Notes under the pieces: model-generated | Database searches by the model: none | What the model was told of the DNA's origin: nothing | The model's input: only the letters and a program-made list of their open reading frames with translations | Position numbers and translations under genes: made by a program | Shown: positions 1 through 64,000 of the stretch, one piece after another | How the letters are laid out: every line of letters begins with the position of its first letter | How positions within the stretch are numbered: position 1 is the first letter of the stretch | Virus record (IMG/VR): IMGVR_UViG_3300048574_000421 | Length of the DNA stretch: 64,000 nucleotides | Source: a virus | Taxonomy: Duplodnaviria; Heunggongvirae; Uroviricota; Caudoviricetes | Direction: 5' to 3' (one strand)

Positions 1-1173
1 GTCAATTTCAACTGCAGATAAAACATATGAGTCTACAAAATAAGGTTTTGTAACGCTTAATGTTTGGACCTCATTAGTTACTTGTAAAGTTACATTATAA
101 CATCCATGCGCAAATGTATGCTCAGGATTCTCATCAGAACTAAAAAACCCATCACCAAAGTCCCATGAAACAACATAATTAGTTTGCGATGTTATATTAG
201 ATGTAAAATTTACAGTTACTGGAGCTAAACCATATAGTTTGTCTGAACTAAAATCTATACTTAAAGTTGGAGCTGGTGTGATAGAAGCTCTCATTAAAGA
301 ATTAGTTGTACTTGATACAATATACAATGATGAATCAATAATCTCGAAATAAAACCCGCCTAATTCATATATTTGTTCAAATGTATTTACCCACTGAGAA
401 TTTTCTTCTTGAAACATAGAACATGCAGATATAAAACTTGGCCAACCACCCGGATCATAAAGTGATGAATATGCTTTATCTTCAAAAAACACCCAGTCAC
501 TAAGATACGGTAAATAATACAACTCTGCAGGAGATTCGCAAAATATATCCCAACTTGATGTGTCAAAATTCATAACAAACAAATTAGGACCCCCAGTAGC
601 ATAAAAATTTCCATTAAGATATTTTAACTTCTCTTGAGCTGGGCCCAAATAACCAGGTTGTGTTTCTGTATGTAAAATACCATCCCAAATGATCAAACTT
701 CCATTTGAAGCAAGCACATGCAAAACACTATCTACAGATGCTGCTGAAGTTAAATATCCTTCATTATAAGTTCCTACAGTTTCCCAAGATGTACCATTTA
801 AACGAACTAATAGACCTCCGTCACCACCAAGACAAGCAAACAAAGAACTATCATGAACAACAAATGAATACACAAAATAACCACTTACACCTGAACAAAC
901 TAAATCAAAATCATCTCTTGTTACATTTAAAACACGTAAGTTGTAATTATACTCTCCATTATCGTCTGATATATACAAATTATTATCGAAAACAACCATT
1001 TCTGGTTGACCATATTGCTCTTGTATTGGAATTTGCAATTCCCAACTATCTAAAGCAAGATTACTTTTGTACACTTGTGTTTTTGTACAAGCGTAAATTC
1101 TATTTTCAAAATAAATAACATCAAAAAAACCTTGATTGTTTGTTCCCTCAATAACAGTAACAAGAGAGCTCAT
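1..1173 (-). CDS. Beta-propeller-like plus PKD-domain virion protein (3' end runs off the window; missing from the ORF track)
   Basis: Translated by hand from ATG at 1173: open for 391 codons to position 1 (MSSLVTVIEGTNNQGFFDVIYFENRIYA...). C-terminal PKD signature GLAPVTVNFTS...WDFGDG...ENPEHTF...YNVTLQVTN. N-terminal part has propeller-like blades. Confidence 0.85.
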   Translation of the reverse strand, partial: MSSLVTVIEGTNNQGFFDVIYFENRIYACTKTQVYKSNLALDSWELQIPIQEQYGQPEMVVFDNNLYISDDNGEYNYNLRVLNVTRDDFDLVCSGVSGYFVYSFVVHDSSLFACLGGDGGLLVRLNGTSWETVGTYNEGYLTSAASVDSVLHVLASNGSLIIWDGILHTETQPGYLGPAQEKLKYLNGNFYATGGPNLFVMNFDTSSWDIFCESPAELYYLPYLSDWVFFEDKAYSSLYDPGGWPSFISACSMFQEENSQWVNTFEQIYELGGFYFEIIDSSLYIVSSTTNSLMRASITPAPTLSIDFSSDKLYGLAPVTVNFTSNITSQTNYVVSWDFGDGFFSSDENPEHTFAHGCYNVTLQVTNEVQTLSVTKPYFVDSYVLSAVEID

Positions 1174-1176
1174 ATT

Positions 1177-1383
1177 TTATCCTTCGACTATCTCAATCTT
1201 ATCAACAAATTCGATTGCAGGAATTAAGTTTGAAGAAACATGCATCTCATATTTATCATTTTTCTTAAACATATCAAGCATAACTGGAGAATCTTGTTCT
1301 ATCTGTCTTATATGAACTTTCTCCAATTCAAACACTTTTGTCTTACCATTTTTTAAAAAAACAACTAACTTTCTCATGAACAA
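1177..1383 (-). CDS. Small hypothetical protein (68 aa)
   Basis: ORF track; tightly packed between neighbours; upstream AGGAG-type RBS. Confidence 0.7.
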   Translation of the reverse strand: MFMRKLVVFLKNGKTKVFELEKVHIRQIEQDSPVMLDMFKKNDKYEMHVSSNLIPAIEFVDKIEIVEG

Positions 1384-1390
1384 ACTCCTA

Positions 1391-4300
1391 TTATACTGTT
1401 GTAATCACAACTTCACCAAGTGAAAGAAATTCTAAACTTGTCGCTTGAATATCTGAAGCTCCTGATTCACCTTTTACTACATAAGACACTGTATAACTGT
1501 GTTTTGATGCAATATCACTATCAATTGTAGAAATTACTATTTCACCATCAGATCCTATATAGCCTTGCCCTGCAGCATTGCATACATCGTTTTTATCTGT
1601 TGTTAAAACAAGAGGTCTATCGTTTTCAAAAATTGCATAAAACCCGTCATTTGCTCCATAACCTAAAGTCTTATGTAATAATGCTCCAACACCTGTAGTG
1701 TATGAATAAACAGTGTTATGTTGAAATACTTGAAATGTAGAATTTATTGCTTCTCTATTTACTTGTGTCCCGTCAGCTTTTACCATTTTTGCTAAAGGTA
1801 CTACAACAGATTTTACACTTGAAACATTTTCAATTGCTCTTATTACATCACTTTGTGCTATACCCTCGCCAAGTTTCAGTTTATTAAATTCATTAGATAA
1901 TGAAGTCCTTATATCAGATGTAGCTTGTAATGAACTTGCATTTTGTTTTAATACGACAGACATACTAATATCGACGTTTGTCTCTAAAACACCCTTAACT
2001 AAAACATCAGCTGTAACATGTCTTGTAACATCAACAGCATCTTGAGCTATTTTAATTAAAGGGTTTGTTTGATATGAAATTGTAAAAATTTCACCATAAT
2101 TATACACAACTTCTACAGTACTTCCATTGGGTATTGTAGAAGTTTTAGAACGAGCAAGTTGAACTTTTAATCCTTGACTTTCTGGCATCACTAAATAGTC
2201 ATTATTTCTCAGATAAATCGTCTCACCTTGTTTAACTATAATAGACTCTGTATCAATACCAAATCTATCTAGTTCTCTATATTCATTATTTATCATGACA
2301 AAATCTTCTGATCCACTTGATAAACTTCCTGTAGGTATACCATTAAAATATTTTATTATGATTGATCTAGTTGCTTTACTTGAATTACCTTCTAAAAGAA
2401 CATCATCGACTTTATCAAGTACATAATTAATATCAGGTTGTAATGTGCCACTTACAGAACCTACAATAGACTGTACTGAATCTACAGGTTGTGTTGAAAG
2501 TATTATAGGATTACTATCTCTATATCTATATGTGACACTTATAAGATCAGCAATATTCATACCTATACTTGTATTTATTTGATTACTTGCTTCTAAGTCA
2601 ATACCTACACCATCAAGATCTATCATAAAACTTTCAAGTAAGTTACCGTTTGCTAATGTTGCTGTTGTTTCGCCACCTACAGCTATCAAAACAACTTCGT
2701 TTGAAACATGTTCGACATAACTATAATTTGCAACAAGAGAATCTCCAGGCTCTAAACCAGAACCTAAAAGATGTAATGCTCCATTAAATACATTCAATGT
2801 ATAATTAATTCCCTCGACTAACACAATATCATTTTGTGTAATTATATAAGATTTTTTAACTACAGGAATGTAACCAAGAGCAAAATCAACTTCTCCACCC
2901 AGTGCGCTTGAAACAATAACTTCTTCTACAACAATTTTATAATCGTAAGTTGCTGTTATTTGATCATTTACAACTAAAGCAGTATCAAATACAATATCAC
3001 CTGTTTCTAGATCTACTGTGACTTGTGTTCCTTTTAAGTAATTAATACCATTTTTTTGTATCATCCAATTACCAAGTAAATCATAATCTTTACCTGCTGT
3101 ATTGTTTCTTATTTTTGTTACTTCGTAAATTGGTTTTGAAACATCTACATTTGTATTTGTTGTTTCAATAATCATATCTGTTGCATCAATTACAGTAAAT
3201 CTATCATTGATAACTTGATTAAATAAAAATCCAACTTGTTCTTCAGTTTGAGAATTTTCTCCTCCGCGAATATAGACATCTACTTTGCCAAAAACATGTT
3301 TTTTACGAACTTCATCATAATCTCTTTGCATCAAAGGATCACCAGCTGTAACAACTTTGACATCGCGAATTCCAGGAATTTGAGTACAAGTTTTTTTGTA
3401 ACCATATTCAGTTCCTACATCCAGACCAAGAAATGCAAGTTGCGCTCTATCAGCTAGATCTGAGTTAGACTCCTCATCTTCACCACCAAATGCTGATTCT
3501 GGGTTTGTTACAGCCACTCCAGCAATATTCGTATTGACTATTGTATTGGCATTAACATTACCAAAAGAACCAGGCTCGACGGCCTCTATCGGTATCGAGA
3601 GCTCATATCTTTGAGTCACTGGGTTGTAGTATTCTTCTATCCTATCGACTTCAATAACACCGCTAGACAAAGTCGAAAACTGAATTGCAACTTGTGTTTC
3701 AGTAGGTATTGTACTTACAACTTCACCTAAAGGTATTGAAATATCTGACGTAGGTGATTCAGCTGTATAAAAAACTATTTCTGTTGTTGATTTTAATGCT
3801 CCCTGTCGTACAAAACCATAATTAGATGCTAGAGCATCAAAAGAATCGTCTATCAATTCTTGAACATCAGTATCAGAAGTCATAAAATATGCTTGTTTTA
3901 GTTTTGTCTTATACTCAGAATCAGCAACAGGATCAGAAACACCATCGCCATCAGCATCATCTAAAGCTCTTAACGTTAAAAAAGACTGACTTCTCATTGC
4001 AAAATCTTCTCGTATATAAGCCCATGACATCTCTCTACTATTTGGATCAATATGTAATTGACGTACAACAGATCCCGGTTTTACATCAAGAAGAGGATCA
4101 CGTTCAAGAAGTTCTGTTATATAATCTAAACCAATATCGTTTTGTGTTCTTATTTGTGTTTCAAAAACTTCTGTTGGAATTGAAAGAGGTGTTGCTTCTA
4201 CTTCAATAGAAAGTACACTTTCTTCTCCTACATTATTGACAGCAGTCACTATGTAATATTGTTTTTTCTTTTCAGTAATATTTTCGTGTAAAAACTTAAA

Positions 4301-4579
4301 AACATAAACTTTAGTAACCTCTTCAACTATTGTTGTTGTTTTTGTTGTACCGCTTATTTCAGTAGACTCTTGTGTACTTATCACTTTATCTTGCACTTCA
4401 CTATAAGTTTCAATAAGCGAATTATTTATTTTTGCATAACCACTTAAACCACCGCCTGAAGTTGTAGAATTATAGACATTGTAACCTTTTATGTCTGTCT
4501 CAGGATTTTTTACCCAACTTATTTCTACTTTATTGTTATAAGCAACAGTAGTTATGCCAGTAGGAGGAGTAGGATACAT
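1391..4579 (-). CDS. Baseplate wedge protein, baseplate J/gp6-like, with N-terminal FN3 domain and inserted beta-sandwich modules
   Basis: N-terminal FN3 (PTPPTG...EISW..NPETDIKGYNVY). Baseplate J motifs DVKPGSVVR and GGEDEESNSDLADRA. Lies directly after the gp25-like gene. Confidence 0.85.
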   Translation of the reverse strand: MYPTPPTGITTVAYNNKVEISWVKNPETDIKGYNVYNSTTSGGGLSGYAKINNSLIETYSEVQDKVISTQESTEISGTTKTTTIVEEVTKVYVFKFLHENITEKKKQYYIVTAVNNVGEESVLSIEVEATPLSIPTEVFETQIRTQNDIGLDYITELLERDPLLDVKPGSVVRQLHIDPNSREMSWAYIREDFAMRSQSFLTLRALDDADGDGVSDPVADSEYKTKLKQAYFMTSDTDVQELIDDSFDALASNYGFVRQGALKSTTEIVFYTAESPTSDISIPLGEVVSTIPTETQVAIQFSTLSSGVIEVDRIEEYYNPVTQRYELSIPIEAVEPGSFGNVNANTIVNTNIAGVAVTNPESAFGGEDEESNSDLADRAQLAFLGLDVGTEYGYKKTCTQIPGIRDVKVVTAGDPLMQRDYDEVRKKHVFGKVDVYIRGGENSQTEEQVGFLFNQVINDRFTVIDATDMIIETTNTNVDVSKPIYEVTKIRNNTAGKDYDLLGNWMIQKNGINYLKGTQVTVDLETGDIVFDTALVVNDQITATYDYKIVVEEVIVSSALGGEVDFALGYIPVVKKSYIITQNDIVLVEGINYTLNVFNGALHLLGSGLEPGDSLVANYSYVEHVSNEVVLIAVGGETTATLANGNLLESFMIDLDGVGIDLEASNQINTSIGMNIADLISVTYRYRDSNPIILSTQPVDSVQSIVGSVSGTLQPDINYVLDKVDDVLLEGNSSKATRSIIIKYFNGIPTGSLSSGSEDFVMINNEYRELDRFGIDTESIIVKQGETIYLRNNDYLVMPESQGLKVQLARSKTSTIPNGSTVEVVYNYGEIFTISYQTNPLIKIAQDAVDVTRHVTADVLVKGVLETNVDISMSVVLKQNASSLQATSDIRTSLSNEFNKLKLGEGIAQSDVIRAIENVSSVKSVVVPLAKMVKADGTQVNREAINSTFQVFQHNTVYSYTTGVGALLHKTLGYGANDGFYAIFENDRPLVLTTDKNDVCNAAGQGYIGSDGEIVISTIDSDIASKHSYTVSYVVKGESGASDIQATSLEFLSLGEVVITTV

Positions 4580-4582
4580 CTT

Positions 4583-6073
4583 TTAACCCTTTATCTGAAT
4601 TTGTTCTGCTGTAGATATCAATCTTCCAGCCTGTGTTATAACACTTACTTCAGCAACAAAAAATGTCGGGTCTGAAATACTTTGTTGTACATTTATTTTT
4701 GATATAACGTCAAGAAACTCATTTCCTGTGACTTTTTGATATTGCTCTTGTTGTATTTGAGCAGACTTAAGTTTTGATAATGCTGTTGCTATTTGATCTG
4801 TTATTTTTGCTACAGTAATCTCTGGGAACATCTTTGTTCCTATAACTGTATCAAAATCTGTCCCATACCATGTTGCAACAGGATCAGACCCTAAAATTGT
4901 CCTAACAATTTTTTTCAAATCTTGCATTAACTTATTGTCATCAAAAACTTTTTCATATTTTCCAAGTTTATCTATCGAGTAATCAATTAGATCTGAATAT
5001 AACGAACATTTATCACAATATGTTGATGAAACAAAATAGTCAACAGAGATTCTGTCTGGTTCGATCTGTGACTGATAGTAATATGACACTTGAACTGTAT
5101 CAGTTTTTTTAGGAGTTTGATGTAGAGTAATCACACCATCTTCACTTGAAATTTTTGCAACAGGAACTCTAACATTATTAACATAAACAAGAGCAGCATT
5201 GTTTAATGTTTCATCAGGAGTTGTTGCAAAATTTTGAAACAATGGTAAAAGAGGATAATGTACTGTTTGGAAAGTTTTTGTAAAACCATCAAATTGGCTT
5301 GAAACATTTTCTAAAGTTACAAAAAAACGATTTGTGTTTTGTTCGTTATAAAACACAATATCTTGAGAGTTTTCTATCATTGCTCTCTTAGAATTTTGAA
5401 TAGACCAACCATTATTTTGTCTACTATAATATGCAATTTTTACTTCTTGTCCAAGTTTGGGTAACTCACGAACAATAACTCTACTTTGAATTGCATTAAT
5501 TGATTCGACTTTAGCTCTATAATAATATGTTATTGTCACAACATCAGTTTGTTCTGGCACAAAATTTAATGTTATTCTACCTGTTGTAGAATCAACAGTC
5601 ACTATTTGTTCATTAACAAGCTCGATACCATTCAGCCATATTTTGACGTCATCTTGCGTTAAAAAACTATTATAATCATACTCATCAGATCTCAATAAAG
5701 GACGACCTTGTGTGTAGAAAAAATTTTCTACACCAGTAAACTGCTCAGAAACATCTTCTTCTTCAACTTTCACTCTTACAACAACATCATCAGTTCGTGT
5801 AGCATGTTGGCCAAGTTTTAGACCATTAAAAATAGGACCATGAGCTACAAAAAATGTTTTTGTCAATCCATCAACTTGCAACGAAATATCTTCTCTTAAC
5901 AAAACTTCAGTCTGACTATCTTTCTGTCGTTTAAAATCATTTACTCTCACAACAACATTTGTATTTGTAATAGGAACGCCCAAAATAACAGTCTTTAGAT
6001 CATCTTCTAGAATATGATCGTCCCAAACTATTTTATTGTTACAGACGTTTGTGAGCTTTAAATCATACGACAT
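4583..6073 (-). CDS. Baseplate wedge/sheath initiator with C-terminal gp25-like domain and N-terminal beta-sandwich repeats
   Basis: C-terminal KLMQDLKKIVRTILGSDPVATWYGTDFDTVIG fits the gp25/GpW pattern. Three EDxSxQ repeats also found in the sheath. Upstream of baseplate J. Confidence 0.75.
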   Translation of the reverse strand: MSYDLKLTNVCNNKIVWDDHILEDDLKTVILGVPITNTNVVVRVNDFKRQKDSQTEVLLREDISLQVDGLTKTFFVAHGPIFNGLKLGQHATRTDDVVVRVKVEEEDVSEQFTGVENFFYTQGRPLLRSDEYDYNSFLTQDDVKIWLNGIELVNEQIVTVDSTTGRITLNFVPEQTDVVTITYYYRAKVESINAIQSRVIVRELPKLGQEVKIAYYSRQNNGWSIQNSKRAMIENSQDIVFYNEQNTNRFFVTLENVSSQFDGFTKTFQTVHYPLLPLFQNFATTPDETLNNAALVYVNNVRVPVAKISSEDGVITLHQTPKKTDTVQVSYYYQSQIEPDRISVDYFVSSTYCDKCSLYSDLIDYSIDKLGKYEKVFDDNKLMQDLKKIVRTILGSDPVATWYGTDFDTVIGTKMFPEITVAKITDQIATALSKLKSAQIQQEQYQKVTGNEFLDVISKINVQQSISDPTFFVAEVSVITQAGRLISTAEQIQIKG

Positions 6074-6578
6074 TTTTTACGATACCTTGAGAGTAGTTAT
6101 CTAGCTCTTCTTTTGTTTTAAATAAGAAATTCGAATTTTGTTCTATAAACAATGATTCAATTTCGTTTAACAATGCACTTGTCTGACTTTTAGCGATAGA
6201 TTTTCTATCAATACTTTCTTTTGCTTGCTCTATTGCATCAAGCAGTTTTTTCATTTTGTATTCGTTACGTTCAAGTTTATACTTAATAGTAGATATAAAA
6301 GGTTTTTTCACTTGCGCCATTAATTCAGCTGATTGACTATCATCTTGTTTTGAAATTCTAACTACATTTGGAAGTTGTGTTGCATACAAAGACTCTAATG
6401 CTGTACCTCCCAAAAAAGAATCAGCTTCACTAAAACTTGCTAATGTTTGTTGTAAACTATTCATCTCGACATACAAGTAATTTATCTCATCATCAAGATC
6501 AATTACTTGAGCTTCTAAAAAATTTCTAAGCTCTTGTAACTGTGGTGTACTCAAAGTTCCTAAAAAATCAAACGCCAT
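6063..6578 (-). CDS. Hypothetical coiled-coil protein (171 aa)
   Basis: ORF track; helical heptad pattern; has its own candidate promoter 15 nt upstream. Confidence 0.75.
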   Translation of the reverse strand: MAFDFLGTLSTPQLQELRNFLEAQVIDLDDEINYLYVEMNSLQQTLASFSEADSFLGGTALESLYATQLPNVVRISKQDDSQSAELMAQVKKPFISTIKYKLERNEYKMKKLLDAIEQAKESIDRKSIAKSQTSALLNEIESLFIEQNSNFLFKTKEELDNYSQGIVKNVV

Positions 6579-6593
6579 GTTTGTACCAATCAG

Positions 6594-6609
6594 ATAAAAA
6601 GTGTAGAAA
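6594..6609 (-). promoter_or_regulatory. Candidate late promoter TTTCTA-N4-TTTTAT (copy TTTCTAcactTTTTAT)
   Basis: Exact motif match, intergenic, 15 nt before the ATG at 6578. No Shine-Dalgarno in the spacer. Confidence 0.5.
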
Positions 6610-6631
6610 ATGAATAAGTTTGACCAATAAA

Positions 6632-6682
6632 ACGCTCTCCCTCGACTACTAAAGGTCTATGAGCATCTTGGAGCATGTAGTC
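6632..6682 (-). ncRNA. Structured RNA motif copy A (pseudoknot plus kink-turn), family unassigned
   Basis: GACUAC-AUGCUCCAAG-AUGCUC-AUA-GA-CCUU-UA-GUAGUC-GAGG-GA-GAGCGU. Helices covary with copy B at 30749-30801. Confidence 0.7.
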
Positions 6683-6706
6683 TTGTATGTTATCTAACTA
6701 TTGATA

Positions 6707-6722
6707 ATAAAAACATTAGAAA
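6707..6722 (-). promoter_or_regulatory. Candidate late promoter TTTCTAatgtTTTTAT(TA)
   Basis: Directly after the stop at 6723. An 18-nt stretch is 17/18 identical to the copy upstream of the sheath gene (34361-34378). Confidence 0.6.
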
Positions 6723-9700
6723 TCATCCAAAGAATAACTTTAGAGCATTTCCAAGTCCCGGTGTAGCATAAACAAACATAGCTCCAGCTGTATAAGCTGA
6801 AGGGTCACTTTCAGGACCATTTGTAGCATTTGCAATACTTGTCTTCAAATATTCATTTCCACCCTTACCGTACGGGATACGTAAAAAATAGAGGTCGGGT
6901 AAAGCAAAATCTTCTGTTAAAACTAGCAAAAACGATTTTATTGTTAAAAGTAAGTTCTTCAAAGATTCAATCTTTTTTTGCAACAAATCTATAAAATTTG
7001 TTGTCGCTGTGCTCATTTTTTCAGTTCCTGCAAGTAATGAATCAATCATCTGTTGCATTATTTTCATAATTTCTTCTATTTTCGGAAACATTCCTAAAGC
7101 TGATAATCTTATTGATGACCAGTCAGGCCATACTTTTTGCGTATAACGAGGGAATGTTTTTGAATATCCATCACAACGTTGTTGCATCATACCATTTTGA
7201 CAAGATATTGGATCCCAAAATTTTTTAAACTCTATGTTCTCTGGTTCAAAACCACCTTGGCCAAATCCATCTTGTCTTAAAAAAATGCTTCTTTGTGATT
7301 TTTCTGTATTTGTACATTCACTTCCATTGTTATAATAACAATTTGCATTATCATAACCAGTACACAAAGTCGAACCTGCATCACATTTTGTCAAATCAAA
7401 AAAGTATCTGCTATATTCAGACCTAACACATTTAAAAAATTGTTCTTTAGAAAAATCTGAAAAATAATCATAATCTACTGTCAAACTTGTGCCTGGTGGC
7501 ATATTTACTTTTACTCTACCATCTTTATCGTTAAGAACAGTGACACTTTGTACTTGTGTTCCATTTTTAAAAACTTTAACACTTGTTGAGTCTATGGGCT
7601 TCTTAGAAGTAATAAATGTTTGATTTTTATCTAATACAACAGGTTCATTAAGTTTTGAAACAACTTTTAAGTCTTTCTTAAACTTATATGTAACAATAAG
7701 GACATCATCTTTTTTGAAATAATAACGCGACTTTATGTAAATTTTATTTACTGTTCCTTCTTTTAATTTAGTGTCAGCACCTTTTTTAGTTTTACTTTGG
7801 TAATCAACACGATAACTAGAAGAACTAGCTGTAAATTCTTTTTTATTTCGCAGTACTTTTATTCTAACTGTTCCTGCAATAGGTGTGTTTGCTATAACTA
7901 AAAAATCTGGAACTTCAGCACCAATAGAGAATTTTTCAGGTACGTTATCTTGATCAAACCCGCACCTAAAGTTTCTACATCTTGCAAGACCACCTTTAAC
8001 TTCAAAAGATGCATTAACTGGCATTGCTGAAACTTCACCACTTAATGAACCTATTCCTAATATTTTTGTGTCACTCACTGATTTGGGATTTTCTTCGTGT
8101 TGTACTAATTTACCAATTTCAGAATCATATTCTGAAACAACTTTTTTCTGAAAATCTGTAGACAATAAAGAACCTGTACTTATTTTTGCGTTTGGAGTTG
8201 AATAACCTGAAGCAACTACATAATAATATGTTTTATTGTTTTCAACATTTTTATCTTCATAAACAAACCTTAATGGATCACCATTTAATGCGACTTTAGA
8301 AATTTCTTTGACAGCATAACCAAACTCTTTTAAAGCGGAATCAGCGTTTTTCTCGTTAACACCCATGATTTTTGCTATCTCTTTAATCACATTTGTGACA
8401 CCAATTAACTTATAACTTCTTAACTTGTTTCCATTCTCGTCATGATACTCGTATTTTTTCCCAAAATCTTCATAATATACTGGATCACCACCTTGTGTTT
8501 CACTCCTGAAAATAAAATATTCTTTAGGTAATGAAGAAGAGCTTGGCGTAAATGTAACTCTCACTGTTTTATTTCCTGCAAAACAAGAGACATTTGAGGG
8601 TGGTTCAAATGCAACTTTAAAAGGACTTCTAAACAATTTCATTAACTTTTGAATTGATCTGACAAATGTACCCACGTCATCTGGACCTACTGTTCCAGAG
8701 TCAAACATCATTACATAGCCACCTACCATAGCTGTATCAGAAAGTTGAGGTCTATTACCATCACCCGGATCATCAAACGATTGTGTAAGTTTTGAAATAA
8801 ATGAAGAATATCCGCCTTTTACACTATCAAACCAACTTGGATGATTCAAGTCAAAAATATTGTAATTTTCTTTAGGCATATCTCTAAAATATTGAGGATA
8901 AGTAAGTGGGTTAATCCCAAGTTGTCCAGGCATAATATAGATAGCATATAAACCACTTGCAGCTAAATCTTTTATAAAATCGTCAATGGTCTTTTTAATT
9001 TGTTCTAGCAAAATTTTCATTACATCAGAAAGATCAACTATAAACATCTTTATGACATCTAGAACTTTCGTTGTAAGTTCTAACGCTGAAACTAAAGGAT
9101 CAATAACTTCAGTTAAAGTAGTCGCAAGTGTATAAATTTCTTTAGGTATCCATTGAGCTGTATTTATTTTTTTCCATTCTAATACTGCTGGAATAACAGA
9201 TCCTTGCAAAGAAACTTTTAAAGCTGTTTCTGTTACATCGTTAGAATTTATCTCTAAAGTTCCACCAAGTGTTTCTAAATCTGTAGGTTTAAAAGAAACA
9301 GACAAGATTGTAGAACCATTAGTATCAACATGACCTGACGTTGGTGTTACGTCAAATGCAGTTAAAGCAAGATTCACGCTTGGTACTTGTATATTTAAAA
9401 TCTCATCTCTAGTACTTCTATAAATTTTTGTTGTAAAATCTAAAATCTGATCACCTGTATTACCTACAGTCAAAGTTAAAGTCTTTGAACCTCCAACTGG
9501 TACACCACTAAAAACTAAAGATGTTGGATTTACAGTAATTTTTGGTGAAGTTACAGCTTCTGCTTTCACTTCGATTTCTACGTTTTTATTTTCTGGGTCG
9601 TTAGTTGTTAATCCTATAGAACTTATAACTTCACCTGCTGTTTCTGACATAAAAGTAATATTAATTGTTGAAGAAGTACCTGTGTTTAATAAAAGACTCT

Positions 9701-11414
9701 CTGGTGAAACTGTAAATAATGTTGAATTAGATGCAACTGAAACAGACAGTTGCACGCGACCTGTATTTTTTATTGTTATTTCTTTTGAAGACTGATGATT
9801 TGTTACAACTTTTCCAAAATCAACAACTGAAGGCGTGTCTTCAACAAACCCTTTACTATTAACAAACTTAATTGTTGGATTATCACCATATCCTGTTACA
9901 GATAAAGAAAGATTGGGTGTATCTGGATCATTGCTTAAAAAATGTACAATACCATTCTTTGAACCAACTGAAGTCGCAACAAAAGTAATTTGAATACTTT
10001 TTGTTACGTTTGGCTCAATTTCAAGCGAAGTTTGTTCTAACTGAAAATTTGTATTAGTACACGTGATGCTTGATATTACTAAATTTCCTAAACCAGAATT
10101 TGTTATTGATGCACTTAAAGATACTGGTACATTTAAAGCAACACTTCCAAAATCAAGCGAATTGGGAGACATTGAAATATCAGGATGTACACCAGAACCT
10201 TGCATAACAACAGAAATACTAGGTTTATCAAGATCATTTGAAGTTACTGTAAAAGTTCCTTCATAAAAACTTAAGCTTGTAGGTCTAAACTTTACATCAA
10301 CAATTTTAGATGATGTCACAATAAGAGGAAATGTCTCTTGTATAGAAAAAACTGAATTTGAGATAACAATATTAGAAACAATTAACGGCGCTGTTGATGT
10401 GTTTTGAATCAGTATTTGTTTTATCGATTCGGTGTTTGTCGTAACATTTGAAAAGTCTAAAACAAGAGGACTTACAACTATCAAGGGACTTACACCAGAA
10501 CCATGCAAATCTATTGTCTTTTGTGGTGTGTCAGAATCATTACTTATAAGTGTTATTTTTGCAAAATTTTCATTTTTTGAAGCTGGTGAAAAAGTAACAT
10601 TAACATCAGTAAAACTTCCTGGTACAATACTTGCATTTGATGGAGCAACTGAAAATGCAACATTATTTGTGCTTATGTTTGAAACATTAAGATTGATAAT
10701 CCCTGTATTATTAATTTTGAAATTTTTTACAAGTGATGCACCTACATTCACATTACCAAAATCAATCATCTCTGTTGATGTAGAAATATTAGGAGCTGCC
10801 AAACCAAAACCCGATAAATCTATTATTACTGTAGATAAAATAACATCGTTACACTGTAATGTCAAACTTCCTGTTTTATTACCTGAAGATTCTGACGTAA
10901 ATGTGACAGGTATTTGTAAAGATTCACTTTTTTTTATTATAAAAGGAGTATTGAACACCCCAGAAAAAACAGGATTAGAAAAAACAACAGAAGATATAAT
11001 TAAGTTAACATCATCAGGACTAATATTTGAAACAAGAATGTTTACAGTTTTCTGTGTATTTACTGCAACATTCCCAAAACTTATCGATGTTTTGTCAACA
11101 TAAATACCTGCAGAAACAACTTCGATTTTCATAGGAATTGTCAAACTGTTTACTGAACTTGTAATTAACAAATCGCCTGAAAAACTTTCACTCTCTCCCA
11201 CAATTGTGTTTGTAAAAAATGTTACATCTAAAAATACGCTTTCATTTTGATACAAATCATAGCTTATTTTTGACAAACCAAATAAAGCATTAGAAGAACT
11301 AAAACTGACAATCACGTGCTCTAATCCAGTATTTGTAATAATTACAGTATCTTGTTTAGAATCTTTTACAGAAATCAAACCTAAATCGACTAAAGTTTTA
11401 TTTGCTACAATCAT
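6723..11414 (-). CDS. Large virion protein with about 7 tandem ASH/choice-of-anchor-D-like Ig domains, duplicated helical domain, FN3-like and Cys-rich segments
   Basis: Seven repeats of (I/L/V)xFxxVxVxxxxxxxxxIxNxG...DP in aa 1-~740. Two similar amphipathic helical blocks ending LYAIYIMPG and LYFLRIPYG. Located in the baseplate module. Confidence 0.8.
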   Translation of the reverse strand: MIVANKTLVDLGLISVKDSKQDTVIITNTGLEHVIVSFSSSNALFGLSKISYDLYQNESVFLDVTFFTNTIVGESESFSGDLLITSSVNSLTIPMKIEVVSAGIYVDKTSISFGNVAVNTQKTVNILVSNISPDDVNLIISSVVFSNPVFSGVFNTPFIIKKSESLQIPVTFTSESSGNKTGSLTLQCNDVILSTVIIDLSGFGLAAPNISTSTEMIDFGNVNVGASLVKNFKINNTGIINLNVSNISTNNVAFSVAPSNASIVPGSFTDVNVTFSPASKNENFAKITLISNDSDTPQKTIDLHGSGVSPLIVVSPLVLDFSNVTTNTESIKQILIQNTSTAPLIVSNIVISNSVFSIQETFPLIVTSSKIVDVKFRPTSLSFYEGTFTVTSNDLDKPSISVVMQGSGVHPDISMSPNSLDFGSVALNVPVSLSASITNSGLGNLVISSITCTNTNFQLEQTSLEIEPNVTKSIQITFVATSVGSKNGIVHFLSNDPDTPNLSLSVTGYGDNPTIKFVNSKGFVEDTPSVVDFGKVVTNHQSSKEITIKNTGRVQLSVSVASNSTLFTVSPESLLLNTGTSSTINITFMSETAGEVISSIGLTTNDPENKNVEIEVKAEAVTSPKITVNPTSLVFSGVPVGGSKTLTLTVGNTGDQILDFTTKIYRSTRDEILNIQVPSVNLALTAFDVTPTSGHVDTNGSTILSVSFKPTDLETLGGTLEINSNDVTETALKVSLQGSVIPAVLEWKKINTAQWIPKEIYTLATTLTEVIDPLVSALELTTKVLDVIKMFIVDLSDVMKILLEQIKKTIDDFIKDLAASGLYAIYIMPGQLGINPLTYPQYFRDMPKENYNIFDLNHPSWFDSVKGGYSSFISKLTQSFDDPGDGNRPQLSDTAMVGGYVMMFDSGTVGPDDVGTFVRSIQKLMKLFRSPFKVAFEPPSNVSCFAGNKTVRVTFTPSSSSLPKEYFIFRSETQGGDPVYYEDFGKKYEYHDENGNKLRSYKLIGVTNVIKEIAKIMGVNEKNADSALKEFGYAVKEISKVALNGDPLRFVYEDKNVENNKTYYYVVASGYSTPNAKISTGSLLSTDFQKKVVSEYDSEIGKLVQHEENPKSVSDTKILGIGSLSGEVSAMPVNASFEVKGGLARCRNFRCGFDQDNVPEKFSIGAEVPDFLVIANTPIAGTVRIKVLRNKKEFTASSSSYRVDYQSKTKKGADTKLKEGTVNKIYIKSRYYFKKDDVLIVTYKFKKDLKVVSKLNEPVVLDKNQTFITSKKPIDSTSVKVFKNGTQVQSVTVLNDKDGRVKVNMPPGTSLTVDYDYFSDFSKEQFFKCVRSEYSRYFFDLTKCDAGSTLCTGYDNANCYYNNGSECTNTEKSQRSIFLRQDGFGQGGFEPENIEFKKFWDPISCQNGMMQQRCDGYSKTFPRYTQKVWPDWSSIRLSALGMFPKIEEIMKIMQQMIDSLLAGTEKMSTATTNFIDLLQKKIESLKNLLLTIKSFLLVLTEDFALPDLYFLRIPYGKGGNEYLKTSIANATNGPESDPSAYTAGAMFVYATPGLGNALKLFFG

Positions 11415-11623
11415 TTTTGACCTGCTTGTAATTGTTTCATTTTCAGTCTTAATTCTTCTAACTGAGGACCTTCTTTAAGGACACCCATTGAACACAAACT
11501 CTCAATTTTAGAATTTATATCGTTTAATTCAGCTTTTACAACACCATTCATTAAAGTCTCTAAATTAGCAGCAAGTTGATTTTTAGATGATGCTTTCTTT
11601 TCCCATTCTAAATTTTCAGTCAT
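11411..11623 (-). CDS. Small hypothetical helical protein (70 aa)
   Basis: ORF track; ATGA overlap with the next gene; RBS present. Confidence 0.7.
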   Translation of the reverse strand: MTENLEWEKKASSKNQLAANLETLMNGVVKAELNDINSKIESLCSMGVLKEGPQLEELRLKMKQLQAGQK

Positions 11624-11632
11624 AAATCCTCG

Positions 11633-14600
11633 CTACAAAATAGCATTTATATTTGAAATAAGTTCGTTATTTGTATTTATCATATTCTGATTATTATCTT
11701 GTTGATTAAGCTTGTCGCCAACTTTAATATAAGAACCTGTTTTCTTATTAAGTCTAATTTTAACTTGATCTTTTCTTAGCGTATATAAACCAGGTGTCAA
11801 TGCTGAATTTATTTGAGACACTCTTGTTGTTATCTGATCTTTTCTGTCATCTATAGAGGGGAGTTCAGTCGTTCCTTGAAGACGTGTTGTAATCACTTGG
11901 TCTCTAATTTCAATTTTTGAATCATCTATTGTTTGATAAAAAATTACAACTTCACCTTTAGAAGCGTCCCAACCACGTGTTACTGCAACAGGAGGTACAG
12001 GACTTTTAATTTCTTCACTAGAAACATTTCTTAATGAAGTACTATTTGCAGTATCTAAATCTTCAAAAGGAAAAGATTCATTATTGTTTCCAATTTCAAA
12101 ACCTAATTTATCTGCTAAACTACCACTTACTTGAATCCTTGATGTTTTATCTGAAATAGTACTTGTAAGTTTTAAACAATTTGTAATAAGATCAAAAGTT
12201 TCAATACTTGCAACAAAACCTGAAAAAATATCAGTGTCATTTAAAAGGTCTACCAAATCGCTTGCAGATAAATTGCAAGAATTTGAAATATTTCCACTCC
12301 CGACAGCCGCACCTGTTAATTTAAGATCTATTGATGTTTGAGTTTCATTAATTACAATTCCTGACATAGTTCCACCAAAACCAGAAGTTAAAACATAACG
12401 ACCCAAAGCATCAACTTCACATTTAAAAAAAGAAAGAGCTGACTGAAAAGCTACATTCAGATGTGTTGTTGCTCTAACTTCTTGTTGTATTTTTGCGGCA
12501 ATGTCTGTGGGTGTCAATTGTTCATCAATATTAATACTGAAAGAAAATGGTGTCGATAATCCATAGTAATTCATTGTTAAGTTCAATACACCAGATTGAA
12601 TTCTTGTTACTGGATTAAAACCTGAAGTTATTGTTGCAGGTTGAGCTGTTAAAGTCAGAACCTGTGTTGTTCCGCCATTTGCAGTTATTTCTAACGTATC
12701 ATTATGCTCAACTCTAAAAGGATCAATCACCCTTCCTAATAAAAACGCAGGACTATACCCAACTACGTAAGAAGGATCTGTTATTATTTCTTCAATAAGA
12801 CCTGTAATTGTATTTGTTGGTGCAACAGTCATATCGACGTTAAGATCTAATCTATCACCACCACCATGATCTGACCAATAAATTCTAGAAACAAAATTTG
12901 TGTCTGTAACAGAAAGTCTTGCTGAATATAACACGTGACCAGGTTCAGAAATCTGAGCATCAAATCCAAGTTCAGAACTACAAGAACCCCATTTTACAAA
13001 TCCATCACTTGTATAAGAAAGACTACCCGTATGATTTGTTTTATAAAAACCTAATGTTGTTGCTACATAAGGCAACGTACCAAACAATAAAGAGAAAAAG
13101 CTTCCAGAAGAAGAAATTTCTATCTTTCCACTCGAATAAAAAACTGTGTAAGTGTTTGCTCCAACTGCTTCTAAACAATTTTTAATTTCTACAACAAGAG
13201 TAGACAAATTATAAAAACCTGCTGTAATTGTTGCATATAAAGGTACACCTGGATTTTCTTCAAATGCAATCACACTAATACTTGGTGTAATTTTAATTGT
13301 TTTGTCACTAACAAAAACTTCAGATGTTGCACCAAATGTTCCTGAAATTATACGTAATGCGTTTGTAAATGTTTGAAAAACTGTTGTCTCATTAAAAGTA
13401 CATTCAGCTAATGAATAACCACCTGTACCTATAGATCTTAATAGAGGTTGAATATTACTTGCCATTGTTGCACCAGATATTGGTGTTGGACTACTTGGAA
13501 TTAATACATAGTCTTTTGTTGTATCACCATCAATATCAACTTTCAATTTATTGTCTTGATCTACACCCGATATGTTTTCGAGGTTAAATCCAATAATTGT
13601 TCTACAAGAACCACCTATAATTTCCACAGAACTTACAGAACCTAATTGAGAAATAGTTGTTATTCTAACTCTATTAACATCATTCGATGCTGATATTCCA
13701 GAAATCTCAGCATTTAGGACAGCAACAACTTCATCAACAGAAACATTATCAATATCTAAAACATCAGATCCCCCATAAACAGGAACATCACCATCTAAAG
13801 CAACAGTTCTAAGAAAATCACGTGCTCCTTCATAAACATTTACAATTGATGCATTACCAAGTTTTGTCGATGTGATTCTTATTTTATTTGCTGGATATGT
13901 AATTGTAAAATCTGATATATTAAAATTAGAATCACTTGCAATTTGCGCTGTCATTTCAGAAATAATACTTGCAATTGTATAAAGACCTTGAGGTATTACT
14001 ATAGGATTTGCACAACTGACACCATCAATACTGATATTGAAAGTATTATTTACGCCTGTAGTCACTGGAAAAATAGTATCATAATCAGAACTGTAACCTA
14101 ATGTACCAGTCAAATCAACTGAATCAAAGCCAAGTATAAATCTCAATGACGTGGTAGCATTCGTTCCTGTCGCCCATAAAAGCGAAAAAATTCCAGTTCC
14201 ACCACTACCATCTGAATAAAACCAGAACCTGTCACTATTATAAAAAATCGTATAAGTAGAATCACCTGCTGCATTTAGAGCTGATTGAATTTGTGAAGCT
14301 AAATTTGTTCCATCATAAGCTCCAGCAGGAAGTGTAACTGTAAGTTCAGAACTTGGGTTTTCATGAAAATCTATCTTATCATTCACTCCTGTTCTTATTA
14401 CAAATTGATTTGTTATAGCAACTCTACTTTCAGTATAACCTGGTGTTGCATTAAAAGTAGCTGTCTGGAATCCTGTACCATCTATTCTCATTGACAATGT
14501 ATCACCAGCACTAAAATTATAAGGTCCTGAGTTTGAAGAAATAATTGTAGCTACAGTATCTTCAGAATGAAGAATGTTATAACCATCTGTGTCTGGTGTT

Positions 14601-17563
14601 GAATATGTATAACCTTGTGTATTGGGATTTGCTGAAATAGTAAAAGCAGGTAATGGTGATGGAACATAAGAAGCAAAATTTGTCATCAGTTTTTGAGGAG
14701 TAAATTTACCAGGTATGTGTTTCACATCTGAAGTGTATCTAACTAAAGGTGCAGGTTTTTGATAAATTTTAGTATCATAAAGACCTACAAGTACACTTAA
14801 ACTAAGAACTTCAACACCTCCATCAGTAAAGTCAGTCCCTGCATTGTATGTTTTTGAACTTGGTGTTACATTAAGCAAATCAGCGTGATGTGATAGATTA
14901 ACAATTAGATTTGTTCTATTAGGTATTACGCTATTATATGCAGCTGTTTTTTGTACTATGTTAGCGTCTGATTCGCTTATATGATTTGCATAGGCGCCTC
15001 TGTGATAACGAATAGCATTGTATTCTTGATCTACTTTATCCAATTCTAGAGCTGCCATTTGTTGCCACGATTCAATTATCACTTCATTATCATAAGTTGT
15101 CATGTTTTGAAGTTTTGAAAGATAAAAAGCCTGTTCTTGCTGCAAAAAAACTTCTTCTCTAAGTAAAGCTGATTGTTCGTCAACAGTGTGATCTGGTACT
15201 CTTGGTATTCCATCAAACTGATTAACAAAAACAGGATTAAAATAATCTTTCATCTGAAATGTTACTTGAAAATCTGAAGTGTAAGTTGATGAACCTGTTT
15301 TATCTACTCTTACATCAAAACCTAAATAATTACCAATACTTGAAAGCGCATACATACCTGAATTCCACAATAAAGAAAATATGTATCCAGCAGGTAAGTC
15401 ATCACCTGTAGTTGGACTAACAGAAATAACAAATCTTTTTTGTTGTGTGTAAGTGCAAGTATACTCTACTGCTGAATTACTGCTAAAAGAATTTAATGTA
15501 TCTTGTATAATCTCAGCAACTGCAGCTTCACTGTCATAAGTTCCATGAGGTATAAGAGCATATTTTTCTACATTCAAAACTTCAAAGAAACATATTTTAT
15601 CGTTTGTATCATCTACAACAAGTTTTCCATTAGGATAAAGTCTTGGTAAACCTCTTGAACCATCATCATAAATTTTTGTTGTTGTCGCATCAAAATCTTG
15701 AAAATCAGGACTAATATTCACACCATCAGGTTTTGTATAAAGAACAGAATGACTTAAAAAATTGTTGTTTTTAAGCTGATATGCTATTATAGGATAAACT
15801 TTAGATGTATCTTCATTAACTCTATTAATTTCATTAAAAATTTTTTCTAAAGTTTCAAAATATTTTTCTTTACCACGTTCATTTGTTTCTCTCTCTTGTT
15901 CTGATGCAAATACATAACCAATAAAACTTCTAGCATCTCTCAAAGGATCGCTTGCAGGCAAAACATGAACAGATGATGCTTCACCCATAGTACCACTAAA
16001 AATCATAAATGTTTTACTATCAGTATAGTACTTCACTGATGCATCTTTAAAACCACCAGAACCAACAATTCTTAATTGTGCTTCTATAGATTTTGCTATA
16101 TCTTTTCCATTATTATCTGCAGCACAAAATAAAGGCCCAAGTCTATCTCTACCAATATAACCTAAAGGTGAATTCATTGAACCTGACCAGTCAAATCCCA
16201 TATCGTCATTGTTAAAACCACGATCATTATCTTCGTCTTCAAAACATCTTCTAAAATCAGCTATTTTTATTTCAGCAGCTTCACCATCAATTTCTACATT
16301 CAATAAATTGTTTTGATATTTCCCAGTAATCATATATTGTTCACTAGTAAAACCAATCATTTCTCTAATATCATTATCTGATGCATCAACAACTTCAACT
16401 GTAGATGTCGGGCCACCATGATATGAAACTAACGTGAAAGTTTGAATATTTGCATTATAGACACATGCTGCATTTGCAAGCACTGGGAATGTTTGAAACA
16501 ACAACTGTATTGTTGATGCTAAAGCTGCAGCTTCTACTTGAACTTCATTATGATATGAAACAATCATTTCAGCATCAGAAAGTACTTGAGTCAAAAAATG
16601 AACATCGCCTGTAGTGTAATTGATAGTATAATCTGTGTTTCTAATAAGATTTTTTGTATAAGCTCTTAAAATCAAATACAAAATTTCTGATCTATCTGAT
16701 GCAGGAGGTTGATGTAAATAAGCTTGTGTTTCAAAACCTGATGTTGTTTGAATTAAAATCTCGTCAACTTGCAAATAAGTATCAGCATCTTGATAAGACG
16801 CTGTTATGTCATAACCTGCTGGTACATCTTTTAAAAATTTTACTAAACCTGTTGTCCAATCAATTGTATAATCAGTGTCTCTAACAAGTGTAACTACTTG
16901 TTCGTTTGTTAGTAATCTTATTGATTCAGTTCCCGAAGTCACAGGAGAAAACTCAAAAGTAACATCAGTCTCAGTACCTTCAGTAACAGCAATTAGTGTC
17001 TCATCAGTTTGTATTATACTTACTAAATTAGAAAGATCTATTTCGAATGTTTCTCCGTCAAAAGATGCTGCAAGATTTTTATGTGTATCATTTATGGTAA
17101 AAACTGTATTTGTATTTTTAATTGAAGTAGTAGAACCAAAACGATCTCTCGACCAAATATCAAAATTTGTTCCTGCAACAACTTGAGAACGACTATATCC
17201 TCTTACAGGATACAAAGGCACGTTCATTACTTCAACATTGTCTTCTGTAACTCTAAAACGTCCATCGTTTATATAAAGTCTTGTTGAGTCAGACATACTA
17301 AAGACTGTAAAACCTGCTTCTTGCAAGGGCTGTAAAATAGAAGTTCCATCAAGATATCTCAATTCTTCTTCATAACAAAAAATGTCGACATGTGTTGGAT
17401 CTAATTGTTTTTTAAAAGGTGTATCTATTAAAAGGAGTTTTGCTATTTCTGTAGAAATAGTTATAGACGACTCTTCAACTTGCTTAATAAGATCTTGCGA
17501 GTTTTCTTTTGTATCAACAAGATTATTTCTGTCATCTTGAGTTAATGGTAAATTAAACGACAT
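11633..17563 (-). CDS. Giant virion structural protein (1976 aa) built from repeated beta-rich domains, baseplate/tail associated
   Basis: Repeats such as NDKIDFxE...TLPAGxYxxxxLAxxIQxALN and LxxxIDG...; DYTIxxTTGxVxF modules. Located between spike and wedge genes. Confidence 0.75.
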   Translation of the reverse strand: MSFNLPLTQDDRNNLVDTKENSQDLIKQVEESSITISTEIAKLLLIDTPFKKQLDPTHVDIFCYEEELRYLDGTSILQPLQEAGFTVFSMSDSTRLYINDGRFRVTEDNVEVMNVPLYPVRGYSRSQVVAGTNFDIWSRDRFGSTTSIKNTNTVFTINDTHKNLAASFDGETFEIDLSNLVSIIQTDETLIAVTEGTETDVTFEFSPVTSGTESIRLLTNEQVVTLVRDTDYTIDWTTGLVKFLKDVPAGYDITASYQDADTYLQVDEILIQTTSGFETQAYLHQPPASDRSEILYLILRAYTKNLIRNTDYTINYTTGDVHFLTQVLSDAEMIVSYHNEVQVEAAALASTIQLLFQTFPVLANAACVYNANIQTFTLVSYHGGPTSTVEVVDASDNDIREMIGFTSEQYMITGKYQNNLLNVEIDGEAAEIKIADFRRCFEDEDNDRGFNNDDMGFDWSGSMNSPLGYIGRDRLGPLFCAADNNGKDIAKSIEAQLRIVGSGGFKDASVKYYTDSKTFMIFSGTMGEASSVHVLPASDPLRDARSFIGYVFASEQERETNERGKEKYFETLEKIFNEINRVNEDTSKVYPIIAYQLKNNNFLSHSVLYTKPDGVNISPDFQDFDATTTKIYDDGSRGLPRLYPNGKLVVDDTNDKICFFEVLNVEKYALIPHGTYDSEAAVAEIIQDTLNSFSSNSAVEYTCTYTQQKRFVISVSPTTGDDLPAGYIFSLLWNSGMYALSSIGNYLGFDVRVDKTGSSTYTSDFQVTFQMKDYFNPVFVNQFDGIPRVPDHTVDEQSALLREEVFLQQEQAFYLSKLQNMTTYDNEVIIESWQQMAALELDKVDQEYNAIRYHRGAYANHISESDANIVQKTAAYNSVIPNRTNLIVNLSHHADLLNVTPSSKTYNAGTDFTDGGVEVLSLSVLVGLYDTKIYQKPAPLVRYTSDVKHIPGKFTPQKLMTNFASYVPSPLPAFTISANPNTQGYTYSTPDTDGYNILHSEDTVATIISSNSGPYNFSAGDTLSMRIDGTGFQTATFNATPGYTESRVAITNQFVIRTGVNDKIDFHENPSSELTVTLPAGAYDGTNLASQIQSALNAAGDSTYTIFYNSDRFWFYSDGSGGTGIFSLLWATGTNATTSLRFILGFDSVDLTGTLGYSSDYDTIFPVTTGVNNTFNISIDGVSCANPIVIPQGLYTIASIISEMTAQIASDSNFNISDFTITYPANKIRITSTKLGNASIVNVYEGARDFLRTVALDGDVPVYGGSDVLDIDNVSVDEVVAVLNAEISGISASNDVNRVRITTISQLGSVSSVEIIGGSCRTIIGFNLENISGVDQDNKLKVDIDGDTTKDYVLIPSSPTPISGATMASNIQPLLRSIGTGGYSLAECTFNETTVFQTFTNALRIISGTFGATSEVFVSDKTIKITPSISVIAFEENPGVPLYATITAGFYNLSTLVVEIKNCLEAVGANTYTVFYSSGKIEISSSGSFFSLLFGTLPYVATTLGFYKTNHTGSLSYTSDGFVKWGSCSSELGFDAQISEPGHVLYSARLSVTDTNFVSRIYWSDHGGGDRLDLNVDMTVAPTNTITGLIEEIITDPSYVVGYSPAFLLGRVIDPFRVEHNDTLEITANGGTTQVLTLTAQPATITSGFNPVTRIQSGVLNLTMNYYGLSTPFSFSINIDEQLTPTDIAAKIQQEVRATTHLNVAFQSALSFFKCEVDALGRYVLTSGFGGTMSGIVINETQTSIDLKLTGAAVGSGNISNSCNLSASDLVDLLNDTDIFSGFVASIETFDLITNCLKLTSTISDKTSRIQVSGSLADKLGFEIGNNNESFPFEDLDTANSTSLRNVSSEEIKSPVPPVAVTRGWDASKGEVVIFYQTIDDSKIEIRDQVITTRLQGTTELPSIDDRKDQITTRVSQINSALTPGLYTLRKDQVKIRLNKKTGSYIKVGDKLNQQDNNQNMINTNNELISNINAIL

Positions 17564-17572
17564 TTAAACTCC

Positions 17573-18166
17573 TTACGATAATTTTCCAATGTCAACACCT
17601 GTCATTGGATTGGGAGGATAACCACCTCCAACAATAGTTGTTATCACAATACCTGAAGATAAAATAGTATTACAAATACCATTGCCAATAGCATTTGCTA
17701 ATTGTAATGTTTTAGAACCAGTAAAACCTACAGCAGTCATCATTCCCATTATACTTGCTGACATTGCTGGTCCTGCAATTCCAATTATCTTTCCTGTACC
17801 AGTTCCTACAGCCATACCTGCGCAAGTAGAATTTACAATTCCCATAGAAATAAAAGATGCAAATGCATTCCCTACAGCATTTGAAAGTTGCAAAGCTTTA
17901 GAACCTGTAAATCCCATTGCTGACATCATTGACATTATATTTGCACCCGTTGCTGGACCTACAATACCTTGAACAAAACCTGTACCTACTCCTGATCCTG
18001 CAATCATTCCTACACCTGTTCCTTGATAATAAGCTGATGCAAGTAAGTAATTTGCAACTCCATTACCAATAGCATTTGCTAGTTGTGGTAATTTAGAACC
18101 CGTAAATCCTTGTGCCGCAAATTGCGTCATCAACAACCCAGCGAAAGCAGGACCCGCTAATGGCAT
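17573..18166 (-). CDS. Gly/Ala-rich protein with three GFTGSKxxQLxNAxGN repeats, likely spike-associated
   Basis: Three internal repeats; almost no charged residues; first non-mobile gene after the spike. Confidence 0.8.
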   Translation of the reverse strand: MPLAGPAFAGLLMTQFAAQGFTGSKLPQLANAIGNGVANYLLASAYYQGTGVGMIAGSGVGTGFVQGIVGPATGANIMSMMSAMGFTGSKALQLSNAVGNAFASFISMGIVNSTCAGMAVGTGTGKIIGIAGPAMSASIMGMMTAVGFTGSKTLQLANAIGNGICNTILSSGIVITTIVGGGYPPNPMTGVDIGKLS

Positions 18167-19614
18167 TATATTGTCGCCTTTACTGTAGTTTTTAGATCTA
18201 ACTTTTTTAGAATTTCTGGCAAAACATATTTTGATATGCCATATTTTTCAGCAATTTCTTTTTGATTCAAACACAAAACAAGAAAATCAAATTTTATCTG
18301 TTGTCCAAACTTCTTTATTAAAAACTCTATTTTATACTCATTGAATTCTTTAGTGCCTATTTTAGGAATTTTATATTTAGTAAATAGTAAATAAACAAGA
18401 TGTTTACTCACATTAAGTTCATAAGCAATTTTTGTAATACTTTTTGACTCTCCTATAAATTTGTCCATAAAATCTTCTCTAGATAGTTTATTTTTTAGAG
18501 ATGTCAAGTAGAAGTCTTTATTTTTCAAATCATATCTGTATTGTTCAATATCTATATTCATTTGTTTATCTATATCAAAAACTGACATTTCTTTAAGAAT
18601 GTCATCTGTATAAATTTTAAGTTTCAACTGTTTATGTGTAGATTTTATAATTTCAAGTTTTCTTTTTGCTTCTTCAGGGAAATAACCTTTTATTTCAATA
18701 TATTCATCAGTTTCTGGTAAATAAAAATCTGGATGATAATATGTAATTCTCCCGTTTTCAGCAATGTACTCAAAGATTTTCACGCCTTCATGGCACAAAA
18801 ACATAGTTCCTTTGCTTTCTAACCATAAGCCAAATTTAAACTCATATGAACCCTGAAAATGCATGCCTTTATAAAAATACCAATGTGTATTTGAACAATT
18901 TATTATTTTATTTTTTCCGAAATTAGGATGACGTTCACCTCGAGCTATTTTTTCTTGCCAAACTTTTTTTCTAACTTGCTTTGCATCTTTAAATTCTACA
19001 TTATAGTATCTTAAAATTTGTCTTATATGTTTTCTTGATATATGATAAGTTTTATAATATTTCTTGTCAAGACTCCTAAAAGAAGCAGTTTCATCGTTTT
19101 TATATTCTTCAACAATTTGTTTTGCAATATCTGACTCAAACATATCTATTTTTGCTTTTTTGTTTTTATTCATTAAACCTATAGATATTGAGTCTTTTTT
19201 GACTTGAACATTTTTCTCTTTAAAAATAAAATCTATAAATTCACGACGTAGATTGTATTTTTTTGTTAAATCATTTTTTGTCACATTATTATTTTCATAA
19301 AAATATGCAATACTGTTTTTTAATTCTTGATCTAATAATAAATATTGTTTTTTTAAAGTATTATTACTGTGAGAATTTTTATGTGATTTTACTTGTTTAC
19401 TTGCAAAAGTTCCACTACATTTATGCGAACAAAATCTTTGCGTTTCTAACAATAACTTATTTCCACAAACTTCACAAAACTTACTTAAATTATCTTGCTT
19501 ATACTTTAACCAACTAATCTTATGGACAAACTTAAAATGTGTTGAAATTGCAAATTTGTGAAAAACTTTACAATCATTGCATAAAGGACATTTAATATAA
19601 GATGTATCTATCAT
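18166..19614 (-). mobile_element. Free-standing homing endonuclease, PD-(D/E)XK (TnsA-N-like), with Zn-finger and HTH repeats
   Basis: HFQGSYE...YHPDFYLPETDEYIEIKGY catalytic pattern; CPLC...H...H and CEVC...CSHKC fingers; Lys-rich; overlaps both neighbours (ATGA, TAATG). Confidence 0.75.
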
Positions 19615-21749
19615 GTTGATGCTTTCACTGTCTTACTCGCAATTAATGCAGTCCCACAAATGTAGTCCAAGTGGCTAGGTACGCCTGGACTCCCTGTCAC
19701 TACTCCTCCCATTGCTGGCACTTGACCAATTTCAACTTGAGGTCCGACAAGTTTAAGTTTCACACCACTTTTTACTGTTACTGTTTGCATACCATTTATA
19801 TCTACTGTTTGTGATGTTGAGTCAACTTTTACTTTTCCAGTTTTAGTTTTTACTGTTACATTGCCAGATGTAACATCAACAATGTAATCTCCAGTCTTGA
19901 TAGTAAGTTTTTTACTACCTTTAGTTATACTTTCTGTAATATCTCCTGATTTAAGTTTTTCAATAATATTACCTGTAGTAACATCGATTACATGATCACC
20001 TGTTTTTATCTTGTCTTGAAACCCAATATTTTTCTTTGTTATTATTTCTCTTTTAATGTCACCAAGCGTGACTTTCTCTTCAATATTACCTTTTAATAGC
20101 GATGTTTTCTTATTTCCATTCATAAAGTTCTCTTCACGAGAACCAGTAGTCAAATCATATTTATCTGTAACTTCATTTGGTAATGCTGGTGTAAAAGCTC
20201 CTGCAGCACGTTCTAAACTTCCTGTGATTTTTTGAACATTGTTATAACCAATTTGTTCTTGCTTATCTTTTACAACAATTTTTTTATATGAACCACCAAA
20301 TGTATTATTTTTGTCATTCACATAATTTTCTTCTCTTGTGCCCAAAGATTCTACTTTATACTTACCATGAACTGTTACTGTATAGTTACCTGATATTTCA
20401 AGTTGTCCATTGCCATCTACATACTCAACTTTATTACCCTTTGTCTTCAAATTATAAGCAGTGCCATCATTTGCAGGAGCCATTACTTCAAGAAACACAC
20501 CCTTTTGAGCAATTATATGTGAACTCTTTCCTAATTTATCAAAACCAAGTGTTGCTTGGATTCCACCTTTTGTATCTAAAAATATTGATTTATTATCTAT
20601 ATTCTCAGCACCAACGACAAATTTTACTGAACCTGCAAACCCAGCTTCCCAACTTCTACCAGGCCCTAAAGGATGCCTACCTGATGATGCAGGAAAATAT
20701 GTAAAAAGATGTCCTTCTTTGTCAATATCTACTTGAACTGTAGATTGATGTCTAAAGTGCAAAGTTGAAGCTAAAGTTGTATATTCTTCTGGCATACATT
20801 CTAAATAATCAAGAGAAATTTCTGTAGCAGTAGGTGTACCGAAAACTTGAGGTCTAAGAACTTTTGCATATTTTGCTGTATCTTCTTTATCATTACCTAC
20901 TAAAGTACCCATAACGTAAGAAAGATATGGTGCAACATTATTCACATCAAAACCTGCATTTATTTCAGTAGCTTTCATTATTCCGTCAGCAAGTTCATAC
21001 ATTTCAGTTCTATGTTCTGTAAATGCTTTGCCACCTAAATGAATTGGATTATTTGAATTTGTGACAAACTGAATTTTCTGACCATTAGGCAATGTGGTTG
21101 GTTGAAATGAAAAATCAAGTTCACCAGGTTCTCTAGTGATCATTCCATTCCAAGTTCTTGAAGCTTGAGTACTAGAATAAATTTGGTGTGATGAAAAACG
21201 AATTGATTTGTCAGCTGATCGAATTTCGATTTCATTTAGTTTTGAATCTGAAAGATAAACATCTTCATCAAGATACAATTCAGCACCTTGAGTAGATTCA
21301 GCTTGTATTTCACCTGGATATATTTTTCTTCTTTTGCCTCGAACAACATTATATCCGATTTTTTCACGTATAGTCTTTAATTCTTTTAAATTTTTTGGTG
21401 TTTTATCGTTTCTAAGAAGACGATATTGTAAAAGTTGTTCGAGATTACCATCAACAAAACCAAGAATAACTGGGTCTTCCCAAGTATGTGTTTGTCTTGA
21501 CCATCCACAAAGAACCATACTTCCTTCTTCAGGCATCCCTCTAATCGAACCACGAGGTGTTGCAAAAGAAGAAGGAATCCTTATCATTTGCGAATTGCCA
21601 GGGCCTGACTCTAACCAAATAATGTCTAAATATCCAGTTTCATAATCAACTCTAGAAACAAGCCCAAGTCGAATATACTTCGTTTGATCGACTAGTTTAC
21701 CTCTAAAAGGACTTTCTCTACTTCTAAGAGGTTTTAACGGTTGTGTCAT
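19611..21749 (-). CDS. Baseplate central spike (gp5/gpV/VgrG-like OB-fold plus beta-helix)
   Basis: N-terminal RLGLVSRVDYETG...GMPEEGSMVLCGW OB-fold; C-terminal KTGDxxxxVTxG repeats; HLD apex motif; follows the hub gene. Confidence 0.8.
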   Translation of the reverse strand: MTQPLKPLRSRESPFRGKLVDQTKYIRLGLVSRVDYETGYLDIIWLESGPGNSQMIRIPSSFATPRGSIRGMPEEGSMVLCGWSRQTHTWEDPVILGFVDGNLEQLLQYRLLRNDKTPKNLKELKTIREKIGYNVVRGKRRKIYPGEIQAESTQGAELYLDEDVYLSDSKLNEIEIRSADKSIRFSSHQIYSSTQASRTWNGMITREPGELDFSFQPTTLPNGQKIQFVTNSNNPIHLGGKAFTEHRTEMYELADGIMKATEINAGFDVNNVAPYLSYVMGTLVGNDKEDTAKYAKVLRPQVFGTPTATEISLDYLECMPEEYTTLASTLHFRHQSTVQVDIDKEGHLFTYFPASSGRHPLGPGRSWEAGFAGSVKFVVGAENIDNKSIFLDTKGGIQATLGFDKLGKSSHIIAQKGVFLEVMAPANDGTAYNLKTKGNKVEYVDGNGQLEISGNYTVTVHGKYKVESLGTREENYVNDKNNTFGGSYKKIVVKDKQEQIGYNNVQKITGSLERAAGAFTPALPNEVTDKYDLTTGSREENFMNGNKKTSLLKGNIEEKVTLGDIKREIITKKNIGFQDKIKTGDHVIDVTTGNIIEKLKSGDITESITKGSKKLTIKTGDYIVDVTSGNVTVKTKTGKVKVDSTSQTVDINGMQTVTVKSGVKLKLVGPQVEIGQVPAMGGVVTGSPGVPSHLDYICGTALIASKTVKAST

Positions 21750-23818
21750 TTTGCATTACCACCAGTTTCATCTTTTAACATATTTTGAGCTATATCAGGT
21801 CCACTAAAAGAAATCATTTGTCCTGTTGTAGAATCTAATGTATACATTACATTATTAGGATCCACAACAAGTTGCATATTCTGAACATCCATTGACAAAG
21901 CTTTTTGTGCACTTGAATTGTCTTTAGTTGTAACTGAATTTGTTTTCCCTTGTATAAGACCTTTTGGATCATATTTTAATCCACTACCATAAGTGACATA
22001 AGGCGCATCACCAACTTGACCTATAACTTCATATCCTTCATAATCAGTTATTGCAAACTCACCTTTCAAATTGGGCTCAATTTGTATTCCGTTGAACTTC
22101 TTCCATTCACCATATTTCTCTTTATTGCTACTCAAATCTACAGTAAAAGAAGGTTCTACAATAGAAATATGTTCTTTAGCTCTTGGTGTACAAATTGATG
22201 GCATTGAAACTTGTTTTACAAAATTATTAACTTCATTTGGTTCAGCAATAGAATCACCAACTACTGTTATTTGTTCGTCTTTGATTTCGCCAACATTTCT
22301 AAAAATAGAATTTTTGTTTTGAGTTTTTGTACGCTCAGCACTTAAAGTCAATGTAGTTGTATATGTTCCACCAAAAGTAAACCTATTCTCAATACCTTTT
22401 ATATAATAAAAAGCATCTCTAGAAGGAATGAATACTGGGTAACCAAGTCTTAGTTCAGGTCTTCCAAGAATCGTAACTGAACCTTGACGAACTAATGCAT
22501 TCTGTCTTGCAAGTTCTGCTTTTGCCCAAAAATTACATTGTTCTTTTGTGTGTAACCATGGCATAGAACGTTGAACAAGACGTTCTCCAAATTGCAAAGA
22601 TAAACGAGGATCTCTAGCAATACCATGAGTAATCTCATTATAATTAGTCACACTACAAAGCGATCCTGTAACATCTACTCTTGTTATGACTTCTGACTCA
22701 CTTTGAATAAAATTCCAATTAATAATATCAACATCATGTATCATAGATGCTATATTTTCTCTAACATCCATATTGTAAAATGGGAGTTTGAAAGTGATTT
22801 CTCCGTTTACATCCATAAAAAATTCATAATGAATTGCTTCTTTTAATTCATTTGCTATCTCTAACTGACTTTTTGTATCGCTTTTAGCTATTGAGGGTGC
22901 TGTTGGCGTACTTTGATATATTGTTGTTGATATTTCTGTTGAGCCTGAAGGTGTAACAAGCGCTAAAGGATCGATTTCTAGTTTGTTTTTTTTCAAACCA
23001 TAAACTTTTAAATTTGCTCCCACATTATTCATTCTATCAGCCCAATAATTCATCATATCAGCAAGCGCTGCTTTTTCTCTATCTTTATCTTTAATCGGTG
23101 TTGTTTTATAAGCATAATCAAGATAATCATTGACAGGAGCCATTTGTAATAAAGATGTAGTTGAAAGATTTTTTAAAATCTCTGGAATCGTCATTCCAGA
23201 AAAAATATTTCCTGTAATAGACAAAGGTCTACCATTAAGTTTTACTGTTTTCCCGTCAATAAACTTTTTTATATCTGTATCTTTCATTCCCATTTGCTTT
23301 AAATAAGAACGCAAGTTTTCGCCAGTAGCTAAAATAGAAGGATTTATAGCTGCTTGTGCAATTTGCCACCAACGTAAAATATCAGCACAAGAAACAGAAA
23401 TTGTATGAACACCATCACTATAATTTTCTGTCAAAGCTGTTATAACACCCCAAAATGCTTTGTAATAAGGGTATTTATCTTCTCCTGTTGCTACATCTTT
23501 TTTTTGATATCTACCTCTAAAGAAAAACTCAACTTCAGACATTATTTTTAAATTCGAATATCTAGACATTCCAGAAGCTAATGTGCTAAATCTTCCGCCT
23601 TGATGTTCAGGATATGAAATCGTAAAACTTGCTGTTCCCGGAACTGTATCTACAGACAAACTTGTATTTATCTCAGTAATATCTTGGCGCATATCAAATT
23701 TCACACCATTTGGATCAGTCAACATATTTGATCCATTTATGAACACTAAAGTATCTGGAGCAAGTTGTACAGTTTCAGGTTGTCTATAAATATTGTTTAG
23801 TGAACTTTGGGAACTCAT
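21746..23818 (-). CDS. Baseplate hub (gp27/gpD-like)
   Basis: GSVTILGRPELRLGYPV...YYIKGIENRFTFGGTYTTTLTL; position between tube initiators and spike. Confidence 0.8.
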   Translation of the reverse strand: MSSQSSLNNIYRQPETVQLAPDTLVFINGSNMLTDPNGVKFDMRQDITEINTSLSVDTVPGTASFTISYPEHQGGRFSTLASGMSRYSNLKIMSEVEFFFRGRYQKKDVATGEDKYPYYKAFWGVITALTENYSDGVHTISVSCADILRWWQIAQAAINPSILATGENLRSYLKQMGMKDTDIKKFIDGKTVKLNGRPLSITGNIFSGMTIPEILKNLSTTSLLQMAPVNDYLDYAYKTTPIKDKDREKAALADMMNYWADRMNNVGANLKVYGLKKNKLEIDPLALVTPSGSTEISTTIYQSTPTAPSIAKSDTKSQLEIANELKEAIHYEFFMDVNGEITFKLPFYNMDVRENIASMIHDVDIINWNFIQSESEVITRVDVTGSLCSVTNYNEITHGIARDPRLSLQFGERLVQRSMPWLHTKEQCNFWAKAELARQNALVRQGSVTILGRPELRLGYPVFIPSRDAFYYIKGIENRFTFGGTYTTTLTLSAERTKTQNKNSIFRNVGEIKDEQITVVGDSIAEPNEVNNFVKQVSMPSICTPRAKEHISIVEPSFTVDLSSNKEKYGEWKKFNGIQIEPNLKGEFAITDYEGYEVIGQVGDAPYVTYGSGLKYDPKGLIQGKTNSVTTKDNSSAQKALSMDVQNMQLVVDPNNVMYTLDSTTGQMISFSGPDIAQNMLKDETGGNAK

Positions 23819-24399
23819 TGTCCTGCTATCCTTTGCAAAACACTATTGCTACTTACTTCGTCAATATTAAAAGTCTTTGTAACTTTAAACTCAAAACTAA
23901 AATCCATATTAAATTGCATTGAGTCATTCTCAGAAATAGTAAAAGATGTAAAATGACCTCTGTAAACAAACCCGTTATAATTTAACACTACTCTACCTAC
24001 AGAATCTATTGTACAAGGATTCACTTTTCCATCAGGTTTTGTATTTCTGTTTGTACCATTATTTCTGTATATAGCTAAAAGTCTTGCTATATTTTCATAT
24101 CCAGCTGTTTGTCTTCTTTCAACTCTTGTCAAACCTTTTTCGTCGGAAATAAACATAGCAGATTTTCCTGATGCTGACAATACATCAAGTTCATCATGTT
24201 GAGCATGAAAAATATAAGGAATATTGCTTCCAACCCAACGAACACGTTGTTCAGCAATTTTTGGAACGTATCTAATCTCAAGTGAAGCAGGATTGATAAG
24301 CAAAATTAAAGGCTGTGGCGGATTCTTGATTTCTAACTCAAAAACCATTTGTTTGACATTATCATTATGTTTTACAGTAGTTTTTTTATAAATAGCCAT
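23815..24399 (-). CDS. Tail tube initiator-like baseplate protein, paralog 2
   Basis: LLINPASL...SGKSAMF...YRNNG...YRGHFTSFTISE...FSFEFKV; paralogous to 24386-24925. Confidence 0.7.
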   Translation of the reverse strand: MAIYKKTTVKHNDNVKQMVFELEIKNPPQPLILLINPASLEIRYVPKIAEQRVRWVGSNIPYIFHAQHDELDVLSASGKSAMFISDEKGLTRVERRQTAGYENIARLLAIYRNNGTNRNTKPDGKVNPCTIDSVGRVVLNYNGFVYRGHFTSFTISENDSMQFNMDFSFEFKVTKTFNIDEVSSNSVLQRIAGQ

Positions 24400-24925
24400 T
24401 TTTTGTTACCGTAAGTTGCCCTAAAATCTTTACTGCTTTAAAACTTAGAGAATATTCAAGATTAAAAGGCATACTTGCATCTTCTGTATAAGTAAAAGAT
24501 TCGAAAAACCCATCATATTGAGTCCCGTCATAATACATCTGAACAATACCAAGACTTTGCAGTTTTGAAGGATTTGCATTTGCAGCTGTAGATTCAAAAG
24601 TTTTGTAATAACCTTTACCATTGTTTTTGTAAATGTTAAGCAAAGTCATAAAATATTGATATGATTCTGTAGATCTAGATTTTTTATTTGTTAAACCTTC
24701 TTCACTGTCAATAAACATTGCAGTTTTTCCAGTTGCAGCTAATGTTGTTAGTTGCTCTCCCCAATATTCATGTGCAAATCCACCTAATGTTCTTGTTTCA
24801 GTTATCAAAGGAGTGTAAGAAATATCTAGATTTGCTGGATTTATGAGCATTGTTAAAGAAGGTACTTTTGCATCACCTTTAACGCTCCAAGAAATTGGCA
24901 CTGGTACTTGTTTTGCTGTTCTCAT
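24386..24925 (-). CDS. Tail tube initiator-like baseplate protein, paralog 1
   Basis: MLINPANL...TGKTAMF...YKNNG...YDGFFESFTYTE...YSLSFKA; immediately after the tape measure gene. Confidence 0.7.
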   Translation of the reverse strand: MRTAKQVPVPISWSVKGDAKVPSLTMLINPANLDISYTPLITETRTLGGFAHEYWGEQLTTLAATGKTAMFIDSEEGLTNKKSRSTESYQYFMTLLNIYKNNGKGYYKTFESTAANANPSKLQSLGIVQMYYDGTQYDGFFESFTYTEDASMPFNLEYSLSFKAVKILGQLTVTKNGYL

Positions 24926-27900
24926 TTTATTTTATCTGAATAAAGTGCGTTTAGTACTATTTGTTCTACTTGTCTTCTATCGTTTTGATTAACATAGATA
25001 TTAATTGTTCTGTTGTCATTAACTGTTCCTCCTGGTGAACCAGAACCAGTTGACAAATTTTGCCAAGTTTGCTTAGGTAATACTAATTCACCAGAATTCA
25101 AAGCACCTAAAATTTTATCGCCCTTAAAACTCAAACCAGGTACAACACCGCCTGTTGCAAATCCTCTTCCTGAAGCTGCTAATTGCTGTTGAGAAGTTTG
25201 TTTACTGTATGCAACAGCTCCTGGCATTGCTACAGTAGAAAAGTTCATTCCTTCAGCTATAGCACCTGCATTATAAATAGCATCTTCACCGAGATCTTTA
25301 CTACTAGAAACTAAACGTTTTAATTCTGGTGTTATTTTTCCACCAGAACGATCCATCTCTTTTCGTTGTGCTTCTTGATTTACAATGAGTGCTGTTAACT
25401 TCTTAGATGCTTCTCCCAATTTTGCTTGTTCATTAGCTATTGCTTTCTTTTCTTCATCAGTAGTAGCTGCGCCTTCATCAATTTGTAGTTGTCTTTGACG
25501 ACTTTCTATTTTATTTTTTAAACTTTCAGATGTATTAGCATTTTCTGTTAGCGCTGTATTTAGTTCGTCAAAAACTTTAGCTCTATCGCTAAACAAAGGA
25601 GAAGACACAATAATACTGACAAGTTTTTCGAGAATAGTAAATATCTTTCTTAACCAAACACCTAGCACATTATTTAAAGAATCTTCAGTTGACTTTGTCT
25701 GTTTTAATGCTGCAAGTCCTTCAACTTTTGCTTTTCTTTTTTCTTCTTCTTTTGTCGCTTTAGTTTGAGCGTCAGTCATAGCTTTGAAATTGACATCTAA
25801 ACCAGAAAGAATTGCAGCTAAACCATCGACAGTTTTATCACCAAAATCCTGTGACAATTGAGTAGCAAGCTCTGGAAATTGAGTTTTCAAAGTTTTTTGC
25901 ACAGACTTTAAGTCGACGTTTTTAGTTTGTAAATTTTTTAAAACTCCTATAAGACCTTGAGTTCTTTCTGCTACACTATTTGAATTTGATAAAATGTTAA
26001 TCATTTCTTGTGCATTATCTTTGCCTTCATTGTCTTTTCCAAATGCAGCTCTTAAGTTTTTTGAATTATTTGCAAGATTAGAAGCCATAGATCTCATTGT
26101 TTCTACAACTTCTCTATCTACACCAAACTCTGCTCCAACAACTTTCATATTAAGAACATGACCCTCAATTGCTTTCTGTACTTGCTCAATAGAACCACCA
26201 ATGTCAACTCCTGCAGCTTTCTTAGTCAAAAAGCCCATCTGCATTAAAAACTGTCCCATTGTATCAGTCATGAGACCTTTTTCCATTTCAGAATTAACAC
26301 CCTTCATTGCATTAGTATTATCTAAAGTCCTTTTTCTCGACTCTAACATTGCTCGTTGTTTTCTTACTTCTTCTAACTCTGCTTCCTTTGCTGCATCGCC
26401 TTTTACTGCTTCAAGATTCTGCTCTTGTTTTATAAGACTTTGAATTTGACCATCAATTTCTTTTGTTTGTTTTTGATAAGATTTTTTCCAAATCTCAGCA
26501 CCACCACCAAGTCTAAAAATAGTTATTTGTGCTTCATTTGAAAGATCTTTAAAACTTCCAACAATTTTTCCTGCTGCACTTGTTGCTGCAGCTTCTGGAA
26601 GTTTCATATTCTTTACAAGGCCACTAAACATATTACTAACTTCATCAATTCTCTTTCCATATAAACCTAAACCTGTTGCTGCATTGATTACTTTATCAAA
26701 GAAAATTGTAGTTGTTATACCTGCTGTCTTTGCATTTTTTTGCATTTCAACAAAACTCGTACCGATATCAGATAGACTCATACCAAATTCAGAACGTAAA
26801 CTACCAGCACTAGAAGCAAGTTCTCCTACTTCCATTCCTAAAGATGCTGCAATACCCATCATATCTTCTAAATTTGCAAGTGATCTTGCAGCTGTAAAAC
26901 CAGCTTTTGAAAAATCTCCCATATATCCAATTGCTTGATCCATAGAAACACCAAGATCCCAAGACCATTGTTCAGTCTTCTGTCTCATCTTTTCAATACT
27001 TGTATCAGCTAACTGACCACCTTTTCTTATACTATCAAATGCTTCACCTGCATTATGTGTATTTGCAGCCATCATCATTATTTGTTTTCTTGCACCTTTT
27101 ACTTGTTTTTCTAGTTCAAATGCCATTTTTATAGCACCAACAACAGAAAACGCACCTGCAAGAGGAGCAAGTACAGCGCCCAACATTTTAAATGCGCCTG
27201 TCATTGCTTTAGCAGCTACAACACCATTTTCTCCAAAAGTAGCCATTGCTTGATTAGGAATATTTTGCTTAAAAACTTTGAATGCATCAACAGCACCACT
27301 AAGACCACGTTTTTGTTCTTTTATTTGCTTTATATAAGCTTGATTTATTTTGTTTTGTTCTCTTGCTCTTTCGACAGTTTTTGAAATTGATTGTTCATCT
27401 AATTTTTTAATTTCTTCTTGTTGTGCAACAATTTTATGAAGTTTGTCACCTTCTTCTTTTAAAAGACCTATTTTTTCACGTATTTGTTCGTTTGACGCAT
27501 TTCCACTAAGAATCATTTTTTCTAAATCAGTACGCATTATGTTAATACTGTCAGCAACACTCAAATATTTTTTTCTTAATTCTGTATTATAAGTACCTAA
27601 AACTGCAGTTTCTTCAAGAATTTCACTTATTAAACATGAAGAAACAGCTATTGCATCATTTTGTGTTTTTGTTTCAGCTGTAAGACGTTCTTCTACAGCT
27701 ACAGCTTGATTCATTTTTTCAACATGAGCAGCAAGCTGGTCTTTTATTTGAGCAAACTTATCATTTAATTGTTCACTTGAAAAAACTGTGTCGCCAAGAA
27801 GATCTTTAAAATCATCTTTCAAACTTTCAATTTCATCTATTGTATTACGAAAACTTGTTTGAGCTATAGTATTTTTCATTGATTTAGCAATATTATCTGA

Positions 27901-28629
27901 CTCTGACAAGACTTTGTTAAAATCAGAAGATAAACTTTCAATGTTTTTATTCATTGTGTCATAATTGTCATTCAATCCTGCAACTTCATCTCTTATAGAT
28001 TCTAGCTTTATTTGATAATCTGAAAGAGACTTCACTGATAGTGTTCCTTGATCTTTTGCTTTTTCAAGTTCTGTTCCAAGCGAAGAAACTTTACGAATAA
28101 TTTTTGTATATGAGCTTGCAATATCATCTGTAGAGTCTTTAAATTTATCTGAATTCCCTCTTAACATTTTTTGAAGTCTGAGTGTTTCAGTTGCAAGTTT
28201 GTTATACTCATCAGCTCTTTCAAGAACTCTACCTTGACTTGTCTCTAAATTTGATAACTCAGAGACAACATTCTCAAATTCACTTACAAGTTTTTTAACT
28301 TCTCCAGAATCAAAAGTAGCTTTTCCTTGAAGACCTTTTGCAACACTTTCAATAAGTTGAACTGTATTTGAAAGTTTTTCTAATTCTTTTTTAGGAACAA
28401 GTTCTATTTTTGAGAGTTCAGACAGCTTTTTCATTGTCTTCGGGATAGTAGACATCATTTTAAAAAAGTTATCTTCTAATTGAGCATTCTTCTTTAATGA
28501 TTTGTTAAATTCATCGACAGCTCTGGGCATCTTTGAGAACTCAACATAATATTTTTGAAGTTGTTTTAGAGCTTCATCAACGTTAGATTGAATCTCAAAT
28601 TCGCTTACATACTTTCTCTTGTCTGCCAT
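24922..28629 (-). CDS. Tape measure protein (1235 aa)
   Basis: Long coiled coil, hydrophobic Ala/Gly stretch, C-terminal GFATGGVVPG...LNSGELVLP motif; follows tube and chaperone genes. Confidence 0.9.
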   Translation of the reverse strand: MADKRKYVSEFEIQSNVDEALKQLQKYYVEFSKMPRAVDEFNKSLKKNAQLEDNFFKMMSTIPKTMKKLSELSKIELVPKKELEKLSNTVQLIESVAKGLQGKATFDSGEVKKLVSEFENVVSELSNLETSQGRVLERADEYNKLATETLRLQKMLRGNSDKFKDSTDDIASSYTKIIRKVSSLGTELEKAKDQGTLSVKSLSDYQIKLESIRDEVAGLNDNYDTMNKNIESLSSDFNKVLSESDNIAKSMKNTIAQTSFRNTIDEIESLKDDFKDLLGDTVFSSEQLNDKFAQIKDQLAAHVEKMNQAVAVEERLTAETKTQNDAIAVSSCLISEILEETAVLGTYNTELRKKYLSVADSINIMRTDLEKMILSGNASNEQIREKIGLLKEEGDKLHKIVAQQEEIKKLDEQSISKTVERAREQNKINQAYIKQIKEQKRGLSGAVDAFKVFKQNIPNQAMATFGENGVVAAKAMTGAFKMLGAVLAPLAGAFSVVGAIKMAFELEKQVKGARKQIMMMAANTHNAGEAFDSIRKGGQLADTSIEKMRQKTEQWSWDLGVSMDQAIGYMGDFSKAGFTAARSLANLEDMMGIAASLGMEVGELASSAGSLRSEFGMSLSDIGTSFVEMQKNAKTAGITTTIFFDKVINAATGLGLYGKRIDEVSNMFSGLVKNMKLPEAAATSAAGKIVGSFKDLSNEAQITIFRLGGGAEIWKKSYQKQTKEIDGQIQSLIKQEQNLEAVKGDAAKEAELEEVRKQRAMLESRKRTLDNTNAMKGVNSEMEKGLMTDTMGQFLMQMGFLTKKAAGVDIGGSIEQVQKAIEGHVLNMKVVGAEFGVDREVVETMRSMASNLANNSKNLRAAFGKDNEGKDNAQEMINILSNSNSVAERTQGLIGVLKNLQTKNVDLKSVQKTLKTQFPELATQLSQDFGDKTVDGLAAILSGLDVNFKAMTDAQTKATKEEEKRKAKVEGLAALKQTKSTEDSLNNVLGVWLRKIFTILEKLVSIIVSSPLFSDRAKVFDELNTALTENANTSESLKNKIESRQRQLQIDEGAATTDEEKKAIANEQAKLGEASKKLTALIVNQEAQRKEMDRSGGKITPELKRLVSSSKDLGEDAIYNAGAIAEGMNFSTVAMPGAVAYSKQTSQQQLAASGRGFATGGVVPGLSFKGDKILGALNSGELVLPKQTWQNLSTGSGSPGGTVNDNRTINIYVNQNDRRQVEQIVLNALYSDKIK

Positions 28630-28640
28630 CCCTTAACCCC

Positions 28641-29042
28641 TTATACCAATAGACCTTTTTCTTTCAAATCAGCATCAGCTTCTTTTGTCAATTCCATCCA
28701 TTTAGAATACAAGAACGAAATAATATTTTCATCCCAAGTCTTAATGATTTTTTCCAATTTCTCTAAAGTCTCATTCTTAACTCTTATCTTCACGTCAAGA
28801 TCAACAAAGCTTTCATAATCATCAAGTCTTTGTTCGTTAACTGCTCTTATTGCGTACTTTAAAGTCTCAGATTTCATTTTTAAAAAATACGCATTACCAG
28901 AAAGTTCAGCACACGCAATAAAAACAAAACCTTCTTGTTCAGAATCTAATGTGCTTAAAAGCAATTTTAAATCCCCAACTTCAACAGTTTTTGTTTTTTT
29001 GCCAAGTTTCGCAAGTTCACCTAAAGCTGCAAATGCATCCAT
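28641..29042 (-). CDS. Tail assembly chaperone
   Basis: KTVEVGDLKLLLSTLDSEQE...LYSKWMEL pattern; directly upstream of the tape measure gene. Confidence 0.65.
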   Translation of the reverse strand: MDAFAALGELAKLGKKTKTVEVGDLKLLLSTLDSEQEGFVFIACAELSGNAYFLKMKSETLKYAIRAVNEQRLDDYESFVDLDVKIRVKNETLEKLEKIIKTWDENIISFLYSKWMELTKEADADLKEKGLLV

Positions 29043-29055
29043 TATTTAATCTCCC

Positions 29056-29301
29056 TTAATCTTTTTGATTGATTTCTACTTGAAAAAAATTCTTCTCTGC
29101 TTCTTCTGTCGAAGGAATACCTGTTTTATCTTGGTAATCATAAATAGATTGTAAAGCAGCATCACGTTCGCTTAACACTGACTTCATTCTATTCTTAGTG
29201 ACATCTTCTGGTTCGCTTTTTTTCTTTTCACCAATTTTTTCACGTAAAACTTTTGCTTGTAGCTCTAGCTCCATAGAAACTCCTTTTAGTTTAATCTTCA
29301 A
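29056..29301 (-). CDS. Hypothetical protein (81 aa; may start at Met10)
   Basis: ORF track; a GGAG lies upstream of the internal Met. Confidence 0.65.
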   Translation of the reverse strand: MKIKLKGVSMELELQAKVLREKIGEKKKSEPEDVTKNRMKSVLSERDAALQSIYDYQDKTGIPSTEEAEKNFFQVEINQKD

Positions 29302-30712
29302 ACTTCATTACATCTAAGTCTGAGTCTAGTTTAATGTTCCTTCTATTAATAGCATTTGTTGCTTTTCTTATTTTTTCTCTTCTTTGCTCTATCAAATCTA
29401 CACCTTTAATATCAACATTCATTTTAGCAGCTTGCTCTGCTGCATTCCTTGACAATGTTGTTAGTTCACTTCCTTGATCAGTTTCGCTTTGTGTAGCATC
29501 ATCGTGTTGTTCGTCAATAATATTATGTTCATTTTTTTCAATAGCCTTATAGTCGTTATTACTCTGACCAGATAAACTTTTTAGAAAACTATCTATTTCG
29601 ACTTCAATATCTATTTCTTCAGCCATAACTTCATCAAAGGCTTTTTCTTTTTCTTTTTTTGTAACAGCTGCAAAATCTTTCATTTTTATGATTTCTAAAT
29701 AACTAAAATTATCATGAAAGAATCCTTTTAACTTGTCTTCTTCAAGTTGAATTTGCATTGCTTCATTTTCAATAATAGATGAGTCAGAAAATTCAATACC
29801 ACGGCGAACATAAATTTCTCTCTCAACTAACACTTGTTTTCTTTTTTCTCTTAGATAACTCTTTAAAGCTTTGATTTCGCTTTCTCTAACCAAAGTATCA
29901 TGCTCATCTACAAGCTCACCATTTAAAGTCTTTTCCATCAAAATATTAATACGAGCTTCATATTGTTCGTCATCTTCATTTTGTTGTCTTTCCATTGAAG
30001 AAAATACATCATTTGATTCTACAACTTCTTGTATAATTCCTGATTCAATTTCTTCTGCAACCATTTTCTTTTCTTTATCTAAAGTTTGTTCAAGTTGCTC
30101 TACAATTCCTGTACTTGTTTTTGCCTTTTTGAAACCTTTAGGATTTATGAAAGAACAAATTGAATTTGTCATGTACTCAACTTTACTCCAAGATTTCTTT
30201 TCAACTTCAAACGCATCTTTATAAACGTTTGTTAAAATCCAATAAAACTGATATTGATTTAACATTCTTATAGCAAAAGGATTGTCTATTCTACTACAAG
30301 TTTTAAAAACAGCCCACATGTTTCTTGATTCTCTTGTTTCTAAAAAATAATCAATAAATTTCGAAGATTCTAAAATTTCAGCATCTATTGTTTGATACAC
30401 TTCATAAAGTTTAAAAATCAGTTTTGAGTTAAATTTGCGCAAAATCTTTTCATGTTTTTGTTTTTCAAAATCTAAACCATCAATAAACATTATTGAACTA
30501 CACAAGATATCAAGAACTAACATAATATTATAATTGTTTGAAAGATACTTGTATTTTCTTGGAATATCTTCTCTTTCTTTAGTTGTCAAAGAACGTAATA
30601 CAAAATGGTGATTTGCTATCTCAAATTCTCGTGTTATGAAAGATTTAAACACAAGATCTGAAAGCAATTCAAAATCCTGCTTGGTTACTTTTCTAGCAGT
30701 GCTCACTAGCAT
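29291..30712 (-). CDS. Tail assembly chaperone-like protein with acidic C-terminal extension
   Basis: N-terminal FVLRSLTTKERE...LYEVYQ resembles the 133-aa chaperone; located after the tube gene; AGGAG RBS. Confidence 0.55.
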   Translation of the reverse strand: MLVSTARKVTKQDFELLSDLVFKSFITREFEIANHHFVLRSLTTKEREDIPRKYKYLSNNYNIMLVLDILCSSIMFIDGLDFEKQKHEKILRKFNSKLIFKLYEVYQTIDAEILESSKFIDYFLETRESRNMWAVFKTCSRIDNPFAIRMLNQYQFYWILTNVYKDAFEVEKKSWSKVEYMTNSICSFINPKGFKKAKTSTGIVEQLEQTLDKEKKMVAEEIESGIIQEVVESNDVFSSMERQQNEDDEQYEARINILMEKTLNGELVDEHDTLVRESEIKALKSYLREKRKQVLVEREIYVRRGIEFSDSSIIENEAMQIQLEEDKLKGFFHDNFSYLEIIKMKDFAAVTKKEKEKAFDEVMAEEIDIEVEIDSFLKSLSGQSNNDYKAIEKNEHNIIDEQHDDATQSETDQGSELTTLSRNAAEQAAKMNVDIKGVDLIEQRREKIRKATNAINRRNIKLDSDLDVMKFED

Positions 30713-30748
30713 AACTCCTAATTTAGAAAACTAAAGAATAATTCTGTG

Positions 30749-30801
30749 ACACTCTCCTCTGAACTGCAACAGAGTCAATGAGCATCTAGAAGAAAGCAGT
30801 T
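30749..30801 (-). ncRNA. Structured RNA motif copy B (pseudoknot plus kink-turn), family unassigned
   Basis: AACUGC-UUUCUUCUAG-AUGCUC-AUU-GA-CUCUG-UU-GCAGUU-CAGAG-GA-GAGUGU; compensatory changes relative to copy A. Confidence 0.7.
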
Positions 30802-30807
30802 TGAAGG

Positions 30808-30830
30808 AGGGAGCGATTGATTCGCTCCCT
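30808..30830 (-). terminator. GC-rich hairpin after the tube gene with weak U-tract (leaky terminator or stabilising stem)
   Basis: AGGGAGCGA/TCGCTCCCT 9-bp stem 11 nt after the tube stop, followed by CCTTC rather than a U run. Confidence 0.55.
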
Positions 30831-30841
30831 TATATCAGAAC

Positions 30842-31459
30842 TTAAACAACATTACCAGTAGCAAAACCTCTTAAAGTACCTTTATTACTGTTGTAATAAT
30901 CATCAGATTTCAAAGAGTCTTTATTTGCATAAACATCTGAAATCTGGCATGTCATATCTTGAGTAACAGAAGTTGCTCCAATATCAAAAGTTTTTGCAAA
31001 ATCTGACATCCAACAACCTTCATACCAAGTTTTGACAACCTTTACAGCACCATCGTCTACAGCACCACCTTTTGCCTGACCCTTAATATAATCAGGAATC
31101 AAGATAGTCTCATAAACATCAAATGGCCACTGATGATGCTTCAAAGAACGTATCAATCCAGAGCTTCCAGCTTTATAGCCAAAAAGTTGCTGAATGTCTC
31201 TTAAATACATCATCATGACTGTTGCTGTAGCTGAAAGGTCTGTGACACCGACAGCAAGTTCTGCAACCTGATCACCAAAACCAATTCCACGTACAGGCTC
31301 AATAGCTCTTGTATCTGTAGGATTCCATGTTTGAATAAGACCTATAGGTTGAAATGCTGTATCTTCTGCGTCAATACTAAATACACGTACTCTTTGAGGA
31401 TTAAGAAGACGAGTATTTGGCGACACACCTTCTCTATAGATATACGCTTGTCTTGCCAT
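30842..31459 (-). CDS. Tail tube protein
   Basis: IGLIQTWNPTDTRAIEPVRGIGFGDQVAELAVG...WYEGCWMSD; directly after the sheath gene. Confidence 0.85.
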   Translation of the reverse strand: MARQAYIYREGVSPNTRLLNPQRVRVFSIDAEDTAFQPIGLIQTWNPTDTRAIEPVRGIGFGDQVAELAVGVTDLSATATVMMMYLRDIQQLFGYKAGSSGLIRSLKHHQWPFDVYETILIPDYIKGQAKGGAVDDGAVKVVKTWYEGCWMSDFAKTFDIGATSVTQDMTCQISDVYANKDSLKSDDYYNSNKGTLRGFATGNVV

Positions 31460-31520
31460 ACTTTTATACTCCTTGGATTAAATTTTCTACTATTTCTTAA
31501 CAAATAAACACTTTATTAAA

Positions 31521-31548
31521 TTGGGCACCTAACAAATCAGATGCCCAA
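31521..31548 (-). terminator. Stem-loop between sheath and tube genes
   Basis: UUGGGCAUCUGA-UUUG-UUAGGUGCCCAA, 12-bp stem with G-U pairs on the minus strand, followed by UUU. Confidence 0.6.
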
Positions 31549-31557
31549 CTTAAAGTT

Positions 31558-34266
31558 TTAGAATCTTACACGAATCTGGTATTCGACATCAACCCAGTTT
31601 AAACCCATGATCGGAATGTAGAAAGCTGTTACCTTGATAAAGTCAGGCTGTACTGTATCTCTTACAGCTGTAACACCCTTATAATCAACAATTATTTGAG
31701 AGTCAACTGCCGAAGCTAGCATAGATCCAAGTGTAGCAGCAATTTCACCAGCAAGATTTGCAGTCATCTTTCTTCCAATAAAAGGTTCTATTGCTCTACG
31801 TGTTTCTTGTTGAATGAAGTCTCTTATTGTTATAATCATGACTTCTCTTGTAAGAGCACTTGCCATATTTGTTGTTAAAGCATGACGAATAACAAATGTT
31901 TGACTTACTTTCATAATAACAGTCAGACCTCTAGTAGCAACCATGTCCATTGTTGTTTCATCTAGAGAACGAACAAGTTGTTTGAAACCAAGTAATGTCT
32001 TTCTTGTCATCGGTGTTGCAACATCGTAAATTGGACTAACATTCAAACCACAAAGAGCTGCAGCTAAGAATGTTCCATCTACAACATGTTCACTCACGCT
32101 TCCATCAGCTTCAACCATCTCAATAACAGCACCATCAGGATAAACACCAGTCATACGTTCTGTATTTAAAGCAAGAGCATAATTTCCAGCCTCCATAGGT
32201 TCTGTACCAACTGCAAAACCAAAGAAACTGATTCTTTCTCTTCTATTTCTCTTTGAAGACTGTGTTGCACAATGCGTTGCTGTAGCATTAATAACTGACG
32301 CTGATGTAGTAACTGGGAAAATCACAGCTGGATTTATACCATCAATGTCCTGTTCAAGACGTTTCAAAACATCAAAGTACGACTGATCAGCTGCAAGGTC
32401 ACTTCCTTCTGCCTTCATAACCTGACAAAGAATAAGAGCAGTTGCTCCATTCAAGAACATCAAGTAAGAAGCAAGAACTAAAGGGTTTGAAACTGATAAA
32501 TCACCAAACTCAGTTGTAATATCTTTGAATTTTGTGTAAAGTGCACAGTCGTAATTGTCTTTCTCGTAATAATACGATACATAATAAACATCACCAACTG
32601 CAGGTTCTCTTCCTGACTTATCAAAAGCTATAAGATCAGTGATATCTCCTGTTGTTACATCTGTTGTGTTGTTTATGTTCAAAGAAAGACCTGGGATACT
32701 AGAAACAGGGATTACGCTTGTTGTAAATGTTGCTTCTGCAACAACATCAATCTCAAGTGTATCTGTTGCAGCATACAAAGGATCAGCAGCTATAGTTAGA
32801 ATCAATCCTGTACGTGCATCAACATAAGTTGTTCCAGTTCTTCCAAAACCTGAAGAGCCATTGATAGGATCTGTCGATGTTACAGCAAAATGTGTTGACG
32901 AAGTAAATGTTAATGTTACTGTTTCATCAACTGTGTAACCTTTTGAAACCATAGGACCTGTTAAATATACAGCTCCTGTGAATGAAGGATTAGCAACAGT
33001 CTCAGTTCCTGGAACAGCTACACCAAGACGACCATCTTCAAGAGAAGAAATTGTATAAGTTCCTACACCAACACCACCTGAAGTTGCAACTTCAATACTG
33101 TAAGTATCGTCTTCCATACGTGAACGGAAATAAGTTACCATAACTGTACTTAAAGCTGCAGGAGCAAGTTCTAAATAAATAGTTCCTGTTTCACCTTCAA
33201 CTCTAGTTACTACAACTTCAATTCCATTTACTCTAACAATAACATGTGAAGGATCGTTTGTAACGATGTCTCTTCCAGTACCATCAACTATAGGGAGAAA
33301 TCTTACTGTAAAAGAAGTCATACCTGATGTGACAAACTGACTTGAAACATCTTCATTATAAATTGTATCGTCAACAAGAGTAGCTTGTATCTGATTATCA
33401 TCAAAAAATTCTCCACCTGTTGTATGAATAATTTGTGACAATTTATAACCAGTGCCCCATTGAATCTGATTACCAATAATTGCGTAATCAACGTTTTCAA
33501 CAAAGTCTGATGTTTCAGGAGACACACCAACTCTAATCATCCTTGTAAGACCAGTATAAGGAAGATCATCAGCTGTATTCATATGTGTATTGTAATAATA
33601 TGTAACAGTAAGTGTATCACCTTCTTCAGGAGGTTCTGTAAGTGTGAAAGATCCTGCAACACCATCTAAATGCGAAACTTCAACAATGACATTGTTAACT
33701 TTGACAGTAATCAAAGAAGTGTTTGTTGTAGCTTTTCCTGCATTTGTACCATCAACAATTGGTTTATGACGTGTGAAAAAAGTAACGGCATTACCATCAA
33801 CTTGAGTTGTTAAATCTTCATCAACAACTCTTGTGTCAGTCTTTTTGTAGAAATAAGTTACTGTTACTTCATCACTATCTTTAGGTGCTAAAGCAAGGTA
33901 AACTCTTCCATTTGCGCCTTCGACTTTTGCAACAATAACTTTCGTACCGTTGACTTTTACTTCAACATCATTTGTGTTATTTGTTACGTGTCCAAGTCCA
34001 TCACCAACTACAATAGGGTAGTTAAGAACAGTAAAATCACGATTTGTTCCAGTAAGTTGAGCTGAAACATCCTCGTTAACTTTTTTGTTGTCAAGATTCG
34101 GACTTGACCCGCGAACAAGTTCATATCCTTCGACTTTTTTAATCTCTTCAGCAGTTCCAATAAGTGCTGGGATTCTTTGGTTAGCAAGTAAACCTCCTAC
34201 TGCTGAGTCCAAAGTTGTCGATGTGTATACAGAGGGCGGTGCATAACCTTGAAAAGGTCCAGCCAT
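31558..34266 (-). CDS. Contractile tail sheath protein (902 aa) with three inserted beta-sandwich modules
   Basis: N-terminal YAPPSVYTST...RIPALIG; C-terminal TREVMIITIRDFIQQ...FIGRK...IKVTAFYIPIMGLNWVDVEYQI sheath fold; directly upstream of the tube gene. Confidence 0.92.
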   Translation of the reverse strand: MAGPFQGYAPPSVYTSTTLDSAVGGLLANQRIPALIGTAEEIKKVEGYELVRGSSPNLDNKKVNEDVSAQLTGTNRDFTVLNYPIVVGDGLGHVTNNTNDVEVKVNGTKVIVAKVEGANGRVYLALAPKDSDEVTVTYFYKKTDTRVVDEDLTTQVDGNAVTFFTRHKPIVDGTNAGKATTNTSLITVKVNNVIVEVSHLDGVAGSFTLTEPPEEGDTLTVTYYYNTHMNTADDLPYTGLTRMIRVGVSPETSDFVENVDYAIIGNQIQWGTGYKLSQIIHTTGGEFFDDNQIQATLVDDTIYNEDVSSQFVTSGMTSFTVRFLPIVDGTGRDIVTNDPSHVIVRVNGIEVVVTRVEGETGTIYLELAPAALSTVMVTYFRSRMEDDTYSIEVATSGGVGVGTYTISSLEDGRLGVAVPGTETVANPSFTGAVYLTGPMVSKGYTVDETVTLTFTSSTHFAVTSTDPINGSSGFGRTGTTYVDARTGLILTIAADPLYAATDTLEIDVVAEATFTTSVIPVSSIPGLSLNINNTTDVTTGDITDLIAFDKSGREPAVGDVYYVSYYYEKDNYDCALYTKFKDITTEFGDLSVSNPLVLASYLMFLNGATALILCQVMKAEGSDLAADQSYFDVLKRLEQDIDGINPAVIFPVTTSASVINATATHCATQSSKRNRRERISFFGFAVGTEPMEAGNYALALNTERMTGVYPDGAVIEMVEADGSVSEHVVDGTFLAAALCGLNVSPIYDVATPMTRKTLLGFKQLVRSLDETTMDMVATRGLTVIMKVSQTFVIRHALTTNMASALTREVMIITIRDFIQQETRRAIEPFIGRKMTANLAGEIAATLGSMLASAVDSQIIVDYKGVTAVRDTVQPDFIKVTAFYIPIMGLNWVDVEYQIRVRF

Positions 34267-34362
34267 AATAAGCTCCTTATGAATTATTGTTGATAATCTT
34301 TTGAACTAGCAGGTAAGTTTAGTATAATTTCAAATTACAAATTTCACATAAATCTGAAATTA

Positions 34363-34378
34363 ATAAAAGCATTAGAAA
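34363..34378 (-). promoter_or_regulatory. Candidate late promoter TTTCTAatgcTTTTAT(TA) upstream of the sheath gene
   Basis: Motif match, immediately downstream of a terminator hairpin. Confidence 0.6.
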
Positions 34379-34391
34379 AACAAGCAAGATG

Positions 34392-34430
34392 TAAAAACAA
34401 ATGGCGCTTAAATTTAACAAATAAGCGCCA
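34392..34430 (-). terminator. Intrinsic terminator after the tail fibre/chaperone unit
   Basis: TGGCGCTTA/TAAGCGCCA stem followed by TTTGTTTTT on the minus strand. Confidence 0.75.
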
Positions 34431-34444
34431 AATAAAATCAAAAC

Positions 34445-34714
34445 TTAAGTCGTTTGTTCGCTCATTTTCTTTCTTGCTTCTTCTTCAATTTGCGCTTTAA
34501 TCGCTTTTTCTTTATGTATCAAAACTATTTGTTGTACATTCTGATCGTAAATAAAACACATTTTTTCTTTTTTTAAAGTTGCAACAGTTAATTCAGCTTC
34601 TGCAATTTTTTTATCGAACTCTTGCATTTTTAAAGAAAATGCTGTTCCAGGATCGATTGTGATTTGTGTTTCTGGAACTTTAGATTCTTCTTGTACTTTC
34701 ACTTCTTGTGACAT
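34445..34714 (-). CDS. Small coiled-coil protein, possible tail fibre chaperone
   Basis: ORF track; coiled coil; follows the fibre gene; RBS present. Confidence 0.6.
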   Translation of the reverse strand: MSQEVKVQEESKVPETQITIDPGTAFSLKMQEFDKKIAEAELTVATLKKEKMCFIYDQNVQQIVLIHKEKAIKAQIEEEARKKMSEQTT

Positions 34715-34759
34715 AACAAAACTCCTTTTAATAATTAATTAATCTTAGTCTTTCGACTA

Positions 34760-37700
34760 TTACAAACGAACTTCAATTACACCAACATTTTCAGAATTAT
34801 AACTTTGACGTGCAATTGCAAAAGCATTGATAAGTTCTGTTTTAGTTGCCATTCTTGCAACACCAGGTATATTAGAAAGAACAAGTTTACTTCCTCGTTT
34901 TACTTGTCCAACAACTTTACATAAGACATGTCCTGTCATTGCTACACGTTTTGCATTATGCTTTATCTCAAATTGTTCTGTTGATAAATTTTGAAAATCT
35001 TCTTTTATTGTTTCGTGTTCATCTTTAGAAACAGTGAGACCACCACAAAATGCAGCTCTATCTGTTATAATACCATAAACTATCTCTGGATTTTCAGCAA
35101 TTTCAACAACCATGTCGTCAGTTTCTGATTGTTGAATTACTGTACCTACATCATATTTCGAAATATCATCTTTTACAGCAGTCCATTCAGCAAGGTCAGC
35201 AGGTGTTATTATTGTTGTTCCTGCATCAGAATAATATTGACCTGTTGCATCAATTCTTGCTACAACGCTTCCACCATTCCTAAAAATCCATTGATATCCG
35301 TGTGCATTCATCTCCATATCGTCATAAGAATGTAATGAAAGTTGTCCACTTGATCCTGCAGATATATCTACATCACCATTTGCTTTTCCATTTCCATAAA
35401 CTGAAATAAAACCACCGCTGTATGGTGTTGGTATTGCATAACCACCTTCACCATGACAAATATGAATTACACCGTCATTTGAACCCCTAATAGATTCAAA
35501 ATAAGTATTACCAATATTAGAAACATATCTGAAATAATCAGAAGGTGATGTACTTACTACTACTTGATCTACAGAATTCAAAACAAATTTATGACTGTTC
35601 ATATAAACAAGCAAATCATCATATGTATATAACGCAAGTTGTCCACTTGTTCCTGTAGATATATCTACATCGCCATTTGCTTTTCCATTTCCGTAAACAG
35701 AAATGAAACCTCCATAACTTCTAGAAGGTGTTGCATAAGCACCCTCACCATGACAAATGTGTATTGCACCGTCATTAGTTTCTCTAGAAGATTCAAAATA
35801 AGTATTTTCAGAACTATTTAAAAACTTAAAATAAGCTGTACCAGAACTTGTAATAAACTGTTCTGCAGACATAACTGTATTACTTCCAATAACTATACTT
35901 CCAGTACTTGTAGCTTTTAGATACATTCCTCCAGGAGTATTTAACGTTTGATTTCCGTTTAAATTTATATAAGCACCCTGACCTGGAAATCTTCCTCCAC
36001 ACAATGTTAATGAAGCATTACTGTTAGAACCATCGACAGTTGGTCCTGCACTTATTCTGACAGAATCACTCGTAAGAAAATGTATACCATTTTGTGAAGT
36101 AGGTACTACTAATAAAGATGCAAAACTTGAATCATAAGTTGTTCCTATACCGACTGAACCACCATCAGTACATAAATCTACGCCTTGTGTAGTACTTAAA
36201 TAAGAAGTTCTTAAACCACTAGTATCCATTGATACTGTGCCTGAACCTGCTGAAAAACTGTATGCTGCACCTATAAACATATTTGCAGTGCTCATACCAA
36301 AATTTATTGTAGTTGCACCAAAATTTATCTCATCTGTACCACTTGAAATAGTTCCATTAAGATTAATTGTTGCACTATTTATGTTAATTTTATTTTCTGA
36401 ATTTTCACTACTAACATAAATAGCAGAGTTACCTGTAGTTAAACTAATATCACCATTACTAGAATCAATAGCAATTTCAGTAGGCATCGTTCCTTGTGCT
36501 ATTTCATCAACAGGTGAAAGTACAAGCATAGTTCCTCTAGAATTTATTCTATCAATTACACCATTGTCTCCAACAAATTTGATACCTGAACCACCAATAG
36601 TGTTAAAATATACTTGACCTTCGACATGCAGTTTGTATTGAGGATTTGTAGTTCCTATACCTACATTTCCTCCTGATACTACTCTGATTCTTTCACCAGA
36701 ATCAGTAACAAATCTTAAATTTTGAGCACCAGTTCCTATCTCTAAACCTTCAGCTCCTCCAGTACCATTTGCACTTATATAACCATTTCCAGCACCACTA
36801 TAAAAACTTGCAGTACCAAAAATACCTGCATTACCTCTAAGATCAAGTTTTGTTGCAGGCGTTGCTGTACCTATACCCACATTTCCTGTAACTAATAAAT
36901 TCCCTGTTACTGAACTGTTATTCCCAACAGTAAAATCAGAACTAACATAACCTGTTCCTTGAACATGCAATTTGTATTGTGGACTAGAAGTAGCAATTCC
37001 AAAGTTACCTCCACTTTCAAGTTTTACTTTTTCTGTCCCATTAGTGAAAAAACGAATATTTCTTGCACCAGTTGATGACAAAGTCAAACCTTCAGTATTA
37101 TCAGCAGCAACTGCACCTCTTTCTGTATCATCTGTGAAAACAAATTTAAGCTCAGGTGCAGAACTCATAATTCTTATTACGCCATCTTGAACCCTTGCAT
37201 CACCTTGTACATGAAAACGACTTTGAGGCGTTGCTGTATTAACACCAACAAACCCTGTATTTAAGATAGTTAAAGCATCATTATCAGTTGCGAACGTTAT
37301 TTGTCTTAAAGTAGCACTTGAATTACGAATAGAAGAACTTATTGCATTTTGATTTGTCAAAATAAGAGTTCCACCAACAGTAGAACCTGTAGGTCCTATT
37401 TGTAAACCATCACCAAATATACTTGTTTTATATGCTGGAGCATTTGTACCTATACCTACATTCCCTAAATCAACTAACAATGCACTTCCTGTTCCAGCAT
37501 TGTGTATGTTAACAGCAGCAGCATTACCCGTTTGATTAACGTAAATTGAAGATTTATTTTGACTTTGATTGATCCGCAAAGTATCTTCAATTCCACATTC
37601 ACCTTGAACATGGAAAAGAAAAGATGGGTTTGTAGTTCCAATTCCGACAGAACCACTATTTACTATCAAAGAAGGTCCTGTTCCTGAGTTTAAAACATTT

Positions 37701-39085
37701 ATTACAGGTGCATTTCCTGCATTAGTTTTATTAATAACAAGAGCATTATCATTTACAGTTTGTGTTACGCTTAATTTTCCAGCAACATTCATGCTAGTAA
37801 AATTTGAAGCACCACCTATGTTAAGATCGCCACCTATTTCAAGATCTTGTCCTACTTCAAGAACACCAGAGATAAAACTATCTCCCTGAACATGAAAAAG
37901 ATGTAATGGATTATTTGTTCCTACACCAATGTTACCTGTAGAACTAACAAATAATCTTTCAACATTGTTTGTTTGTAATCTTATGTTTCTAGCACCAGTG
38001 GCATCAATATCAATTCCTGTTGAAACACCTTTTACATCTCCAACAAGAGAAGTTCCTTGATAAAAATCAATTTCAGGTGTTGTATTTTGCATCCTCAAAT
38101 TTTTATTATAAATATGAACACCATCTTGAGGACTAGAAGTACCCACGCCAATTCTTCCTGTTGTTGAGAAACGTATATTTTCAACTCCAGGTTCACCTAC
38201 ACTAAATGTAAGATCGTTTGCATAATTTATGTCACTTGCCATATAGATAGAACTTATTCTATGTGTATCATCACCAATTTTTGAACCATCAGATAGAACT
38301 AAGTCTGTAATTGTGTTTCCTAATGAATAACTAGATATTGAATTTACCAAAACTCTATGATCAGTAATCATTGACGTAGTAATGTTAGAATTTGTTGTTC
38401 TTACAATTGTTGCAAGTTTTACATATCTGTGATAAATACCATTACTATCAGTTCCATTGAAAGGTGTAGTTGCTCCAGGTGCAACTCTGATATCTTGAAC
38501 CATTCTTACTCTATTTGCAGTTGCAAAACCAATACCAGGAACTATAATTGATGTATCTTTATATTCAGGAGGTAATACACCTGTTCCTTCACCTACAGCA
38601 GAAACTTCAGCAAAATAAAAATCAACATATACTTCATCAGTTCTTGTTCCTACAAGAGGAGGTGCAATGGCAGGAATTAGCGTTTTTGTATAGTCATCAT
38701 CTGTTAGATTGCCTGAAGAATTTTGTTGATTGTATTCAATATCAGTTTTCAAAAACAAAATGTAACCGTCAACAAAAAGAACTCCTGCACCCTCAACAGT
38801 ACCATCACCACCTTTGATTGTAAAATTATTTGTTGGACTTGAACTTTCAACAACTTTAAAACCATCATTTGTAGATGCACCTAAAAAACAAAATCCACCA
38901 GTTGTAGCCACAAGTTGACTAGGAAAATTGCTTGTTATTAACTGACGTATATATGAATCAGAAACTTCTTGAACTTCTTCTAATTCATTTGATGAAAGAG
39001 GTACACCCTTTTGAAAATGCATTCTATAGCGTTTTGCAGGATTAAACATACTATTTTCATAATTGCCAGCAAACGAAACGCTCAT
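34760..39085 (-). CDS. Tail fibre protein (1441 aa) with GNVGIGT repeats and C-terminal peptidase G2-like autocleaved chaperone
   Basis: N-terminal FNPAKRYRMHFQKGVPL...NELEEVQ anchor; multiple G(N/S)VGIGT(T/N/A)xP repeats; C-terminal DLAEW...YGIITD...GHVLCKVVGQVKRGSKLVLSNIPGVA. Confidence 0.85.
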   Translation of the reverse strand: MSVSFAGNYENSMFNPAKRYRMHFQKGVPLSSNELEEVQEVSDSYIRQLITSNFPSQLVATTGGFCFLGASTNDGFKVVESSSPTNNFTIKGGDGTVEGAGVLFVDGYILFLKTDIEYNQQNSSGNLTDDDYTKTLIPAIAPPLVGTRTDEVYVDFYFAEVSAVGEGTGVLPPEYKDTSIIVPGIGFATANRVRMVQDIRVAPGATTPFNGTDSNGIYHRYVKLATIVRTTNSNITTSMITDHRVLVNSISSYSLGNTITDLVLSDGSKIGDDTHRISSIYMASDINYANDLTFSVGEPGVENIRFSTTGRIGVGTSSPQDGVHIYNKNLRMQNTTPEIDFYQGTSLVGDVKGVSTGIDIDATGARNIRLQTNNVERLFVSSTGNIGVGTNNPLHLFHVQGDSFISGVLEVGQDLEIGGDLNIGGASNFTSMNVAGKLSVTQTVNDNALVINKTNAGNAPVINVLNSGTGPSLIVNSGSVGIGTTNPSFLFHVQGECGIEDTLRINQSQNKSSIYVNQTGNAAAVNIHNAGTGSALLVDLGNVGIGTNAPAYKTSIFGDGLQIGPTGSTVGGTLILTNQNAISSSIRNSSATLRQITFATDNDALTILNTGFVGVNTATPQSRFHVQGDARVQDGVIRIMSSAPELKFVFTDDTERGAVAADNTEGLTLSSTGARNIRFFTNGTEKVKLESGGNFGIATSSPQYKLHVQGTGYVSSDFTVGNNSSVTGNLLVTGNVGIGTATPATKLDLRGNAGIFGTASFYSGAGNGYISANGTGGAEGLEIGTGAQNLRFVTDSGERIRVVSGGNVGIGTTNPQYKLHVEGQVYFNTIGGSGIKFVGDNGVIDRINSRGTMLVLSPVDEIAQGTMPTEIAIDSSNGDISLTTGNSAIYVSSENSENKININSATINLNGTISSGTDEINFGATTINFGMSTANMFIGAAYSFSAGSGTVSMDTSGLRTSYLSTTQGVDLCTDGGSVGIGTTYDSSFASLLVVPTSQNGIHFLTSDSVRISAGPTVDGSNSNASLTLCGGRFPGQGAYINLNGNQTLNTPGGMYLKATSTGSIVIGSNTVMSAEQFITSSGTAYFKFLNSSENTYFESSRETNDGAIHICHGEGAYATPSRSYGGFISVYGNGKANGDVDISTGTSGQLALYTYDDLLVYMNSHKFVLNSVDQVVVSTSPSDYFRYVSNIGNTYFESIRGSNDGVIHICHGEGGYAIPTPYSGGFISVYGNGKANGDVDISAGSSGQLSLHSYDDMEMNAHGYQWIFRNGGSVVARIDATGQYYSDAGTTIITPADLAEWTAVKDDISKYDVGTVIQQSETDDMVVEIAENPEIVYGIITDRAAFCGGLTVSKDEHETIKEDFQNLSTEQFEIKHNAKRVAMTGHVLCKVVGQVKRGSKLVLSNIPGVARMATKTELINAFAIARQSYNSENVGVIEVRL
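35344..35834. repeat. Tandem in-frame duplication (297-nt period) near the fibre tip
   Basis: Two copies of YFESxRxxNDGxIHICHGEGxYA...GGFISVYGNGKANGDVDISxGxSGQL with high nucleotide identity (35344-35534 vs 35641-35834). Confidence 0.9.
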
Positions 39086-39152
39086 AATGTGCTCCCTTTA
39101 TGTAGGATTTCTTACTAATCAAACTTTAATAAAAATTTTAATAAAAAAAGAA

Positions 39153-39168
39153 ATAAAAGGAGTAGAAA
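39153..39168 (-). promoter_or_regulatory. Candidate late promoter TTTCTActccTTTTAT upstream of the tail fibre gene
   Basis: Motif match just after the stop of the 409-aa gene. Confidence 0.55.
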
Positions 39169-39170
39169 AC

Positions 39171-40400
39171 TTATTGATCTGGGTATTGACGTGTAACACG
39201 AGGCCAAGCACTAGGATATACTTGATATGCGTCTATTGAAGGAGTTATTTGCAAACCTATTTGATGATTACTGTTCATCATTCTTTCATCATACTGACTT
39301 GATTCATAATGTTCTTCTGTTACATAATTTAATCCGTTTTTAAAACTATCATCACCATACCCGTAATTGACTCTACGCAATTCAGAAATTAAAGGTACAT
39401 GAATTTCCCAATCGACTTCGACAGAAAAACTTATACTTCCTGTGTAACTATATTCTTCAGGTATTTCAACCTCTAAATCTTCGCTTTCTCCGGGCAAACC
39501 AAAATTTTGTATTGAAATTCCTTCATTAGCCAAAGAATCTTGATATTCAGCCCACAAAGAAGTTACTACATAATCTATAACTCTTTCTTGTTGATCAGAA
39601 TCCTGTGCTATTCCCATTATATCTACATCTAACAACCAACGACCACCATAAACTTTCGATGTAGTTGTGTTTTCTTTTTCTACAACAACAACTTGTTCAT
39701 CTCCAACTTTTAATCTATCACCAAAAGCAAGAACAACTCCAGGAATTGCTGTGTTGTTTACGTTGTAATATGATGTAGTAAAAGGTCCAAGTTGTTTTGA
39801 ACAAACTTTATAATCAACAACTATAGGTTCATAACCTGTGACAGCGTTATTAAATAAAATTTCCCCAGTTTCGTAATTGATTGTATAATCAATGTCTCTT
39901 TTAAACTCAAACTGACCAAAGTGAGAAAATATTATTTCTGAACCTGGATTCACAGGAAAGTTTTTTAAAACAGCACCTTGTTGCGCTCTTATAACAGTTA
40001 ATTCTAGTTGTTCGTCAGTACATGCAAGATAAGGATCTATAACAAAAGTAAAATCATTCGTGTCAGGCTCGTGACCTGTCACTCGAACAATATAGAAACC
40101 TTGGGGTGATAACTTATCAAGGTTTTCTTGATCATCTCGCACCCATTCTATTGAATTTCCTGATGTTCCTTTAAGATTAGCTAACGAACAATAACCACGA
40201 TTAATTCCAATAAAATTATCTAAACTTAATTTTTGTGAACCTCCCGAGACAGACCGAATAATAATAGCTGTCTTAGGACGTTCTTCTTGTGGAAATTTTG
40301 TGTAAACTTTTGTTTTTTCAAAAATAGGGTGCTTTGCAAGAATATCTTGAAAAATCAAAACAAATCTTTTTTTGATAGCATTACTTACTAAAAAAACCAT
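39171..40400 (-). CDS. Tail terminator/tail completion protein with inserted beta-sandwich domains
   Basis: FPQEERPKTAIIIRSVSG...YGGRWLLDVDIMGIAQDSDQQERVIDYV...FSVEVDWEIHVP terminator-like pattern; lies between neck and sheath genes. Confidence 0.65.
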   Translation of the reverse strand: MVFLVSNAIKKRFVLIFQDILAKHPIFEKTKVYTKFPQEERPKTAIIIRSVSGGSQKLSLDNFIGINRGYCSLANLKGTSGNSIEWVRDDQENLDKLSPQGFYIVRVTGHEPDTNDFTFVIDPYLACTDEQLELTVIRAQQGAVLKNFPVNPGSEIIFSHFGQFEFKRDIDYTINYETGEILFNNAVTGYEPIVVDYKVCSKQLGPFTTSYYNVNNTAIPGVVLAFGDRLKVGDEQVVVVEKENTTTSKVYGGRWLLDVDIMGIAQDSDQQERVIDYVVTSLWAEYQDSLANEGISIQNFGLPGESEDLEVEIPEEYSYTGSISFSVEVDWEIHVPLISELRRVNYGYGDDSFKNGLNYVTEEHYESSQYDERMMNSNHQIGLQITPSIDAYQVYPSAWPRVTRQYPDQ

Positions 40401-40433
40401 TTTAAATTCTCTTTCTTCAAAGCACCCTAAAAT

Positions 40434-40796
40434 TTATTGTTCGTTATTGTCTAGAACAAATCTGTTCACAGCAAAAACACCAACATCTTCACCTGTTTGT
40501 TCTTGAATGCCAATAAAACCTGGTATGTTATCTTCAGCAACAACATATTTACGTCCTTTAAAAAGAGGTCCAAAATTGTCAACACATACGACAGTGTCAC
40601 CCTCTTCTATAAGTTTAGCTTCTTTTTCTTGACTTGCTTTCTTGTCAACACTTTCTATAGCAGTATCAAGTTCCTCATCAGTAAGTGTTGTTGCAAGGTG
40701 TTTAGCAATAGCTTCTAAATCTTTTGACATTTCAGGATCAATGTCTTTTGATTGTGAAGCAACTTTTGATAATTCATTTAACATATCTTGTTTCAT
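40434..40796 (-). CDS. Hypothetical protein: N-terminal helices plus C-terminal SH3/KOW-like barrel
   Basis: EEGDTVVCVDNFGPLFKGRKYVV pattern; directly downstream of the actin-like gene. Confidence 0.65.
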   Translation of the reverse strand: MKQDMLNELSKVASQSKDIDPEMSKDLEAIAKHLATTLTDEELDTAIESVDKKASQEKEAKLIEEGDTVVCVDNFGPLFKGRKYVVAEDNIPGFIGIQEQTGEDVGVFAVNRFVLDNNEQ

Positions 40797-40805
40797 GACT
40801 TCTCC

Positions 40806-41903
40806 TTATTTTGAGTTAATCATTGCATTTAAGAGACAACCCTCAGCAACAGCATTTAACTGATCTTTTGCTTTTTTTATCTCTTTAATTTTAAATGGCA
40901 ATGACCTTGACATTATTTCTTGTTCAAATAGTTTATCAAAATTTATAGCTTTTGAAGTTCCACCGCTTATAACAATTTTTATAGGTGAGTCGAAATTAGG
41001 TATATTCGTAGAATTGTTTAGTTTCTTATCAATACCTTCGCAAACATATTTTATTAAATTTTCATAATAAATTTTAATTGCTGTTTCTTCTCTGTTTTTT
41101 GGGTTTAGCAAGTCTACTCCTGCTTCTTTGATGACAGTAATTCTTGAAGACTTTAAACCCACAGCTTCAGCTGCACAAGAATCAATAAAATCTCCACCTC
41201 TTGCTAAAGAAAATTGATGTTCTTGTTCTGTTATACCACTAAATGCCAAACAAACATTTGTCATTCCTGCACCCCATGATATAGCTAAACCACTATAATC
41301 TTCTTCTTCAAGATTAGAAAAAATTATTGCTAAAGCTTCATTCATAGGCACAGCATTAAAACCAAAAGATGTTATAAAAGATTTTAAAACATTTTCATGA
41401 TAAACAACATTATAATCATCTTTGTCAATAGGTTTTGCAGGGACAGAAAAATAACAATTTTCTTTTTCGACAACAGGTTCGCCCAATAAACTTTTTAAAA
41501 TTAATTTAATTATTGAAAGTGCAGATTTTTCTCTTGTAGAAATCACACCATGTGATAAAGGTCTTTTACACTCTTTATTAAAAAAATCAGCGAAACGCAA
41601 TGCTTCATTTCCAACAATTTGCAACAAATTTTTTGAATTTTCACACTCGATATAACTTACGTTCATTTTTGAAAGCATTGACATTGTAGAAATACTTTTT
41701 TCAATCTCAAAAAATGCATCACGTTCTAACTTAAAAGAAGCAATATTACTTCTAGAAATAGCTGCAACACAATTACCAGTTCCCACATCTAGACCACTCG
41801 CTGGAAATCTATCTATAGCTTCTTTCCTTCTTATTCTTTTTATCTCTTGTTCATCTTTTTTAACTTCTTGTTCATCTTTTTTGTTTTCAAGATCAATCTC
41901 CAT
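40806..41903 (-). CDS. Actin-family ATPase (ASKHA fold), resembling the volactin-type family
   Basis: Phosphate-1 GLDVGTGN, connect-1 PMNEALA, phosphate-2 ISWGAGMTNVC, ARGGDFID, adenosine VISGGTS, connect-2 LNAVAEG. Confidence 0.9.
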   Translation of the reverse strand: MEIDLENKKDEQEVKKDEQEIKRIRRKEAIDRFPASGLDVGTGNCVAAISRSNIASFKLERDAFFEIEKSISTMSMLSKMNVSYIECENSKNLLQIVGNEALRFADFFNKECKRPLSHGVISTREKSALSIIKLILKSLLGEPVVEKENCYFSVPAKPIDKDDYNVVYHENVLKSFITSFGFNAVPMNEALAIIFSNLEEEDYSGLAISWGAGMTNVCLAFSGITEQEHQFSLARGGDFIDSCAAEAVGLKSSRITVIKEAGVDLLNPKNREETAIKIYYENLIKYVCEGIDKKLNNSTNIPNFDSPIKIVISGGTSKAINFDKLFEQEIMSRSLPFKIKEIKKAKDQLNAVAEGCLLNAMINSK

Positions 41904-42852
41904 AAAAAAACTCCTGTCTTAAATCTGGGTAAAATTTTTCTTTATAAGAGTACATAATTTGTTTTAATTCGTTGTCTTTTTCGATTTTTTCTTTTAAATT
42001 AAAGTTTGATGAAACAATTTGCTCAGATTTGATTGAAGAATTTATTCTTCTAATATCTTGAATTTTTTTAAAATTTTGAAGCATTAATTTAATAGACAAA
42101 ATGCACCAATCTATATTACTATCTATGACGCTTTGCCAAAAACGTAAAACTACAAAACCATTATCATTTAACGTTTTTGTGACAAACTCATCTCTTTCTC
42201 TAATTTGCTTTGCTGTATATCTTCCTATTCTTTGACTTGAGTCACATTTTTTAGGGTTTGCATGCCAAAAATCACCATCAACAAGTATTACTATTTTTTT
42301 CTCTATGTCAAGTTCATCTAAAGAAAACCTTTTTTTATCAATAGAAACCCATTGTTCAGTCAAAAAATTGTTTTCTGGAAAATAAGAATTAATAACAGCT
42401 TTTAATCTTCTGTGAGGTGAAGTAAAATAATTTGTTTTCACACTCTTTTTATTTTTTTGTTTAAAACATTTTTCACATATGTTACTATGACTATATTTTT
42501 TTATTTTTGTTTTTTCATTACAAACTTTACAAAAAACTTCTTTTTCACCATCGCGTTGCTTCTTTATTTTGTTTTTATACTCATTATTATTTTTCTTACA
42601 AGTATCACAATATTTAGAACAAGAAAAAAAATTAACATTTATTTCATTTGAACAACCAAGACAAAATATTTTTTTTGTTTCTTTTTTGTGACAATTTATA
42701 AATTTACTTTGACTTTTGTTCTCATACAAATTTTTAACAATATCTTGATATTCAACAGTTTTCTTACAGTTGTCACAAAAATACCAAGAATAGAATTTTT
42801 TTACCTCTATGTCATTATCGCAAATTCTACATTTTTTTTTTACAAATTCCAT
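41893..42852 (-). mobile_element. Free-standing homing endonuclease, Vsr/DUF559-like, with CxxC repeats
   Basis: LDELDIEKKIVILVDGDFWH...RD...L...GFVVLRFW; several CxxC pairs; overlaps both neighbours. Confidence 0.8.
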
Positions 42853-43046
42853 TAATTTTGCCTTTTAAAAATCTCTAAAGTATCTATAGGATTTCCTTTA
42901 TCGAATTTTTCCCTAGTTTTTAAACCCTCAGGAATTTCTTTTTCAAAAAAATCTTGCTCTAATAAAAACTGTGAAACATCACCTTGTTGTGATCTTGAAA
43001 CACTTGCTTTAATTGATTCTTTTATTATTTTTTCAAAATTAATCAT
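42852..43046 (-). CDS. Hypothetical protein (64 aa)
   Basis: ORF track; translationally coupled on both sides. Confidence 0.6.
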   Translation of the reverse strand: MINFEKIIKESIKASVSRSQQGDVSQFLLEQDFFEKEIPEGLKTREKFDKGNPIDTLEIFKRQN

Positions 43047-43690
43047 ATTTTGTTATCTTTTTTTAGTTTTTTAATTTTCTCTAAAGAACTAGTGAGATCA
43101 GATTTTTCTTGTTTTTCAATTCCTATATTACTCATATTTGCTGTTATTCCAGCTTCTTCATCTTTAAAATCTATAAAAATAGTTTCAGAACTGCTATCAA
43201 TCTTTATATCTTTACCAGAGGTATGTGGTACATTTAGTTGTTCTATTTTAATATTGTCTTTAATTTCTGTGACCATCTCTTTTGCAAGTTCTTTAGCAAT
43301 CTCTTTCACTAAAGGACTATTTCTGATCATTTCTTCAGCCATAGTTTGGGCCATTGTTTTTGCAATATTAACTATTTCGTTTTGAGATATATTTTGAGAA
43401 CTTTCTTGAGTAGCAATTGTTTTTTTTGCTACAGTTTTATTGTAAACAACTTCAACCCAGTTTCTACTTATTGCATTTTTTAAATCTCTAGAACTTTTTG
43501 CTTCAAATTCTGTCAAGAAAACTTCTTTACCACACTCGACAACTTTCCTAATATCACTAAGACGTACTGCAGTAAGAATTTTCCCTCTTATAATCATATA
43601 AATGTCATCTTCCTGTTTCATAACTGGTGGTTTCCAAACACGTCTCATTAAGTGCTGCTGAAAGCTCATAAACCAACTTCTCAAACTCAT
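43043..43690 (-). CDS. Hypothetical protein (215 aa) with central amphipathic helical repeat
   Basis: AKTMAQTMAEEM...EIAKELAKEM segment; ORF track. Confidence 0.75.
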   Translation of the reverse strand: MSLRSWFMSFQQHLMRRVWKPPVMKQEDDIYMIIRGKILTAVRLSDIRKVVECGKEVFLTEFEAKSSRDLKNAISRNWVEVVYNKTVAKKTIATQESSQNISQNEIVNIAKTMAQTMAEEMIRNSPLVKEIAKELAKEMVTEIKDNIKIEQLNVPHTSGKDIKIDSSSETIFIDFKDEEAGITANMSNIGIEKQEKSDLTSSLEKIKKLKKDNKI

Positions 43691-43706
43691 GTTATTCTAG
43701 CAATTC

Positions 43707-44075
43707 TTAGATTAGTTTCTTTATAGCATCTTGAATTTGCTTTCCAGCTTGCTCTTGCGTTCTCTCCATAGCCCTATTTATACCTGCTGTAGAGAACTCT
43801 TGTTTACTCATTTCTTGATTTAATAATTCTATTGGTATTTTTTCAAAACCTTTTAAAACTGTTCTTGCTTGATCTGCTGGAATATCTTCAGATTCTATTT
43901 TCTCTTGCTTAGGCTCTACAACAAAAGTCACTTTATTTTTATCTATCGTATAAGTAACTTTTGCTTCTTGCCCTTCTTTGCTAAGCTCTGATTGAATGTT
44001 ATTCATTCCCTTGATAGCAATTGTTCGCATACCAAAGTCGAATTTTTTCTTAACCATCTTTTTCAAGCTTATCAT
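43707..44075 (-). CDS. Hypothetical protein, possibly HK97 gp10-like tail completion protein
   Basis: 122 aa ending GINRAMERTQEQAGKQIQDAIKKLI; syntenic position between head closure and tail terminator. Confidence 0.45.
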   Translation of the reverse strand: MISLKKMVKKKFDFGMRTIAIKGMNNIQSELSKEGQEAKVTYTIDKNKVTFVVEPKQEKIESEDIPADQARTVLKGFEKIPIELLNQEMSKQEFSTAGINRAMERTQEQAGKQIQDAIKKLI

Positions 44076-44090
44076 TTAGTTCTTTATTTT

Positions 44091-44106
44091 ATAAATTTTT
44101 TAGAAA
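44091..44106 (-). promoter_or_regulatory. Candidate late promoter variant TTTCTAaaaaATTTAT
   Basis: One mismatch to the motif; overlaps the stop of the last glycosyltransferase; 15 nt before the ATG at 44075, the same spacing as the copy at 6594. Confidence 0.45.
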
Positions 44107-47102
44107 ACTCTATTTTGTGTTTCTAATAGTTTATTTATCACAGAAAGATTTGTTTTTGCAGCGTCAAAATTCGGATTTATAGAAAGAGCACTCTTAAACA
44201 TACGCACTGCTTTTAAAAAATTGTTTCTACTTGCAAGTTCAATACCTTTTTCATTATATACTATCTCTAATAAACCTGTTGAAATCATTTCATCTTTGTT
44301 CATCTTTAAACACTTTTCAAAAATCACTATTGCTTCATCATATTTTTTTAAAGTGCTACAACAGTATCCAAAATCTGTCATTGTCTTGAAATCTGTTGTC
44401 TTGTAAGCTATCTTTTTAAATTCACAATATGCATCCTCATACTTATGTTGTTTTGCATAACAAATGCCAAGATGTTTCACAGCATATTCAGTTTCTTTTA
44501 TTTCAATAGATTCTTTAAATTTCTGTTCAGCTTGCTTATAATCTTCTAACAAGTTAAAAACTGTGCCTAAATGAGATAAAGCATCAACATTCTTAGGATC
44601 ATGTTCAAGTAATTTTCTCCAAATAACTATAGATTCATCATAATTATTAAGAACCATATATTGCGTACCAAGTTCATAAAGTGCTTTCTCATCATTTGTC
44701 GTAAGAGCTTTCTCTTTTCCAAGTTTCAAATACAATTCATTTTTTGAAGAATTAAATTTTGAATAATGATGTATTGGTATATCGCACAAATCTATTTCGA
44801 TTTCAAGCTCATTTATTGATTGCTCGACAAGTTCATGTACTTGACCATAAAACATAATTTTTTTATTTGTCGGGAATAACCGTACTTTGTCAGAACGACA
44901 CCAACCTACATAATTCTTTTCTTCGTCTTTATATTCACCCGTGTTTATATTTACACCTTCAGCATCTCTTGTTTTCACATAATTTCTTGTCGAAAAAACA
45001 TAAGCTTTCTGCTCGCCTTTAAGCAAACTTCTTAATTTATCAAGATCAATACTGCTTATAATCTCATCAGCATCTAACACTAAAGTCCATGCTTGTGTTG
45101 CTTGTGATAAAGAAAAATTTCTTGCAGCAGAAAAATCATCAATCCATTCAAAATGGAAAATTTTTGCACCATACTGCTTTGCTATTTTAATAGTATCATC
45201 TGTAGATCCTGTATCTACAACAATAATTTCTGATGCTATTGTTTTTATAGAACTCAAACAATTTGCTAAACAATTTTCTTCATTTTTCACAATCATGCAA
45301 ACAGAAAGTCGCTCTTTTTGCATATCCCAATAATTTGCATATAGTTTATGCAGAACCCCCTCTAGCGCATCAATACTATTGTGCCATAGGTATTCATTAG
45401 CAGTTTTCAGGCCTCCCTCGACCAAACGAGAGTAAAGGATGTTGTTTGAAAAAAGAAGTTTAAGAGCATGCTGAATTGCTGTACTGTCAGATGAATTAAT
45501 GACTAACGAATTTTTTCCGTTTTGTGCATAATCATTACCTCCACAATCCGTAGTAATAACTGGAGTTCCACATGCCATAGATTCTAAAGGTGGTAAACTA
45601 AAACCTTCAACTTTTAAAGGTGCATTTATAGTGACATCACAAGAAGAATATACTTCAGCGATCTGTTCTTGAGTCATTTTTGACATATCATGAAATTCAC
45701 AACCTTCATCAAATTTTGTCTTCTCTGAAGCTAAACGTACTATTACACCCTTTGAAGTTTTCAAATACTGTCTTACAGCATCAAGAGCTATTTTTACTCC
45801 CTTAAATTCTAAATTATAGTTACTTACAATCAAAATTCTAGCGTTTTTATTTCTACTATGAGATTTTAGCGGGAAAACATATTCGTTTATTCCATTTGGA
45901 ATAAAATAACAATTGACTCCAAATTCTTTATCAAGAATAGACTTTAGCCATTTTGAAACTGCAAATTTGACATTTACACTTCTATAACTATCTTTAATTG
46001 TTTGGATTAAAGCTTGACAATCATTTTCAGAATATAATAATGCTTCATAACCCTGCGAAAAATGTATTTTCACTTTAGCTTTTATTTTTTCAAGTACTTT
46101 TAATGTCGTAAAATATGTACCTATTGCAATATCACACTCAGGTATATCAGAAATTTCTTTGAAATAAAAAATGGGTGCATGTAAACCAAACCAAGTATCT
46201 AACTCATTTTTGTTGCACCAGATTGAGACATTGTAACCTCTATCTTTTAATCTGTTTGCATGTTCAAATATAACTTTCACGCCACCAGAAGGACCATTAG
46301 AAGCAAGTACGTATATTATAGAAAAATCTTCTTTTTTGTTCTGTATTAATCTTATTCGTCCTGTGTTGTACCATTTTTCTATATAAAGTTTTTTACTTTT
46401 TTCAAAGACTACATTATAAGAAGGTTGTTTAAATCTTTCACTGAATGATTTTCCACCATAATGATAAACAAGAACACCAAGAGCACAATAAAGTTTATAT
46501 CCTTTCTCTATTGCACGCAAACCTAAGTCGTCATCTTCAAAATTAAACTCAAATCTTTCATCAAAAATACCAGACCTATCTAGTACTTCTTTTTTTGTAA
46601 CCATACAGAAACCAATTAATCTATTTGTTTCAACAGATTTTTCACCATTTTCTCTCCAAACTTTTTCAGAAAAAACTTCAATAGGTGAATTGTTTTCTAC
46701 ATCTAAAGGCTGAAAGTAATCAAAAGGTATTTGTTGAACTTCAGATGATACATAGTTTGAGACAGGTCCTACAATTCCTGCATTATTTTTTTCTAAGCAA
46801 TCAATCAACCTTGTCAACCAGTTTTGTGTAACAATAGTATCACTATTTAAAAAACAAATATATTTTGAGTTCGACTCTCTAATTGCTTGATTGTTAGCAT
46901 AACCAAAACCGTAATTTTTACTATTTGTAATTAATTTTACTTGTAAAGTTTTTAAATAGTTTTTAGTTTCAATATTTGAACAATTATCAACAATAGTTAT
47001 TTTATAGGGAAAATCTGTATTTTTTACAATACTGTCAATGCATTTTTTAATATGCAACAATGCATTATGCACGACAATAATGATTTCACACTCATTTTTC
47101 AT
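44100..47102 (-). CDS. Multidomain glycosyltransferase GT2-GT4-GT2-TPR
   Basis: GT2 (IIIVVHN...DNCS...FLNSD...FEDDD); GT4 (SGGVKVIFEHAN...EGFSLPPLESMACGTPV); GT2 (LSVCMIVKNEE...DTGSTD...LDADE); C-terminal TPRs. Confidence 0.92.
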   Translation of the reverse strand: MKNECEIIIVVHNALLHIKKCIDSIVKNTDFPYKITIVDNCSNIETKNYLKTLQVKLITNSKNYGFGYANNQAIRESNSKYICFLNSDTIVTQNWLTRLIDCLEKNNAGIVGPVSNYVSSEVQQIPFDYFQPLDVENNSPIEVFSEKVWRENGEKSVETNRLIGFCMVTKKEVLDRSGIFDERFEFNFEDDDLGLRAIEKGYKLYCALGVLVYHYGGKSFSERFKQPSYNVVFEKSKKLYIEKWYNTGRIRLIQNKKEDFSIIYVLASNGPSGGVKVIFEHANRLKDRGYNVSIWCNKNELDTWFGLHAPIFYFKEISDIPECDIAIGTYFTTLKVLEKIKAKVKIHFSQGYEALLYSENDCQALIQTIKDSYRSVNVKFAVSKWLKSILDKEFGVNCYFIPNGINEYVFPLKSHSRNKNARILIVSNYNLEFKGVKIALDAVRQYLKTSKGVIVRLASEKTKFDEGCEFHDMSKMTQEQIAEVYSSCDVTINAPLKVEGFSLPPLESMACGTPVITTDCGGNDYAQNGKNSLVINSSDSTAIQHALKLLFSNNILYSRLVEGGLKTANEYLWHNSIDALEGVLHKLYANYWDMQKERLSVCMIVKNEENCLANCLSSIKTIASEIIVVDTGSTDDTIKIAKQYGAKIFHFEWIDDFSAARNFSLSQATQAWTLVLDADEIISSIDLDKLRSLLKGEQKAYVFSTRNYVKTRDAEGVNINTGEYKDEEKNYVGWCRSDKVRLFPTNKKIMFYGQVHELVEQSINELEIEIDLCDIPIHHYSKFNSSKNELYLKLGKEKALTTNDEKALYELGTQYMVLNNYDESIVIWRKLLEHDPKNVDALSHLGTVFNLLEDYKQAEQKFKESIEIKETEYAVKHLGICYAKQHKYEDAYCEFKKIAYKTTDFKTMTDFGYCCSTLKKYDEAIVIFEKCLKMNKDEMISTGLLEIVYNEKGIELASRNNFLKAVRMFKSALSINPNFDAAKTNLSVINKLLETQNRVF

Positions 47103-47110
47103 TTATTTCC

Positions 47111-47692
47111 TCACAAAAGTTTTACTTCGCTCCACTTTAAAACAACTCTTTTTTTTATATTAGAAAAAATATCGTTTTGTTTACCGTACCAATTTTGAAT
47201 TATATCAAGACGTTCACAAAACCAAAGTACTCTATTTAAGTTCATTTGTTCTATTCTTTCAATAAACTCTACATCAATCATTTTTAGTTTTGCATCTTTT
47301 ACCATAAAGTTTATTATTGTGAAATCATAGTTTATGAAACCTCTATTCCACATAAATTCAAACAAATCTAATACTTGTTTTATAATTACATCTTTATACT
47401 GCTCGTCTGATACTATAACTTTAATTAAATTTTCATAACCTTCTAATTCTTCCATAAGCAATAAAATCTTGTTATCTAAAAAAGCAAAATCATATATTTT
47501 TACAATATCTTCAACATTATCTATTTTTTTATAATTCTCATAACTCCCTATAATTTTACTTGCATTCCAAGCATCGGTTCGTGTCTCTTTCAAAAAAAAA
47601 TTCTGATCTTCAATAAAGACTCTATAAAAAATAGAAAATGGAGTTTTTAGAACTTCTATTTTTTGACTAATATTAGAGATTTTTATATCCAA
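47111..47692 (-). CDS. Protein-kinase-like fold kinase (sugar/RIO/Kdo kinase-like)
   Basis: FFLKE lysine strand, LLMEELEG hinge, NYDFTIIN catalytic loop, IDVE (DFG-like). Confidence 0.75.
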   Translation of the reverse strand: MDIKISNISQKIEVLKTPFSIFYRVFIEDQNFFLKETRTDAWNASKIIGSYENYKKIDNVEDIVKIYDFAFLDNKILLLMEELEGYENLIKVIVSDEQYKDVIIKQVLDLFEFMWNRGFINYDFTIINFMVKDAKLKMIDVEFIERIEQMNLNRVLWFCERLDIIQNWYGKQNDIFSNIKKRVVLKWSEVKLL

Positions 47693-48234
47693 AACTCACC
47701 CTCAAAAATTTCATCAAGACCTTCAAGTCTTTTTTTTGTAATTGATGTTTTTGATTTTATAGCAAAAAAAGCGCCAAAACCTATTTTTTTATGAAAATTA
47801 GGAAACACCCAACATTTGTAACCCAATTTGACAAAATCTTCTGGGTACCAACCTGATAAATGTGTATGATATTGTTCTTTACACTCATGGATTCCGACAG
47901 GTCCTAAAGGTGTAAAAAATATTATTCTGTCGTTTGTCAGTTTTTCAAGTGTTTTGATTAAAGTAAAACCATCATTTTTTTCTAAATGTTCGATCATATC
48001 AAAACATGTCACAAGATTGAAAAATTTCTCTTTTAAAAAAACAGAAAGTTGAAGAGCATCACCAGCAAAAAATGGCATTGGTGTCGTCTTAAAATCTGAC
48101 CTGTTTATTTCACTACATAATAAGTTTTTAGAAGTAATAATGTTACTAAATCTAAATGTCTCACCTGTTCCTACATCAAGATGATTTTCTACGTTCTTAG
48201 GTAGAACTGTCTCAAAAGCTTTTAAATAAATCAT
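47683..48234 (-). CDS. Class I SAM-dependent methyltransferase
   Basis: HLDVGTG motif I; FNLVTCFDMIEHL. Confidence 0.85.
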   Translation of the reverse strand: MIYLKAFETVLPKNVENHLDVGTGETFRFSNIITSKNLLCSEINRSDFKTTPMPFFAGDALQLSVFLKEKFFNLVTCFDMIEHLEKNDGFTLIKTLEKLTNDRIIFFTPLGPVGIHECKEQYHTHLSGWYPEDFVKLGYKCWVFPNFHKKIGFGAFFAIKSKTSITKKRLEGLDEIFEGEFWI

Positions 48235-48854
48235 TTTCTCAACACCACAACTTTTCTATCACCAAAAGTTCCAGATTTTGTTATTTTTTCTATAGTAAAA
48301 TATTTTTCTGCTTCTTCTATAAACCTACATTCTGTATAATCTTTTGTGAAACTATTGTCTTCCCAAGCACCAAGTTGTATTAAATAACTGCTTTCTAGAG
48401 GTAGTTCTAAAACAACATATCTAGAAGATAAAGCATCAATCTTTTTGAATACACTCCAACCTTCGTCTTTATACAAATAATGAAAACAATTTCCTGAAAA
48501 AATCATGTCGTATTTTACATTACTTGCAAATTCAGAAAAACTACAGTTTTTGATTTCAAGATTATTGCAATTTCTTACGTTTTTTATTTGGTTGCATAAA
48601 TTGACAGCATCAATGTTTTTCTCAATTCCCATGACATACTTTGATTTTAGCGAATGATAAAACAAAAAGTAGCCTATTGAACTACCAATATCTAAAAAAC
48701 AATCAAATGAAGAAAACAATATAGGAACTTCTTTTGAAAACACTTCAATTCGCAACTTTAACAAACCAAGAGGCTCTAACGTCTTTATGTCATAATAATA
48801 GTTTTGAGGATAAGCAGTTTCAAGTAGACGTCTTTGGATTTCTTCTAATGACAA
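48231..48854 (-). CDS. Class I SAM-dependent methyltransferase
   Basis: FLDIGSSIGYF...VMGIE...YDMIFSGNCFHYL. Confidence 0.85.
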   Translation of the reverse strand: MSLEEIQRRLLETAYPQNYYYDIKTLEPLGLLKLRIEVFSKEVPILFSSFDCFLDIGSSIGYFLFYHSLKSKYVMGIEKNIDAVNLCNQIKNVRNCNNLEIKNCSFSEFASNVKYDMIFSGNCFHYLYKDEGWSVFKKIDALSSRYVVLELPLESSYLIQLGAWEDNSFTKDYTECRFIEEAEKYFTIEKITKSGTFGDRKVVVLRK

Positions 48855-48859
48855 GTTTA

Positions 48860-50239
48860 TTACCTTTTTAACATAACATTTAGATTTTTTCTTGCGGGTT
48901 CAAATTTTGGATTTATAGCAAGAGATTTTTTAAACATTTTTATAGATTTTTCAACACTTGTTCCTGATAACTCTATACCTTTTTCATTATAGATTTTTTC
49001 TAACAAACCTGTTGTCAATGTATATTCTTTATCCATTTTTAAAGATTTTTCAAGAATAGTAATAGCTTCATCATATTTTTTTAAAACACCACAACAAAAT
49101 GCAAAATCAGTTAATGCTTTCACATCATAAGTCTTCTGTACGACTTTTTTAAATGCATAATATGCATCTTCAAATCTTTCTTGCTTTGCATAACAAACAC
49201 CAAGATGTATCAAAGCGTATTCAGACTCTTCTATGTCAATAGATTGTAAAAAAAGTTTTTCAGCTTGTTGAAAATCATTTAACAAATTCATTGTTGTGCC
49301 TAAATATGCTAGCGCATAATGATCTTTTGCATCTTTATTTAGAAGTTTTTCCCATACTGTCAAAGCTTTTTCATAGTTTTCTAAACCTAAGTATTGAGTC
49401 CCAAGATCGTAAAGTATTTTTTTATCAGCACAAGTTTTTAAAACTTCATCAGCAATTTTGCTTTTTAAATAACTTAATGCTTTATCAGCAAGCAAGCCAT
49501 TTTGTCTAATTAATTTAGGACCCCATTTTTTTACTAAAGTACTATATGAATATCTCACAAGATGATTTCTTTTTTCGCCATAAGATTGATTCGAATAATG
49601 ATACACATACACTTCATCACAAATTACTAATTTGAATTTCTTCTGTTGTATACGTAAAACAAAATCATCTTCACTCCCATAATGAGGGAAAACTCTTGCA
49701 TCTAACAAACCTACTTGTTTTATCACAAGCGAAGAAATAAAAAAACAAAAACCATTTACAAAACCTGTACTTGGGTACTTTTTTTCAGACAATGATACTA
49801 TAAACTTCCCATACTCTTCAATAGATTCTTCTTTAACTGCTTCTTTGCCTACAGATTGTGTTGTTGCACAATTAGACAAAACACCTATGCATCCGACATC
49901 TTTTTTATTTTCCCAAAAACTAGATATTTTTTCAAGCCAGTCTTCAGTTACAATTTTAGTATCAGAATTAAGCAAACAAACATAATCAAAGTTTTTACTT
50001 AATTGCATCCCAAGATTACAACTAATAGAAAAACCTTTTGCAGTATTATTACGAACAAGTTGTTGAACAATGCCTTCGTTATGTAACTCTTGACAAAAGT
50101 CTGCAGTTTCTTTATCTGAAGCATCATCAATCAAAATAATTTGATAATGAGATTTCTTTGATTTTTCAACAATTGAATCAATACAAATTTGCAACAAATG
50201 TTTTTGATTATGAACAGGTATAACAATTGAAGTACTCAT
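48860..50239 (-). CDS. GT2 glycosyltransferase with C-terminal TPR domain
   Basis: SIVIPVHN...IDDASD...LLNSD...YGSEDDF; TPR block paralogous to that of 44100-47102. Confidence 0.9.
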   Translation of the reverse strand: MSTSIVIPVHNQKHLLQICIDSIVEKSKKSHYQIILIDDASDKETADFCQELHNEGIVQQLVRNNTAKGFSISCNLGMQLSKNFDYVCLLNSDTKIVTEDWLEKISSFWENKKDVGCIGVLSNCATTQSVGKEAVKEESIEEYGKFIVSLSEKKYPSTGFVNGFCFFISSLVIKQVGLLDARVFPHYGSEDDFVLRIQQKKFKLVICDEVYVYHYSNQSYGEKRNHLVRYSYSTLVKKWGPKLIRQNGLLADKALSYLKSKIADEVLKTCADKKILYDLGTQYLGLENYEKALTVWEKLLNKDAKDHYALAYLGTTMNLLNDFQQAEKLFLQSIDIEESEYALIHLGVCYAKQERFEDAYYAFKKVVQKTYDVKALTDFAFCCGVLKKYDEAITILEKSLKMDKEYTLTTGLLEKIYNEKGIELSGTSVEKSIKMFKKSLAINPKFEPARKNLNVMLKR

Positions 50240-51216
50240 TAAAATAATCTCTCAATATTGCTTATTGTTTTTTCCCACGTAAACTTTTTTATTGTCTTCT
50301 CAATATTTTTTTTAAACTCTGTTGCAAGTCTCGGATGTCTCAAAAGATACTTTGATTTTTCAAAAACATCCTCTTCATCTTGTTTTTTTGCGACAACACA
50401 AGTCTTACCATCAAAAAAAACATCACCAAAAGCACCATCACAAACAACGGAGGGACAACCACATAGTGCTGCTTCTATAGGTGTCAAATTTAAACCTTCT
50501 GAAATTGAAGGCATTATAAAAATGCTACATTCATTGAAAACTTGTCTTATCTCGTCTTGTGTGGCATCTAAATATTGCGAAATAATTCTTGAAGGATGTT
50601 TTGCTTTTTCAAAATCATTTCTTGAACCAAAAATAATAGTACCATCAATCAAATTTTGTTGTTGCAATCTATTGCAAACTTTCACACCTAAACTATATTG
50701 CTTATCAGGAGAATTGTGATAAAGAAGAGATGCATATCTTGACCTTTCGATTTTACTTTCTTCAAAAAAATGCTTTTTTGAATCTAAACCAAAACCTATA
50801 CAGGCACATTGTATTCCTTCTTGCTCTATAGCTTTTTTAATTTTTAAAGTACTTGATGTTACAATAACTTTAGGATTTAAGACGTTTTTTCGCTCTCTTT
50901 CAAAACACATACCATAACTCAACATATAAATGATAACTTTTTTGACTTGTGGTAATCTTGTCAAAAACTCAGTATAAGGATTGTCTGAGTATGTAATCAC
51001 TATATCAGCTGAAGGAAAAGTATAGTCTGGAAGACCCACACTGTATGAAATTGAAATCTCTTTGTTATAATCTAAATCTGAATTAAAATTTTGAGCTCTT
51101 ACATGTACTCTATGTTTTTTATTAAGAGCTATAGCTAGTTGCATCATGTGTTGGATGCCACCACTTGTTTTTGAATAAAAAGGAATTTCGACAACAATAT
51201 TCATTTTTAAGACCAA
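50239..51216 (-). CDS. GT4 (GT-B) glycosyltransferase (likely start ATG 51204)
   Basis: SGGIQHMMQLA...FIMPSISEGLNLTPIEAALCGCP. Confidence 0.88.
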   Translation of the reverse strand: MVLKMNIVVEIPFYSKTSGGIQHMMQLAIALNKKHRVHVRAQNFNSDLDYNKEISISYSVGLPDYTFPSADIVITYSDNPYTEFLTRLPQVKKVIIYMLSYGMCFERERKNVLNPKVIVTSSTLKIKKAIEQEGIQCACIGFGLDSKKHFFEESKIERSRYASLLYHNSPDKQYSLGVKVCNRLQQQNLIDGTIIFGSRNDFEKAKHPSRIISQYLDATQDEIRQVFNECSIFIMPSISEGLNLTPIEAALCGCPSVVCDGAFGDVFFDGKTCVVAKKQDEEDVFEKSKYLLRHPRLATEFKKNIEKTIKKFTWEKTISNIERLF

Positions 51217-51217
51217 A

Positions 51218-52732
51218 TTAAAGTAAAGGTTTTATATATGCTTCAGGTCCTTTGTTTGGACTTCTTGTATCTTTACCTACCCAAGAGTCAAAAACACTAC
51301 CAATGTCTACTGCAACACCACCTGAAGATGAAAAAACACAACCTAAAATCTTTCCAACAAAACCTGCGCCATACAAGAAAAGCTCACCTTGACGTGGTTT
51401 TGATTTTATTATACTTTCTATATCTTGTATTTGCTTGATGAAATTTCTTGATGTACTTTTTACAGTTTCATATACTTGCTCACCAGATATCAAATGTTGT
51501 TCAATCTGCTCTATGTTCGGGTATTTTAAACTTATTTTTTCTTTTACATCTCTTGACGAAACAAGAAACAACTTTTTCGTCTCTTTAAAAATTTTGTCAT
51601 AACAATTTTCATGTAATAATTCATAATGTACATCTATTGTACAAAACTTGTTACATTTCCAGTTTTGTGGATTTTTAGTTTTTAGCTCTATGTAATAATC
51701 TTCAATGTTCTTCCAATAAACACTCGACCTTTTGTGATATGTTGTGGGTAAACCTAATACGTCAGCATGCATAATACTTTCGTTTATATTGTTTTTTACT
51801 TGCTCAAGTTCTAGATCAGACAACATATATCCTAATTGTTGTTCGCAATGCATTTGCATTCTATTTCTATCTTGACCAAAATATAACATCTCTCCGTCAC
51901 CAATACGTAAAACAAATAGAGATTTTTGGTTTTTAAGCGACTCAACAACTAAGTCAGCAACTTGTTTTGCGTTAAAATTAATCTGTATATTTTTTTTGTT
52001 TTTGTATTTGTTAATATCACCTATATCACGTTTAGAATAAAAATCTAACAAATGAGTCTTATCCATACCCCAAGCATCTTCTAACATTTTTCTGTTTACA
52101 TCTAACGTTTTTCTTTCATAACCTTCAGAAGTATGAAAAAGGTGATATGCATCAAAAGCAAGTTTTTTAAAATTTAACAAAGTTCTTATTTTATAAGAAA
52201 ATAAATTATCATCAGCACCCCAACCCACAAAATCTTCATCAAATCCGTTTATACGAAGAAAACAAGATTTTTTAATCAAAAAAACTGCTGAACAAAAATC
52301 AATGCCTATTCTTACAGATGTCTTTTTTGAAATAAAAGGTTCTTCATTTTCTTCAAGATCTAAAAGGTGTTTTTTAGGATCAATTGCATCAAAAGTCTTA
52401 CAAGCAAGAACACATTCATAAAGATCTTTAAATTTCATGACTGTGTCACAATCAGCATACACTAAAATATTTGTCGTCGCTGCTTTCGCAGCAATATTAC
52501 ATGCCCAACCCTTGTTAAATGCAGAATCGTTAAAAACAAAAATATGTTTGCAATTTTTTGGAAGCAAAAAATCTATTGTACTTTGAGAATCTTGCTCGAC
52601 TAAAATAATTTCAAAATTGTAAGACTTATTATCATCTAACCATTTTAAAACTTTTTTAAGACAATGCTCTCTCCCGCCTCTTTTCCTATAGACTAAAATA
52701 TAAGAAAATAATGGAGTTTTTTTAAAATTCAT
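51218..52732 (-). CDS. Two-domain glycosyltransferase: GT2/GT7C-like plus GT-D-fold-like
   Basis: FNKGWACN...ADCD...NGFDEDFVGWGADD (GT7C-like); C-terminal LRIGDGE...AVDIGSVFD (GT-D-like). Confidence 0.8.
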   Translation of the reverse strand: MNFKKTPLFSYILVYRKRGGREHCLKKVLKWLDDNKSYNFEIILVEQDSQSTIDFLLPKNCKHIFVFNDSAFNKGWACNIAAKAATTNILVYADCDTVMKFKDLYECVLACKTFDAIDPKKHLLDLEENEEPFISKKTSVRIGIDFCSAVFLIKKSCFLRINGFDEDFVGWGADDNLFSYKIRTLLNFKKLAFDAYHLFHTSEGYERKTLDVNRKMLEDAWGMDKTHLLDFYSKRDIGDINKYKNKKNIQINFNAKQVADLVVESLKNQKSLFVLRIGDGEMLYFGQDRNRMQMHCEQQLGYMLSDLELEQVKNNINESIMHADVLGLPTTYHKRSSVYWKNIEDYYIELKTKNPQNWKCNKFCTIDVHYELLHENCYDKIFKETKKLFLVSSRDVKEKISLKYPNIEQIEQHLISGEQVYETVKSTSRNFIKQIQDIESIIKSKPRQGELFLYGAGFVGKILGCVFSSSGGVAVDIGSVFDSWVGKDTRSPNKGPEAYIKPLL

Positions 52733-53376
52733 ATTTTTCCGTTTTGCTGTTTATTATATTGTTCAATTTCAAACTCAAAATCAGTTGTCTTTCTCCACGA
52801 CAAACTCCAGTGATGAACAGCATAAGAGTTTGGAAACTCTTTAGCTGCAATATATGGACTGTTGCATAAATATGGATAGAAAAAATTTGTGGGTATTGTC
52901 GCTACATTCCAACCTATTTCTTGTATTGCTTCTGTCATCAAAGTAGGTCCCCAAGGTGGCGGCAACATATAATATCTATGCAAGTTTTTATACTGATAAA
53001 CTATCCATTCATGCTGCTTTATAGCTCCAAATATAGCATTACAATATAAATTGGGAGTTTCTTTACAAGAAAATGCTTCAAAAATCAAGAAATCATCAAT
53101 GTTTTTATTCCATTCAAAATCCATATCGCAATAAACACCACCATAATTCATAATAGCATATAATCTAACAATATTTGATTTTGAACTAAATTGTTGAGCT
53201 GAGTTAGTCATTGTAACTAACTCAGTGTTTTTACATATCTCACGATCTGTCCATAATTTGTATTGCCAATCAGGATGCAAATCTTGCCACTCGTTCTTCC
53301 ATCGAATAAATGGCTCTGGAATTTTATTCTGACCTAACCACACTTGATGTAAAATTTTAGGTATTATTTTACTCAT
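52729..53376 (-). CDS. GT32 (DXD sugar-binding) glycosyltransferase
   Basis: IPKILHQVWLG...SNIVRLYAIMNYGGVYCDMD...HHWSLSW. Confidence 0.9.
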   Translation of the reverse strand: MSKIIPKILHQVWLGQNKIPEPFIRWKNEWQDLHPDWQYKLWTDREICKNTELVTMTNSAQQFSSKSNIVRLYAIMNYGGVYCDMDFEWNKNIDDFLIFEAFSCKETPNLYCNAIFGAIKQHEWIVYQYKNLHRYYMLPPPWGPTLMTEAIQEIGWNVATIPTNFFYPYLCNSPYIAAKEFPNSYAVHHWSLSWRKTTDFEFEIEQYNKQQNGKI

Positions 53377-53708
53377 TGTATCTTATCATGACCTTGTCTT
53401 GTCATATCAGGTAATGAAACATTATACATAGGTCTTTTCTCGTAAAGCATGTCCATATCATAAATATTTAGATCCCTTGCTCTATTTCGAGCATGCAAAG
53501 CTCTCATTGGTCTAAAATCTTGATAAACACGATTTTCAACAGGATTTCCACCACTTTTGTCAGAACCTTTAGGAATAATGCTGTCAATTTTTTGTTCAAC
53601 ACGAACAGCATCAGGAGAGTTCTTGGGCAACTCTCCAACTTCTTTTCTTAAAGGTCCTCGTCTATATGTTGCTGTCGGTGCAATTACGAGATTGTCCATT
53701 ATGCCCAA
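53373..53708 (-). CDS. Hypothetical protein (111 aa)
   Basis: ORF track; ATGA-coupled to the GT32 gene. Confidence 0.7.
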   Translation of the reverse strand: MGIMDNLVIAPTATYRRGPLRKEVGELPKNSPDAVRVEQKIDSIIPKGSDKSGGNPVENRVYQDFRPMRALHARNRARDLNIYDMDMLYEKRPMYNVSLPDMTRQGHDKIQ

Positions 53709-54283
53709 ATCCTTGTGAATGATCTTTCAAACAAATGAATTCGTCCTTTTGAGTCTTTTCTCGGGTTGTTTTTATAATAACAATTTTGATAATTTCCTTC
53801 ACCTTTAACATAAAGAAAATTTGCAGCTTTTGCAAAAACATGTGCTTGCGAAAATCTAGTTGCAGGATTTCTAACGGTCCTTAACACAGGTCGATCAACT
53901 TGTTTAAAAGTCGGCGCTGGATAATTTCCTGAAGGATTAAACCATGCACCATTATTCATTCCTTCATCTACTAAATATTTGTCAGCTTCAAGTTGTGGTT
54001 TTTCAACATCAGCTTTTAAATTTTTTCTTCTAATTGCCCATTGATTAAGCATCTCATTGTTGGTTGTCACTGTCATAGGAATCGTTGTTTCATTTATACT
54101 ATATTGCGATCCTGACACCATAAACTCTGGAAAATTATTTAAAGTTTCTTGTTCTGAAACAAATTGTTGAAGAGGTCTTCCTGGTTGTTTCCTTGAAACA
54201 TCAAACTGGTCACGCTCAATACTTGAAAACTTAATATTGCGTTTTGCAGGATCTGCTATAATAATCCCATGTAATGTTGACAT
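53699..54283 (-). CDS. Hypothetical protein (194 aa)
   Basis: ORF track; RBS; overlaps the next gene. Confidence 0.75.
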   Translation of the reverse strand: MSTLHGIIIADPAKRNIKFSSIERDQFDVSRKQPGRPLQQFVSEQETLNNFPEFMVSGSQYSINETTIPMTVTTNNEMLNQWAIRRKNLKADVEKPQLEADKYLVDEGMNNGAWFNPSGNYPAPTFKQVDRPVLRTVRNPATRFSQAHVFAKAANFLYVKGEGNYQNCYYKNNPRKDSKGRIHLFERSFTRIWA

Positions 54284-54301
54284 AATTTATCCTTTCAATT
54301 A

Positions 54302-57300
54302 TTATTTATGTTCTCTATCTTTCATGTTAGGTAAGTTTACACCAGAAAATAAAGATTTTATTTTCGGTAATCTTAGTTTGCTATCATCTTTTCCAGAAAT
54401 AATAATACCTTCATAGGTACGTCCTGCAATAGCAAGTTCTTTACAAAAAATCATAACAGGAGAATTTTGAATAATTGTACTCTCAGCTACAAAATAAACA
54501 TCATAGTTTTTTGAAGATCTCAAACCTGTCAATGTAAGAATATTAGCTACATTAGTTTGAACAACTACGTTGCTATTAATTGCATTTTTATTCTTTGAGT
54601 TTTTACCTGCTTTAACTTGAGCTGACGTAGGTGCTTCAGAACCTGAAGTGACAGCTACAGCATAACATTTACCTTGTGAACGTAGACCTACTAAAAAAGT
54701 ACATGTTTTCGAATCACGAACTTGCAAAGAAGGTAACAAATCCATCCATACAGGCGGGAAAATGACACCACCTGAATTTGCTCCTATACCTGAACGAGGT
54801 TTTCCCCATAGATCTAATTCATAGTCAGTGTATGGTGAAACACCTGGTTGCGGTGATACTGGGACATTAGCATACATATTAGTGATAGTAAAAGCAGTTT
54901 CTGGAGCATCCCATGCAGGCCATTCAGATGTCAATCCTCCATTAGGAATAAAAACTGTATTTTCATATTTCTTATGTGTTACTTTAAGATAAACCACAGA
55001 ACAGTTAATAAAAGTAGCACTTACTGAATTATCAACTACATAATCAATTGCACAATTTATAAAATTTTGATCTCCACCTTGTAAACTATGTACTTTAAAT
55101 GCACAATCTACAGCAGTAAATCCTGATCCTGCATACAAATTTATATTGTTTGCTTTTACAGAACAACCTCTAATTGTTTCTGTAGAAAAAACCTGCGTCT
55201 CTTGAAGTAAAATCAAATACATATTAAAAAACTTTGTATTTGAATTTGTCACTTTTGAAAGTGCTTGTAAAATACCATCAGCTATTGTCGTGTTTGTTGC
55301 AACAAATGAACTGCTTGTTGATATTCTCCAAGGTCCATTTTCAACAGCATTCCAAGCTCTATAAACTAGATTTTGTACTGGATTATATTGTGACCAAAAA
55401 ACTACTTGTTGATGAAAAGTTGCAGTTCCTTTCATATAAAAAACAGTATTGTTCTCGACAGTAGACAATTTACTTTGCCAATCTTCAATAGATAATGCGT
55501 CATTTATTGTTCCTGTACCACTATTAGATTTATTCAAATCTACATAGTAAATTTCACCTGTCGGGCGTAAATCTAACTTTACTATATCAGATTGTACATC
55601 ATGAGTTGATTTGTCAGCTACAAAATATACGTCATAATCAACACCTGTTATAAGATTTGAAGCTGTCAGTGTTGATTCAGTAGATCCTGAAATGACACTA
55701 CCTGAAAACCCAACACTTACTGTTTCACCATTAGCATTTTGTCCTGATAAAATTTGATTTGTTGTTGGTGCTGTTGCACCATGCGGTACAATTACAAATC
55801 TTGCAATACCATCAACATCAGTTGCCACTTTAAATGTCGCACTTGTTCCAGATATACTACTAATTTTGGGATATGTAGTTACCCAATTGATAAACAATAA
55901 AGCTCTAGTAAATCCTGTGCCTATAGTTTGTCTTGGTACTCCCCATAAATCTGTCTCATAACCCGTGTATGGAATCAAACCAGGCTGTGGGGGTGTTGTA
56001 ACATCTTCATAAAGAAAACCTGTTGAAAAGTCTTCTTTAGGTTGCCAAAATTCTGGGAACGGTGGTGGATACCAATTGTTTTGGCAATTCGATTTAACAA
56101 GATTACCTGAAGATTTATTAAAAGCACAATTGACAGCTGTTCCAGATCCAGAAGATGCAATTGCACCTGTAACTTTAAAAGCACTGCTTTCTAGTTCAGC
56201 TGAAACAGGATCAAAATCCCCAGATACTGAAACTAAACAACCCTTCATAGTAACTTTACTAGAAGAAACAACAGATTCATTAAAAGTAACTTGACAATTA
56301 AGAAAAACAGCATCACTTGGGTCTGAACAACTAATAAGAATACCACCATTTATAGTACAATTTGCAACACCATTTGCACGTATTGCCCAAGGTCCATTTA
56401 TATCAGGACGCCAAGGTAAGTAATTATGCGATGAAGAAACATTAAAAGTACCAGAATTACTTGATTCTCTGCCTTTCATAAAAAATGTATGAGACAAGAT
56501 AGGATAGTCATAAATTAGTATCTGCCATTCTTGCCAATCAAGAGGATTAAGAGGTCCACCAATAGGATGTGAAGGGTTAGAAATAACTGTGTCTCCTTGT
56601 AAATCTACGTACTGTACACAATCAGTACTTATTCCAATACCAACTCTATTATCACCCCATATCTCTTTATCATAATTATCTGGAACTTCTATAGGATTAT
56701 CGGGGATAAAATCTGTAAAAGGTACTGTACCTGGATTTGGTGGATAATTCACAAAATGAGGTGCAAGACTATTTAGTTTATAATATAATCCTCTAAATGC
56801 TTCTTTATCACTATTAAAAGTAGGATGTCCATAGTAAGCTGAAGACCATGATTCATAATTTGTACAAGGATATGGTGCTGAGCCACTATTAGAAATACAA
56901 TTATAATGCTGTATAGAAGTAGAAAATGATGATGCTACTATTGCACAATCATTTATTGTTGTTCCTAAAGATACAGGTTGATAAGAACCACTTGAAACTA
57001 AATGGCAACCTTTCATTGTTCCTTGTACAAAATTTCTACATTTTATGTAACATGTCGAAAAATAATAGTTACCTCCTGTTATATCAATGTTATTTAACCA
57101 AAACACACCACCCCTTAAAAAAGCCGAAGCTCCTGATGCAAGATGTCTGCTTAAACTCATACGCCAAGGACCATTTATTAAAGGATCCCAAGGTAAATAA
57201 TAATTGATTATGCTACCACTAGTATCAAAAGATATATCTATTGTACTTGTAACATCTTCAATAGATCCCTTAGTATAAATAACATATCCTTGATTTGTCG

Positions 57301-57403
57301 AGATAGAAGTTTGCCAATCAACAACAGACCACGGATCACTCTCTAACCCACTGTGATTCGAACCAACAGCATTTAGATCTAAATATCTTGTAAGTAAAGC
57401 CAT
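54302..57403 (-). CDS. Virion accessory protein: three beta-helix modules and two Ig/FN3-like modules
   Basis: Modules start Y(L/V)DL...G and contain NGPW, ending PGxxPxTx(Y)ExxxWGxxRxxIG; APTxxQ(I/V)xxG Ig-like domains. Confidence 0.8.
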   Translation of the reverse strand: MALLTRYLDLNAVGSNHSGLESDPWSVVDWQTSISTNQGYVIYTKGSIEDVTSTIDISFDTSGSIINYYLPWDPLINGPWRMSLSRHLASGASAFLRGGVFWLNNIDITGGNYYFSTCYIKCRNFVQGTMKGCHLVSSGSYQPVSLGTTINDCAIVASSFSTSIQHYNCISNSGSAPYPCTNYESWSSAYYGHPTFNSDKEAFRGLYYKLNSLAPHFVNYPPNPGTVPFTDFIPDNPIEVPDNYDKEIWGDNRVGIGISTDCVQYVDLQGDTVISNPSHPIGGPLNPLDWQEWQILIYDYPILSHTFFMKGRESSNSGTFNVSSSHNYLPWRPDINGPWAIRANGVANCTINGGILISCSDPSDAVFLNCQVTFNESVVSSSKVTMKGCLVSVSGDFDPVSAELESSAFKVTGAIASSGSGTAVNCAFNKSSGNLVKSNCQNNWYPPPFPEFWQPKEDFSTGFLYEDVTTPPQPGLIPYTGYETDLWGVPRQTIGTGFTRALLFINWVTTYPKISSISGTSATFKVATDVDGIARFVIVPHGATAPTTNQILSGQNANGETVSVGFSGSVISGSTESTLTASNLITGVDYDVYFVADKSTHDVQSDIVKLDLRPTGEIYYVDLNKSNSGTGTINDALSIEDWQSKLSTVENNTVFYMKGTATFHQQVVFWSQYNPVQNLVYRAWNAVENGPWRISTSSSFVATNTTIADGILQALSKVTNSNTKFFNMYLILLQETQVFSTETIRGCSVKANNINLYAGSGFTAVDCAFKVHSLQGGDQNFINCAIDYVVDNSVSATFINCSVVYLKVTHKKYENTVFIPNGGLTSEWPAWDAPETAFTITNMYANVPVSPQPGVSPYTDYELDLWGKPRSGIGANSGGVIFPPVWMDLLPSLQVRDSKTCTFLVGLRSQGKCYAVAVTSGSEAPTSAQVKAGKNSKNKNAINSNVVVQTNVANILTLTGLRSSKNYDVYFVAESTIIQNSPVMIFCKELAIAGRTYEGIIISGKDDSKLRLPKIKSLFSGVNLPNMKDREHK
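55323..55355. repeat. Exact 33-nt direct repeat shared with 58875-58907
   Basis: attctccaaggtccattttcaacagcattccaa occurs at both sites and encodes WNAVENGPWR. Confidence 0.9.
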
Positions 57404-57472
57404 ATAACACTCCTTTTAAAAACGCAATTACTTGCAAATTATAAACATAAGACTAAACTCTTGAGAGAAAAC

Positions 57473-57503
57473 AAAAAAGCAGGAAAATTCTTCCTGCTTT
57501 TTT
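57473..57503. terminator. Bidirectional intrinsic terminator
   Basis: AAAAAAGCAGGAA-AATTC-TTCCTGCTTTTTT perfect inverted repeat with A6/T6 flanks. Confidence 0.85.
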
Positions 57504-57529
57504 GTTGTAGATTTTTACTTTAAAGCATT

Positions 57530-59089
57530 CTATTTTTTATTTGGTAGAATGATATTTCTAAACATTGAAGTAACTTTAGGTAACGAAGAATCTACTTCGC
57601 TTTTTCCTGCAAGAACAACATTATACAAAGTATGACCTGGTTTTTCTGGATTTATAGGCTCTACTTTAGGTACTTCAATTGTTAACATAACTGGCTCATC
57701 TTGAAGTGATTCACTTTCAGCTACAAAATACACGTCATATGTTCCGTTAGTTAAATTTATAGCACTCAAACTCATTTCGACATTTTCTAGAAGAGCTACA
57801 CTGCCTGAATATCCATGTGGAACTAATTGTCCTAAACCATTCATTCCTGCTTTCACTTGAACAGAAGAAGGAGCTGTAGAACTATTAGATACAACAACAA
57901 AATATGCAATACCTTCCATGTTTATCTTGACAAAGAAATTAGCATTAGTGTAACGTACTATAGAAACTTTAGGATATGTTAAAACCCAATCAGGTGCTGT
58001 AACAGGAACAGGTGTAACAAAAGGTATTGGTCCATAAACGTTATCTTGTAATAAATCTGCTTTAGCTACACAATAAATGTCATATTGCGAACCATTAGGA
58101 GTTAAACCTGTCATAGTAAAGTTATTTGACACATTTGCTATAAAACTTTGGTGACCATTTATAGCAGTTTGTCCTGAACTGTTTGTTCCTGCTTCAACTT
58201 GAGAAGGAGAAGGAGCTGTATCGCCTCTAGGTAGCACAACAGCATAAACTGAACCATTTACGTCAATTGTTGCATCTATTCTAACAGAGTTAGTAGATAT
58301 AGCTGTTGCTGATGGATTAACAACCCAAATTGGAACAATTGGTATATAAGGCATATACCCTGTACCAATATTATTTCTTGAATTGCCCCACAAATCTGTT
58401 TCATATCCTGTATATGCTGGAGAACCAAAACCAGGCTTAGGTGGAGTAGTTATCCCAGCAAATATAACACTTGTGTCAAACAGTTCTTTTGCATCATTCC
58501 AATTTGGAAGACTTGATGGCGTAAAGTTCGTCTGGCAATTTTGATAAGTAAAACTTGGGTTTGTAGCACGAAGAGTACAATTTTTAAATGTGACATTTAA
58601 AGATGACGTGTTTGTTATTGTCGCGCTCGAAATTACACAGTCTTGAAAAAGACCTCCATTTATGTCTTGTACAACCAAACCTAAAGAAGAGTCATTATAA
58701 ATATGAAAAGTACATCCCATAAAATTTGCTTTAGTACGACAATTAATTTGCCAAGTTCTAAAATAACAATTATATGCTGCACTCACATTTTTAAAGTACA
58801 AAGGGTTTGCACCTGGGTCTATTATACAGCCACTTACAACAGGACACGTATCAAACTCGACACCAACATTTCCCATTCTCCAAGGTCCATTTTCAACAGC
58901 ATTCCAAACTAAAAAACTGTTATTTTTTAAAATAATATCACCTGATGTTTTAGACCCTGTCATATAGAAAGTATGACCTGTCGGGTTAGTATTAAGAAAA
59001 GTTTTCAAATCATCAAACGAATACGGATCCAAATCTGATCCTGCATGTCCATTTGTACCTAAACTAAGATTTACATAATAAGTTGCCAT
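57530..59089 (-). CDS. Virion accessory protein: one beta-helix module and two Ig/FN3-like modules (paralog of 54302-57403)
   Basis: YYVNL...WNAVENGPWR...YETDLWGNSRNNIG; APSPSQVEAG and APSSVQVKAG domains; similar C-terminal tail. Confidence 0.8.
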   Translation of the reverse strand: MATYYVNLSLGTNGHAGSDLDPYSFDDLKTFLNTNPTGHTFYMTGSKTSGDIILKNNSFLVWNAVENGPWRMGNVGVEFDTCPVVSGCIIDPGANPLYFKNVSAAYNCYFRTWQINCRTKANFMGCTFHIYNDSSLGLVVQDINGGLFQDCVISSATITNTSSLNVTFKNCTLRATNPSFTYQNCQTNFTPSSLPNWNDAKELFDTSVIFAGITTPPKPGFGSPAYTGYETDLWGNSRNNIGTGYMPYIPIVPIWVVNPSATAISTNSVRIDATIDVNGSVYAVVLPRGDTAPSPSQVEAGTNSSGQTAINGHQSFIANVSNNFTMTGLTPNGSQYDIYCVAKADLLQDNVYGPIPFVTPVPVTAPDWVLTYPKVSIVRYTNANFFVKINMEGIAYFVVVSNSSTAPSSVQVKAGMNGLGQLVPHGYSGSVALLENVEMSLSAINLTNGTYDVYFVAESESLQDEPVMLTIEVPKVEPINPEKPGHTLYNVVLAGKSEVDSSLPKVTSMFRNIILPNKK

Positions 59090-59101
59090 AAAAACTCCTT
59101 T

Positions 59102-61861
59102 TTAGTATTCTATGTTTTCAAATGTTATACTTCTACCTTTAACAACATGATCGACATTTACATTTTGATGTGAAACAAAATCTTCACTTGTCCTAAGCTC
59201 TTCTCTTTCTTTAGGACTGTCAATTGTAGCAACATTAGGACCACCATGAAGAACATGTTTACTACTCTTATCAATACCAGGTTGTGATCTTTGATCAGGT
59301 AAAACTACTTTAAATTTATGTCGAACATCAGTACCATCAAGCACTTCAACAACAAAATGTTGTTGTACTCTTACGCCGCCTGGTCCCTCAACTGGCGTCA
59401 ATGGACCAACTAAACACCTATCACCATTTCTTCGAATTATCATATCTCTTTGATTTACTATTGGTGTTGGTCCCATCCAAGTTTCTATCTGATATGCTAA
59501 TTTCAACCCTCTATCAGTTTGTTGAACTCTTTGTTCTGTCATTAAAGGTCCAATAGTGATCGGGAACGGTCCATCAAATCCACCAACAAATCCAGAACCA
59601 AAACATGTTTCACAATCTTGATCAGGTTGTTTATGTGTTCTTTCTTTCAAATCTCTATAAGTACAATGACATTTTACACCAGCTTTTTTCTTAATATAAA
59701 GTAAGACTCTCTCTCCACCCTGATCAAGCAACCAAGCATTTCTACGTACAGCTTCTTCAAACATGTACGTCATTTTATCAGGTGTCATAGTCACAGGAGA
59801 TATCAAATCTAAATCAGTCTCGTCCTCGCCCGTCACACAAGTAACTTTGTAGTAATAATTCTTCCTTAGTCTTAAATTAGTTGTATGCGTTGGTACTCTA
59901 TAAGACACTAGTACAGTTGAAAACTCATTTGGCACAGGAGGCGTAAAATGTATTTTCTTAACTTCGTCGTAAACTTTCTCTGTCTCTAACTGTACAACAC
60001 CTTCTAATCCTTGTAACAAACGAACATAAGCTTGTTGACCATCTATTGTCACATTAACAAACTTTGAATCATCAGTTGGTTTATTTTTACCTGAATCATC
60101 AACGACAGGACGTTGACTAAGATAAATAAGATATTCTTTTCTAGGATTTAAAGGTTGAATTAAAATTGGATAACCTGATTCAACAACAAACTCAGAAAAC
60201 TTTATCTCTACTTGTTTATCTTCAGACTTCCCAGAAAACTCAACATTAACATCGTCAGAGTAATTATTAAAAGTACCTAACATTACAAAATCATTTGTCA
60301 AATGATTGAAAAAATATGTTGTCACAACATCGCTCTGTCTTAAAATCCTAAACTCTCCTGAAGTAATAGGAGATGGCATTGTTAAAGGCATGTCAGGATT
60401 TCCATTGACTGTTTGCTGAGTACAATAGACATCAATATTGTGAGACATACTTCTTGAAATCTCAATACTATTTTTATCGTCTTTCTTAATCACAAATCTG
60501 CAAGATTGTATACCATTAGTTGGCGGTATCCAAACAAACAAATCAAATTTAACTCTAATATCAAAATCACCTCGCATTTTAAATTTTGAAGTAAGTCTTG
60601 ATGTTTCTTTTAAACCTGTATTATCTTTAAAAATTACGCCATCATATTTAAACATTAACTGACCAGGATCAGACTCTTCCCATTTTGAAGAATCAAACTC
60701 TCCTGAACCCTCAAAATCATCATTAACATCTCTGCTAATATTAACAATACGTCTAAATTGTTCACTTACATCTTCATTAACAACTTGAGTATCTAGATTT
60801 TTGTCAGTGTATTGAGTAATTGCAATAACTTCTGAATTTAACTTTTGAAAAGGTCCTATTTCAACATCGCTTCTATAAACGTTATAACCAATAACTTGAT
60901 TAAAAATTGGATACATATCATCCCAACGAATGTACAACTCATCTTGATTAAAAGGACAAGTAACAAAAACATTTGTTGGTATATAATTATTTCTTGATAT
61001 CTCTACATTATAAACTTCTGTATGAATTGCTTCAGTATTACCAATTTCATCTACAGCAAAAAACTTTATTGTTGTTACATAATTGTCGCGAACATTTATT
61101 GGTGCAGTATATATAGAAGAGTTTGTTGTTGGTGTTGATCCATTTGTTGTATAATAAATTTTAGAACGAGGATCATCAACAGAAAGAACAACTTGTTGTG
61201 AAGTAAAAAAAGAACCACCAGATGGTGTAGCTTTAGAAACGGGAACAGTTGAATCTATTGTATAATTTTCAGTCAACTGTTCTGAAATTGCATTTGGAAG
61301 TAAACCGATGCTTCTTAAAACTGTTGTTCCTTGTGAACTTATAGAAATTGGACTTGAATATATTGTAGAATATAAAGTAGGTTCAGTTCCGTCTGTTGTG
61401 TATCTAATTTCAGTCAACAAACTATCAGAAGAAAGATTTACAGTAACTGCAGAATTAAAAATCTTACCATGAGGAGAAACTACAACTAAAGGTTTCGAAA
61501 TAGAAGGATCTTGTGCTGTAAGAAAAACATAGTCATCCTCACTCAACTCACCACGTAAGTCTTCAATCTGTATATGAATATCTACTGTTTGACAAAAACT
61601 AAAAGGTGCTAACTGATATATAATAACGCTTATTGAATTTGGTACTTGATTTTCTTGTGTTATTACACCTTCAAATCCTGTTTGAAAAACTCCATTTACA
61701 ATAGCAGAAACACTTAAGATAGAAACATTCAATGTGTTAACATTTACACCATGTATATCTTGTGCTCTAAAAAATACAGGTACGCACGAATAAGGTGCAT
61801 TAAGTTTTGCACCTATTGCACCCTTAATTGGACTATGATTTACAAAAGTTGGTTTAGACAT
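59102..61861 (-). CDS. Head closure/neck protein (Zn-finger type) fused to Ig-like, chitobiase-C-like, FN3 and lectin-like domains
   Basis: Two YTT(D/N)GxxPT..S.IY..PI repeats; FN3 (LYIRWDD...GYNVYRSD); C-terminal WLLDQGGERVLLY...CHC...CETCFGSGFVGGF; follows the adaptor gene. Confidence 0.7.
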   Translation of the reverse strand: MSKPTFVNHSPIKGAIGAKLNAPYSCVPVFFRAQDIHGVNVNTLNVSILSVSAIVNGVFQTGFEGVITQENQVPNSISVIIYQLAPFSFCQTVDIHIQIEDLRGELSEDDYVFLTAQDPSISKPLVVVSPHGKIFNSAVTVNLSSDSLLTEIRYTTDGTEPTLYSTIYSSPISISSQGTTVLRSIGLLPNAISEQLTENYTIDSTVPVSKATPSGGSFFTSQQVVLSVDDPRSKIYYTTNGSTPTTNSSIYTAPINVRDNYVTTIKFFAVDEIGNTEAIHTEVYNVEISRNNYIPTNVFVTCPFNQDELYIRWDDMYPIFNQVIGYNVYRSDVEIGPFQKLNSEVIAITQYTDKNLDTQVVNEDVSEQFRRIVNISRDVNDDFEGSGEFDSSKWEESDPGQLMFKYDGVIFKDNTGLKETSRLTSKFKMRGDFDIRVKFDLFVWIPPTNGIQSCRFVIKKDDKNSIEISRSMSHNIDVYCTQQTVNGNPDMPLTMPSPITSGEFRILRQSDVVTTYFFNHLTNDFVMLGTFNNYSDDVNVEFSGKSEDKQVEIKFSEFVVESGYPILIQPLNPRKEYLIYLSQRPVVDDSGKNKPTDDSKFVNVTIDGQQAYVRLLQGLEGVVQLETEKVYDEVKKIHFTPPVPNEFSTVLVSYRVPTHTTNLRLRKNYYYKVTCVTGEDETDLDLISPVTMTPDKMTYMFEEAVRRNAWLLDQGGERVLLYIKKKAGVKCHCTYRDLKERTHKQPDQDCETCFGSGFVGGFDGPFPITIGPLMTEQRVQQTDRGLKLAYQIETWMGPTPIVNQRDMIIRRNGDRCLVGPLTPVEGPGGVRVQQHFVVEVLDGTDVRHKFKVVLPDQRSQPGIDKSSKHVLHGGPNVATIDSPKEREELRTSEDFVSHQNVNVDHVVKGRSITFENIEY

Positions 61862-61979
61862 TGTCTTTTTCTGTTTTCTTTATTTCTTTAGCTAAATTCT
61901 TGATTTTGTCTTTATTTCTATCGACAAGTTTTTTTTCAATAAGTTTTTTAATTTCTAACCAATCTATTTCTTTTGTCAT
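61854..61979 (-). CDS. 41-aa ORF, probable C-terminal fragment of the HAD phosphatase (missing from the ORF track)
   Basis: MTKEIDWLEIKKLIEKKLVDRNKDKIKNLAKEIKKTEKDNV; ATGA overlap with the GIY-YIG stop; DWxxI helix typical of the end of BT0820-like HADs. Confidence 0.6.
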   Translation of the reverse strand: MTKEIDWLEIKKLIEKKLVDRNKDKIKNLAKEIKKTEKDNV

Positions 61980-62803
61980 GCACAAACCATTTGTTTATGT
62001 TTTCTACCTTTTAACCAGCCTAAGTTAATATAGAATTCTAAATCACAGGGTAAAATTGGTTTTTCTATAGTTTCTTTATTTATCCAAATTTTACCAGTGA
62101 AAGCACCCTTTTTACCGAACATCGGATTTTTCTCACCCGAATGATCATGTTTTCCTATATTTGCTTGTGAAAGTTTTATTTTATGATCTTCAGATTGAGG
62201 GCCTAAAGGTTTACCCTTTTTGTTTTGACTCATTTTTATTTTTGCTTGTTTTGTATGTTCGCATATTGTTTTCCAAGGTGTCCATGTTTTTGAAATATTA
62301 TTTCTTAATTGTTTTGCTTTTTCGATGCCAAAATATTCTTCAAACGTCTTACCTCTAATATAGTTGTTTTTGAGTTTTGCATCTCTTATTTTTTTCTTAG
62401 CTTGCTCTGTATGCTTGCATCCAAAAAAGAAACTTCTTGTTTGTGTCGAAGTATTATACAAATTTTCTTTATTTATTTTCTCTATACATTCTTGTTCAGC
62501 TTTTTCTAAAATCTGTCTCATAGTAGTTTTTGAATACTTTGTTTTAGATTTGTTCTCATGATACTCAAATTCTTGTAAAACTTCTACACTAAAACTTTCT
62601 ATTCCATAACAATTAAAAGCATTTTGTAAATGTCTATTATGATGTCTATTACTTTTTAAGTCATTTACATGTTGCGTAAATCTAACTCTAAAATTTTGAG
62701 TCGAGCCTATATAGATTTTACCAGAAACACGACACTTTATTTGATAAACGCAATAACATGTGTTTATTTTGTTAAAATCTTGCAATAAACATTGTGTTGT
62801 CAT
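61976..62803 (-). mobile_element. GIY-YIG homing endonuclease with NUMOD3-like repeats (likely start ATG 62803)
   Basis: CVYQIKCRVSGKIYIGST...RFTQH...L....H.N..LQ.AFN.YG...F...E...N; KHTEQAKKKI, HTKQAKIKMS, SEDHKIKLS repeats. Confidence 0.92.
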
Positions 62804-62804
62804 T

Positions 62805-63107
62805 TCAATATCCCATTGCATGATCATCAATTAGAAGATCATAATAAATTTTTTGTGATGTTTGAAAACTTATCCAAGGTGCATTCTTATTTACAGCATC
62901 ATAAGGAATTTTTTGTTTGTCTAAAAAATCTATTGCTTGTTTCAACATTTTTCCACTTCTACAAGTCCAAATTATTATGTAACAACCTTTATCACGAGCC
63001 CAGTCTAAAACTGTTTTTACATTGGGCATTAGACTTCTTGGAACATAATCATCTTCTGTTTTTACAATTGTTCCGTCAAAATCTACAGCAAGAATGTATT
63101 GTTTCAT
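62805..63107 (-). CDS. HAD-superfamily phosphatase (BT0820-like), N-terminal part
   Basis: AVDFDGT motif I, WTCR motif II, KIYYDLLIDD motifs III/IV; ends 5 residues after DD. Confidence 0.85.
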   Translation of the reverse strand: MKQYILAVDFDGTIVKTEDDYVPRSLMPNVKTVLDWARDKGCYIIIWTCRSGKMLKQAIDFLDKQKIPYDAVNKNAPWISFQTSQKIYYDLLIDDHAMGY

Positions 63108-63370
63108 ATTTTCACAAACTCTTTAATAAGACTTTCAGTCTTGAAACTTAATTTTTTGTTTCGATCAATCTTCTTTAAAACTTCTGTTATATAATCTATT
63201 TTTCCATCGTACAAGTCATCAATATCTTTAAGAAGTTTTTCGTATTTAGATATAAACTCGATCTGATAACTTTCTGGGTTAAGCAAACTCACTTTATCAG
63301 TAAGTTCAAGAAATTGTTTTTTTTGCTTAGCAGAAAGAGAGTCAGCAATCTCCATTATACTTATTTTCAT
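63104..63370 (-). CDS. Hypothetical helical protein (88 aa)
   Basis: ORF track; ATGA-coupled on both sides. Confidence 0.7.
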   Translation of the reverse strand: MKISIMEIADSLSAKQKKQFLELTDKVSLLNPESYQIEFISKYEKLLKDIDDLYDGKIDYITEVLKKIDRNKKLSFKTESLIKEFVKI

Positions 63371-64000
63371 GATCCAAATCCTTTACTTGAAGAAGTTCCA
63401 AAACCAAGTGCCCATTTTTTTACACTCATACGTCCAGATGTCCATGGGCCAAAAAAACCACCGTATGACATAGTGTACTTACTCTGTCTTAAACCTATAG
63501 TGTAATGTAGTCTTCTTTTTGCTTCAGTCATTTGCGAATCTACTTGCGATTGCAAAGTAGATGCAACACTCATGTACTTATCACTTCTTACAATATCTAA
63601 TGAATAACCATTGAGATTATACGTAAACTCTTCGTTAATCCACAAAATAGCTAAATCATAAAGAGCATAAGACATAGCTTGTAAAAGTAACAAAGGTTGC
63701 CATGGTGCAGGAACAGAAACAAGATCAAAACTTGTATCAGGTGGAATCAAATTCAAATAATTACATGCTTGAACTAAATGCATATACAAAGAATCATCAG
63801 TCCAACGATAACCACGAGTTCTTGTAAATCCAGCGATAGTTCCTTCTTTTTCAGGACTAGCAAAATGATAATCTCGATCAGGATTTATATCTCTCAACTT
63901 ATTTCTAAGATGCATAATCAAATACATTATCTCTGGAGGATAAACAAAAACAGTACCCGAGCATAATGGAATAATTTGAAACTCTTCAACATCATCTCTA
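63367..64000 (-). CDS. Head-tail adaptor/neck protein (5' end lies beyond the window)
   Basis: Frame stays open from 63927 to the window edge (RDDVEEFQIIPLCSG...). LRNKLRD...WTDDSL...QAxNYLN...LLLxAMxYAL helical adaptor pattern. Confidence 0.65.
   Translation of the reverse strand, partial: RDDVEEFQIIPLCSGTVFVYPPEIMYLIMHLRNKLRDINPDRDYHFASPEKEGTIAGFTRTRGYRWTDDSLYMHLVQACNYLNLIPPDTSFDLVSVPAPWQPLLLLQAMSYALYDLAILWINEEFTYNLNGYSLDIVRSDKYMSVASTLQSQVDSQMTEAKRRLHYTIGLRQSKYTMSYGGFFGPWTSGRMSVKKWALGFGTSSSKGFGS

Follow-up and report, generated by a model that had tools for sequence, protein, structure and literature searches.

Results

Genomic location and architecture of the two copies

The window analysed here, i.e., the whole stretch of 64,000 nucleotides, belongs to a 211-kb IMG/VR virus record (32.7% G+C) whose genes include a tail sheath, a tube-like and a baseplate-J gene. 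Two intergenic elements lie in it on the minus strand, which is the sense strand of their flanking genes: copy A (6632–6682) and copy B (30749–30801), scored by our covariance model R1 at 65 bits (E 1e-10) and 70 bits (E 1e-11), respectively. At the type-A site, the element stands between a gene for a 1563-aa protein of Ig-like repeats and a gene of ~170 aa, and at the type-B site between a 205-aa tube-like gene and a gene of ~470 aa. Both copies occupy gaps heading strings of tail genes: the string headed by copy B runs from 30712 to 6723 (13 genes, ~24 kb) and that headed by copy A from 6578 to 1177 (at least 5.4 kb, to the window edge), and neither string contains a gap of 25 nt or more between genes. 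A previous sequence-only reading of this DNA had placed the elements in phage morphogenesis operons, which agrees with these positions. Note that the genes downstream of the copies mostly had no match in PHROGs and Pfam, and that no relative of the 473-aa protein adjoining copy B was found in viral contigs.

Both elements match letter for letter the description made in the sequence-only reading, when read on the minus strand. From 5′ to 3′, copy A is composed of a 5′ pseudoknot strand GACUAC (6677–6682, with its partner GUAGUC at 6644–6649), a 10-nt linker AUGCUCCAAG (6667–6676, as defined in alignment A5), the 5′ strand of the closing (C) helix AUGCUC (6661–6666, from sequence and covariation), the bulge AUA (6658–6660) followed by G1b and A2b (6656–6657), and the NC helix (6640–6655), in which CCUU (6652–6655) pairs with GAGG (6640–6643) and encloses the 8-nt loop UAGUAGUC (6644–6651) ending in GUAGUC; the last part (6632–6639) contains G2n and A1n (6638–6639) and the C-helix 3′ strand GAGCGU (6632–6637). 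Copy B shows the same order, with a 5′ pseudoknot strand AACUGC (30796–30801, partner GCAGUU at 30762–30767), a 10-nt linker UUUCUUCUAG (30786–30795) and a k-turn hairpin (30749–30785, from sequence and covariation). This hairpin consists of the C helix (AUGCUC at 30780–30785 with GAGUGU at 30749–30754), the bulge AUU (30777–30779), GA (30775–30776) opposite GA (30755–30756), the NC helix (CUCUG at 30770–30774 with CAGAG at 30757–30761) and the loop UUGCAGUU (30762–30769) ending in GCAGUU.

Sequence signals around the elements

The flanking sequence around the element is not conserved, and its 3′ flanks form an A+T-rich leader running into the next ribosome-binding site. The distance from the element to the next start codon varies from ~30 to 94 nt across the family, with a ribosome-binding site ~20–30 nt downstream of the element at type-B sites. 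A motif, TTTCTAnnnTTTTTAT, had 23 of its 28 position weight matrix (PWM) hits on the gene strand, nearly all of them intergenic and shortly upstream of ORFs, and thus behaves like the phage's own promoter; it is called promoter-like hereafter. In the same PWM scan, one minus-strand occurrence, TTTCTAATGTTTTTAT (6707–6722), was found 24 nt upstream of copy A, and a second, TTTCTACACTTTTTAT (6594–6609), downstream of copy A but ahead of the 171-aa gene, whose start codon is at 6578. At type-A copies, the promoter-like motif lies 20–27 nt upstream of the element, an arrangement found in three related phages and in a fourth (G002), and the second motif separates the element from the gene in four genomes. 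Beyond copy A, the next promoter-like motif occurs ~20 kb away, and from 34378 (upstream of the sheath gene) to 6722 the scan gave no such motif except one weak in-ORF hit. Another stretch of ~25 kb free of promoter motifs (64799 to 39168) contains no copy of the element.

Between the stop codon of the tube-like gene and copy B, a 9-bp G+C-rich hairpin (30808–30830, minus strand, −16 kcal/mol) has no U-tract and was not called as a terminator in the terminator scan. A hairpin is located at the same place, 4–20 nt upstream of the element, in all type-B relatives but L263, mostly with ~−13 to −21 kcal/mol; its sequence is not conserved and it likewise has no U-tract. The sigma-70 promoter and intrinsic-terminator scans showed no excess over shuffles, and no intergenic terminators were found inside either gene string.

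Identification of the family

Two copies alone could not exclude a chance similarity, so relatives were sought, and the 29 further copies settled the question. The exact closing-stem pattern gave only chance matches in IMG/VR; it was the pattern of invariant parts, used with covariance model R1, that later found true relatives. Together, the searches led to a family of 31 distinct copies (the two of the window and 29 more) that show covariation, with an element length of ~55 bases, in related huge-phage contigs. The third copy lies at the syntenic intergenic position of a contig in which the adjacent protein is only 45% identical; there, the closing stem is wholly changed and still paired (AUUGUUC/GAACAAU), and the k-turn and the pseudoknot are retained. 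The 71-kb fragment with this copy carries four copies, a 192-kb genome carries three, a 424-kb genome two, and smaller fragments one or two, i.e., one to four copies per genome, distributed over two syntenic sites and additional ones. The covariance model found exactly two copies in the 211-kb record containing the window. Orthologues of copy A occupy the same site in four related phages, and over 20 related contigs have one of copy B behind their tube-like gene; ~20 of the added copies adjoin tube-like gene homologues in metagenome contigs. In other genomes, the additional copies stand ahead of a tail-fibre-like gene and of small genes of unknown function.

More distant relatives of the tube gene (≤46% identity) displayed no element when scanned with the covariance model and the descriptor, and no covariance-model match was obtained in five complete or near-complete genomes of distant huge phages (2.1 Mb in total), a result that doubles as a control of model specificity. 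In addition, neither region had a blastn match among INPHARED phages, and no close relative was found in GTDB genomes. Our literature searches gave no description of the element; it could still be one of the unnamed motifs among the 10,006 candidates in a survey of phage RNAs (PMC10690425).

Fold and covariation

The fold comprises a 6-bp C stem, a 3-nt bulge, tandem G·A/A·G pairs, an NC stem of 4–5 bp and a pseudoknot between the loop and the 5′ hexamer. The 31 distinct copies were aligned with MAFFT (alignment A5) and assigned a three-helix structure of 17 pairs, in which 97.2% of cells are paired, against 83.5% in column shuffles (none of 500 reached the observed value); when partners were slid by 1–3 columns, only 33–49% of cells paired. 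Changes on both sides of a pair were observed at 12 of the 17 pairs, namely 4 of 6 in the C helix, 3 of 5 in the NC helix and 5 of 6 in the pseudoknot. Covariation of the latter had been claimed from two copies and extends to all 31, and the more general proposal of a functional structured RNA is upheld by three helices kept through compensatory changes.

Within the pseudoknot helix (columns 5–10 and 46–51 of A5), 93.7% of cells are paired. Contiguous runs of 5–8 pseudoknot pairs occur in all 29 copies parsed, and the same pairing is found in the remaining two (L149 and L152). The variants include AACUGC/GCAGUU, GACUAC/GUAGUC, AACUAC/GUAGUU, AACUGU/ACAGUU and AACUAU/AUAGUU, as well as AUUACCG/CGGUAAU, AUUACCA/UGGUAAU and GCCAC/GUGGC. 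MAFFT shifts three rows by one column in the pseudoknot, which makes the covariation count conservative. The last 5–8 loop nucleotides thus pair with a strand located 9–15 nt upstream of the hairpin, and this pairing of a loop with an outside strand, maintained by compensatory changes, is that of an H-type pseudoknot. The pyrimidine-rich linker of 9–15 nt (consensus ...CUUC(W)AG) leads back from the distal end of the pseudoknot to the C-helix base, and 2–3 loop nucleotides cross the pseudoknot helix. With only 0–1 nt between the 3′ strand of the pseudoknot and that of the NC helix, both helices can stack.

The structure fits the sense strand only, because ~24 alignment cells are G·U pairs that would become A·C mismatches on the opposite strand; in line with the earlier remark that the G-U pairs work only on the minus strand, plus-strand folds of both copies gave no comparable hairpin. 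Single-sequence folding z-scores of the two copies are unremarkable (−0.6 and 0.05), so that the structural support is covariation and not thermodynamics. For copy B, the minimum-free-energy fold is a different one, with the linker paired to the purine-rich 3′ strand. Across the family, this linker/purine-strand pairing had no covariation support, and cognate pairs (−7.07 kcal/mol) were no better than non-cognate ones (−6.77 kcal/mol, p = 0.14); the test lends a switch to this alternative fold no support, nor does it argue against one.

The k-turn that had been recognized in two copies is a consensus of the whole family: the 3-nt bulge (AUU, AUA and once AAU) followed by GA is present in 31 of 31 copies, with GA on the opposite strand in 29 and AA in two (i.e., A·A at 2b·2n). 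Together with these tandem G·A/A·G pairs, the C helix with C:G at −1b:−1n and the NC helix complete the sequence features of a k-turn. The C-helix pairs next to the bulge are invariant (−1b:−1n C:G and −2b:−2n U:A, each in 31 of 31 copies), and the outer four covary. On the bulged strand, U(−2b), C(−1b), A(L1), G1b, A2b and C3b are invariant. The opposite strand has G3n, A1n, G(−1n) and A(−2n) in every copy, and its 2n position holds G 29 times and A twice; the 3b:3n pair is therefore C:G throughout the family. The invariant bases of the whole RNA are limited to U-C-A...G-A-C and G-(G/A)-A-G-A, that is, to the k-turn consensus and two flanking pairs.

Known RNA families and candidate partner proteins

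At gathering thresholds, cmscan against Rfam 15 gave no match in the whole window, nor was any Rfam match obtained in 16 further loci. With E-values up to 10, both elements had only noise matches to unrelated eukaryotic families and none to a ribozyme family. The check recommended by the sequence-only reading, which included the named k-turn motifs, thus leaves the element outside every Rfam family. In addition, no conserved terminator or helix sequestering the ribosome-binding site was found downstream of the element.

As regards possible protein partners, no gene of the L7Ae family (PF01248) was present in five phage records. NusG-like genes (PF02357) were found in three related genomes (G002, G003 and G005) and also in three of five related huge phages without the element, so that their co-occurrence with the element is not specific. 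A TnpB-type domain (PF07282) exceeded the Pfam cut-off in G003 only and was not found in G002, which is 97% complete; a guide-RNA scaffold was dropped as a candidate, since the TnpB-type gene occurs in one genome only and the 3′ flanks are implausible as guides.

Discussion

Our analysis demonstrated a conserved RNA fold that is placed at the start of transcript segments in related huge phages. These phages are known almost only from metagenomes, and the element provides a compact RNA fold that can be synthesized and tested. A chance similarity or a DNA-level repeat (promoter, protein-binding site or mobile element), for which nothing speaks beyond the initial two-copy observation, can hardly be entertained any longer: it is refuted by compensatory changes in three helices over 31 copies, and it also conflicts with G·U pairs that fit one strand only, with tandem G·A pairs and a 3-nt bulge that are specific to RNA, with non-conserved flanks and with the lack of model matches in 2.1 Mb of related phage DNA.

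The class of the k-turn is informative for its folding. A k-turn has an included angle of ~50 degrees, and k-turns with a Watson-Crick 3b:3n pair show little or no folding in metal ions, an effect that overrides the rules for 3b = C and 3n = G, while nearly all k-turns, those with Watson-Crick 3b:3n included, are folded by L7Ae-type proteins (PMC8191799). Since the 3b:3n pair is an invariant Watson-Crick pair here, the predicted kink would depend on a protein or on the pseudoknot, and the isolated k-turn is predicted to be unable to kink in metal ions alone. From geometry, the k-turn angle would also bring the ends of the C helix and of the pseudoknot together.

Our tentative preference, which we hold with clearly less than even confidence, is that the element is a protein-docking leader that serves to load an elongation or anti-polarity factor where strings of tail genes begin. 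The element would be cis-encoded and form part of late (tail-module) transcripts in a clade of huge contractile-tailed phages. In the folded RNA, the k-turn would bend the closing stem back towards the pseudoknot, the short pyrimidine-rich linker would close the circuit, a protein would recognize the face of the k-turn, and the pseudoknot would lock the RNA in place. Judging from its position, including the variable distance to the next start codon and the promoter-like motif that can intervene, the element may act on the fate of the following transcript and not on the neighboring ribosome-binding site; a factor would be loaded there on RNA polymerase at the head of each promoter-less, translationally coupled tail-gene string, as is the case for lambda nut, HK022 put and the hairpin of the LoaP leader. 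A candidate partner is the NusG paralogue of the phage. It is because the invariant bases comprise only the k-turn and its flanking pairs, and because the kink is predicted to need a partner, that we read the RNA as a protein-docking platform, although it may be contacts inside the RNA itself, and not a protein, that keep the flanks invariant. Protein binding is the best-fitting part of the earlier proposal of a riboswitch-like, protein-binding or catalytic RNA. It was reported that a NusG paralogue acts on very long operons only when their leader contains an RNA hairpin (PMC12691694).

Several observations count against the loading-site reading: (i) no partner protein was identified, and an L7Ae-family gene is absent from the five records; (ii) NusG-like genes are also present in relatives that do not have the element; (iii) copy B comes after, and not before, the only obvious hairpin; (iv) the gene strings contain no terminators to read through; and (v) the promoter-motif-free stretch from 64799 to 39168 has no copy. 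In its strongest form, this reading would make the element the RNA signal recognized by a new system for processive elongation or anti-polarity, encoded by the phage, in which a k-turn/pseudoknot pad recruits a NusG paralogue or another factor to the host RNA polymerase, or acts on it directly, and thereby licenses strings of up to ~24 kb; we regard this extended version as a possibility of low probability. A direct action has a precedent in the put RNA, which acts on polymerase directly. If the factor-loading site is true, the element would give a first handle on the control of late transcription in these phages, as well as a new natural RNA-protein pair.

Nearly as likely as the loading site, and to be held with equal caution as a possible but doubtful function, is that the element marks an mRNA segment boundary and stabilizes the 5′ end of what follows. 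The upstream hairpin would then shield the abundant sheath-tube mRNA from 3′ exonucleases, and the k-turn/pseudoknot would form a compact 5′ block against 5′-end-dependent decay (as by enzymes of the RNase J or E type) once the transcript has been cleaved or initiated. This fits with a transcript boundary located directly before every copy (a hairpin at almost all type-B sites, a promoter-like motif at type-A sites), with upstream hairpins that do not have the U-tract of an intrinsic terminator, and with the 5′-most part of the element being tied up in the pseudoknot; the variable distance to the start codon is compatible as well. However, promoter-preceded sites would leave a single-stranded leader of 13–17 nt before the pseudoknot, and a stabilizing role leaves unexplained why conservation is greatest at the k-turn bases and their flanks. 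Moreover, we know of no 5′ stabilizer based on a k-turn. If a decay barrier is true, the element would represent a novel type of mRNA stabilizer in bacteria.

A translational operator appears unlikely. Here, a structural or regulatory protein of the phage would bind the k-turn and repress or activate the first cistron and hence the coupled string, in agreement with copies located in the leader that opens each long, translationally coupled string, with a k-turn predicted to be protein-dependent and with a type-B ribosome-binding site only ~20–30 nt downstream. The spacing to the start codon, which varies from ~30 to 94 nt, and the promoter-like motif that separates element and gene at the type-A sites of four genomes both argue against an operator of the ribosome-binding site; transcripts starting at this intervening motif would not contain the element. 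In addition, no covarying pairing joins the element to the ribosome-binding site, and the linker/purine-strand test was not significant (p = 0.14).

The location of copy A between two promoter-like motifs in four genomes could also point to a stand-alone or processed small RNA acting in trans, either as a decoy for a host k-turn-binding protein or as the scaffold of an RNA-guided protein, an option to which we likewise give little weight. Such an RNA would be expected neither from the lack of a terminator after the element nor from type-B copies, which have no promoter motif of their own. The scaffold version further disagrees with the lack of any Rfam match (RAGATH-18 included), with a TnpB-like gene above the cut-off in G003 only and with A+T-rich 3′ flanks that do not make plausible guides.

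The catalytic and ligand-sensing parts of the earlier proposal fare less well. A new small self-cleaving ribozyme, cutting at the 5′ edge of the element and separating the sheath-tube mRNA from the downstream transcript, would suit a site between a 3′ hairpin and the next gene, and the element is similar in size to the pistol and twister ribozymes. Known small ribozymes have many invariant unpaired nucleotides, whereas the element has no invariant core or unpaired nucleotide outside the k-turn; its strand order differs from that of HDV-like, pistol and hatchet ribozymes, and no Rfam ribozyme matched even at E-values up to 10, so that catalysis seems very improbable. A riboswitch-like ligand sensor is, if anything, less credible still: a compact pseudoknot combined with a k-turn also occurs in SAM-I and c-di-GMP-II, but in our family the invariant nucleotides are those of the k-turn and two flanking pairs, with no conserved junction or pocket, no expression platform (terminator or helix sequestering the ribosome-binding site) and no Rfam match, and the copies precede unrelated structural genes.

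Comparison with known systems

The phi29 pRNA is a stand-alone transcript of at least ~120 nt with two complementary loops that are unable to pair within one molecule. The sequence-only reading had suggested similar rings through pairing between molecules, and such intermolecular loop complementarity is possible in principle here too; however, the 9–15-nt linker and the k-turn make intramolecular pairing feasible, nothing requires pairing between molecules, and the element lies inside tail-gene mRNA leaders; the pRNA-ring reading has no support in this context. The drum, HOLDH, RAGATH-18 and Actinomyces-1 RNAs are also short intergenic RNAs of bacteria or phages in which the k-turn is the most recognizable part, and their 3b:3n pairs are A:G or C:C, for which folding in ions is expected (uncertain for HOLDH) (PMC8191799). 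In contrast, 3b:3n is C:G in our family, and the covariance models of these RNAs gave no match even at E-values up to 10.

Signals of the LoaP, nut and put type are small covarying RNAs, few per genome, that stand at the heads of very long operons and act in cis on polymerase (PMC12691694). The element resembles nut (boxB), put and the UNCG hairpin of LoaP (dfn/mln) in heading long gene strings, and its phage lineage carries NusG paralogues; however, those signals consist of simple hairpins or of paired stem-loops, have neither k-turn nor pseudoknot, and show no likeness to it in sequence or structure. No downstream terminator rises above background here, and the functional link would be one of analogy.

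The U4 k-turn has a Watson-Crick 3b:3n pair. Like the k-turns of the U4 5′ stem-loop and of box C/D RNAs (bound by 15.5K/Snu13/L7Ae), the one described here is a standard k-turn with an A/U-rich 3-nt bulge. The class with Watson-Crick 3b:3n is among the k-turns that need a protein to fold (PMC8191799). The element differs from these RNAs by its location in bacterial-phage mRNA, its added pseudoknot and the lack of an L7Ae-family gene in the five phage records.

The closest architectural principle, a pseudoknot enabled by a k-turn, is that of the SAM-I (S-box) and c-di-GMP-II RNAs. In both, the k-turn bends a hairpin so that its loop pairs with a distant strand. However, their loop pairs with a downstream junction or tail within a multi-helix ligand pocket, whereas the partner here is a 5′ strand, in an element of only ~55 nt with no junction, pocket or expression platform and no cmscan match. 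Altogether, as judged from sequence, the element may be classed as a new RNA family assembled from known modules (a k-turn and an H-type pseudoknot), with the loop paired to a 5′ strand in an arrangement that we have not found catalogued, and it would make a clean new Rfam entry.

Promoter-like motif and organization of the tail module

A promoter-like motif, TTTCTAnnnTTTTTAT, recurs on the minus strand of the window at 6707-6722 (24 nt upstream of copy A of the kink-turn/pseudoknot RNA), 6594-6609, 34363-34378 and 39153-39168, and about 20 further sites were found beyond these four in the 211-kb phage record. All nine exact matches and 23 of the 28 position weight matrix hits are located on the gene strand; in nearly all cases, the sites are intergenic and lie a short distance 5′ of ORFs. 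The motif is probably the promoter that this phage uses. The site at 6594-6609 lies between copy A and the gene of a 171-aa protein (start at 6578), ahead of which a Shine-Dalgarno sequence is absent, and a transcript of this gene initiated at the putative promoter would carry a leader of only ~8 nt.

The tail genes are tightly packed on the minus strand in two strings, the first comprising 13 genes over 24 kb (30712-6723) and the second at least four more genes (6578-1177). In both, stops and starts overlap or abut and no gap reaches 25 nt; these are very long translationally coupled tail-gene strings. We also observed a gene (6723-11414, minus strand), placed between the tail genes and the baseplate genes, whose 1563-aa product contains six or more Ig-like domains of the HYDIN/ASH/Cep192 type (PF22544, E-value 6e-57).

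Hairpins and other elements in related phages

Directly 3′ of the tube-like gene (the 205-aa gene preceding copy B), there is a strong hairpin (30808-30830, minus strand) with counterparts at the corresponding site in over 20 related loci (e.g., L142, L150, L151 and L244-L261), in which its structure is kept but its sequence is not. This hairpin is missing a U-tract in the clade carrying the k-turn RNA; in more distant relatives, a hairpin with a U-run stands at the equivalent place after the tube gene. The sheath gene is likewise followed by a hairpin (about 31520-31550).

In the 424-kb relative, an ORF of 435 aa (G003:C1:207598-207750, locus L271) contains a zinc-ribbon domain of the TnpB/Cas12f type (PF07282, 41.6 bits); the 192-kb relative has no counterpart scoring above the cut-off.

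Two distant relatives of ~62% G+C (L231:1396 and L232:1396) carry a long hairpin immediately 5′ of their tube gene homologue. Its 12-bp outer and 10-bp inner stems flank a k-turn-like internal loop (3-nt bulge plus GA opposite GA), and it may reflect chance or a separate structured RNA. In loci L163-L186, from relatives with a ~40% identical tube gene, the 170-230 nt gap 3′ of this gene contains a terminator hairpin and, behind it, A/T-rich repeats of the unit ‘aaataagat’. These relatives may thus have another kind of leader element where the clade carrying the k-turn RNA has that RNA.

Follow-up and report, generated by a model that had tools for sequence, protein, structure and literature searches.

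Cytoskeletons encoded by prokaryotic viruses are known mainly from PhuZ, the tubulin of nucleus-forming jumbo phages. To our knowledge, the volactin family of actins has so far been studied only in a haloarchaeon. The window analysed here, a stretch of 64,000 nucleotides from an IMG/VR virus record, carries an open reading frame that had provisionally been read as an actin homolog of volactin type within a virion morphogenesis operon. The locus thus raises the question to which actin family this gene belongs, and what role such a protein may have in a tailed phage.

An open reading frame of the volactin family

The gene, here termed VOL, was read from the sequence as an ORF of 365 aa with an ATG start, and a ribosome-binding site is located closely upstream.

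40806..41903, minus strand: VOL, predicted volactin-family actin-fold ATPase (PF25216, AF2 model, structural matches, dN/dS)
41911..41915, minus strand: AGGAG, Shine-Dalgarno sequence of VOL, 7 nt ahead of the ATG (sequence itself)

The N-terminal tail (residues 1 to ~33) is disordered and K/E-rich and contains a tandem repeat of 7 aa; the actin core comprises residues 34-365. Each of the motifs listed in the preliminary description was found in the translation, namely GLDVGTGN, ALRFADFFNKECKRPLSHG, SVPAKPID, YH, NE, GAGMTNVCLA, FSLARGGDFID, IKE, IYYENLIKYV and GGTS.

VOL matches the Pfam model PF25216 (Volactin) with 238 bits (E 2.4e-70; curated gathering score 35 bits) over profile positions 3-321 of 321, and the same result was obtained in the genome-level search. 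No other actin family (MreB_Mbl PF06723, FtsA, ParM) was matched in the Pfam search at E<=1, nor were HSP70, ROK, FGGY or BcrAD matched. The preliminary assignment to volactin rather than to MreB, FtsA or ParM is therefore right. The phylogenetic trees agree with it: VOL is separated from MreB and from MamK-like actins, and true MreB (~430 bits) and the MamK-like proteins of Planctomycetota are outgroups on long branches. The MreB-type phosphate-2 motif DxGGGT is not found in VOL, whose phosphate-2 motif differs. Saltatorellin was considered as a bacterial counterpart and rejected, since the Planctomycetota proteins of this MamK-like type do not group with the volactins in the trees; one of them, L175, has the C-terminus ...YWEQLK that is implied by the published primer.

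Predicted fold and nucleotide-binding site

The AF2 model of VOL has a pLDDT of 89 and a pTM of 0.86, with residues 2-28 below 50. The top Foldseek matches are MamK (E 1e-15, TM 0.77 by target), BeeR, MreB and actin. In VIA-align, BeeR ranks first (Z 28.1), followed by crenactin and MreB (25.8), the nucleotide-binding domains of Hsp70 proteins (21-24; BiP 24.1), ParM/Alp7A (19-23) and kinases (17-18). In the sequence-profile search, MamK was the single PDB match (E 9e-8). The closest solved structures are hence those of MamK, the magnetosome actin, and BeeR, a three-stranded tubular actin of Verrucomicrobiota; unlike VOL, both belong to other families and have no virion context. BeeR possesses a disordered N-terminal extension (PMC11929497), a feature that it has in common with VOL. 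The best structural matches are filament formers, and a grouping with non-polymerising ASKHA enzymes, which had been named as the outcome that would speak against a cytoskeletal protein, was not seen. Since Hsp70 domains nearly match actins structurally, the fold alone is no proof of filament formation. The margin of the filament-forming actins over Hsp70 in VIA-align is small.

The phosphate-1 motif (D39-V-G-T), the N188-E189 connect motif and the adenosine motif (G314-G-T-S) are present. The phosphate-2 loop reads S-W-G-A-G-M-T-N, with S209 in place of the canonical Asp and Met214 in place of Thr; the Asp is found in MreB, MamK, actin and the VolA protein of Haloferax volcanii (VDFGAGT). The earlier statement that all nucleotide-binding motifs are intact thus holds for phosphate 1, connect and adenosine, but not for phosphate 2. 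Ser209 and Met214 are kept in all phage and Planctomycetota members, and the invariance of the Ser throughout this branch marks it as a feature of the clade and not as decay. Judged from the residues, the two exchanges could alter or weaken hydrolysis. In total, 49 columns of the VOL alignment are invariant, including D39, G41, T42, N188, E189, G211, G213, G237, D238 and G314-T316. Purifying selection on VOL is strong, with dN/dS values of 0.10-0.34 (0.10 against the nearest relative, L255). In VOL homologues of other phages, inteins are inserted inside the phosphate-2 loop and the ARGGD motif.

Genomic context of VOL in the window

The genes around VOL, all on the same strand, are given below from up- to downstream.

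43043..43690, minus strand: p215, candidate partner or adaptor of VOL (recurrent upstream of VOL; C-terminal peptide)
42852..43046, minus strand: p64, small ORF between p215 and VOL (nearest relatives only)
41893..42852, minus strand: free-standing homing endonuclease with Zn-ribbon repeats and a DUF559/Vsr-like nuclease (PF04480, phrog_13076)
40434..40796, minus strand: p120, small acidic protein directly downstream of VOL (low-GC phage clade only)
39171..40400, minus strand: p409, neck/tail-terminator-class virion protein (AF2 and Foldseek, synteny)
34760..39085, minus strand: tail fibre protein, 1441 aa (tail fibre families phrog_9942 and phrog_18345; synteny)
31558..34266, minus strand: tail sheath (phrog_2839 tail sheath, E 7e-32)

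In this window, p215 and VOL are not adjacent, as p64 and the endonuclease gene lie between them. Homologues of p64 are found at the same place in L002, L091, L093 and L255. The endonuclease gene, which the preliminary description does not mention, is the immediate upstream neighbour of VOL, with an overlap of 11 nt at the VOL start; the product matches PF04480 (DUF559) with 22.6 bits at a cut-off of 20.6 and phrog_13076 (endonuclease). It is absent from the nearest relative L255, and homologues occur at the same spot in L097 and L124. Downstream of VOL, p120 has homologues at the same place in L002, L092-L098 and L255 and matched no family in the Pfam and PHROGs searches; PHROGs likewise gave no match for VOL and p409.

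The AF2 model of p409 (pLDDT 74.6) was matched by Foldseek to the neck proteins of phage 812 (E 1.5e-8), E217, Pa193, Sf14, Bas63 and Pam3, and also to the gp7 terminator of A-1(L). The sheath gene comes after p409 in nearly all related loci, and in the low-GC clade the tail fibre gene is located between the two. VOL had been described as lying between gp10-like and tail terminator genes. The downstream half of this description is borne out by the neck/terminator-type fold of p409, but no gp10-like family was confirmed for any upstream gene. The genes of the VOL block overlap or lie 9-85 nt apart, and terminator-like sites were found nowhere within the block, which for these reasons reads as one late transcription unit.

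Distribution among phages and host

Relatives of VOL are encoded on 509 IMG/VR contigs with GC contents of 26-69% and lengths up to 618 kb. The gene order p215-VOL-p409-sheath is conserved across GC 0.26-0.69 and is also found in GenBank record LR745208.1. Among the 71 loci that were fetched through p409, VOL is located upstream of p409 in 70. Exceptions to the neck synteny are a number of phage loci (L140-L142, L160-L167) in which VOL and its partner occur as a pair without it. VOL is nearly universal within this huge-phage lineage and has a fixed syntenic position in it, rather than being a sporadic host gene, which had been named as a further outcome that would speak against the cytoskeletal reading. 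The notion that phage actins are uncommon fails inside this lineage. In this large and ecologically widespread lineage, a volactin-family protein is a near-universal late gene whose partner and whose location next to the neck genes are fixed.

The host is bacterial, as indicated by a tmRNA above threshold in 4 of 5 related records and by trigger factor in 3 of 5. An archaeal host, suggested by the MAG names 'Nanoarchaeia' and 'Nitrosarchaeum' attached to close homologues, was rejected: the contigs show the phage synteny, and a near-identical phage record of 424 kb has both tmRNA and trigger factor. The best 150 matches of the representative search all belong to the phage/bacterial branch. An exact-sequence look-up of P0001 on contigs gave no match. 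In the literature searched, no paper describing a volactin-type phage module was found and 'PF25216' occurred in no paper; in reviews and papers on huge phages, actin comes up only in general statements or among the references. The 'actin' matches in the COBRA preprint proved to be word-start matches and not actin.

A recurrent upstream partner

Of 82 distinct phage loci, 78 have a p215-family ORF on the VOL strand no more than 4 kb upstream of VOL; in 29 the two genes are direct neighbours. No known family or fold was found for p215, and no recognisable DNA-binding family. It ends in a conserved peptide that is basic and amphipathic (...ITANMSNIGIEKQEKSDLTSSLEKIKKLKKDNKI). This peptide also resembles a membrane-targeting amphipathic helix. 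Another partner candidate, the family F2 gene that immediately precedes VOL in most loci of clade B, was discarded, as it is related neither to p215 nor to the partner gene of Planctomycetota described below (hhalign probability <1%).

Cellular relatives

VOL had been compared to haloarchaeal volactins. The family is correct, but the nearest cellular relatives are bacterial, namely chromosomal genes of Planctomycetota with 44% identity over 329 residues. These homologues were found in 65 of 151 sampled genomes, and a conserved upstream partner is present in 48 of ~69 loci of this clade. The homologues share the phosphate-2 motif S-x-G-x-G-M-x-N with VOL, and their partner ends, like p215, in a ...NL.(K/R)LKKLK peptide. 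The C-terminal 37 columns of p215 align to the C-terminus of this Planctomycetota partner (hhalign probability 87.5%, E 3.6e-6). Unlike VOL, the Planctomycetota homologues are found in a chromosomal housekeeping context without virion genes nearby. Their loci have GC contents of 0.55-0.73 compared to 0.31 in the window, which rules out a recent transfer. In the trees they form a monophyletic clade separate from the phage clades, with good support (94-99) both for it and for each of the phage clades; the branches between clades have support values of 12-72. Based on these sequence likenesses, partner and volactin may represent what we term an ancient two-gene module.

The haloarchaeal VolA (HVO_2015 of Hfx. 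volcanii) forms dynamic filaments in vivo and acts in cell-shape transitions (PMC10869688). Like VOL, it is a PF25216 member with an actin fold, and among the control genomes the PF25216 model picks up Hfx. volcanii as well. Both proteins have an 'xFGAG' phosphate-2 glycine loop and a 'GGTS' adenosine motif, unlike the GGGT/GGGA style of MreB. They differ in the phosphate-2 residue (Asp in VolA, Ser in VOL), in location (archaeal chromosome versus bacteriophage virion operon) and in their partners, that of VOL being of p215 type with a C-terminal basic peptide. The role of VolA is in cell shape, whereas no shape role is indicated for VOL. The top AFDB clusters, A0A897MTD5 and M0ASS7, are probably haloarchaeal and are 24% and 17% identical to VOL, respectively (TM 0.77 by query). 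A direct relatedness of VOL and VolA is tentative: the Pfam model and the motif strings speak for it, the low identity to the likely haloarchaeal entries against it. VOL links phage, planctomycete and archaeal actins in one family, which bears on the spread of cytomotive filaments.

Among other filament systems of phages, AlpC, an actin-like protein of the Corynebacterium prophage CGP3, is a virus-encoded cytomotive-filament homologue thought to organise infection. Together with the adaptor AlpA it serves phage DNA replication, and VOL belongs to a different actin family. The phage-encoded PhuZ and TubZ are likewise cytomotive-filament homologues thought to organise infection (PMC7950403), but are tubulins. 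VOL is distinguished from these three by its location in a late neck/tail block and by its status as a lineage-wide core gene.

Possible roles of VOL and p215

VOL is a volactin with an actin fold and conserved ATP-site residues, is under purifying selection, is near-obligately linked to p215 and p409, and is encoded by phages of bacteria. We consider it probable that VOL and p215 are a linked actin-adaptor unit, fixed in the late neck/tail-terminator stretch of huge contractile-tailed phages, whose predicted ATP-dependent filaments organise a late step of the infection. As the unit is part of the late virion operon, both proteins would be made together with the virion parts, and as the same arrangement recurs in hundreds of related giant phages, these phages probably have their own actin filaments late in infection. 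VOL would bind ATP and polymerise into dynamic cytoplasmic filaments, as do VolA, MamK and BeeR. The C-terminal peptide of p215 would dock on the VOL filament like ParR on ParM or, alternatively, tether the filament to the membrane like the tails of MinD and FtsA, and the N-terminal part of p215 would bind a cargo or site. The late step may be, for example, the positioning or joining of heads and tails, but naming a particular cargo would be guesswork. Several points speak against this reading: the exchanges at S209 and Met214, the high structural scores of Hsp70 domains, the two genes between p215 and VOL in this window, the likeness of the p215 peptide to a membrane-targeting helix, the low identity to the likely haloarchaeal entries, and the strict linkage of VOL to the neck gene, which an assembly factor or a virion component would explain equally well. 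Being small, soluble and suited to expression in E. coli, VOL and p215 make up a concrete system amenable to testing, one with a bearing on the assembly of very large virions in crowded cells.

VOL could instead be a non-filamentous actin-fold ATPase, acting as a morphogenetic factor or minor virion component in neck-to-tail joining or terminator/fibre assembly. In closteroviruses, assembly of the virion tail requires an Hsp70 homologue, likewise an actin-fold ATPase, and such a role would be in line with a gene that almost always lies directly before p409 and near the sheath gene, with the structural closeness of the Hsp70 nucleotide-binding domains and with the exchange of the phosphate-2 Asp for Ser. 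However, VOL has no substrate-binding domain, and its nearest families by sequence and structure (MamK, BeeR, MreB, crenactin and VolA) all polymerise. A VOL-like protein and its partner are moreover encoded in Planctomycetota chromosomes away from virion genes, and the phage loci without neck synteny retain the pair, so that we regard a non-filamentous VOL as rather unlikely. That VOL and p215 position DNA in the manner of ParM/ParR or AlpC, either for phage genome segregation, e.g. in a plasmid-like carrier state, or for replication, is highly improbable. An actin with a linked small upstream partner whose C-terminal peptide could dock on the filament does recall ParMRC, Alp7AR and AlpAC, and IMG/VR flags the record as 'provirus'. 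Yet the pair is located in a late structural operon away from replication and partition genes, p215 is without a recognisable DNA-binding family, and no iteron- or centromere-like repeat array corresponding to parC was found in 39000-44200, where only short two-copy AT-rich matches occur. ParM is also the weaker structural match, VOL being nearer to BeeR/MreB/MamK than to ParM/Alp7A (Z 28-26 vs 19-23), and the Planctomycetota homologues are chromosomal and lie beside housekeeping genes.

VOL filaments might also reshape or stiffen the host cell rather than act on virions, for example by enlarging or maintaining it for very large virions or by replacing MreB. Host takeover genes are usually early and variable, whereas VOL lies within the late virion block, which is the most conserved, and in linkage with a neck gene, and the very different GC contents of the VOL phages presumably reflect different hosts. 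We therefore judge this role to be unlikely, even though VolA acts in the cell-shape transitions of Hfx. volcanii (PMC10869688) and the C-terminal peptide of p215 resembles membrane-targeting amphipathic helices. A recent capture of VOL from a host, as a moron with no specific role in the phage, is hardly conceivable: cellular homologues of ~44% identity do exist in Planctomycetota, but the phage sequences fall into separate deep clades outside the monophyletic Planctomycetota clade, and the position conserved in hundreds of contigs and the strong purifying selection also argue against it.

Within the preferred reading of a late actin-adaptor unit, the partner-volactin pair might more specifically be a working part of virion morphogenesis, its filaments gathering, positioning or joining heads and tails via p215, or scaffolding the neck. 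We put this forward as a tentative and somewhat doubtful proposal. If this is true, the pair would be the first machine for virus assembly in prokaryotes that is based on actin, and the occurrence of the two genes on Planctomycetota chromosomes, and more remotely in haloarchaea, would mark an ancient cytoskeletal module passed between viruses and cells of different domains.

Family and fold of the actin homologue

The window derives from a 210,938-bp IMG/VR virus record (CheckV 91%, flagged 'provirus'), has a GC content of ~0.31 and carries nearly all of its genes on the minus strand. The gene of the actin homologue, here VOL, lies exactly at the coordinates of the preliminary description, and each motif string quoted there was found in its translation. 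An AGGAG ribosome-binding site can be read from the sequence 7 nt upstream of its start. The identical protein is also encoded on a 426,911-bp contig.

Genes at the VOL locus, in the direction of transcription from p122 to the sheath, followed by further genes nearby
p122
43043..43690 (-), p215, candidate partner of VOL
42852..43046 (-), p64, small ORF
41893-42852 (-), free-standing Zn-ribbon + DUF559/Vsr-like homing endonuclease, 11-nt overlap with the VOL start
40806..41903 (-), VOL, ATG start, 365 codons
40434..40796 (-), p120
39171..40400 (-), p409
34760..39085 (-), 1441-aa fibre
31558..34266 (-), tail sheath (phrog_2839, E 7e-32)
near VOL, baseplate J
near VOL, tape-measure-like protein
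near VOL, tail fibres
near VOL, glycosyltransferase cluster

VOL is strongly constrained and is predicted to be an actin-fold ATPase of the volactin family; its gene is tied to a partner gene and a neck gene in a late operon. Its only significant Pfam match is PF25216 (Volactin), at E 2.4e-70 and 238 bits (cut-off, 35 bits) and over profile positions 3-321 of 321, while MreB_Mbl, FtsA, Actin, HSP70 and kinase families are all absent at E<=1, in agreement with the earlier assignment to volactin rather than MreB or FtsA. No PHROGs family was matched. The nucleotide motifs of the haloarchaeal VolA (QDGSET, VDFGAGT and TGGTSS; supplement to the volactin paper) share with VOL the FGAG and GGTS style that separates volactin from MreB. 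The motifs had been described as intact throughout, which is nearly but not fully right because of the phosphate-2 loop. When aligned with MreB and MamK-like proteins of Planctomycetota, this loop reads S-[FWC]-G-x-G-M-x-N in all phage and Planctomycetota members; Ser replaces the canonical Asp, and Met replaces Thr.

An AlphaFold2 model based on 22 homologues (pLDDT 89, pTM 0.86) is disordered only in residues 2-28. Foldseek against the PDB ranked MamK first (E 1e-15; TM 0.77 by target, filament form), followed by BeeR, MreB, actin and crenactin. An independent all-against-representatives structure search gave BeeR (Z 28.1), crenactin and MreB (25.8) and BiP (24.1), with lower values for actin (23.1), ParM-type proteins (19-23) and sugar kinases (17-18). 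The best matches of the predicted structure are filament formers, with a small margin over Hsp70 nucleotide-binding domains. MamK was the only solved relative in a sequence-profile search (E 9e-8).

The disordered N-terminal tail contains a KKDEQE(V/I) repeat arising from a 21-nt tandem duplication (41837-41878). The low-GC phage clade that includes VOL has this tail; Planctomycetota have it in a different form, and the second phage clade has a short one.

Genomic context of VOL

The genes around VOL form a contractile-tailed phage set, and a portal, a head-maturation protease and collagen-like fibres are encoded elsewhere in the record. Genes of the local block overlap or are separated by 9-85 nt. 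Since they are packed in this way and no terminator-like site was found between them, the block is read as one putative late transcription unit; promoter-like sites occur in it at chance level only. The AlphaFold2 model of p409 (pLDDT 74.6) matches the necks of phages 812, E217, Pa193, Sf14, Bas63 and Pam3 as well as the A-1(L) gp7 terminator, and p409 is therefore predicted to be a neck/terminator-class protein. VOL had been placed between gp10-like and tail terminator genes; this is partly right, with p409 downstream, but no 'gp10-like' gene was confirmed.

The p122-p215-VOL block is preceded by a large inserted cluster of glycosyltransferase and methyltransferase genes (44100-53376, minus strand), which encodes among others a 1000-aa protein with multiple glycosyltransferase domains and TPR repeats. 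The cluster is variable among related loci, where fused glycosyltransferase proteins of 1666-1819 aa occur.

Homologues in viruses

The protein database contains 475 VOL homologues at E<=1e-3, all of them PF25216, and 1441 clusters (489 at E<=1e-30) were obtained when 1.84 billion representatives were searched with a profile. Relatives were found on 509 IMG/VR contigs and, in the GenBank phage set, in two uncultured huge phages, LR745208.1 (485 kb) and LR756511.1 (595 kb). The order p919 (Fn3-associated) ... VOL, p409, a protein of ~145 aa and sheath recurs in the 80 best IMG/VR loci and LR745208.1, at local GC contents from 0.26 to 0.69 and on contigs of up to 618 kb. In the reverse direction, 76 further loci were fetched through p409 alone; 71 had enough upstream DNA, and 70 of these carry VOL upstream of p409 on the same strand. 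Position is thus conserved in related phages, and the linkage of VOL, partner and neck gene is a feature of the late operon in a large huge-phage lineage. The dN/dS ratio is 0.10 for the closest pair (window and its nearest relative L255, 83% identity) and 0.15-0.34 for other pairs, with dS near saturation.

Candidate partner

In 78 of 82 distinct loci, the 4 kb upstream of VOL contain a p215-family ORF (directly adjacent in 29), and it accompanies VOL even where neck synteny is absent; in the window, p64 and the endonuclease gene lie between the two. Planctomycetota likewise have a conserved neighbour gene; in 48 of about 69 loci, it is found directly 5' of the volactin gene. In a profile-profile comparison of the two partner families, only the C-terminal 37 columns align (probability 87.5%, E 3.6e-6), with ...ITANMSNIGIEKQEKSDLTSSLEKIKKLKKDNKI in p215 and ...LESNMDNVEVKKKTGGGIAANLAKLKKLKGG in the Planctomycetota partner. 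The peptide is basic and amphipathic, and so could be a docking helix like that of ParR or a helix that targets membranes, as in MinD and FtsA.

Longer VOL forms occur in the representative library (P0131, P0140, P0171, P0183, P0219, P0274). One, of 729 aa, consists of two volactins in tandem; in others, a region resembling the N-terminal part of the Planctomycetota partner is fused N-terminally to the volactin domain. These fusions are possible Rosetta-stone support for the pair, and gene-calling run-through could also yield them.

Cellular relatives, phylogeny and host

When prokaryotes were scanned with one genome for each species, at least 556 matches were obtained, the best 80 of which are all from Planctomycetota (39-45% identity), complete 7-9 Mb chromosomes included. 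There, the gene sits in a cellular setting (sigma-54 activators, histidine kinases, dihydropteroate synthase, amidase). Likely haloarchaeal AFDB entries are remoter (24% and 17% identity, TM 0.77 by query). PF25216 exceeds the cut-off in 65 of 151 sampled Planctomycetota genomes; true MreB and a MamK-like actin are found in the same genomes as the volactin-family gene. A Planctomycetota cell may thus hold three actin families, the third being of the MamK-like 'saltatorellin' type. The 'saltatorellin' of Saltatorellota was itself considered as a VOL-family member and rejected as MamK-like. Planctomycetota chromosomes with the volactin-family gene (loci L011-L090; contigs G011:C116, G127:C10, G018:C137) sometimes carry it as a tandem pair.

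In both trees (FastTree, 193 rows; IQ-TREE, 79 rows), long, supported branches set the volactin group apart from MreB and from MamK-like proteins. Support of 94-99 was obtained for each of three clades within it (the low-GC phages, a second large group of phages, and Planctomycetota), with little support for their mutual order. Given this pattern, VOL is not a recent capture, nor do the trees point to a clear donor and recipient; with supported phage clades and synteny kept, it does not behave as a sporadic recent host gene.

Close homologues (P0005, P0045, P0074) are deposited at NCBI as MAG proteins of 'Candidatus Nanoarchaeia archaeon' and 'Nitrosarchaeum sp.'. An archaeal host was rejected, as the synteny on these contigs is that of huge phages and a 424-kb IMG/VR phage record with tmRNA and trigger factor encodes a VOL nearly identical to P0045; the contigs are probably mis-binned phage DNA. 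Among five related records with syntenic VOL, four contain a full tmRNA and three a trigger-factor gene (the model was positive only in bacterial controls), on which basis the host is taken to be bacterial.

Possible role

By analogy with VolA (PMC10869688), MamK and BeeR (PMC11929497), VOL would polymerise in an ATP-dependent manner. It may further be coupled via the C-terminal peptide of its partner and have a part in organising a late assembly step. Alternatively, VOL could act as an assembly ATPase or virion component, or its filaments could reshape the host. The operon context speaks against positioning of the phage genome, as does the lack of repeats, which were looked for around VOL. 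In the literature searched, volactin-type actins of phages were not described, and the module appears to be unpublished.

Homing elements and inteins

The endonuclease gene 5' of VOL is missing in L255 and is therefore regarded as an insertion. Its homologues at the same spot in distant phage loci (L097, L124) suggest homing aimed at the conserved VOL region. Of the 150 best clusters (50%-identity) in the representative library, about 20 are volactin homologues interrupted by inteins, e.g. P0121-P0130 and L256:8001-10094, and gene order is similar around one intein-bearing copy. Two sites are used in the volactins of other phages, the phosphate-2 loop (...S / intein / CGAGM.N) and the ARGGD motif (FSLAR / intein / CGDW(I/V)D). 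Inteins typically persist at sites intolerant of imprecise loss, and their location in these motifs is a sign of constraint. An intein is also present in the large subunit of the ribonucleotide reductase of this phage (L007:10110-13655; G000 153107-156655), and the phage genome is rich in inteins and homing elements.

What the first reader, a model, noticed from the sequence alone, without database searches (positions are those of the whole stretch)
44100..53376. Eight-gene glycosylation cluster inside the neck operon: probable heavy virion glycosylation system
Seen: five glycosyltransferase genes carrying about eight GT domains (GT32; GT7C-like+GT-D-like; GT4; GT2-TPR; GT2-GT4-GT2-TPR), two methyltransferases and a kinase. 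They are co-oriented and tightly coupled between the head-closure and gp10-like/terminator genes. No flippase, polyprenyl transferase, obvious membrane anchor or sugar-nucleotide synthesis gene is in the window. Established: some mycobacteriophages glycosylate virions with GTs encoded among structural genes; TPR-fused GT2s modify proteins such as flagellins; host-surface (Gtr-type) modification needs membrane components. Inference: cytoplasmic assembly of a complex glycan on virion proteins from host NDP-sugars. The cluster is larger than the phage examples I know and could shield the virion or aid adhesion.
Basis: partly seen in the sequence, partly recalled or inferred. Interest (0 to 1): 0.82.

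Follow-up and report, generated by a model that had tools for sequence, protein, structure and literature searches.

The report
Variable glycosylation island in huge-phage neck
A huge contractile-tailed phage carries eight soluble sugar-adding and sugar-trimming enzyme genes inside its head-to-tail joining operon. Related phages keep a cassette at exactly this site but swap most of its genes, so the phages probably coat a virion protein with a fast-evolving glycan, although no glycosylated protein has yet been shown.

Summary
Eight tightly coupled minus-strand genes (44100-53376) encode eight intact glycosyltransferase (GT) domains: GT32-like, GT-A+GT-D, GT4, GT2-TPR and GT2-GT4-GT2-TPR. They also encode two class I methyltransferases and a minimal kinase-fold protein. 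None has a membrane segment.

The cluster lies in the neck/tail operon, in this order:
- connector-like protein
- 919-aa neck/minor-tail protein
- p194 and p111
- the cassette
- p122 and p215
- actin-like volactin
- tail terminator, sheath and tube

Seven related huge-phage genomes carry a cassette at the same p111/p122 junction, with different contents. Only the giant GT-TPR enzyme is always present. Thirty-two more distant relatives have just 1.3-4.8 kb there and no GT match.

The GT2-TPR end of the giant enzyme resembles SunS-type peptide glycosyltransferases, and the GT32-like protein resembles protein-glucosylating toxin domains. Near-complete cassette-bearing relatives lack flippase, polyprenyl-phosphate transferase, nucleotidyltransferase and hydroxymethyl-pyrimidine genes.

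A second GT cluster sits beside a collagen-like fibre rich in Gly-X-Thr.

Best reading (about 0.55): cytoplasmic glycosylation of a virion protein. The acceptor is unidentified and no expression data exist. This is a new variant of known virion glycosylation, not a new kind.

The parts
52729..53376 (-). GT32-like glycosyltransferase (215 aa, DMD motif)
   Evidence: Pfam Gly_transf_sug 2.1e-13 and a weak TcdA_TcdB hit. The best PDB sequence matches are TcdA/TcdB-type protein glucosyltransferase domains, 7e-7. No relative found in G001 or G002.
51218..52732 (-). Two-domain glycosyltransferase: N-terminal GT-A (GT2/GT7C-like), C-terminal GT-D-like (504 aa)
   Evidence: Pfam GT-D-like 2.1e-11, Glycos_transf_2 1.9e-7, Glyco_transf_7C 1.2e-6. 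NCBIfam GT-D_rel 1.1e-7. The GT-D half is 36% identical to a free-standing ORF in G001.
50239..51216 (-). GT4 glycosyltransferase (325 aa, E-x7-E)
   Evidence: Pfam Glyco_trans_1_4 3.7e-12. It is 59-66% identical to the cassette GT4 of G002 and G001. Motif seen.
48860..50239 (-). GT2-TPR glycosyltransferase (459 aa)
   Evidence: Pfam GT2 5.5e-19 plus TPR families. Its GT2 domain equals the N-terminal domain fused to the giant GT in G001, G002 and L088 (55-62% identity). Its TPR is a copy of the giant GT's TPR, 54% identity.
48231..48854 (-). Class I SAM methyltransferase MT1 (207 aa)
   Evidence: Weak Pfam hits: TehB 20.6 bits, Methyltransf_12/25/31. Motifs DIGSSIG and MGIEKN. Conserved with MT2 and the kinase in L090.
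47683..48234 (-). Class I SAM methyltransferase MT2 (183 aa)
   Evidence: No Pfam hit. Motifs LDVGTGE and FDMIEHL. Atlas feature score 0.97 and TM 0.78-0.83 to Methyltransf_11-type clusters. Sixteen relatives at 37-99% identity.
47111..47692 (-). Minimal kinase-fold protein (193 aa)
   Evidence: Pkinase 7.1e-6, 26 bits, below the cut-off. PDB kinases align over residues 28-146. Lys, Asp...Asn and Asp motifs are present. Only three relatives among 5.8 billion proteins. It is paired with MT2 in two other genomes.
44100..47102 (-). Giant GT2-GT4-GT2-TPR glycosyltransferase (1000 aa), the invariant core of the cassette
   Evidence: Pfam GT2 x2 6.6e-47, GT4 1e-16, TPR 1e-22. About 22 full-length relatives of 983-1749 aa. 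SunS-family hit 8.5e-22 on residues 547-684. SPbeta yolJ is 28% identical over residues 584-830.
53373..54283 (-). p194 and p111: conserved small genes just upstream of the cassette, function unknown
   Evidence: They are 42-75% identical in G001, G002 and L088, and ORFs of matching size hold the same place in L090. No Pfam, PHROG or PDB hit. The p194 profile finds nothing in five relatives that lack the neck cassette. The AF2 model is mostly disordered.
43043..44075 (-). p122 and p215: conserved small genes just downstream of the cassette
   Evidence: p215 belongs to a family that sits directly before volactin across the wider clade (hhalign 97%, 3e-11). p122 is unidentified. The ORF at the equivalent position in L085 matches HK97-gp10_like, but homology to p122 is not shown.
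59102..61861 (-). p919: neck/minor-tail protein with Fn3_assoc and CHB_HEX_C domains, the upstream anchor of the locus
   Evidence: Pfam. Its C-terminus is 32% identical to the Tunturi_5 'minor tail protein' gp322. It is conserved before the site in all relatives.
39171..40400 (-). Tail terminator (409 aa), the downstream anchor
   Evidence: tblastn to the Tunturi_5 'tail terminator'. Seventy-three related loci show terminator followed by sheath.
31558..34266 (-). Tail sheath (902 aa)
   Evidence: phrog_2839 tail sheath 7.1e-32. The Tunturi_5 tail sheath is 35% identical over 97% of the length.
57470..57506 (.). Strong palindromic hairpin in the only sizeable intergenic gap upstream (126 nt). 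It may be the boundary of the transcription unit that includes the cassette.
   Evidence: A 16-bp stem with flanking T/A runs. Gap sizes.

Best explanation
The eight genes form a soluble, cytoplasmic protein-glycosylation cassette. It is most likely co-transcribed with the neck/tail genes and builds a methylated, possibly phosphorylated, oligosaccharide on one or more virion proteins during assembly.

Proposed steps:
1. A TPR module docks the enzymes on the acceptor protein. The module is present twice, on the GT2-TPR enzyme and on the giant enzyme.
2. A protein-directed GT-A domain adds the first sugar from a host nucleotide-sugar. Candidates are the SunS-like GT2 next to the TPR and the toxin-like GT32.
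3. The remaining GT2, GT4 and GT-D domains extend the chain.
4. The two methyltransferases and the kinase-fold protein tailor or cap it.

The cassette is an exchangeable island. The giant GT-TPR is kept and the accessory genes are swapped between related phages, so the glycan differs from phage to phage.

Shown: gene content, solubility, position, conservation of the site and variability of the content. Inferred: the virion acceptor, the order of steps, the timing and the biological role (shielding or adhesion).
For: - Domains and intact catalytic motifs.
- No membrane segment. Overlaps or gaps of at most 8 nt inside the cluster, and no convincing internal terminator.
- Position in the neck/tail operon: connector-like gene, p919, terminator, sheath and tube.
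- Seven genomes carry a cassette at the same p111/p122 junction with different accessory genes and an invariant giant GT-TPR.
- In 32 distant relatives the p919-to-volactin (or terminator) interval is only 1.3-4.8 kb, with no GT hit.
- Protein-directed signatures: the SunS family is the best NCBIfam hit for the GT2 next to the TPR. SPbeta yolJ is 28% identical (that yolJ is sunS is my own knowledge). The GT32-like protein matches TcdA/TcdB-type protein glucosyltransferases. A GT-D domain is fused to a GT-A, as in dGT1 of the Fap1 pathway (PMC5063993). The TPR of FlmG is the flagellin-binding module (PMC7591256).
- No Bac_transf or Wzx (G000, G001, G002), no Glycos_transf_4 (G000 only), no NTP_transferase.
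- A second GT cluster (GT2-TPR-MT, GT2, GT4) lies directly after the tail-fibre genes. The first of these genes encodes a collagen-like fibre with Thr at the Y position of 123 of 294 Gly-X-Y triplets.
- Both clusters are present in G001 and G002. G003, which lacks the neck cassette, has no GT2 (G003 is 67% complete).
- The MT2-kinase pair lies about 3 kb upstream of the capsid gene in another relative.
Against: - No acceptor is identified. No virion protein shows an obvious Ser/Thr-rich tail, and the tube C-terminus is ordinary.
- No expression or proteomic data exist, and the phage is uncultivated.
- All family matches for substrate type are far below the curated equivalog cut-offs.
- GT2-TPR proteins are also common in bacterial polysaccharide clusters.
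- A methyltransferase plus kinase is the hallmark of the WbdD chain terminator of a lipid-linked O-polysaccharide pathway.
- The 211-kb record is probably only part of a genome of about 427 kb, so absences in it are weak. Absences in G001 and G002 are stronger.
- The head module is about 60 kb away.
Confidence: 0.55

Rival explanations
1. The cassette glycosylates a non-virion protein or peptide. This could be a phage-made or host-made secreted glycopeptide (glycocin-like, as with SunS and sublancin), or host proteins such as flagellin or pilin modified during take-over.
For: - The GT2-TPR end is nearest to the SunS family and SPbeta yolJ.
- Cassettes of relatives hold a radical SAM/SPASM enzyme, an ATP-grasp enzyme and methyltransferases, which also occur in peptide-maturation clusters.
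- The GT32-like protein resembles toxins that glucosylate host proteins.
Against: - No small precursor-peptide gene, immunity gene or exporter was noticed in or beside any of the seven cassettes (not searched for systematically).
- The fixed position between neck genes and the tight coupling to them would be odd for a bacteriocin or a take-over function.
- Eight GT domains are far more than a monoglycosylated glycocin needs.
Confidence: 0.15
2. The enzymes build or remodel a host envelope polysaccharide on the cytoplasmic face of the membrane. They would use the host's own primed undecaprenyl carrier and ABC exporter, and the methyltransferase-kinase trio would act as a WbdD-like chain terminator.
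For: - Kinase-fold plus methyltransferase genes lie between GT genes.
- Bacterial homologues of the GT2-TPR parts are annotated as cell-wall or O-antigen enzymes.
- ABC-dependent pathways need no phage membrane protein.
Against: - Neither the 211-kb record nor the near-complete relatives carry an initiating transferase or a flippase. ABC exporters were not searched for.
- The cassette sits in a virion assembly operon of what looks like a lytic huge phage. Late synthesis would leave little time to change the host surface.
- The trio is present in only two of the seven cassettes.
- In one relative the MT2-kinase pair lies next to the capsid gene without any GT.
- No TM or amphipathic anchor was found.
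Confidence: 0.12
3. The cassette hypermodifies the phage DNA with oligosaccharides on hydroxymethylated pyrimidines, to evade restriction.
For: - Phage GT-A and GT-B enzymes that add diverse glycans to 5hmC are known and are very diverse (bioRxiv 10.1101/2023.12.21.572611).
- Variable cassettes would fit an arms race with nucleases.
Against: - No thymidylate-synthase-like hydroxymethylase and no C5 cytosine methyltransferase in G000, G001 (98% complete) or G002 (97%). Three relatives without the neck cassette do have a ThyA-like gene.
- Known pathways cluster with such genes and with replication genes, not with neck genes (same preprint).
- TPR docking modules and the SunS-like and GT-D signatures point to protein acceptors.
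- The Tet_JBP search was uninformative because the control was silent.
Confidence: 0.05

Closest known systems
Mycobacteriophage virion glycosylation (Che8, Corndog, Myrna; Freeman et al. 2023, as cited in PMC12363180 and PMC12619734)
   Same: Phage-encoded soluble glycosyltransferases that decorate the phage's own capsid and tail-tube subunits in the cytoplasm. The decoration shields the virion.
   Different: - No sequence match between the giant GT and any mycobacteriophage record; the other window GTs were not searched.
- This cassette is much larger: five GT genes, two methyltransferases and a kinase.
- Here the enzymes carry TPR docking modules, sit at a fixed neck-operon site and vary as a cassette.
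- Glycosylation of virions is proven there and only inferred here.
Chlorovirus PBCV-1 capsid glycosylation (A064R, A111/114R) and Megavirinae fibril glycosylation clusters
   Same: - Virus-encoded cytoplasmic machinery with multi-domain GT and GT+methyltransferase enzymes that builds a complex glycan on a virion protein (PMC7826918).
- The gene clusters are clade-specific (PMC10117803).
   Different: - Those are eukaryotic giant viruses, with no homology shown.
- Those viruses also encode nucleotide-sugar synthesis pathways. Here only epimerase/dehydratase genes were found.
- Here there are TPR fusions.
TPR-fused protein/peptide glycosyltransferases: SunS (SPbeta YolJ), Caulobacter FlmG and Listeria GmaR
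   Same: - A catalytic GT domain joined to a TPR or helical substrate-binding domain acts in the cytoplasm on a folded or unfolded protein (PMC7591256).
- The GT2-TPR end of the giant enzyme gives the SunS family as its best NCBIfam hit and aligns with yolJ.
   Different: - The score is far below the SunS equivalog cut-off (77.6 against 350 bits).
- Those enzymes have a single catalytic domain and add one sugar type. Here the module is fused to two further GT domains and accompanied by four more GT genes.
- FlmG is a GT-B enzyme with an N-terminal TPR.
Serine-rich-repeat adhesin glycosylation in streptococci (GtfA/B, Gtf3, dGT1)
   Same: Sequential cytoplasmic O-glycosylation of one protein by several soluble GTs, including a hybrid GT-D + GT-A enzyme (PMC5063993). 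The window's 504-aa protein has the same two folds.
   Different: - The domain order is reversed (GT-A then GT-D).
- No GtfA/GtfB pair, no serine-rich-repeat substrate and no accessory Sec system were noticed in the gene lists here.
- The GT-D match passes the Pfam cut-off but not the NCBIfam cut-off.
E. coli O9a WbdD chain terminator (kinase + methyltransferase)
   Same: A small kinase-fold protein and SAM methyltransferases are encoded together among GTs. They could cap a glycan with methyl phosphate.
   Different: - Here they are separate genes, not one protein.
- No coiled-coil ruler, lipid-linked pathway or exporter was seen.
- The pair also occurs away from any GT in one relative.
- Function untested.

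Membership tests
Phage virion glycosylation system (mycobacteriophage type) | Phage-encoded soluble glycosyltransferase(s) | tested here: met
   Eight GT domains with intact motifs and no TM segments.
Phage virion glycosylation system (mycobacteriophage type) | Glycan covalently attached to capsid or tail subunits | not testable with these tools
   Needs virions and mass spectrometry. The phage is known only from metagenomes.
Phage virion glycosylation system (mycobacteriophage type) | Homology to the Che8 gp110 / Corndog gp38 glycosyltransferases | tested here: not met
   tblastn of the giant GT against 50,697 phage records gave no mycobacteriophage hit. PHROG hits are generic GT families. 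Only one of the five GT proteins was searched this way.
SunS-family peptide S-glycosyltransferase (TIGR04195) | Score above the curated equivalog cut-off | tested here: not met
   77.6 bits against a cut-off of 350. The match covers profile positions 8-145 only.
SunS-family peptide S-glycosyltransferase (TIGR04195) | GT2 catalytic domain followed by a helical/TPR substrate-binding domain | tested here: met
   GT2 at residues 598-~720 followed by TPR at ~800-940. It aligns with SPbeta yolJ over residues 584-830.
SRRP-type cytoplasmic O-glycosylation (GtfA/B, dGT1) | GT-D fold domain | tested here: met
   PF22882 GT-D-like, 44 bits against a cut-off of 27. NCBIfam GT-D_rel is below its cut-off.
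SRRP-type cytoplasmic O-glycosylation (GtfA/B, dGT1) | GtfA/GtfB initiating pair, serine-rich-repeat substrate, accessory Sec | not tested
   No family-specific search was run. None was noticed in the ORF and domain lists of the window and the 211-kb record. The only weak SdgA/SdgB-like signal is a generic GT4 match.
WbdD-type O-polysaccharide chain terminator | Kinase and SAM methyltransferase activities encoded together | tested here: inconclusive
   Both folds are present as adjacent genes and conserved as a unit. All scores are weak and activity is unknown.
WbdD-type O-polysaccharide chain terminator | Works on an undecaprenyl-linked polymer exported by an ABC transporter | tested here: inconclusive
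   No initiating transferase or flippase in G000, G001 or G002. ABC exporters were not searched for, and host-supplied components cannot be excluded.
Gtr-type serotype conversion (GtrA/GtrB/GtrC) | Membrane-embedded flippase and transferases | tested here: not met
   The maximal 19-residue hydropathy is at most 1.61, and that peak falls in a region that aligns with the soluble cores of the other GT2 domains. The PHROG GtrB-like hit covers only the soluble GT2 core.
Phage DNA sugar hypermodification (5hmC/5hmU glycosylation) | Hydroxymethyl-pyrimidine source: ThyA-like hydroxymethylase, or C5-MT plus TET/JBP | tested here: not met
   No PF00303 and no PF00145 in G000, G001 or G002. The PF12851 search was uninformative because its control was silent.

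The most novel reading that the evidence does not exclude
Huge phages of this lineage carry an O-antigen-like 'serotype island' for their own particles. A fixed recombination site in the neck operon holds a giant TPR-docked multi-GT enzyme that is kept, while accessory transferases, methyltransferases, radical SAM enzymes and a kinase are shuffled. Each phage would then display a different, possibly polymeric and methyl-phosphate-capped, glycan on neck/tail proteins. A second island would dress a collagen-like fibre. Virion glycan diversity would then be a major, so far unseen, axis of phage-host and phage-grazer interaction in the environment.
Probability: 0.3. Interest if true: 0.78.

Novelty: new variant of a known kind. 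Interest (0 to 1): 0.6.

Why it matters
Phage-encoded virion glycosylation has been demonstrated only in mycobacteriophages, with small gene sets. If this island does glycosylate virion proteins, three things follow.
- Environmental huge phages would invest eight to eleven genes per island, and two islands per genome, in a glycan coat.
- That coat would diversify by cassette exchange at a fixed site, as bacterial O-antigens do.
- The giant GT-TPR enzymes (983-1749 aa, three to six catalytic domains on one chain) would offer compact, soluble, membrane-independent glycan assembly lines for protein glyco-engineering.

The fixed site with a conserved core also makes the question testable. Co-expressing the core enzyme with a handful of conserved neighbours should reveal the acceptor.

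Tried and rejected
- **Flank identification.** PHROG and Pfam on the flanks gave nothing for p194, p111 and p122. phmmer against the PDB gave nothing for p194; p111 and p122 were not sent.
- **Atlas.** The feature search for p194 gave only sub-threshold hits to extended ciliary proteins. For p122 it gave nothing.
- **Profile comparison.** hhalign of p194, p111 and p122 against the small-ORF families of distant relatives was negative for p194 and p111 and inconclusive for p122 (21% probability). Only p215 was linked.
- **Structure prediction.** The AF2 model of p122 had pLDDT 63 and Foldseek against the PDB found nothing. The p194 model had pLDDT 43 and was unusable.
- **Complex prediction.** The TPR module with p194 returned no verdict. 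It counts neither for nor against binding.
- **DNA and protein searches of phage records.** Megablast of the cluster and tblastn of the 1033-aa neighbour found no match.
- **Related-locus search.** A search with the 504-aa GT found nothing.
- **Tube C-terminus.** I looked for a clade-specific Ser/Thr-rich extension on the tube, as on the mycobacteriophage tail tube. The C-terminus is ordinary.
- **Tet_JBP.** The search had a silent control and is uninformative.
- **Tools and papers not available.** Freeman et al. 2023 is not held in the library, so its content is cited only through papers that quote it.
- **Rejected reading: pseudogenised or junk 'moron' DNA.** All eight frames are intact with catalytic motifs. 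The core, the MT-MT-kinase block and the GT-D domain are conserved at 36-68% identity in other genomes; the GT32-like gene has no relative yet.

Full report
**1. What is there**

The window is bases 21950-85949 of a 210,938-bp IMG/VR record with 32.7% G+C. Region 44100-53376 holds eight minus-strand ORFs.

Pfam gives these domains:
- Gly_transf_sug (GT32), with a weak TcdA/TcdB signal, for the 215-aa protein.
- GT2/Glyco_transf_7C plus GT-D-like for the 504-aa protein.
- GT4 for the 325-aa protein.
- GT2 plus TPR for the 459-aa protein.
- Weak class I methyltransferase hits for the 207-aa protein.
- Nothing for the 183-aa protein.
- A sub-threshold protein-kinase hit for the 193-aa protein.
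- GT2, GT4, GT2 and TPR for the 1000-aa protein.

Further checks on the weak calls:
- The 183-aa protein has class I motifs. It is placed among SAM methyltransferases by Atlas features (0.97) and by structure (TM 0.78-0.83).
- The kinase-like protein aligns with the catalytic cores of PDB kinases and keeps the Lys, Asp...Asn and Asp motifs.
- All GT-A domains keep a DxD-type motif and both GT4 domains keep E-x7-E.

Other properties of the cluster:
- The genes overlap or lie at most 8 nt apart.
- No convincing minus-strand terminator lies inside the cluster.
- No protein has a membrane-spanning segment.
- The cluster has 29.4% G+C against 33-33.5% in its flanks.

**2. Context**

- The 902-aa gene at 31558-34266 is a tail sheath (phrog_2839, 7e-32). 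It is 35% identical to the sheath of Tunturiibacter phage Tunturi_5.
- The 409-aa gene at 39171-40400 matches that phage's tail terminator.
- The C-terminus of the 919-aa gene matches its 'minor tail protein' gp322.
- A 300-aa gene just upstream of the window's GIY-YIG endonuclease matches its head-tail connector protein.
- The capsid and protease genes lie about 60 kb away.

The immediate neighbours (194, 111 and 122 aa) could not be named by any method I had. The 215-aa gene belongs to a family that always precedes the actin-like volactin gene in this clade (hhalign 97%).

**3. Relatives**

A terminator-anchored scan returned 73 viral loci.

In 32 distant relatives (28-37% terminator identity) the interval from the p919 homologue to volactin (or, in two loci without volactin, to the terminator) is only 1.3-4.8 kb. 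It typically holds two small ORFs and gives no GT hit.

A cassette occurs only in the close subclade, and always between the p111 and p122 homologues:

| Genome | Cassette content |
|---|---|
| Window | GT32, GT-A+GT-D, GT4, GT2-TPR, MT, MT, kinase, 1000-aa GT |
| L090 | MT, MT, kinase, 1003-aa GT |
| G001 (424 kb) | MT, GT-D-like, two CmcI-like O-methyltransferases, GT4, 1273-aa GT |
| G002 (192 kb) | GT4, MT fusion, DegT fragment, ATP-grasp, radical SAM/SPASM, MT, GT11, unknown, DUF268, MT, 1290-aa GT |
| L088 | a TnpB-like gene and two further ORFs, then GT4 and 1264-aa GT |
| Two further contigs | MT, radical SAM and a 1677- or 1749-aa GT; one also has two ORFs with no Pfam hit |

The only invariant is the giant GT-TPR. 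About 22 full-length homologues of 983-1749 aa exist in public data.

In the window, the N-terminal GT2 that is fused to the giant enzyme in G001, G002 and L088 is a separate gene. That gene has acquired its own copy of the TPR module, 54% identical to the original.

The 519- and 1033-aa genes between p919 and p194 are peculiar to this genome.

**4. Other glycosylation genes**

- The record holds a second cluster outside the window at 104.7-111.1 kb: GT2-TPR-MT, GT2 and GT4.
- It lies directly after three tail-fibre genes. The first of these encodes a collagen-like fibre with 294 Gly-X-Y triplets, and Y is Thr in 123 of them.
- G001 and G002 also have additional GT2 genes outside the neck cassette. 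G003, which has an empty neck site, has no GT2 (it is 67% complete).
- G006 also has an empty site. It carries an unrelated GT2-TPR-GT4 cluster about 8 kb upstream of p919. That cluster includes an FkbM methyltransferase, a sugar C-methyltransferase, an epimerase/dehydratase and an oxidoreductase.

TPR-linked GT clusters near structural genes therefore recur in this clade.

**5. What the enzymes act on**

Signals pointing to a protein acceptor:
- The GT2 next to the TPR gives the SunS peptide S-glycosyltransferase family as its best NCBIfam hit. The score (8.5e-22) is far below the equivalog cut-off.
- It aligns with SPbeta yolJ, 28% identity over residues 584-830. That yolJ is sunS rests on my own knowledge.
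- The best solved-structure matches of the GT32-like protein are the protein-glucosylating domains of large clostridial toxins and related effectors. These are short matches and may only reflect the shared GT-A core.
- GT-D joined to GT-A is the make-up of dGT1, which extends the O-glycan of the streptococcal adhesin Fap1 in the cytoplasm (PMC5063993).
- In FlmG the TPR domain is necessary and sufficient for binding the flagellin substrate (PMC7591256).

Evidence against a lipid-linked pathway:
- No Bac_transf or Wzx in the record or in G001 (98% complete) and G002 (97%).
- No Glycos_transf_4 in the record.

Evidence against DNA glycosylation:
- No thymidylate-synthase-like gene and no C5-methyltransferase gene in G000, G001 or G002. 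Three relatives without the neck cassette do have a ThyA-like gene.
- Known DNA-glycan pathways cluster with such genes (bioRxiv 10.1101/2023.12.21.572611).

Sugar supply:
- No nucleotidyltransferase was found in any of these genomes.
- One or two epimerase/dehydratases are present.
- The sugars must therefore come from host nucleotide-sugars with minor remodelling.

**6. Caveats**

- The acceptor is unknown.
- p194 co-occurs with the cassette and is absent, as far as a profile can tell, from five relatives that lack the neck cassette. Its model is disordered. A complex prediction with the TPR module gave no verdict, which is not evidence either way.
- An identical kinase protein is recorded on a 426,911-bp contig. 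The 211-kb record is therefore probably a fragment, and absences in it alone are weak.
- The MT2-kinase pair also occurs about 3 kb upstream of the capsid gene in one relative, without neighbouring GT domains on record. It is a mobile two-gene unit rather than a fixed part of the cassette.

**7. Verdict**

The most likely function is cytoplasmic glycosylation of a virion protein by a TPR-docked multi-enzyme set (about 0.55).

The main rivals are a non-virion protein or peptide target (0.15), a host envelope polymer made with host carrier and exporter (0.12), and DNA glycosylation (0.05).

Compared with what is known, this works like mycobacteriophage and chlorovirus virion glycosylation and like bacterial TPR-GT protein glycosylation. 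It is not a sequence member of any of those families.

What is new is the organisation:
- a fixed site in the neck operon;
- an invariant giant multi-domain GT-TPR;
- rapidly exchanged accessory genes;
- a second island beside a Thr-rich collagen-like fibre.

A phage with many GT genes is not unprecedented in itself: a cyanomyovirus with 13 predicted GTs has been published (PMC12801897).

Noticed in passing
G000:C1:104711-111141 (locus L010:8712-15142), outside the window: A second glycosylation cluster: GT2-TPR-methyltransferase (516 aa), four small unknown ORFs, GT2 (424 aa), an HNH endonuclease and GT4 (357 aa). It lies directly downstream of three tail-fibre genes. G001 has a matching pair of GT2 genes of similar size; G002 has other extra GT2 genes.
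   Followed up: partly
G000:C1:96355-99804 (L010:356-3805): A 1149-aa collagen-like tail fibre with 294 uninterrupted Gly-X-Y triplets. Y is Thr in 123 and Gln in 122. This recalls the Thr-rich collagen-like region of the glycosylated Bacillus exosporium protein BclA (from my own knowledge). It is a candidate acceptor for the second cluster.
   Followed up: partly
window 40806-41903: An actin-fold protein matching Pfam Volactin (2.4e-70). It lies between p215 and the tail terminator. It is conserved at that place in most of the 73 related huge-phage loci, at 38-61% identity.
   Followed up: partly
window 54302-59089: The 1033-aa and 519-aa genes between p919 and p194 are absent from the same place in G001 and G002, so they are a recent insertion into the neck operon of this genome. 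A strong palindromic hairpin (57470-57506) separates them.
   Followed up: partly
whole record G000: The 211-kb record is flagged 'provirus' with 91% completeness. However, an identical copy of the kinase-like protein is on record on a 426,911-bp contig, and the closest relative G001 is 424 kb. The record is probably about half of a phage genome of roughly 427 kb.
   Followed up: partly
L088:6750-8915: In one relative the cassette site also holds a TnpB-like gene (Cas12f1-like_TNB) and a DUF4116 gene. Mobile elements therefore use the same junction. This fits a recombination hot spot.
   Followed up: no
L089:2879-10772 and 13349-14803 (G006): A DTR-complete 427-kb relative without the neck cassette carries a different cluster upstream of p919: GT2-TPR-GT4, FkbM methyltransferase, GT4, cupin, NDP-sugar C-methyltransferase, epimerase/dehydratase and GFO/IDH/MocA oxidoreductase. 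Nearby is an HNH plus Mom-family protein, a possible DNA-modification enzyme.
   Followed up: partly
P0008 (giant GT of G001): NCBI labels this protein as coming from a 'Candidatus Nanoarchaeia archaeon' MAG. The 424-kb contig has the gene order of a tailed phage, so it was probably mis-binned.
   Followed up: no
window 41893-42852 and 61976-62830: A DUF559-type endonuclease gene and a GIY-YIG/NUMOD3 homing endonuclease gene are inserted in the structural operon. Similar endonuclease insertions occur at varying places in relatives such as L034 and L046.
   Followed up: no
logan SRR23086391 contig: The overlapping MT2-kinase gene pair occurs about 3 kb upstream of the major capsid gene in another relative, away from any recorded GT domain. 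It behaves as an independent two-gene module.
   Followed up: partly
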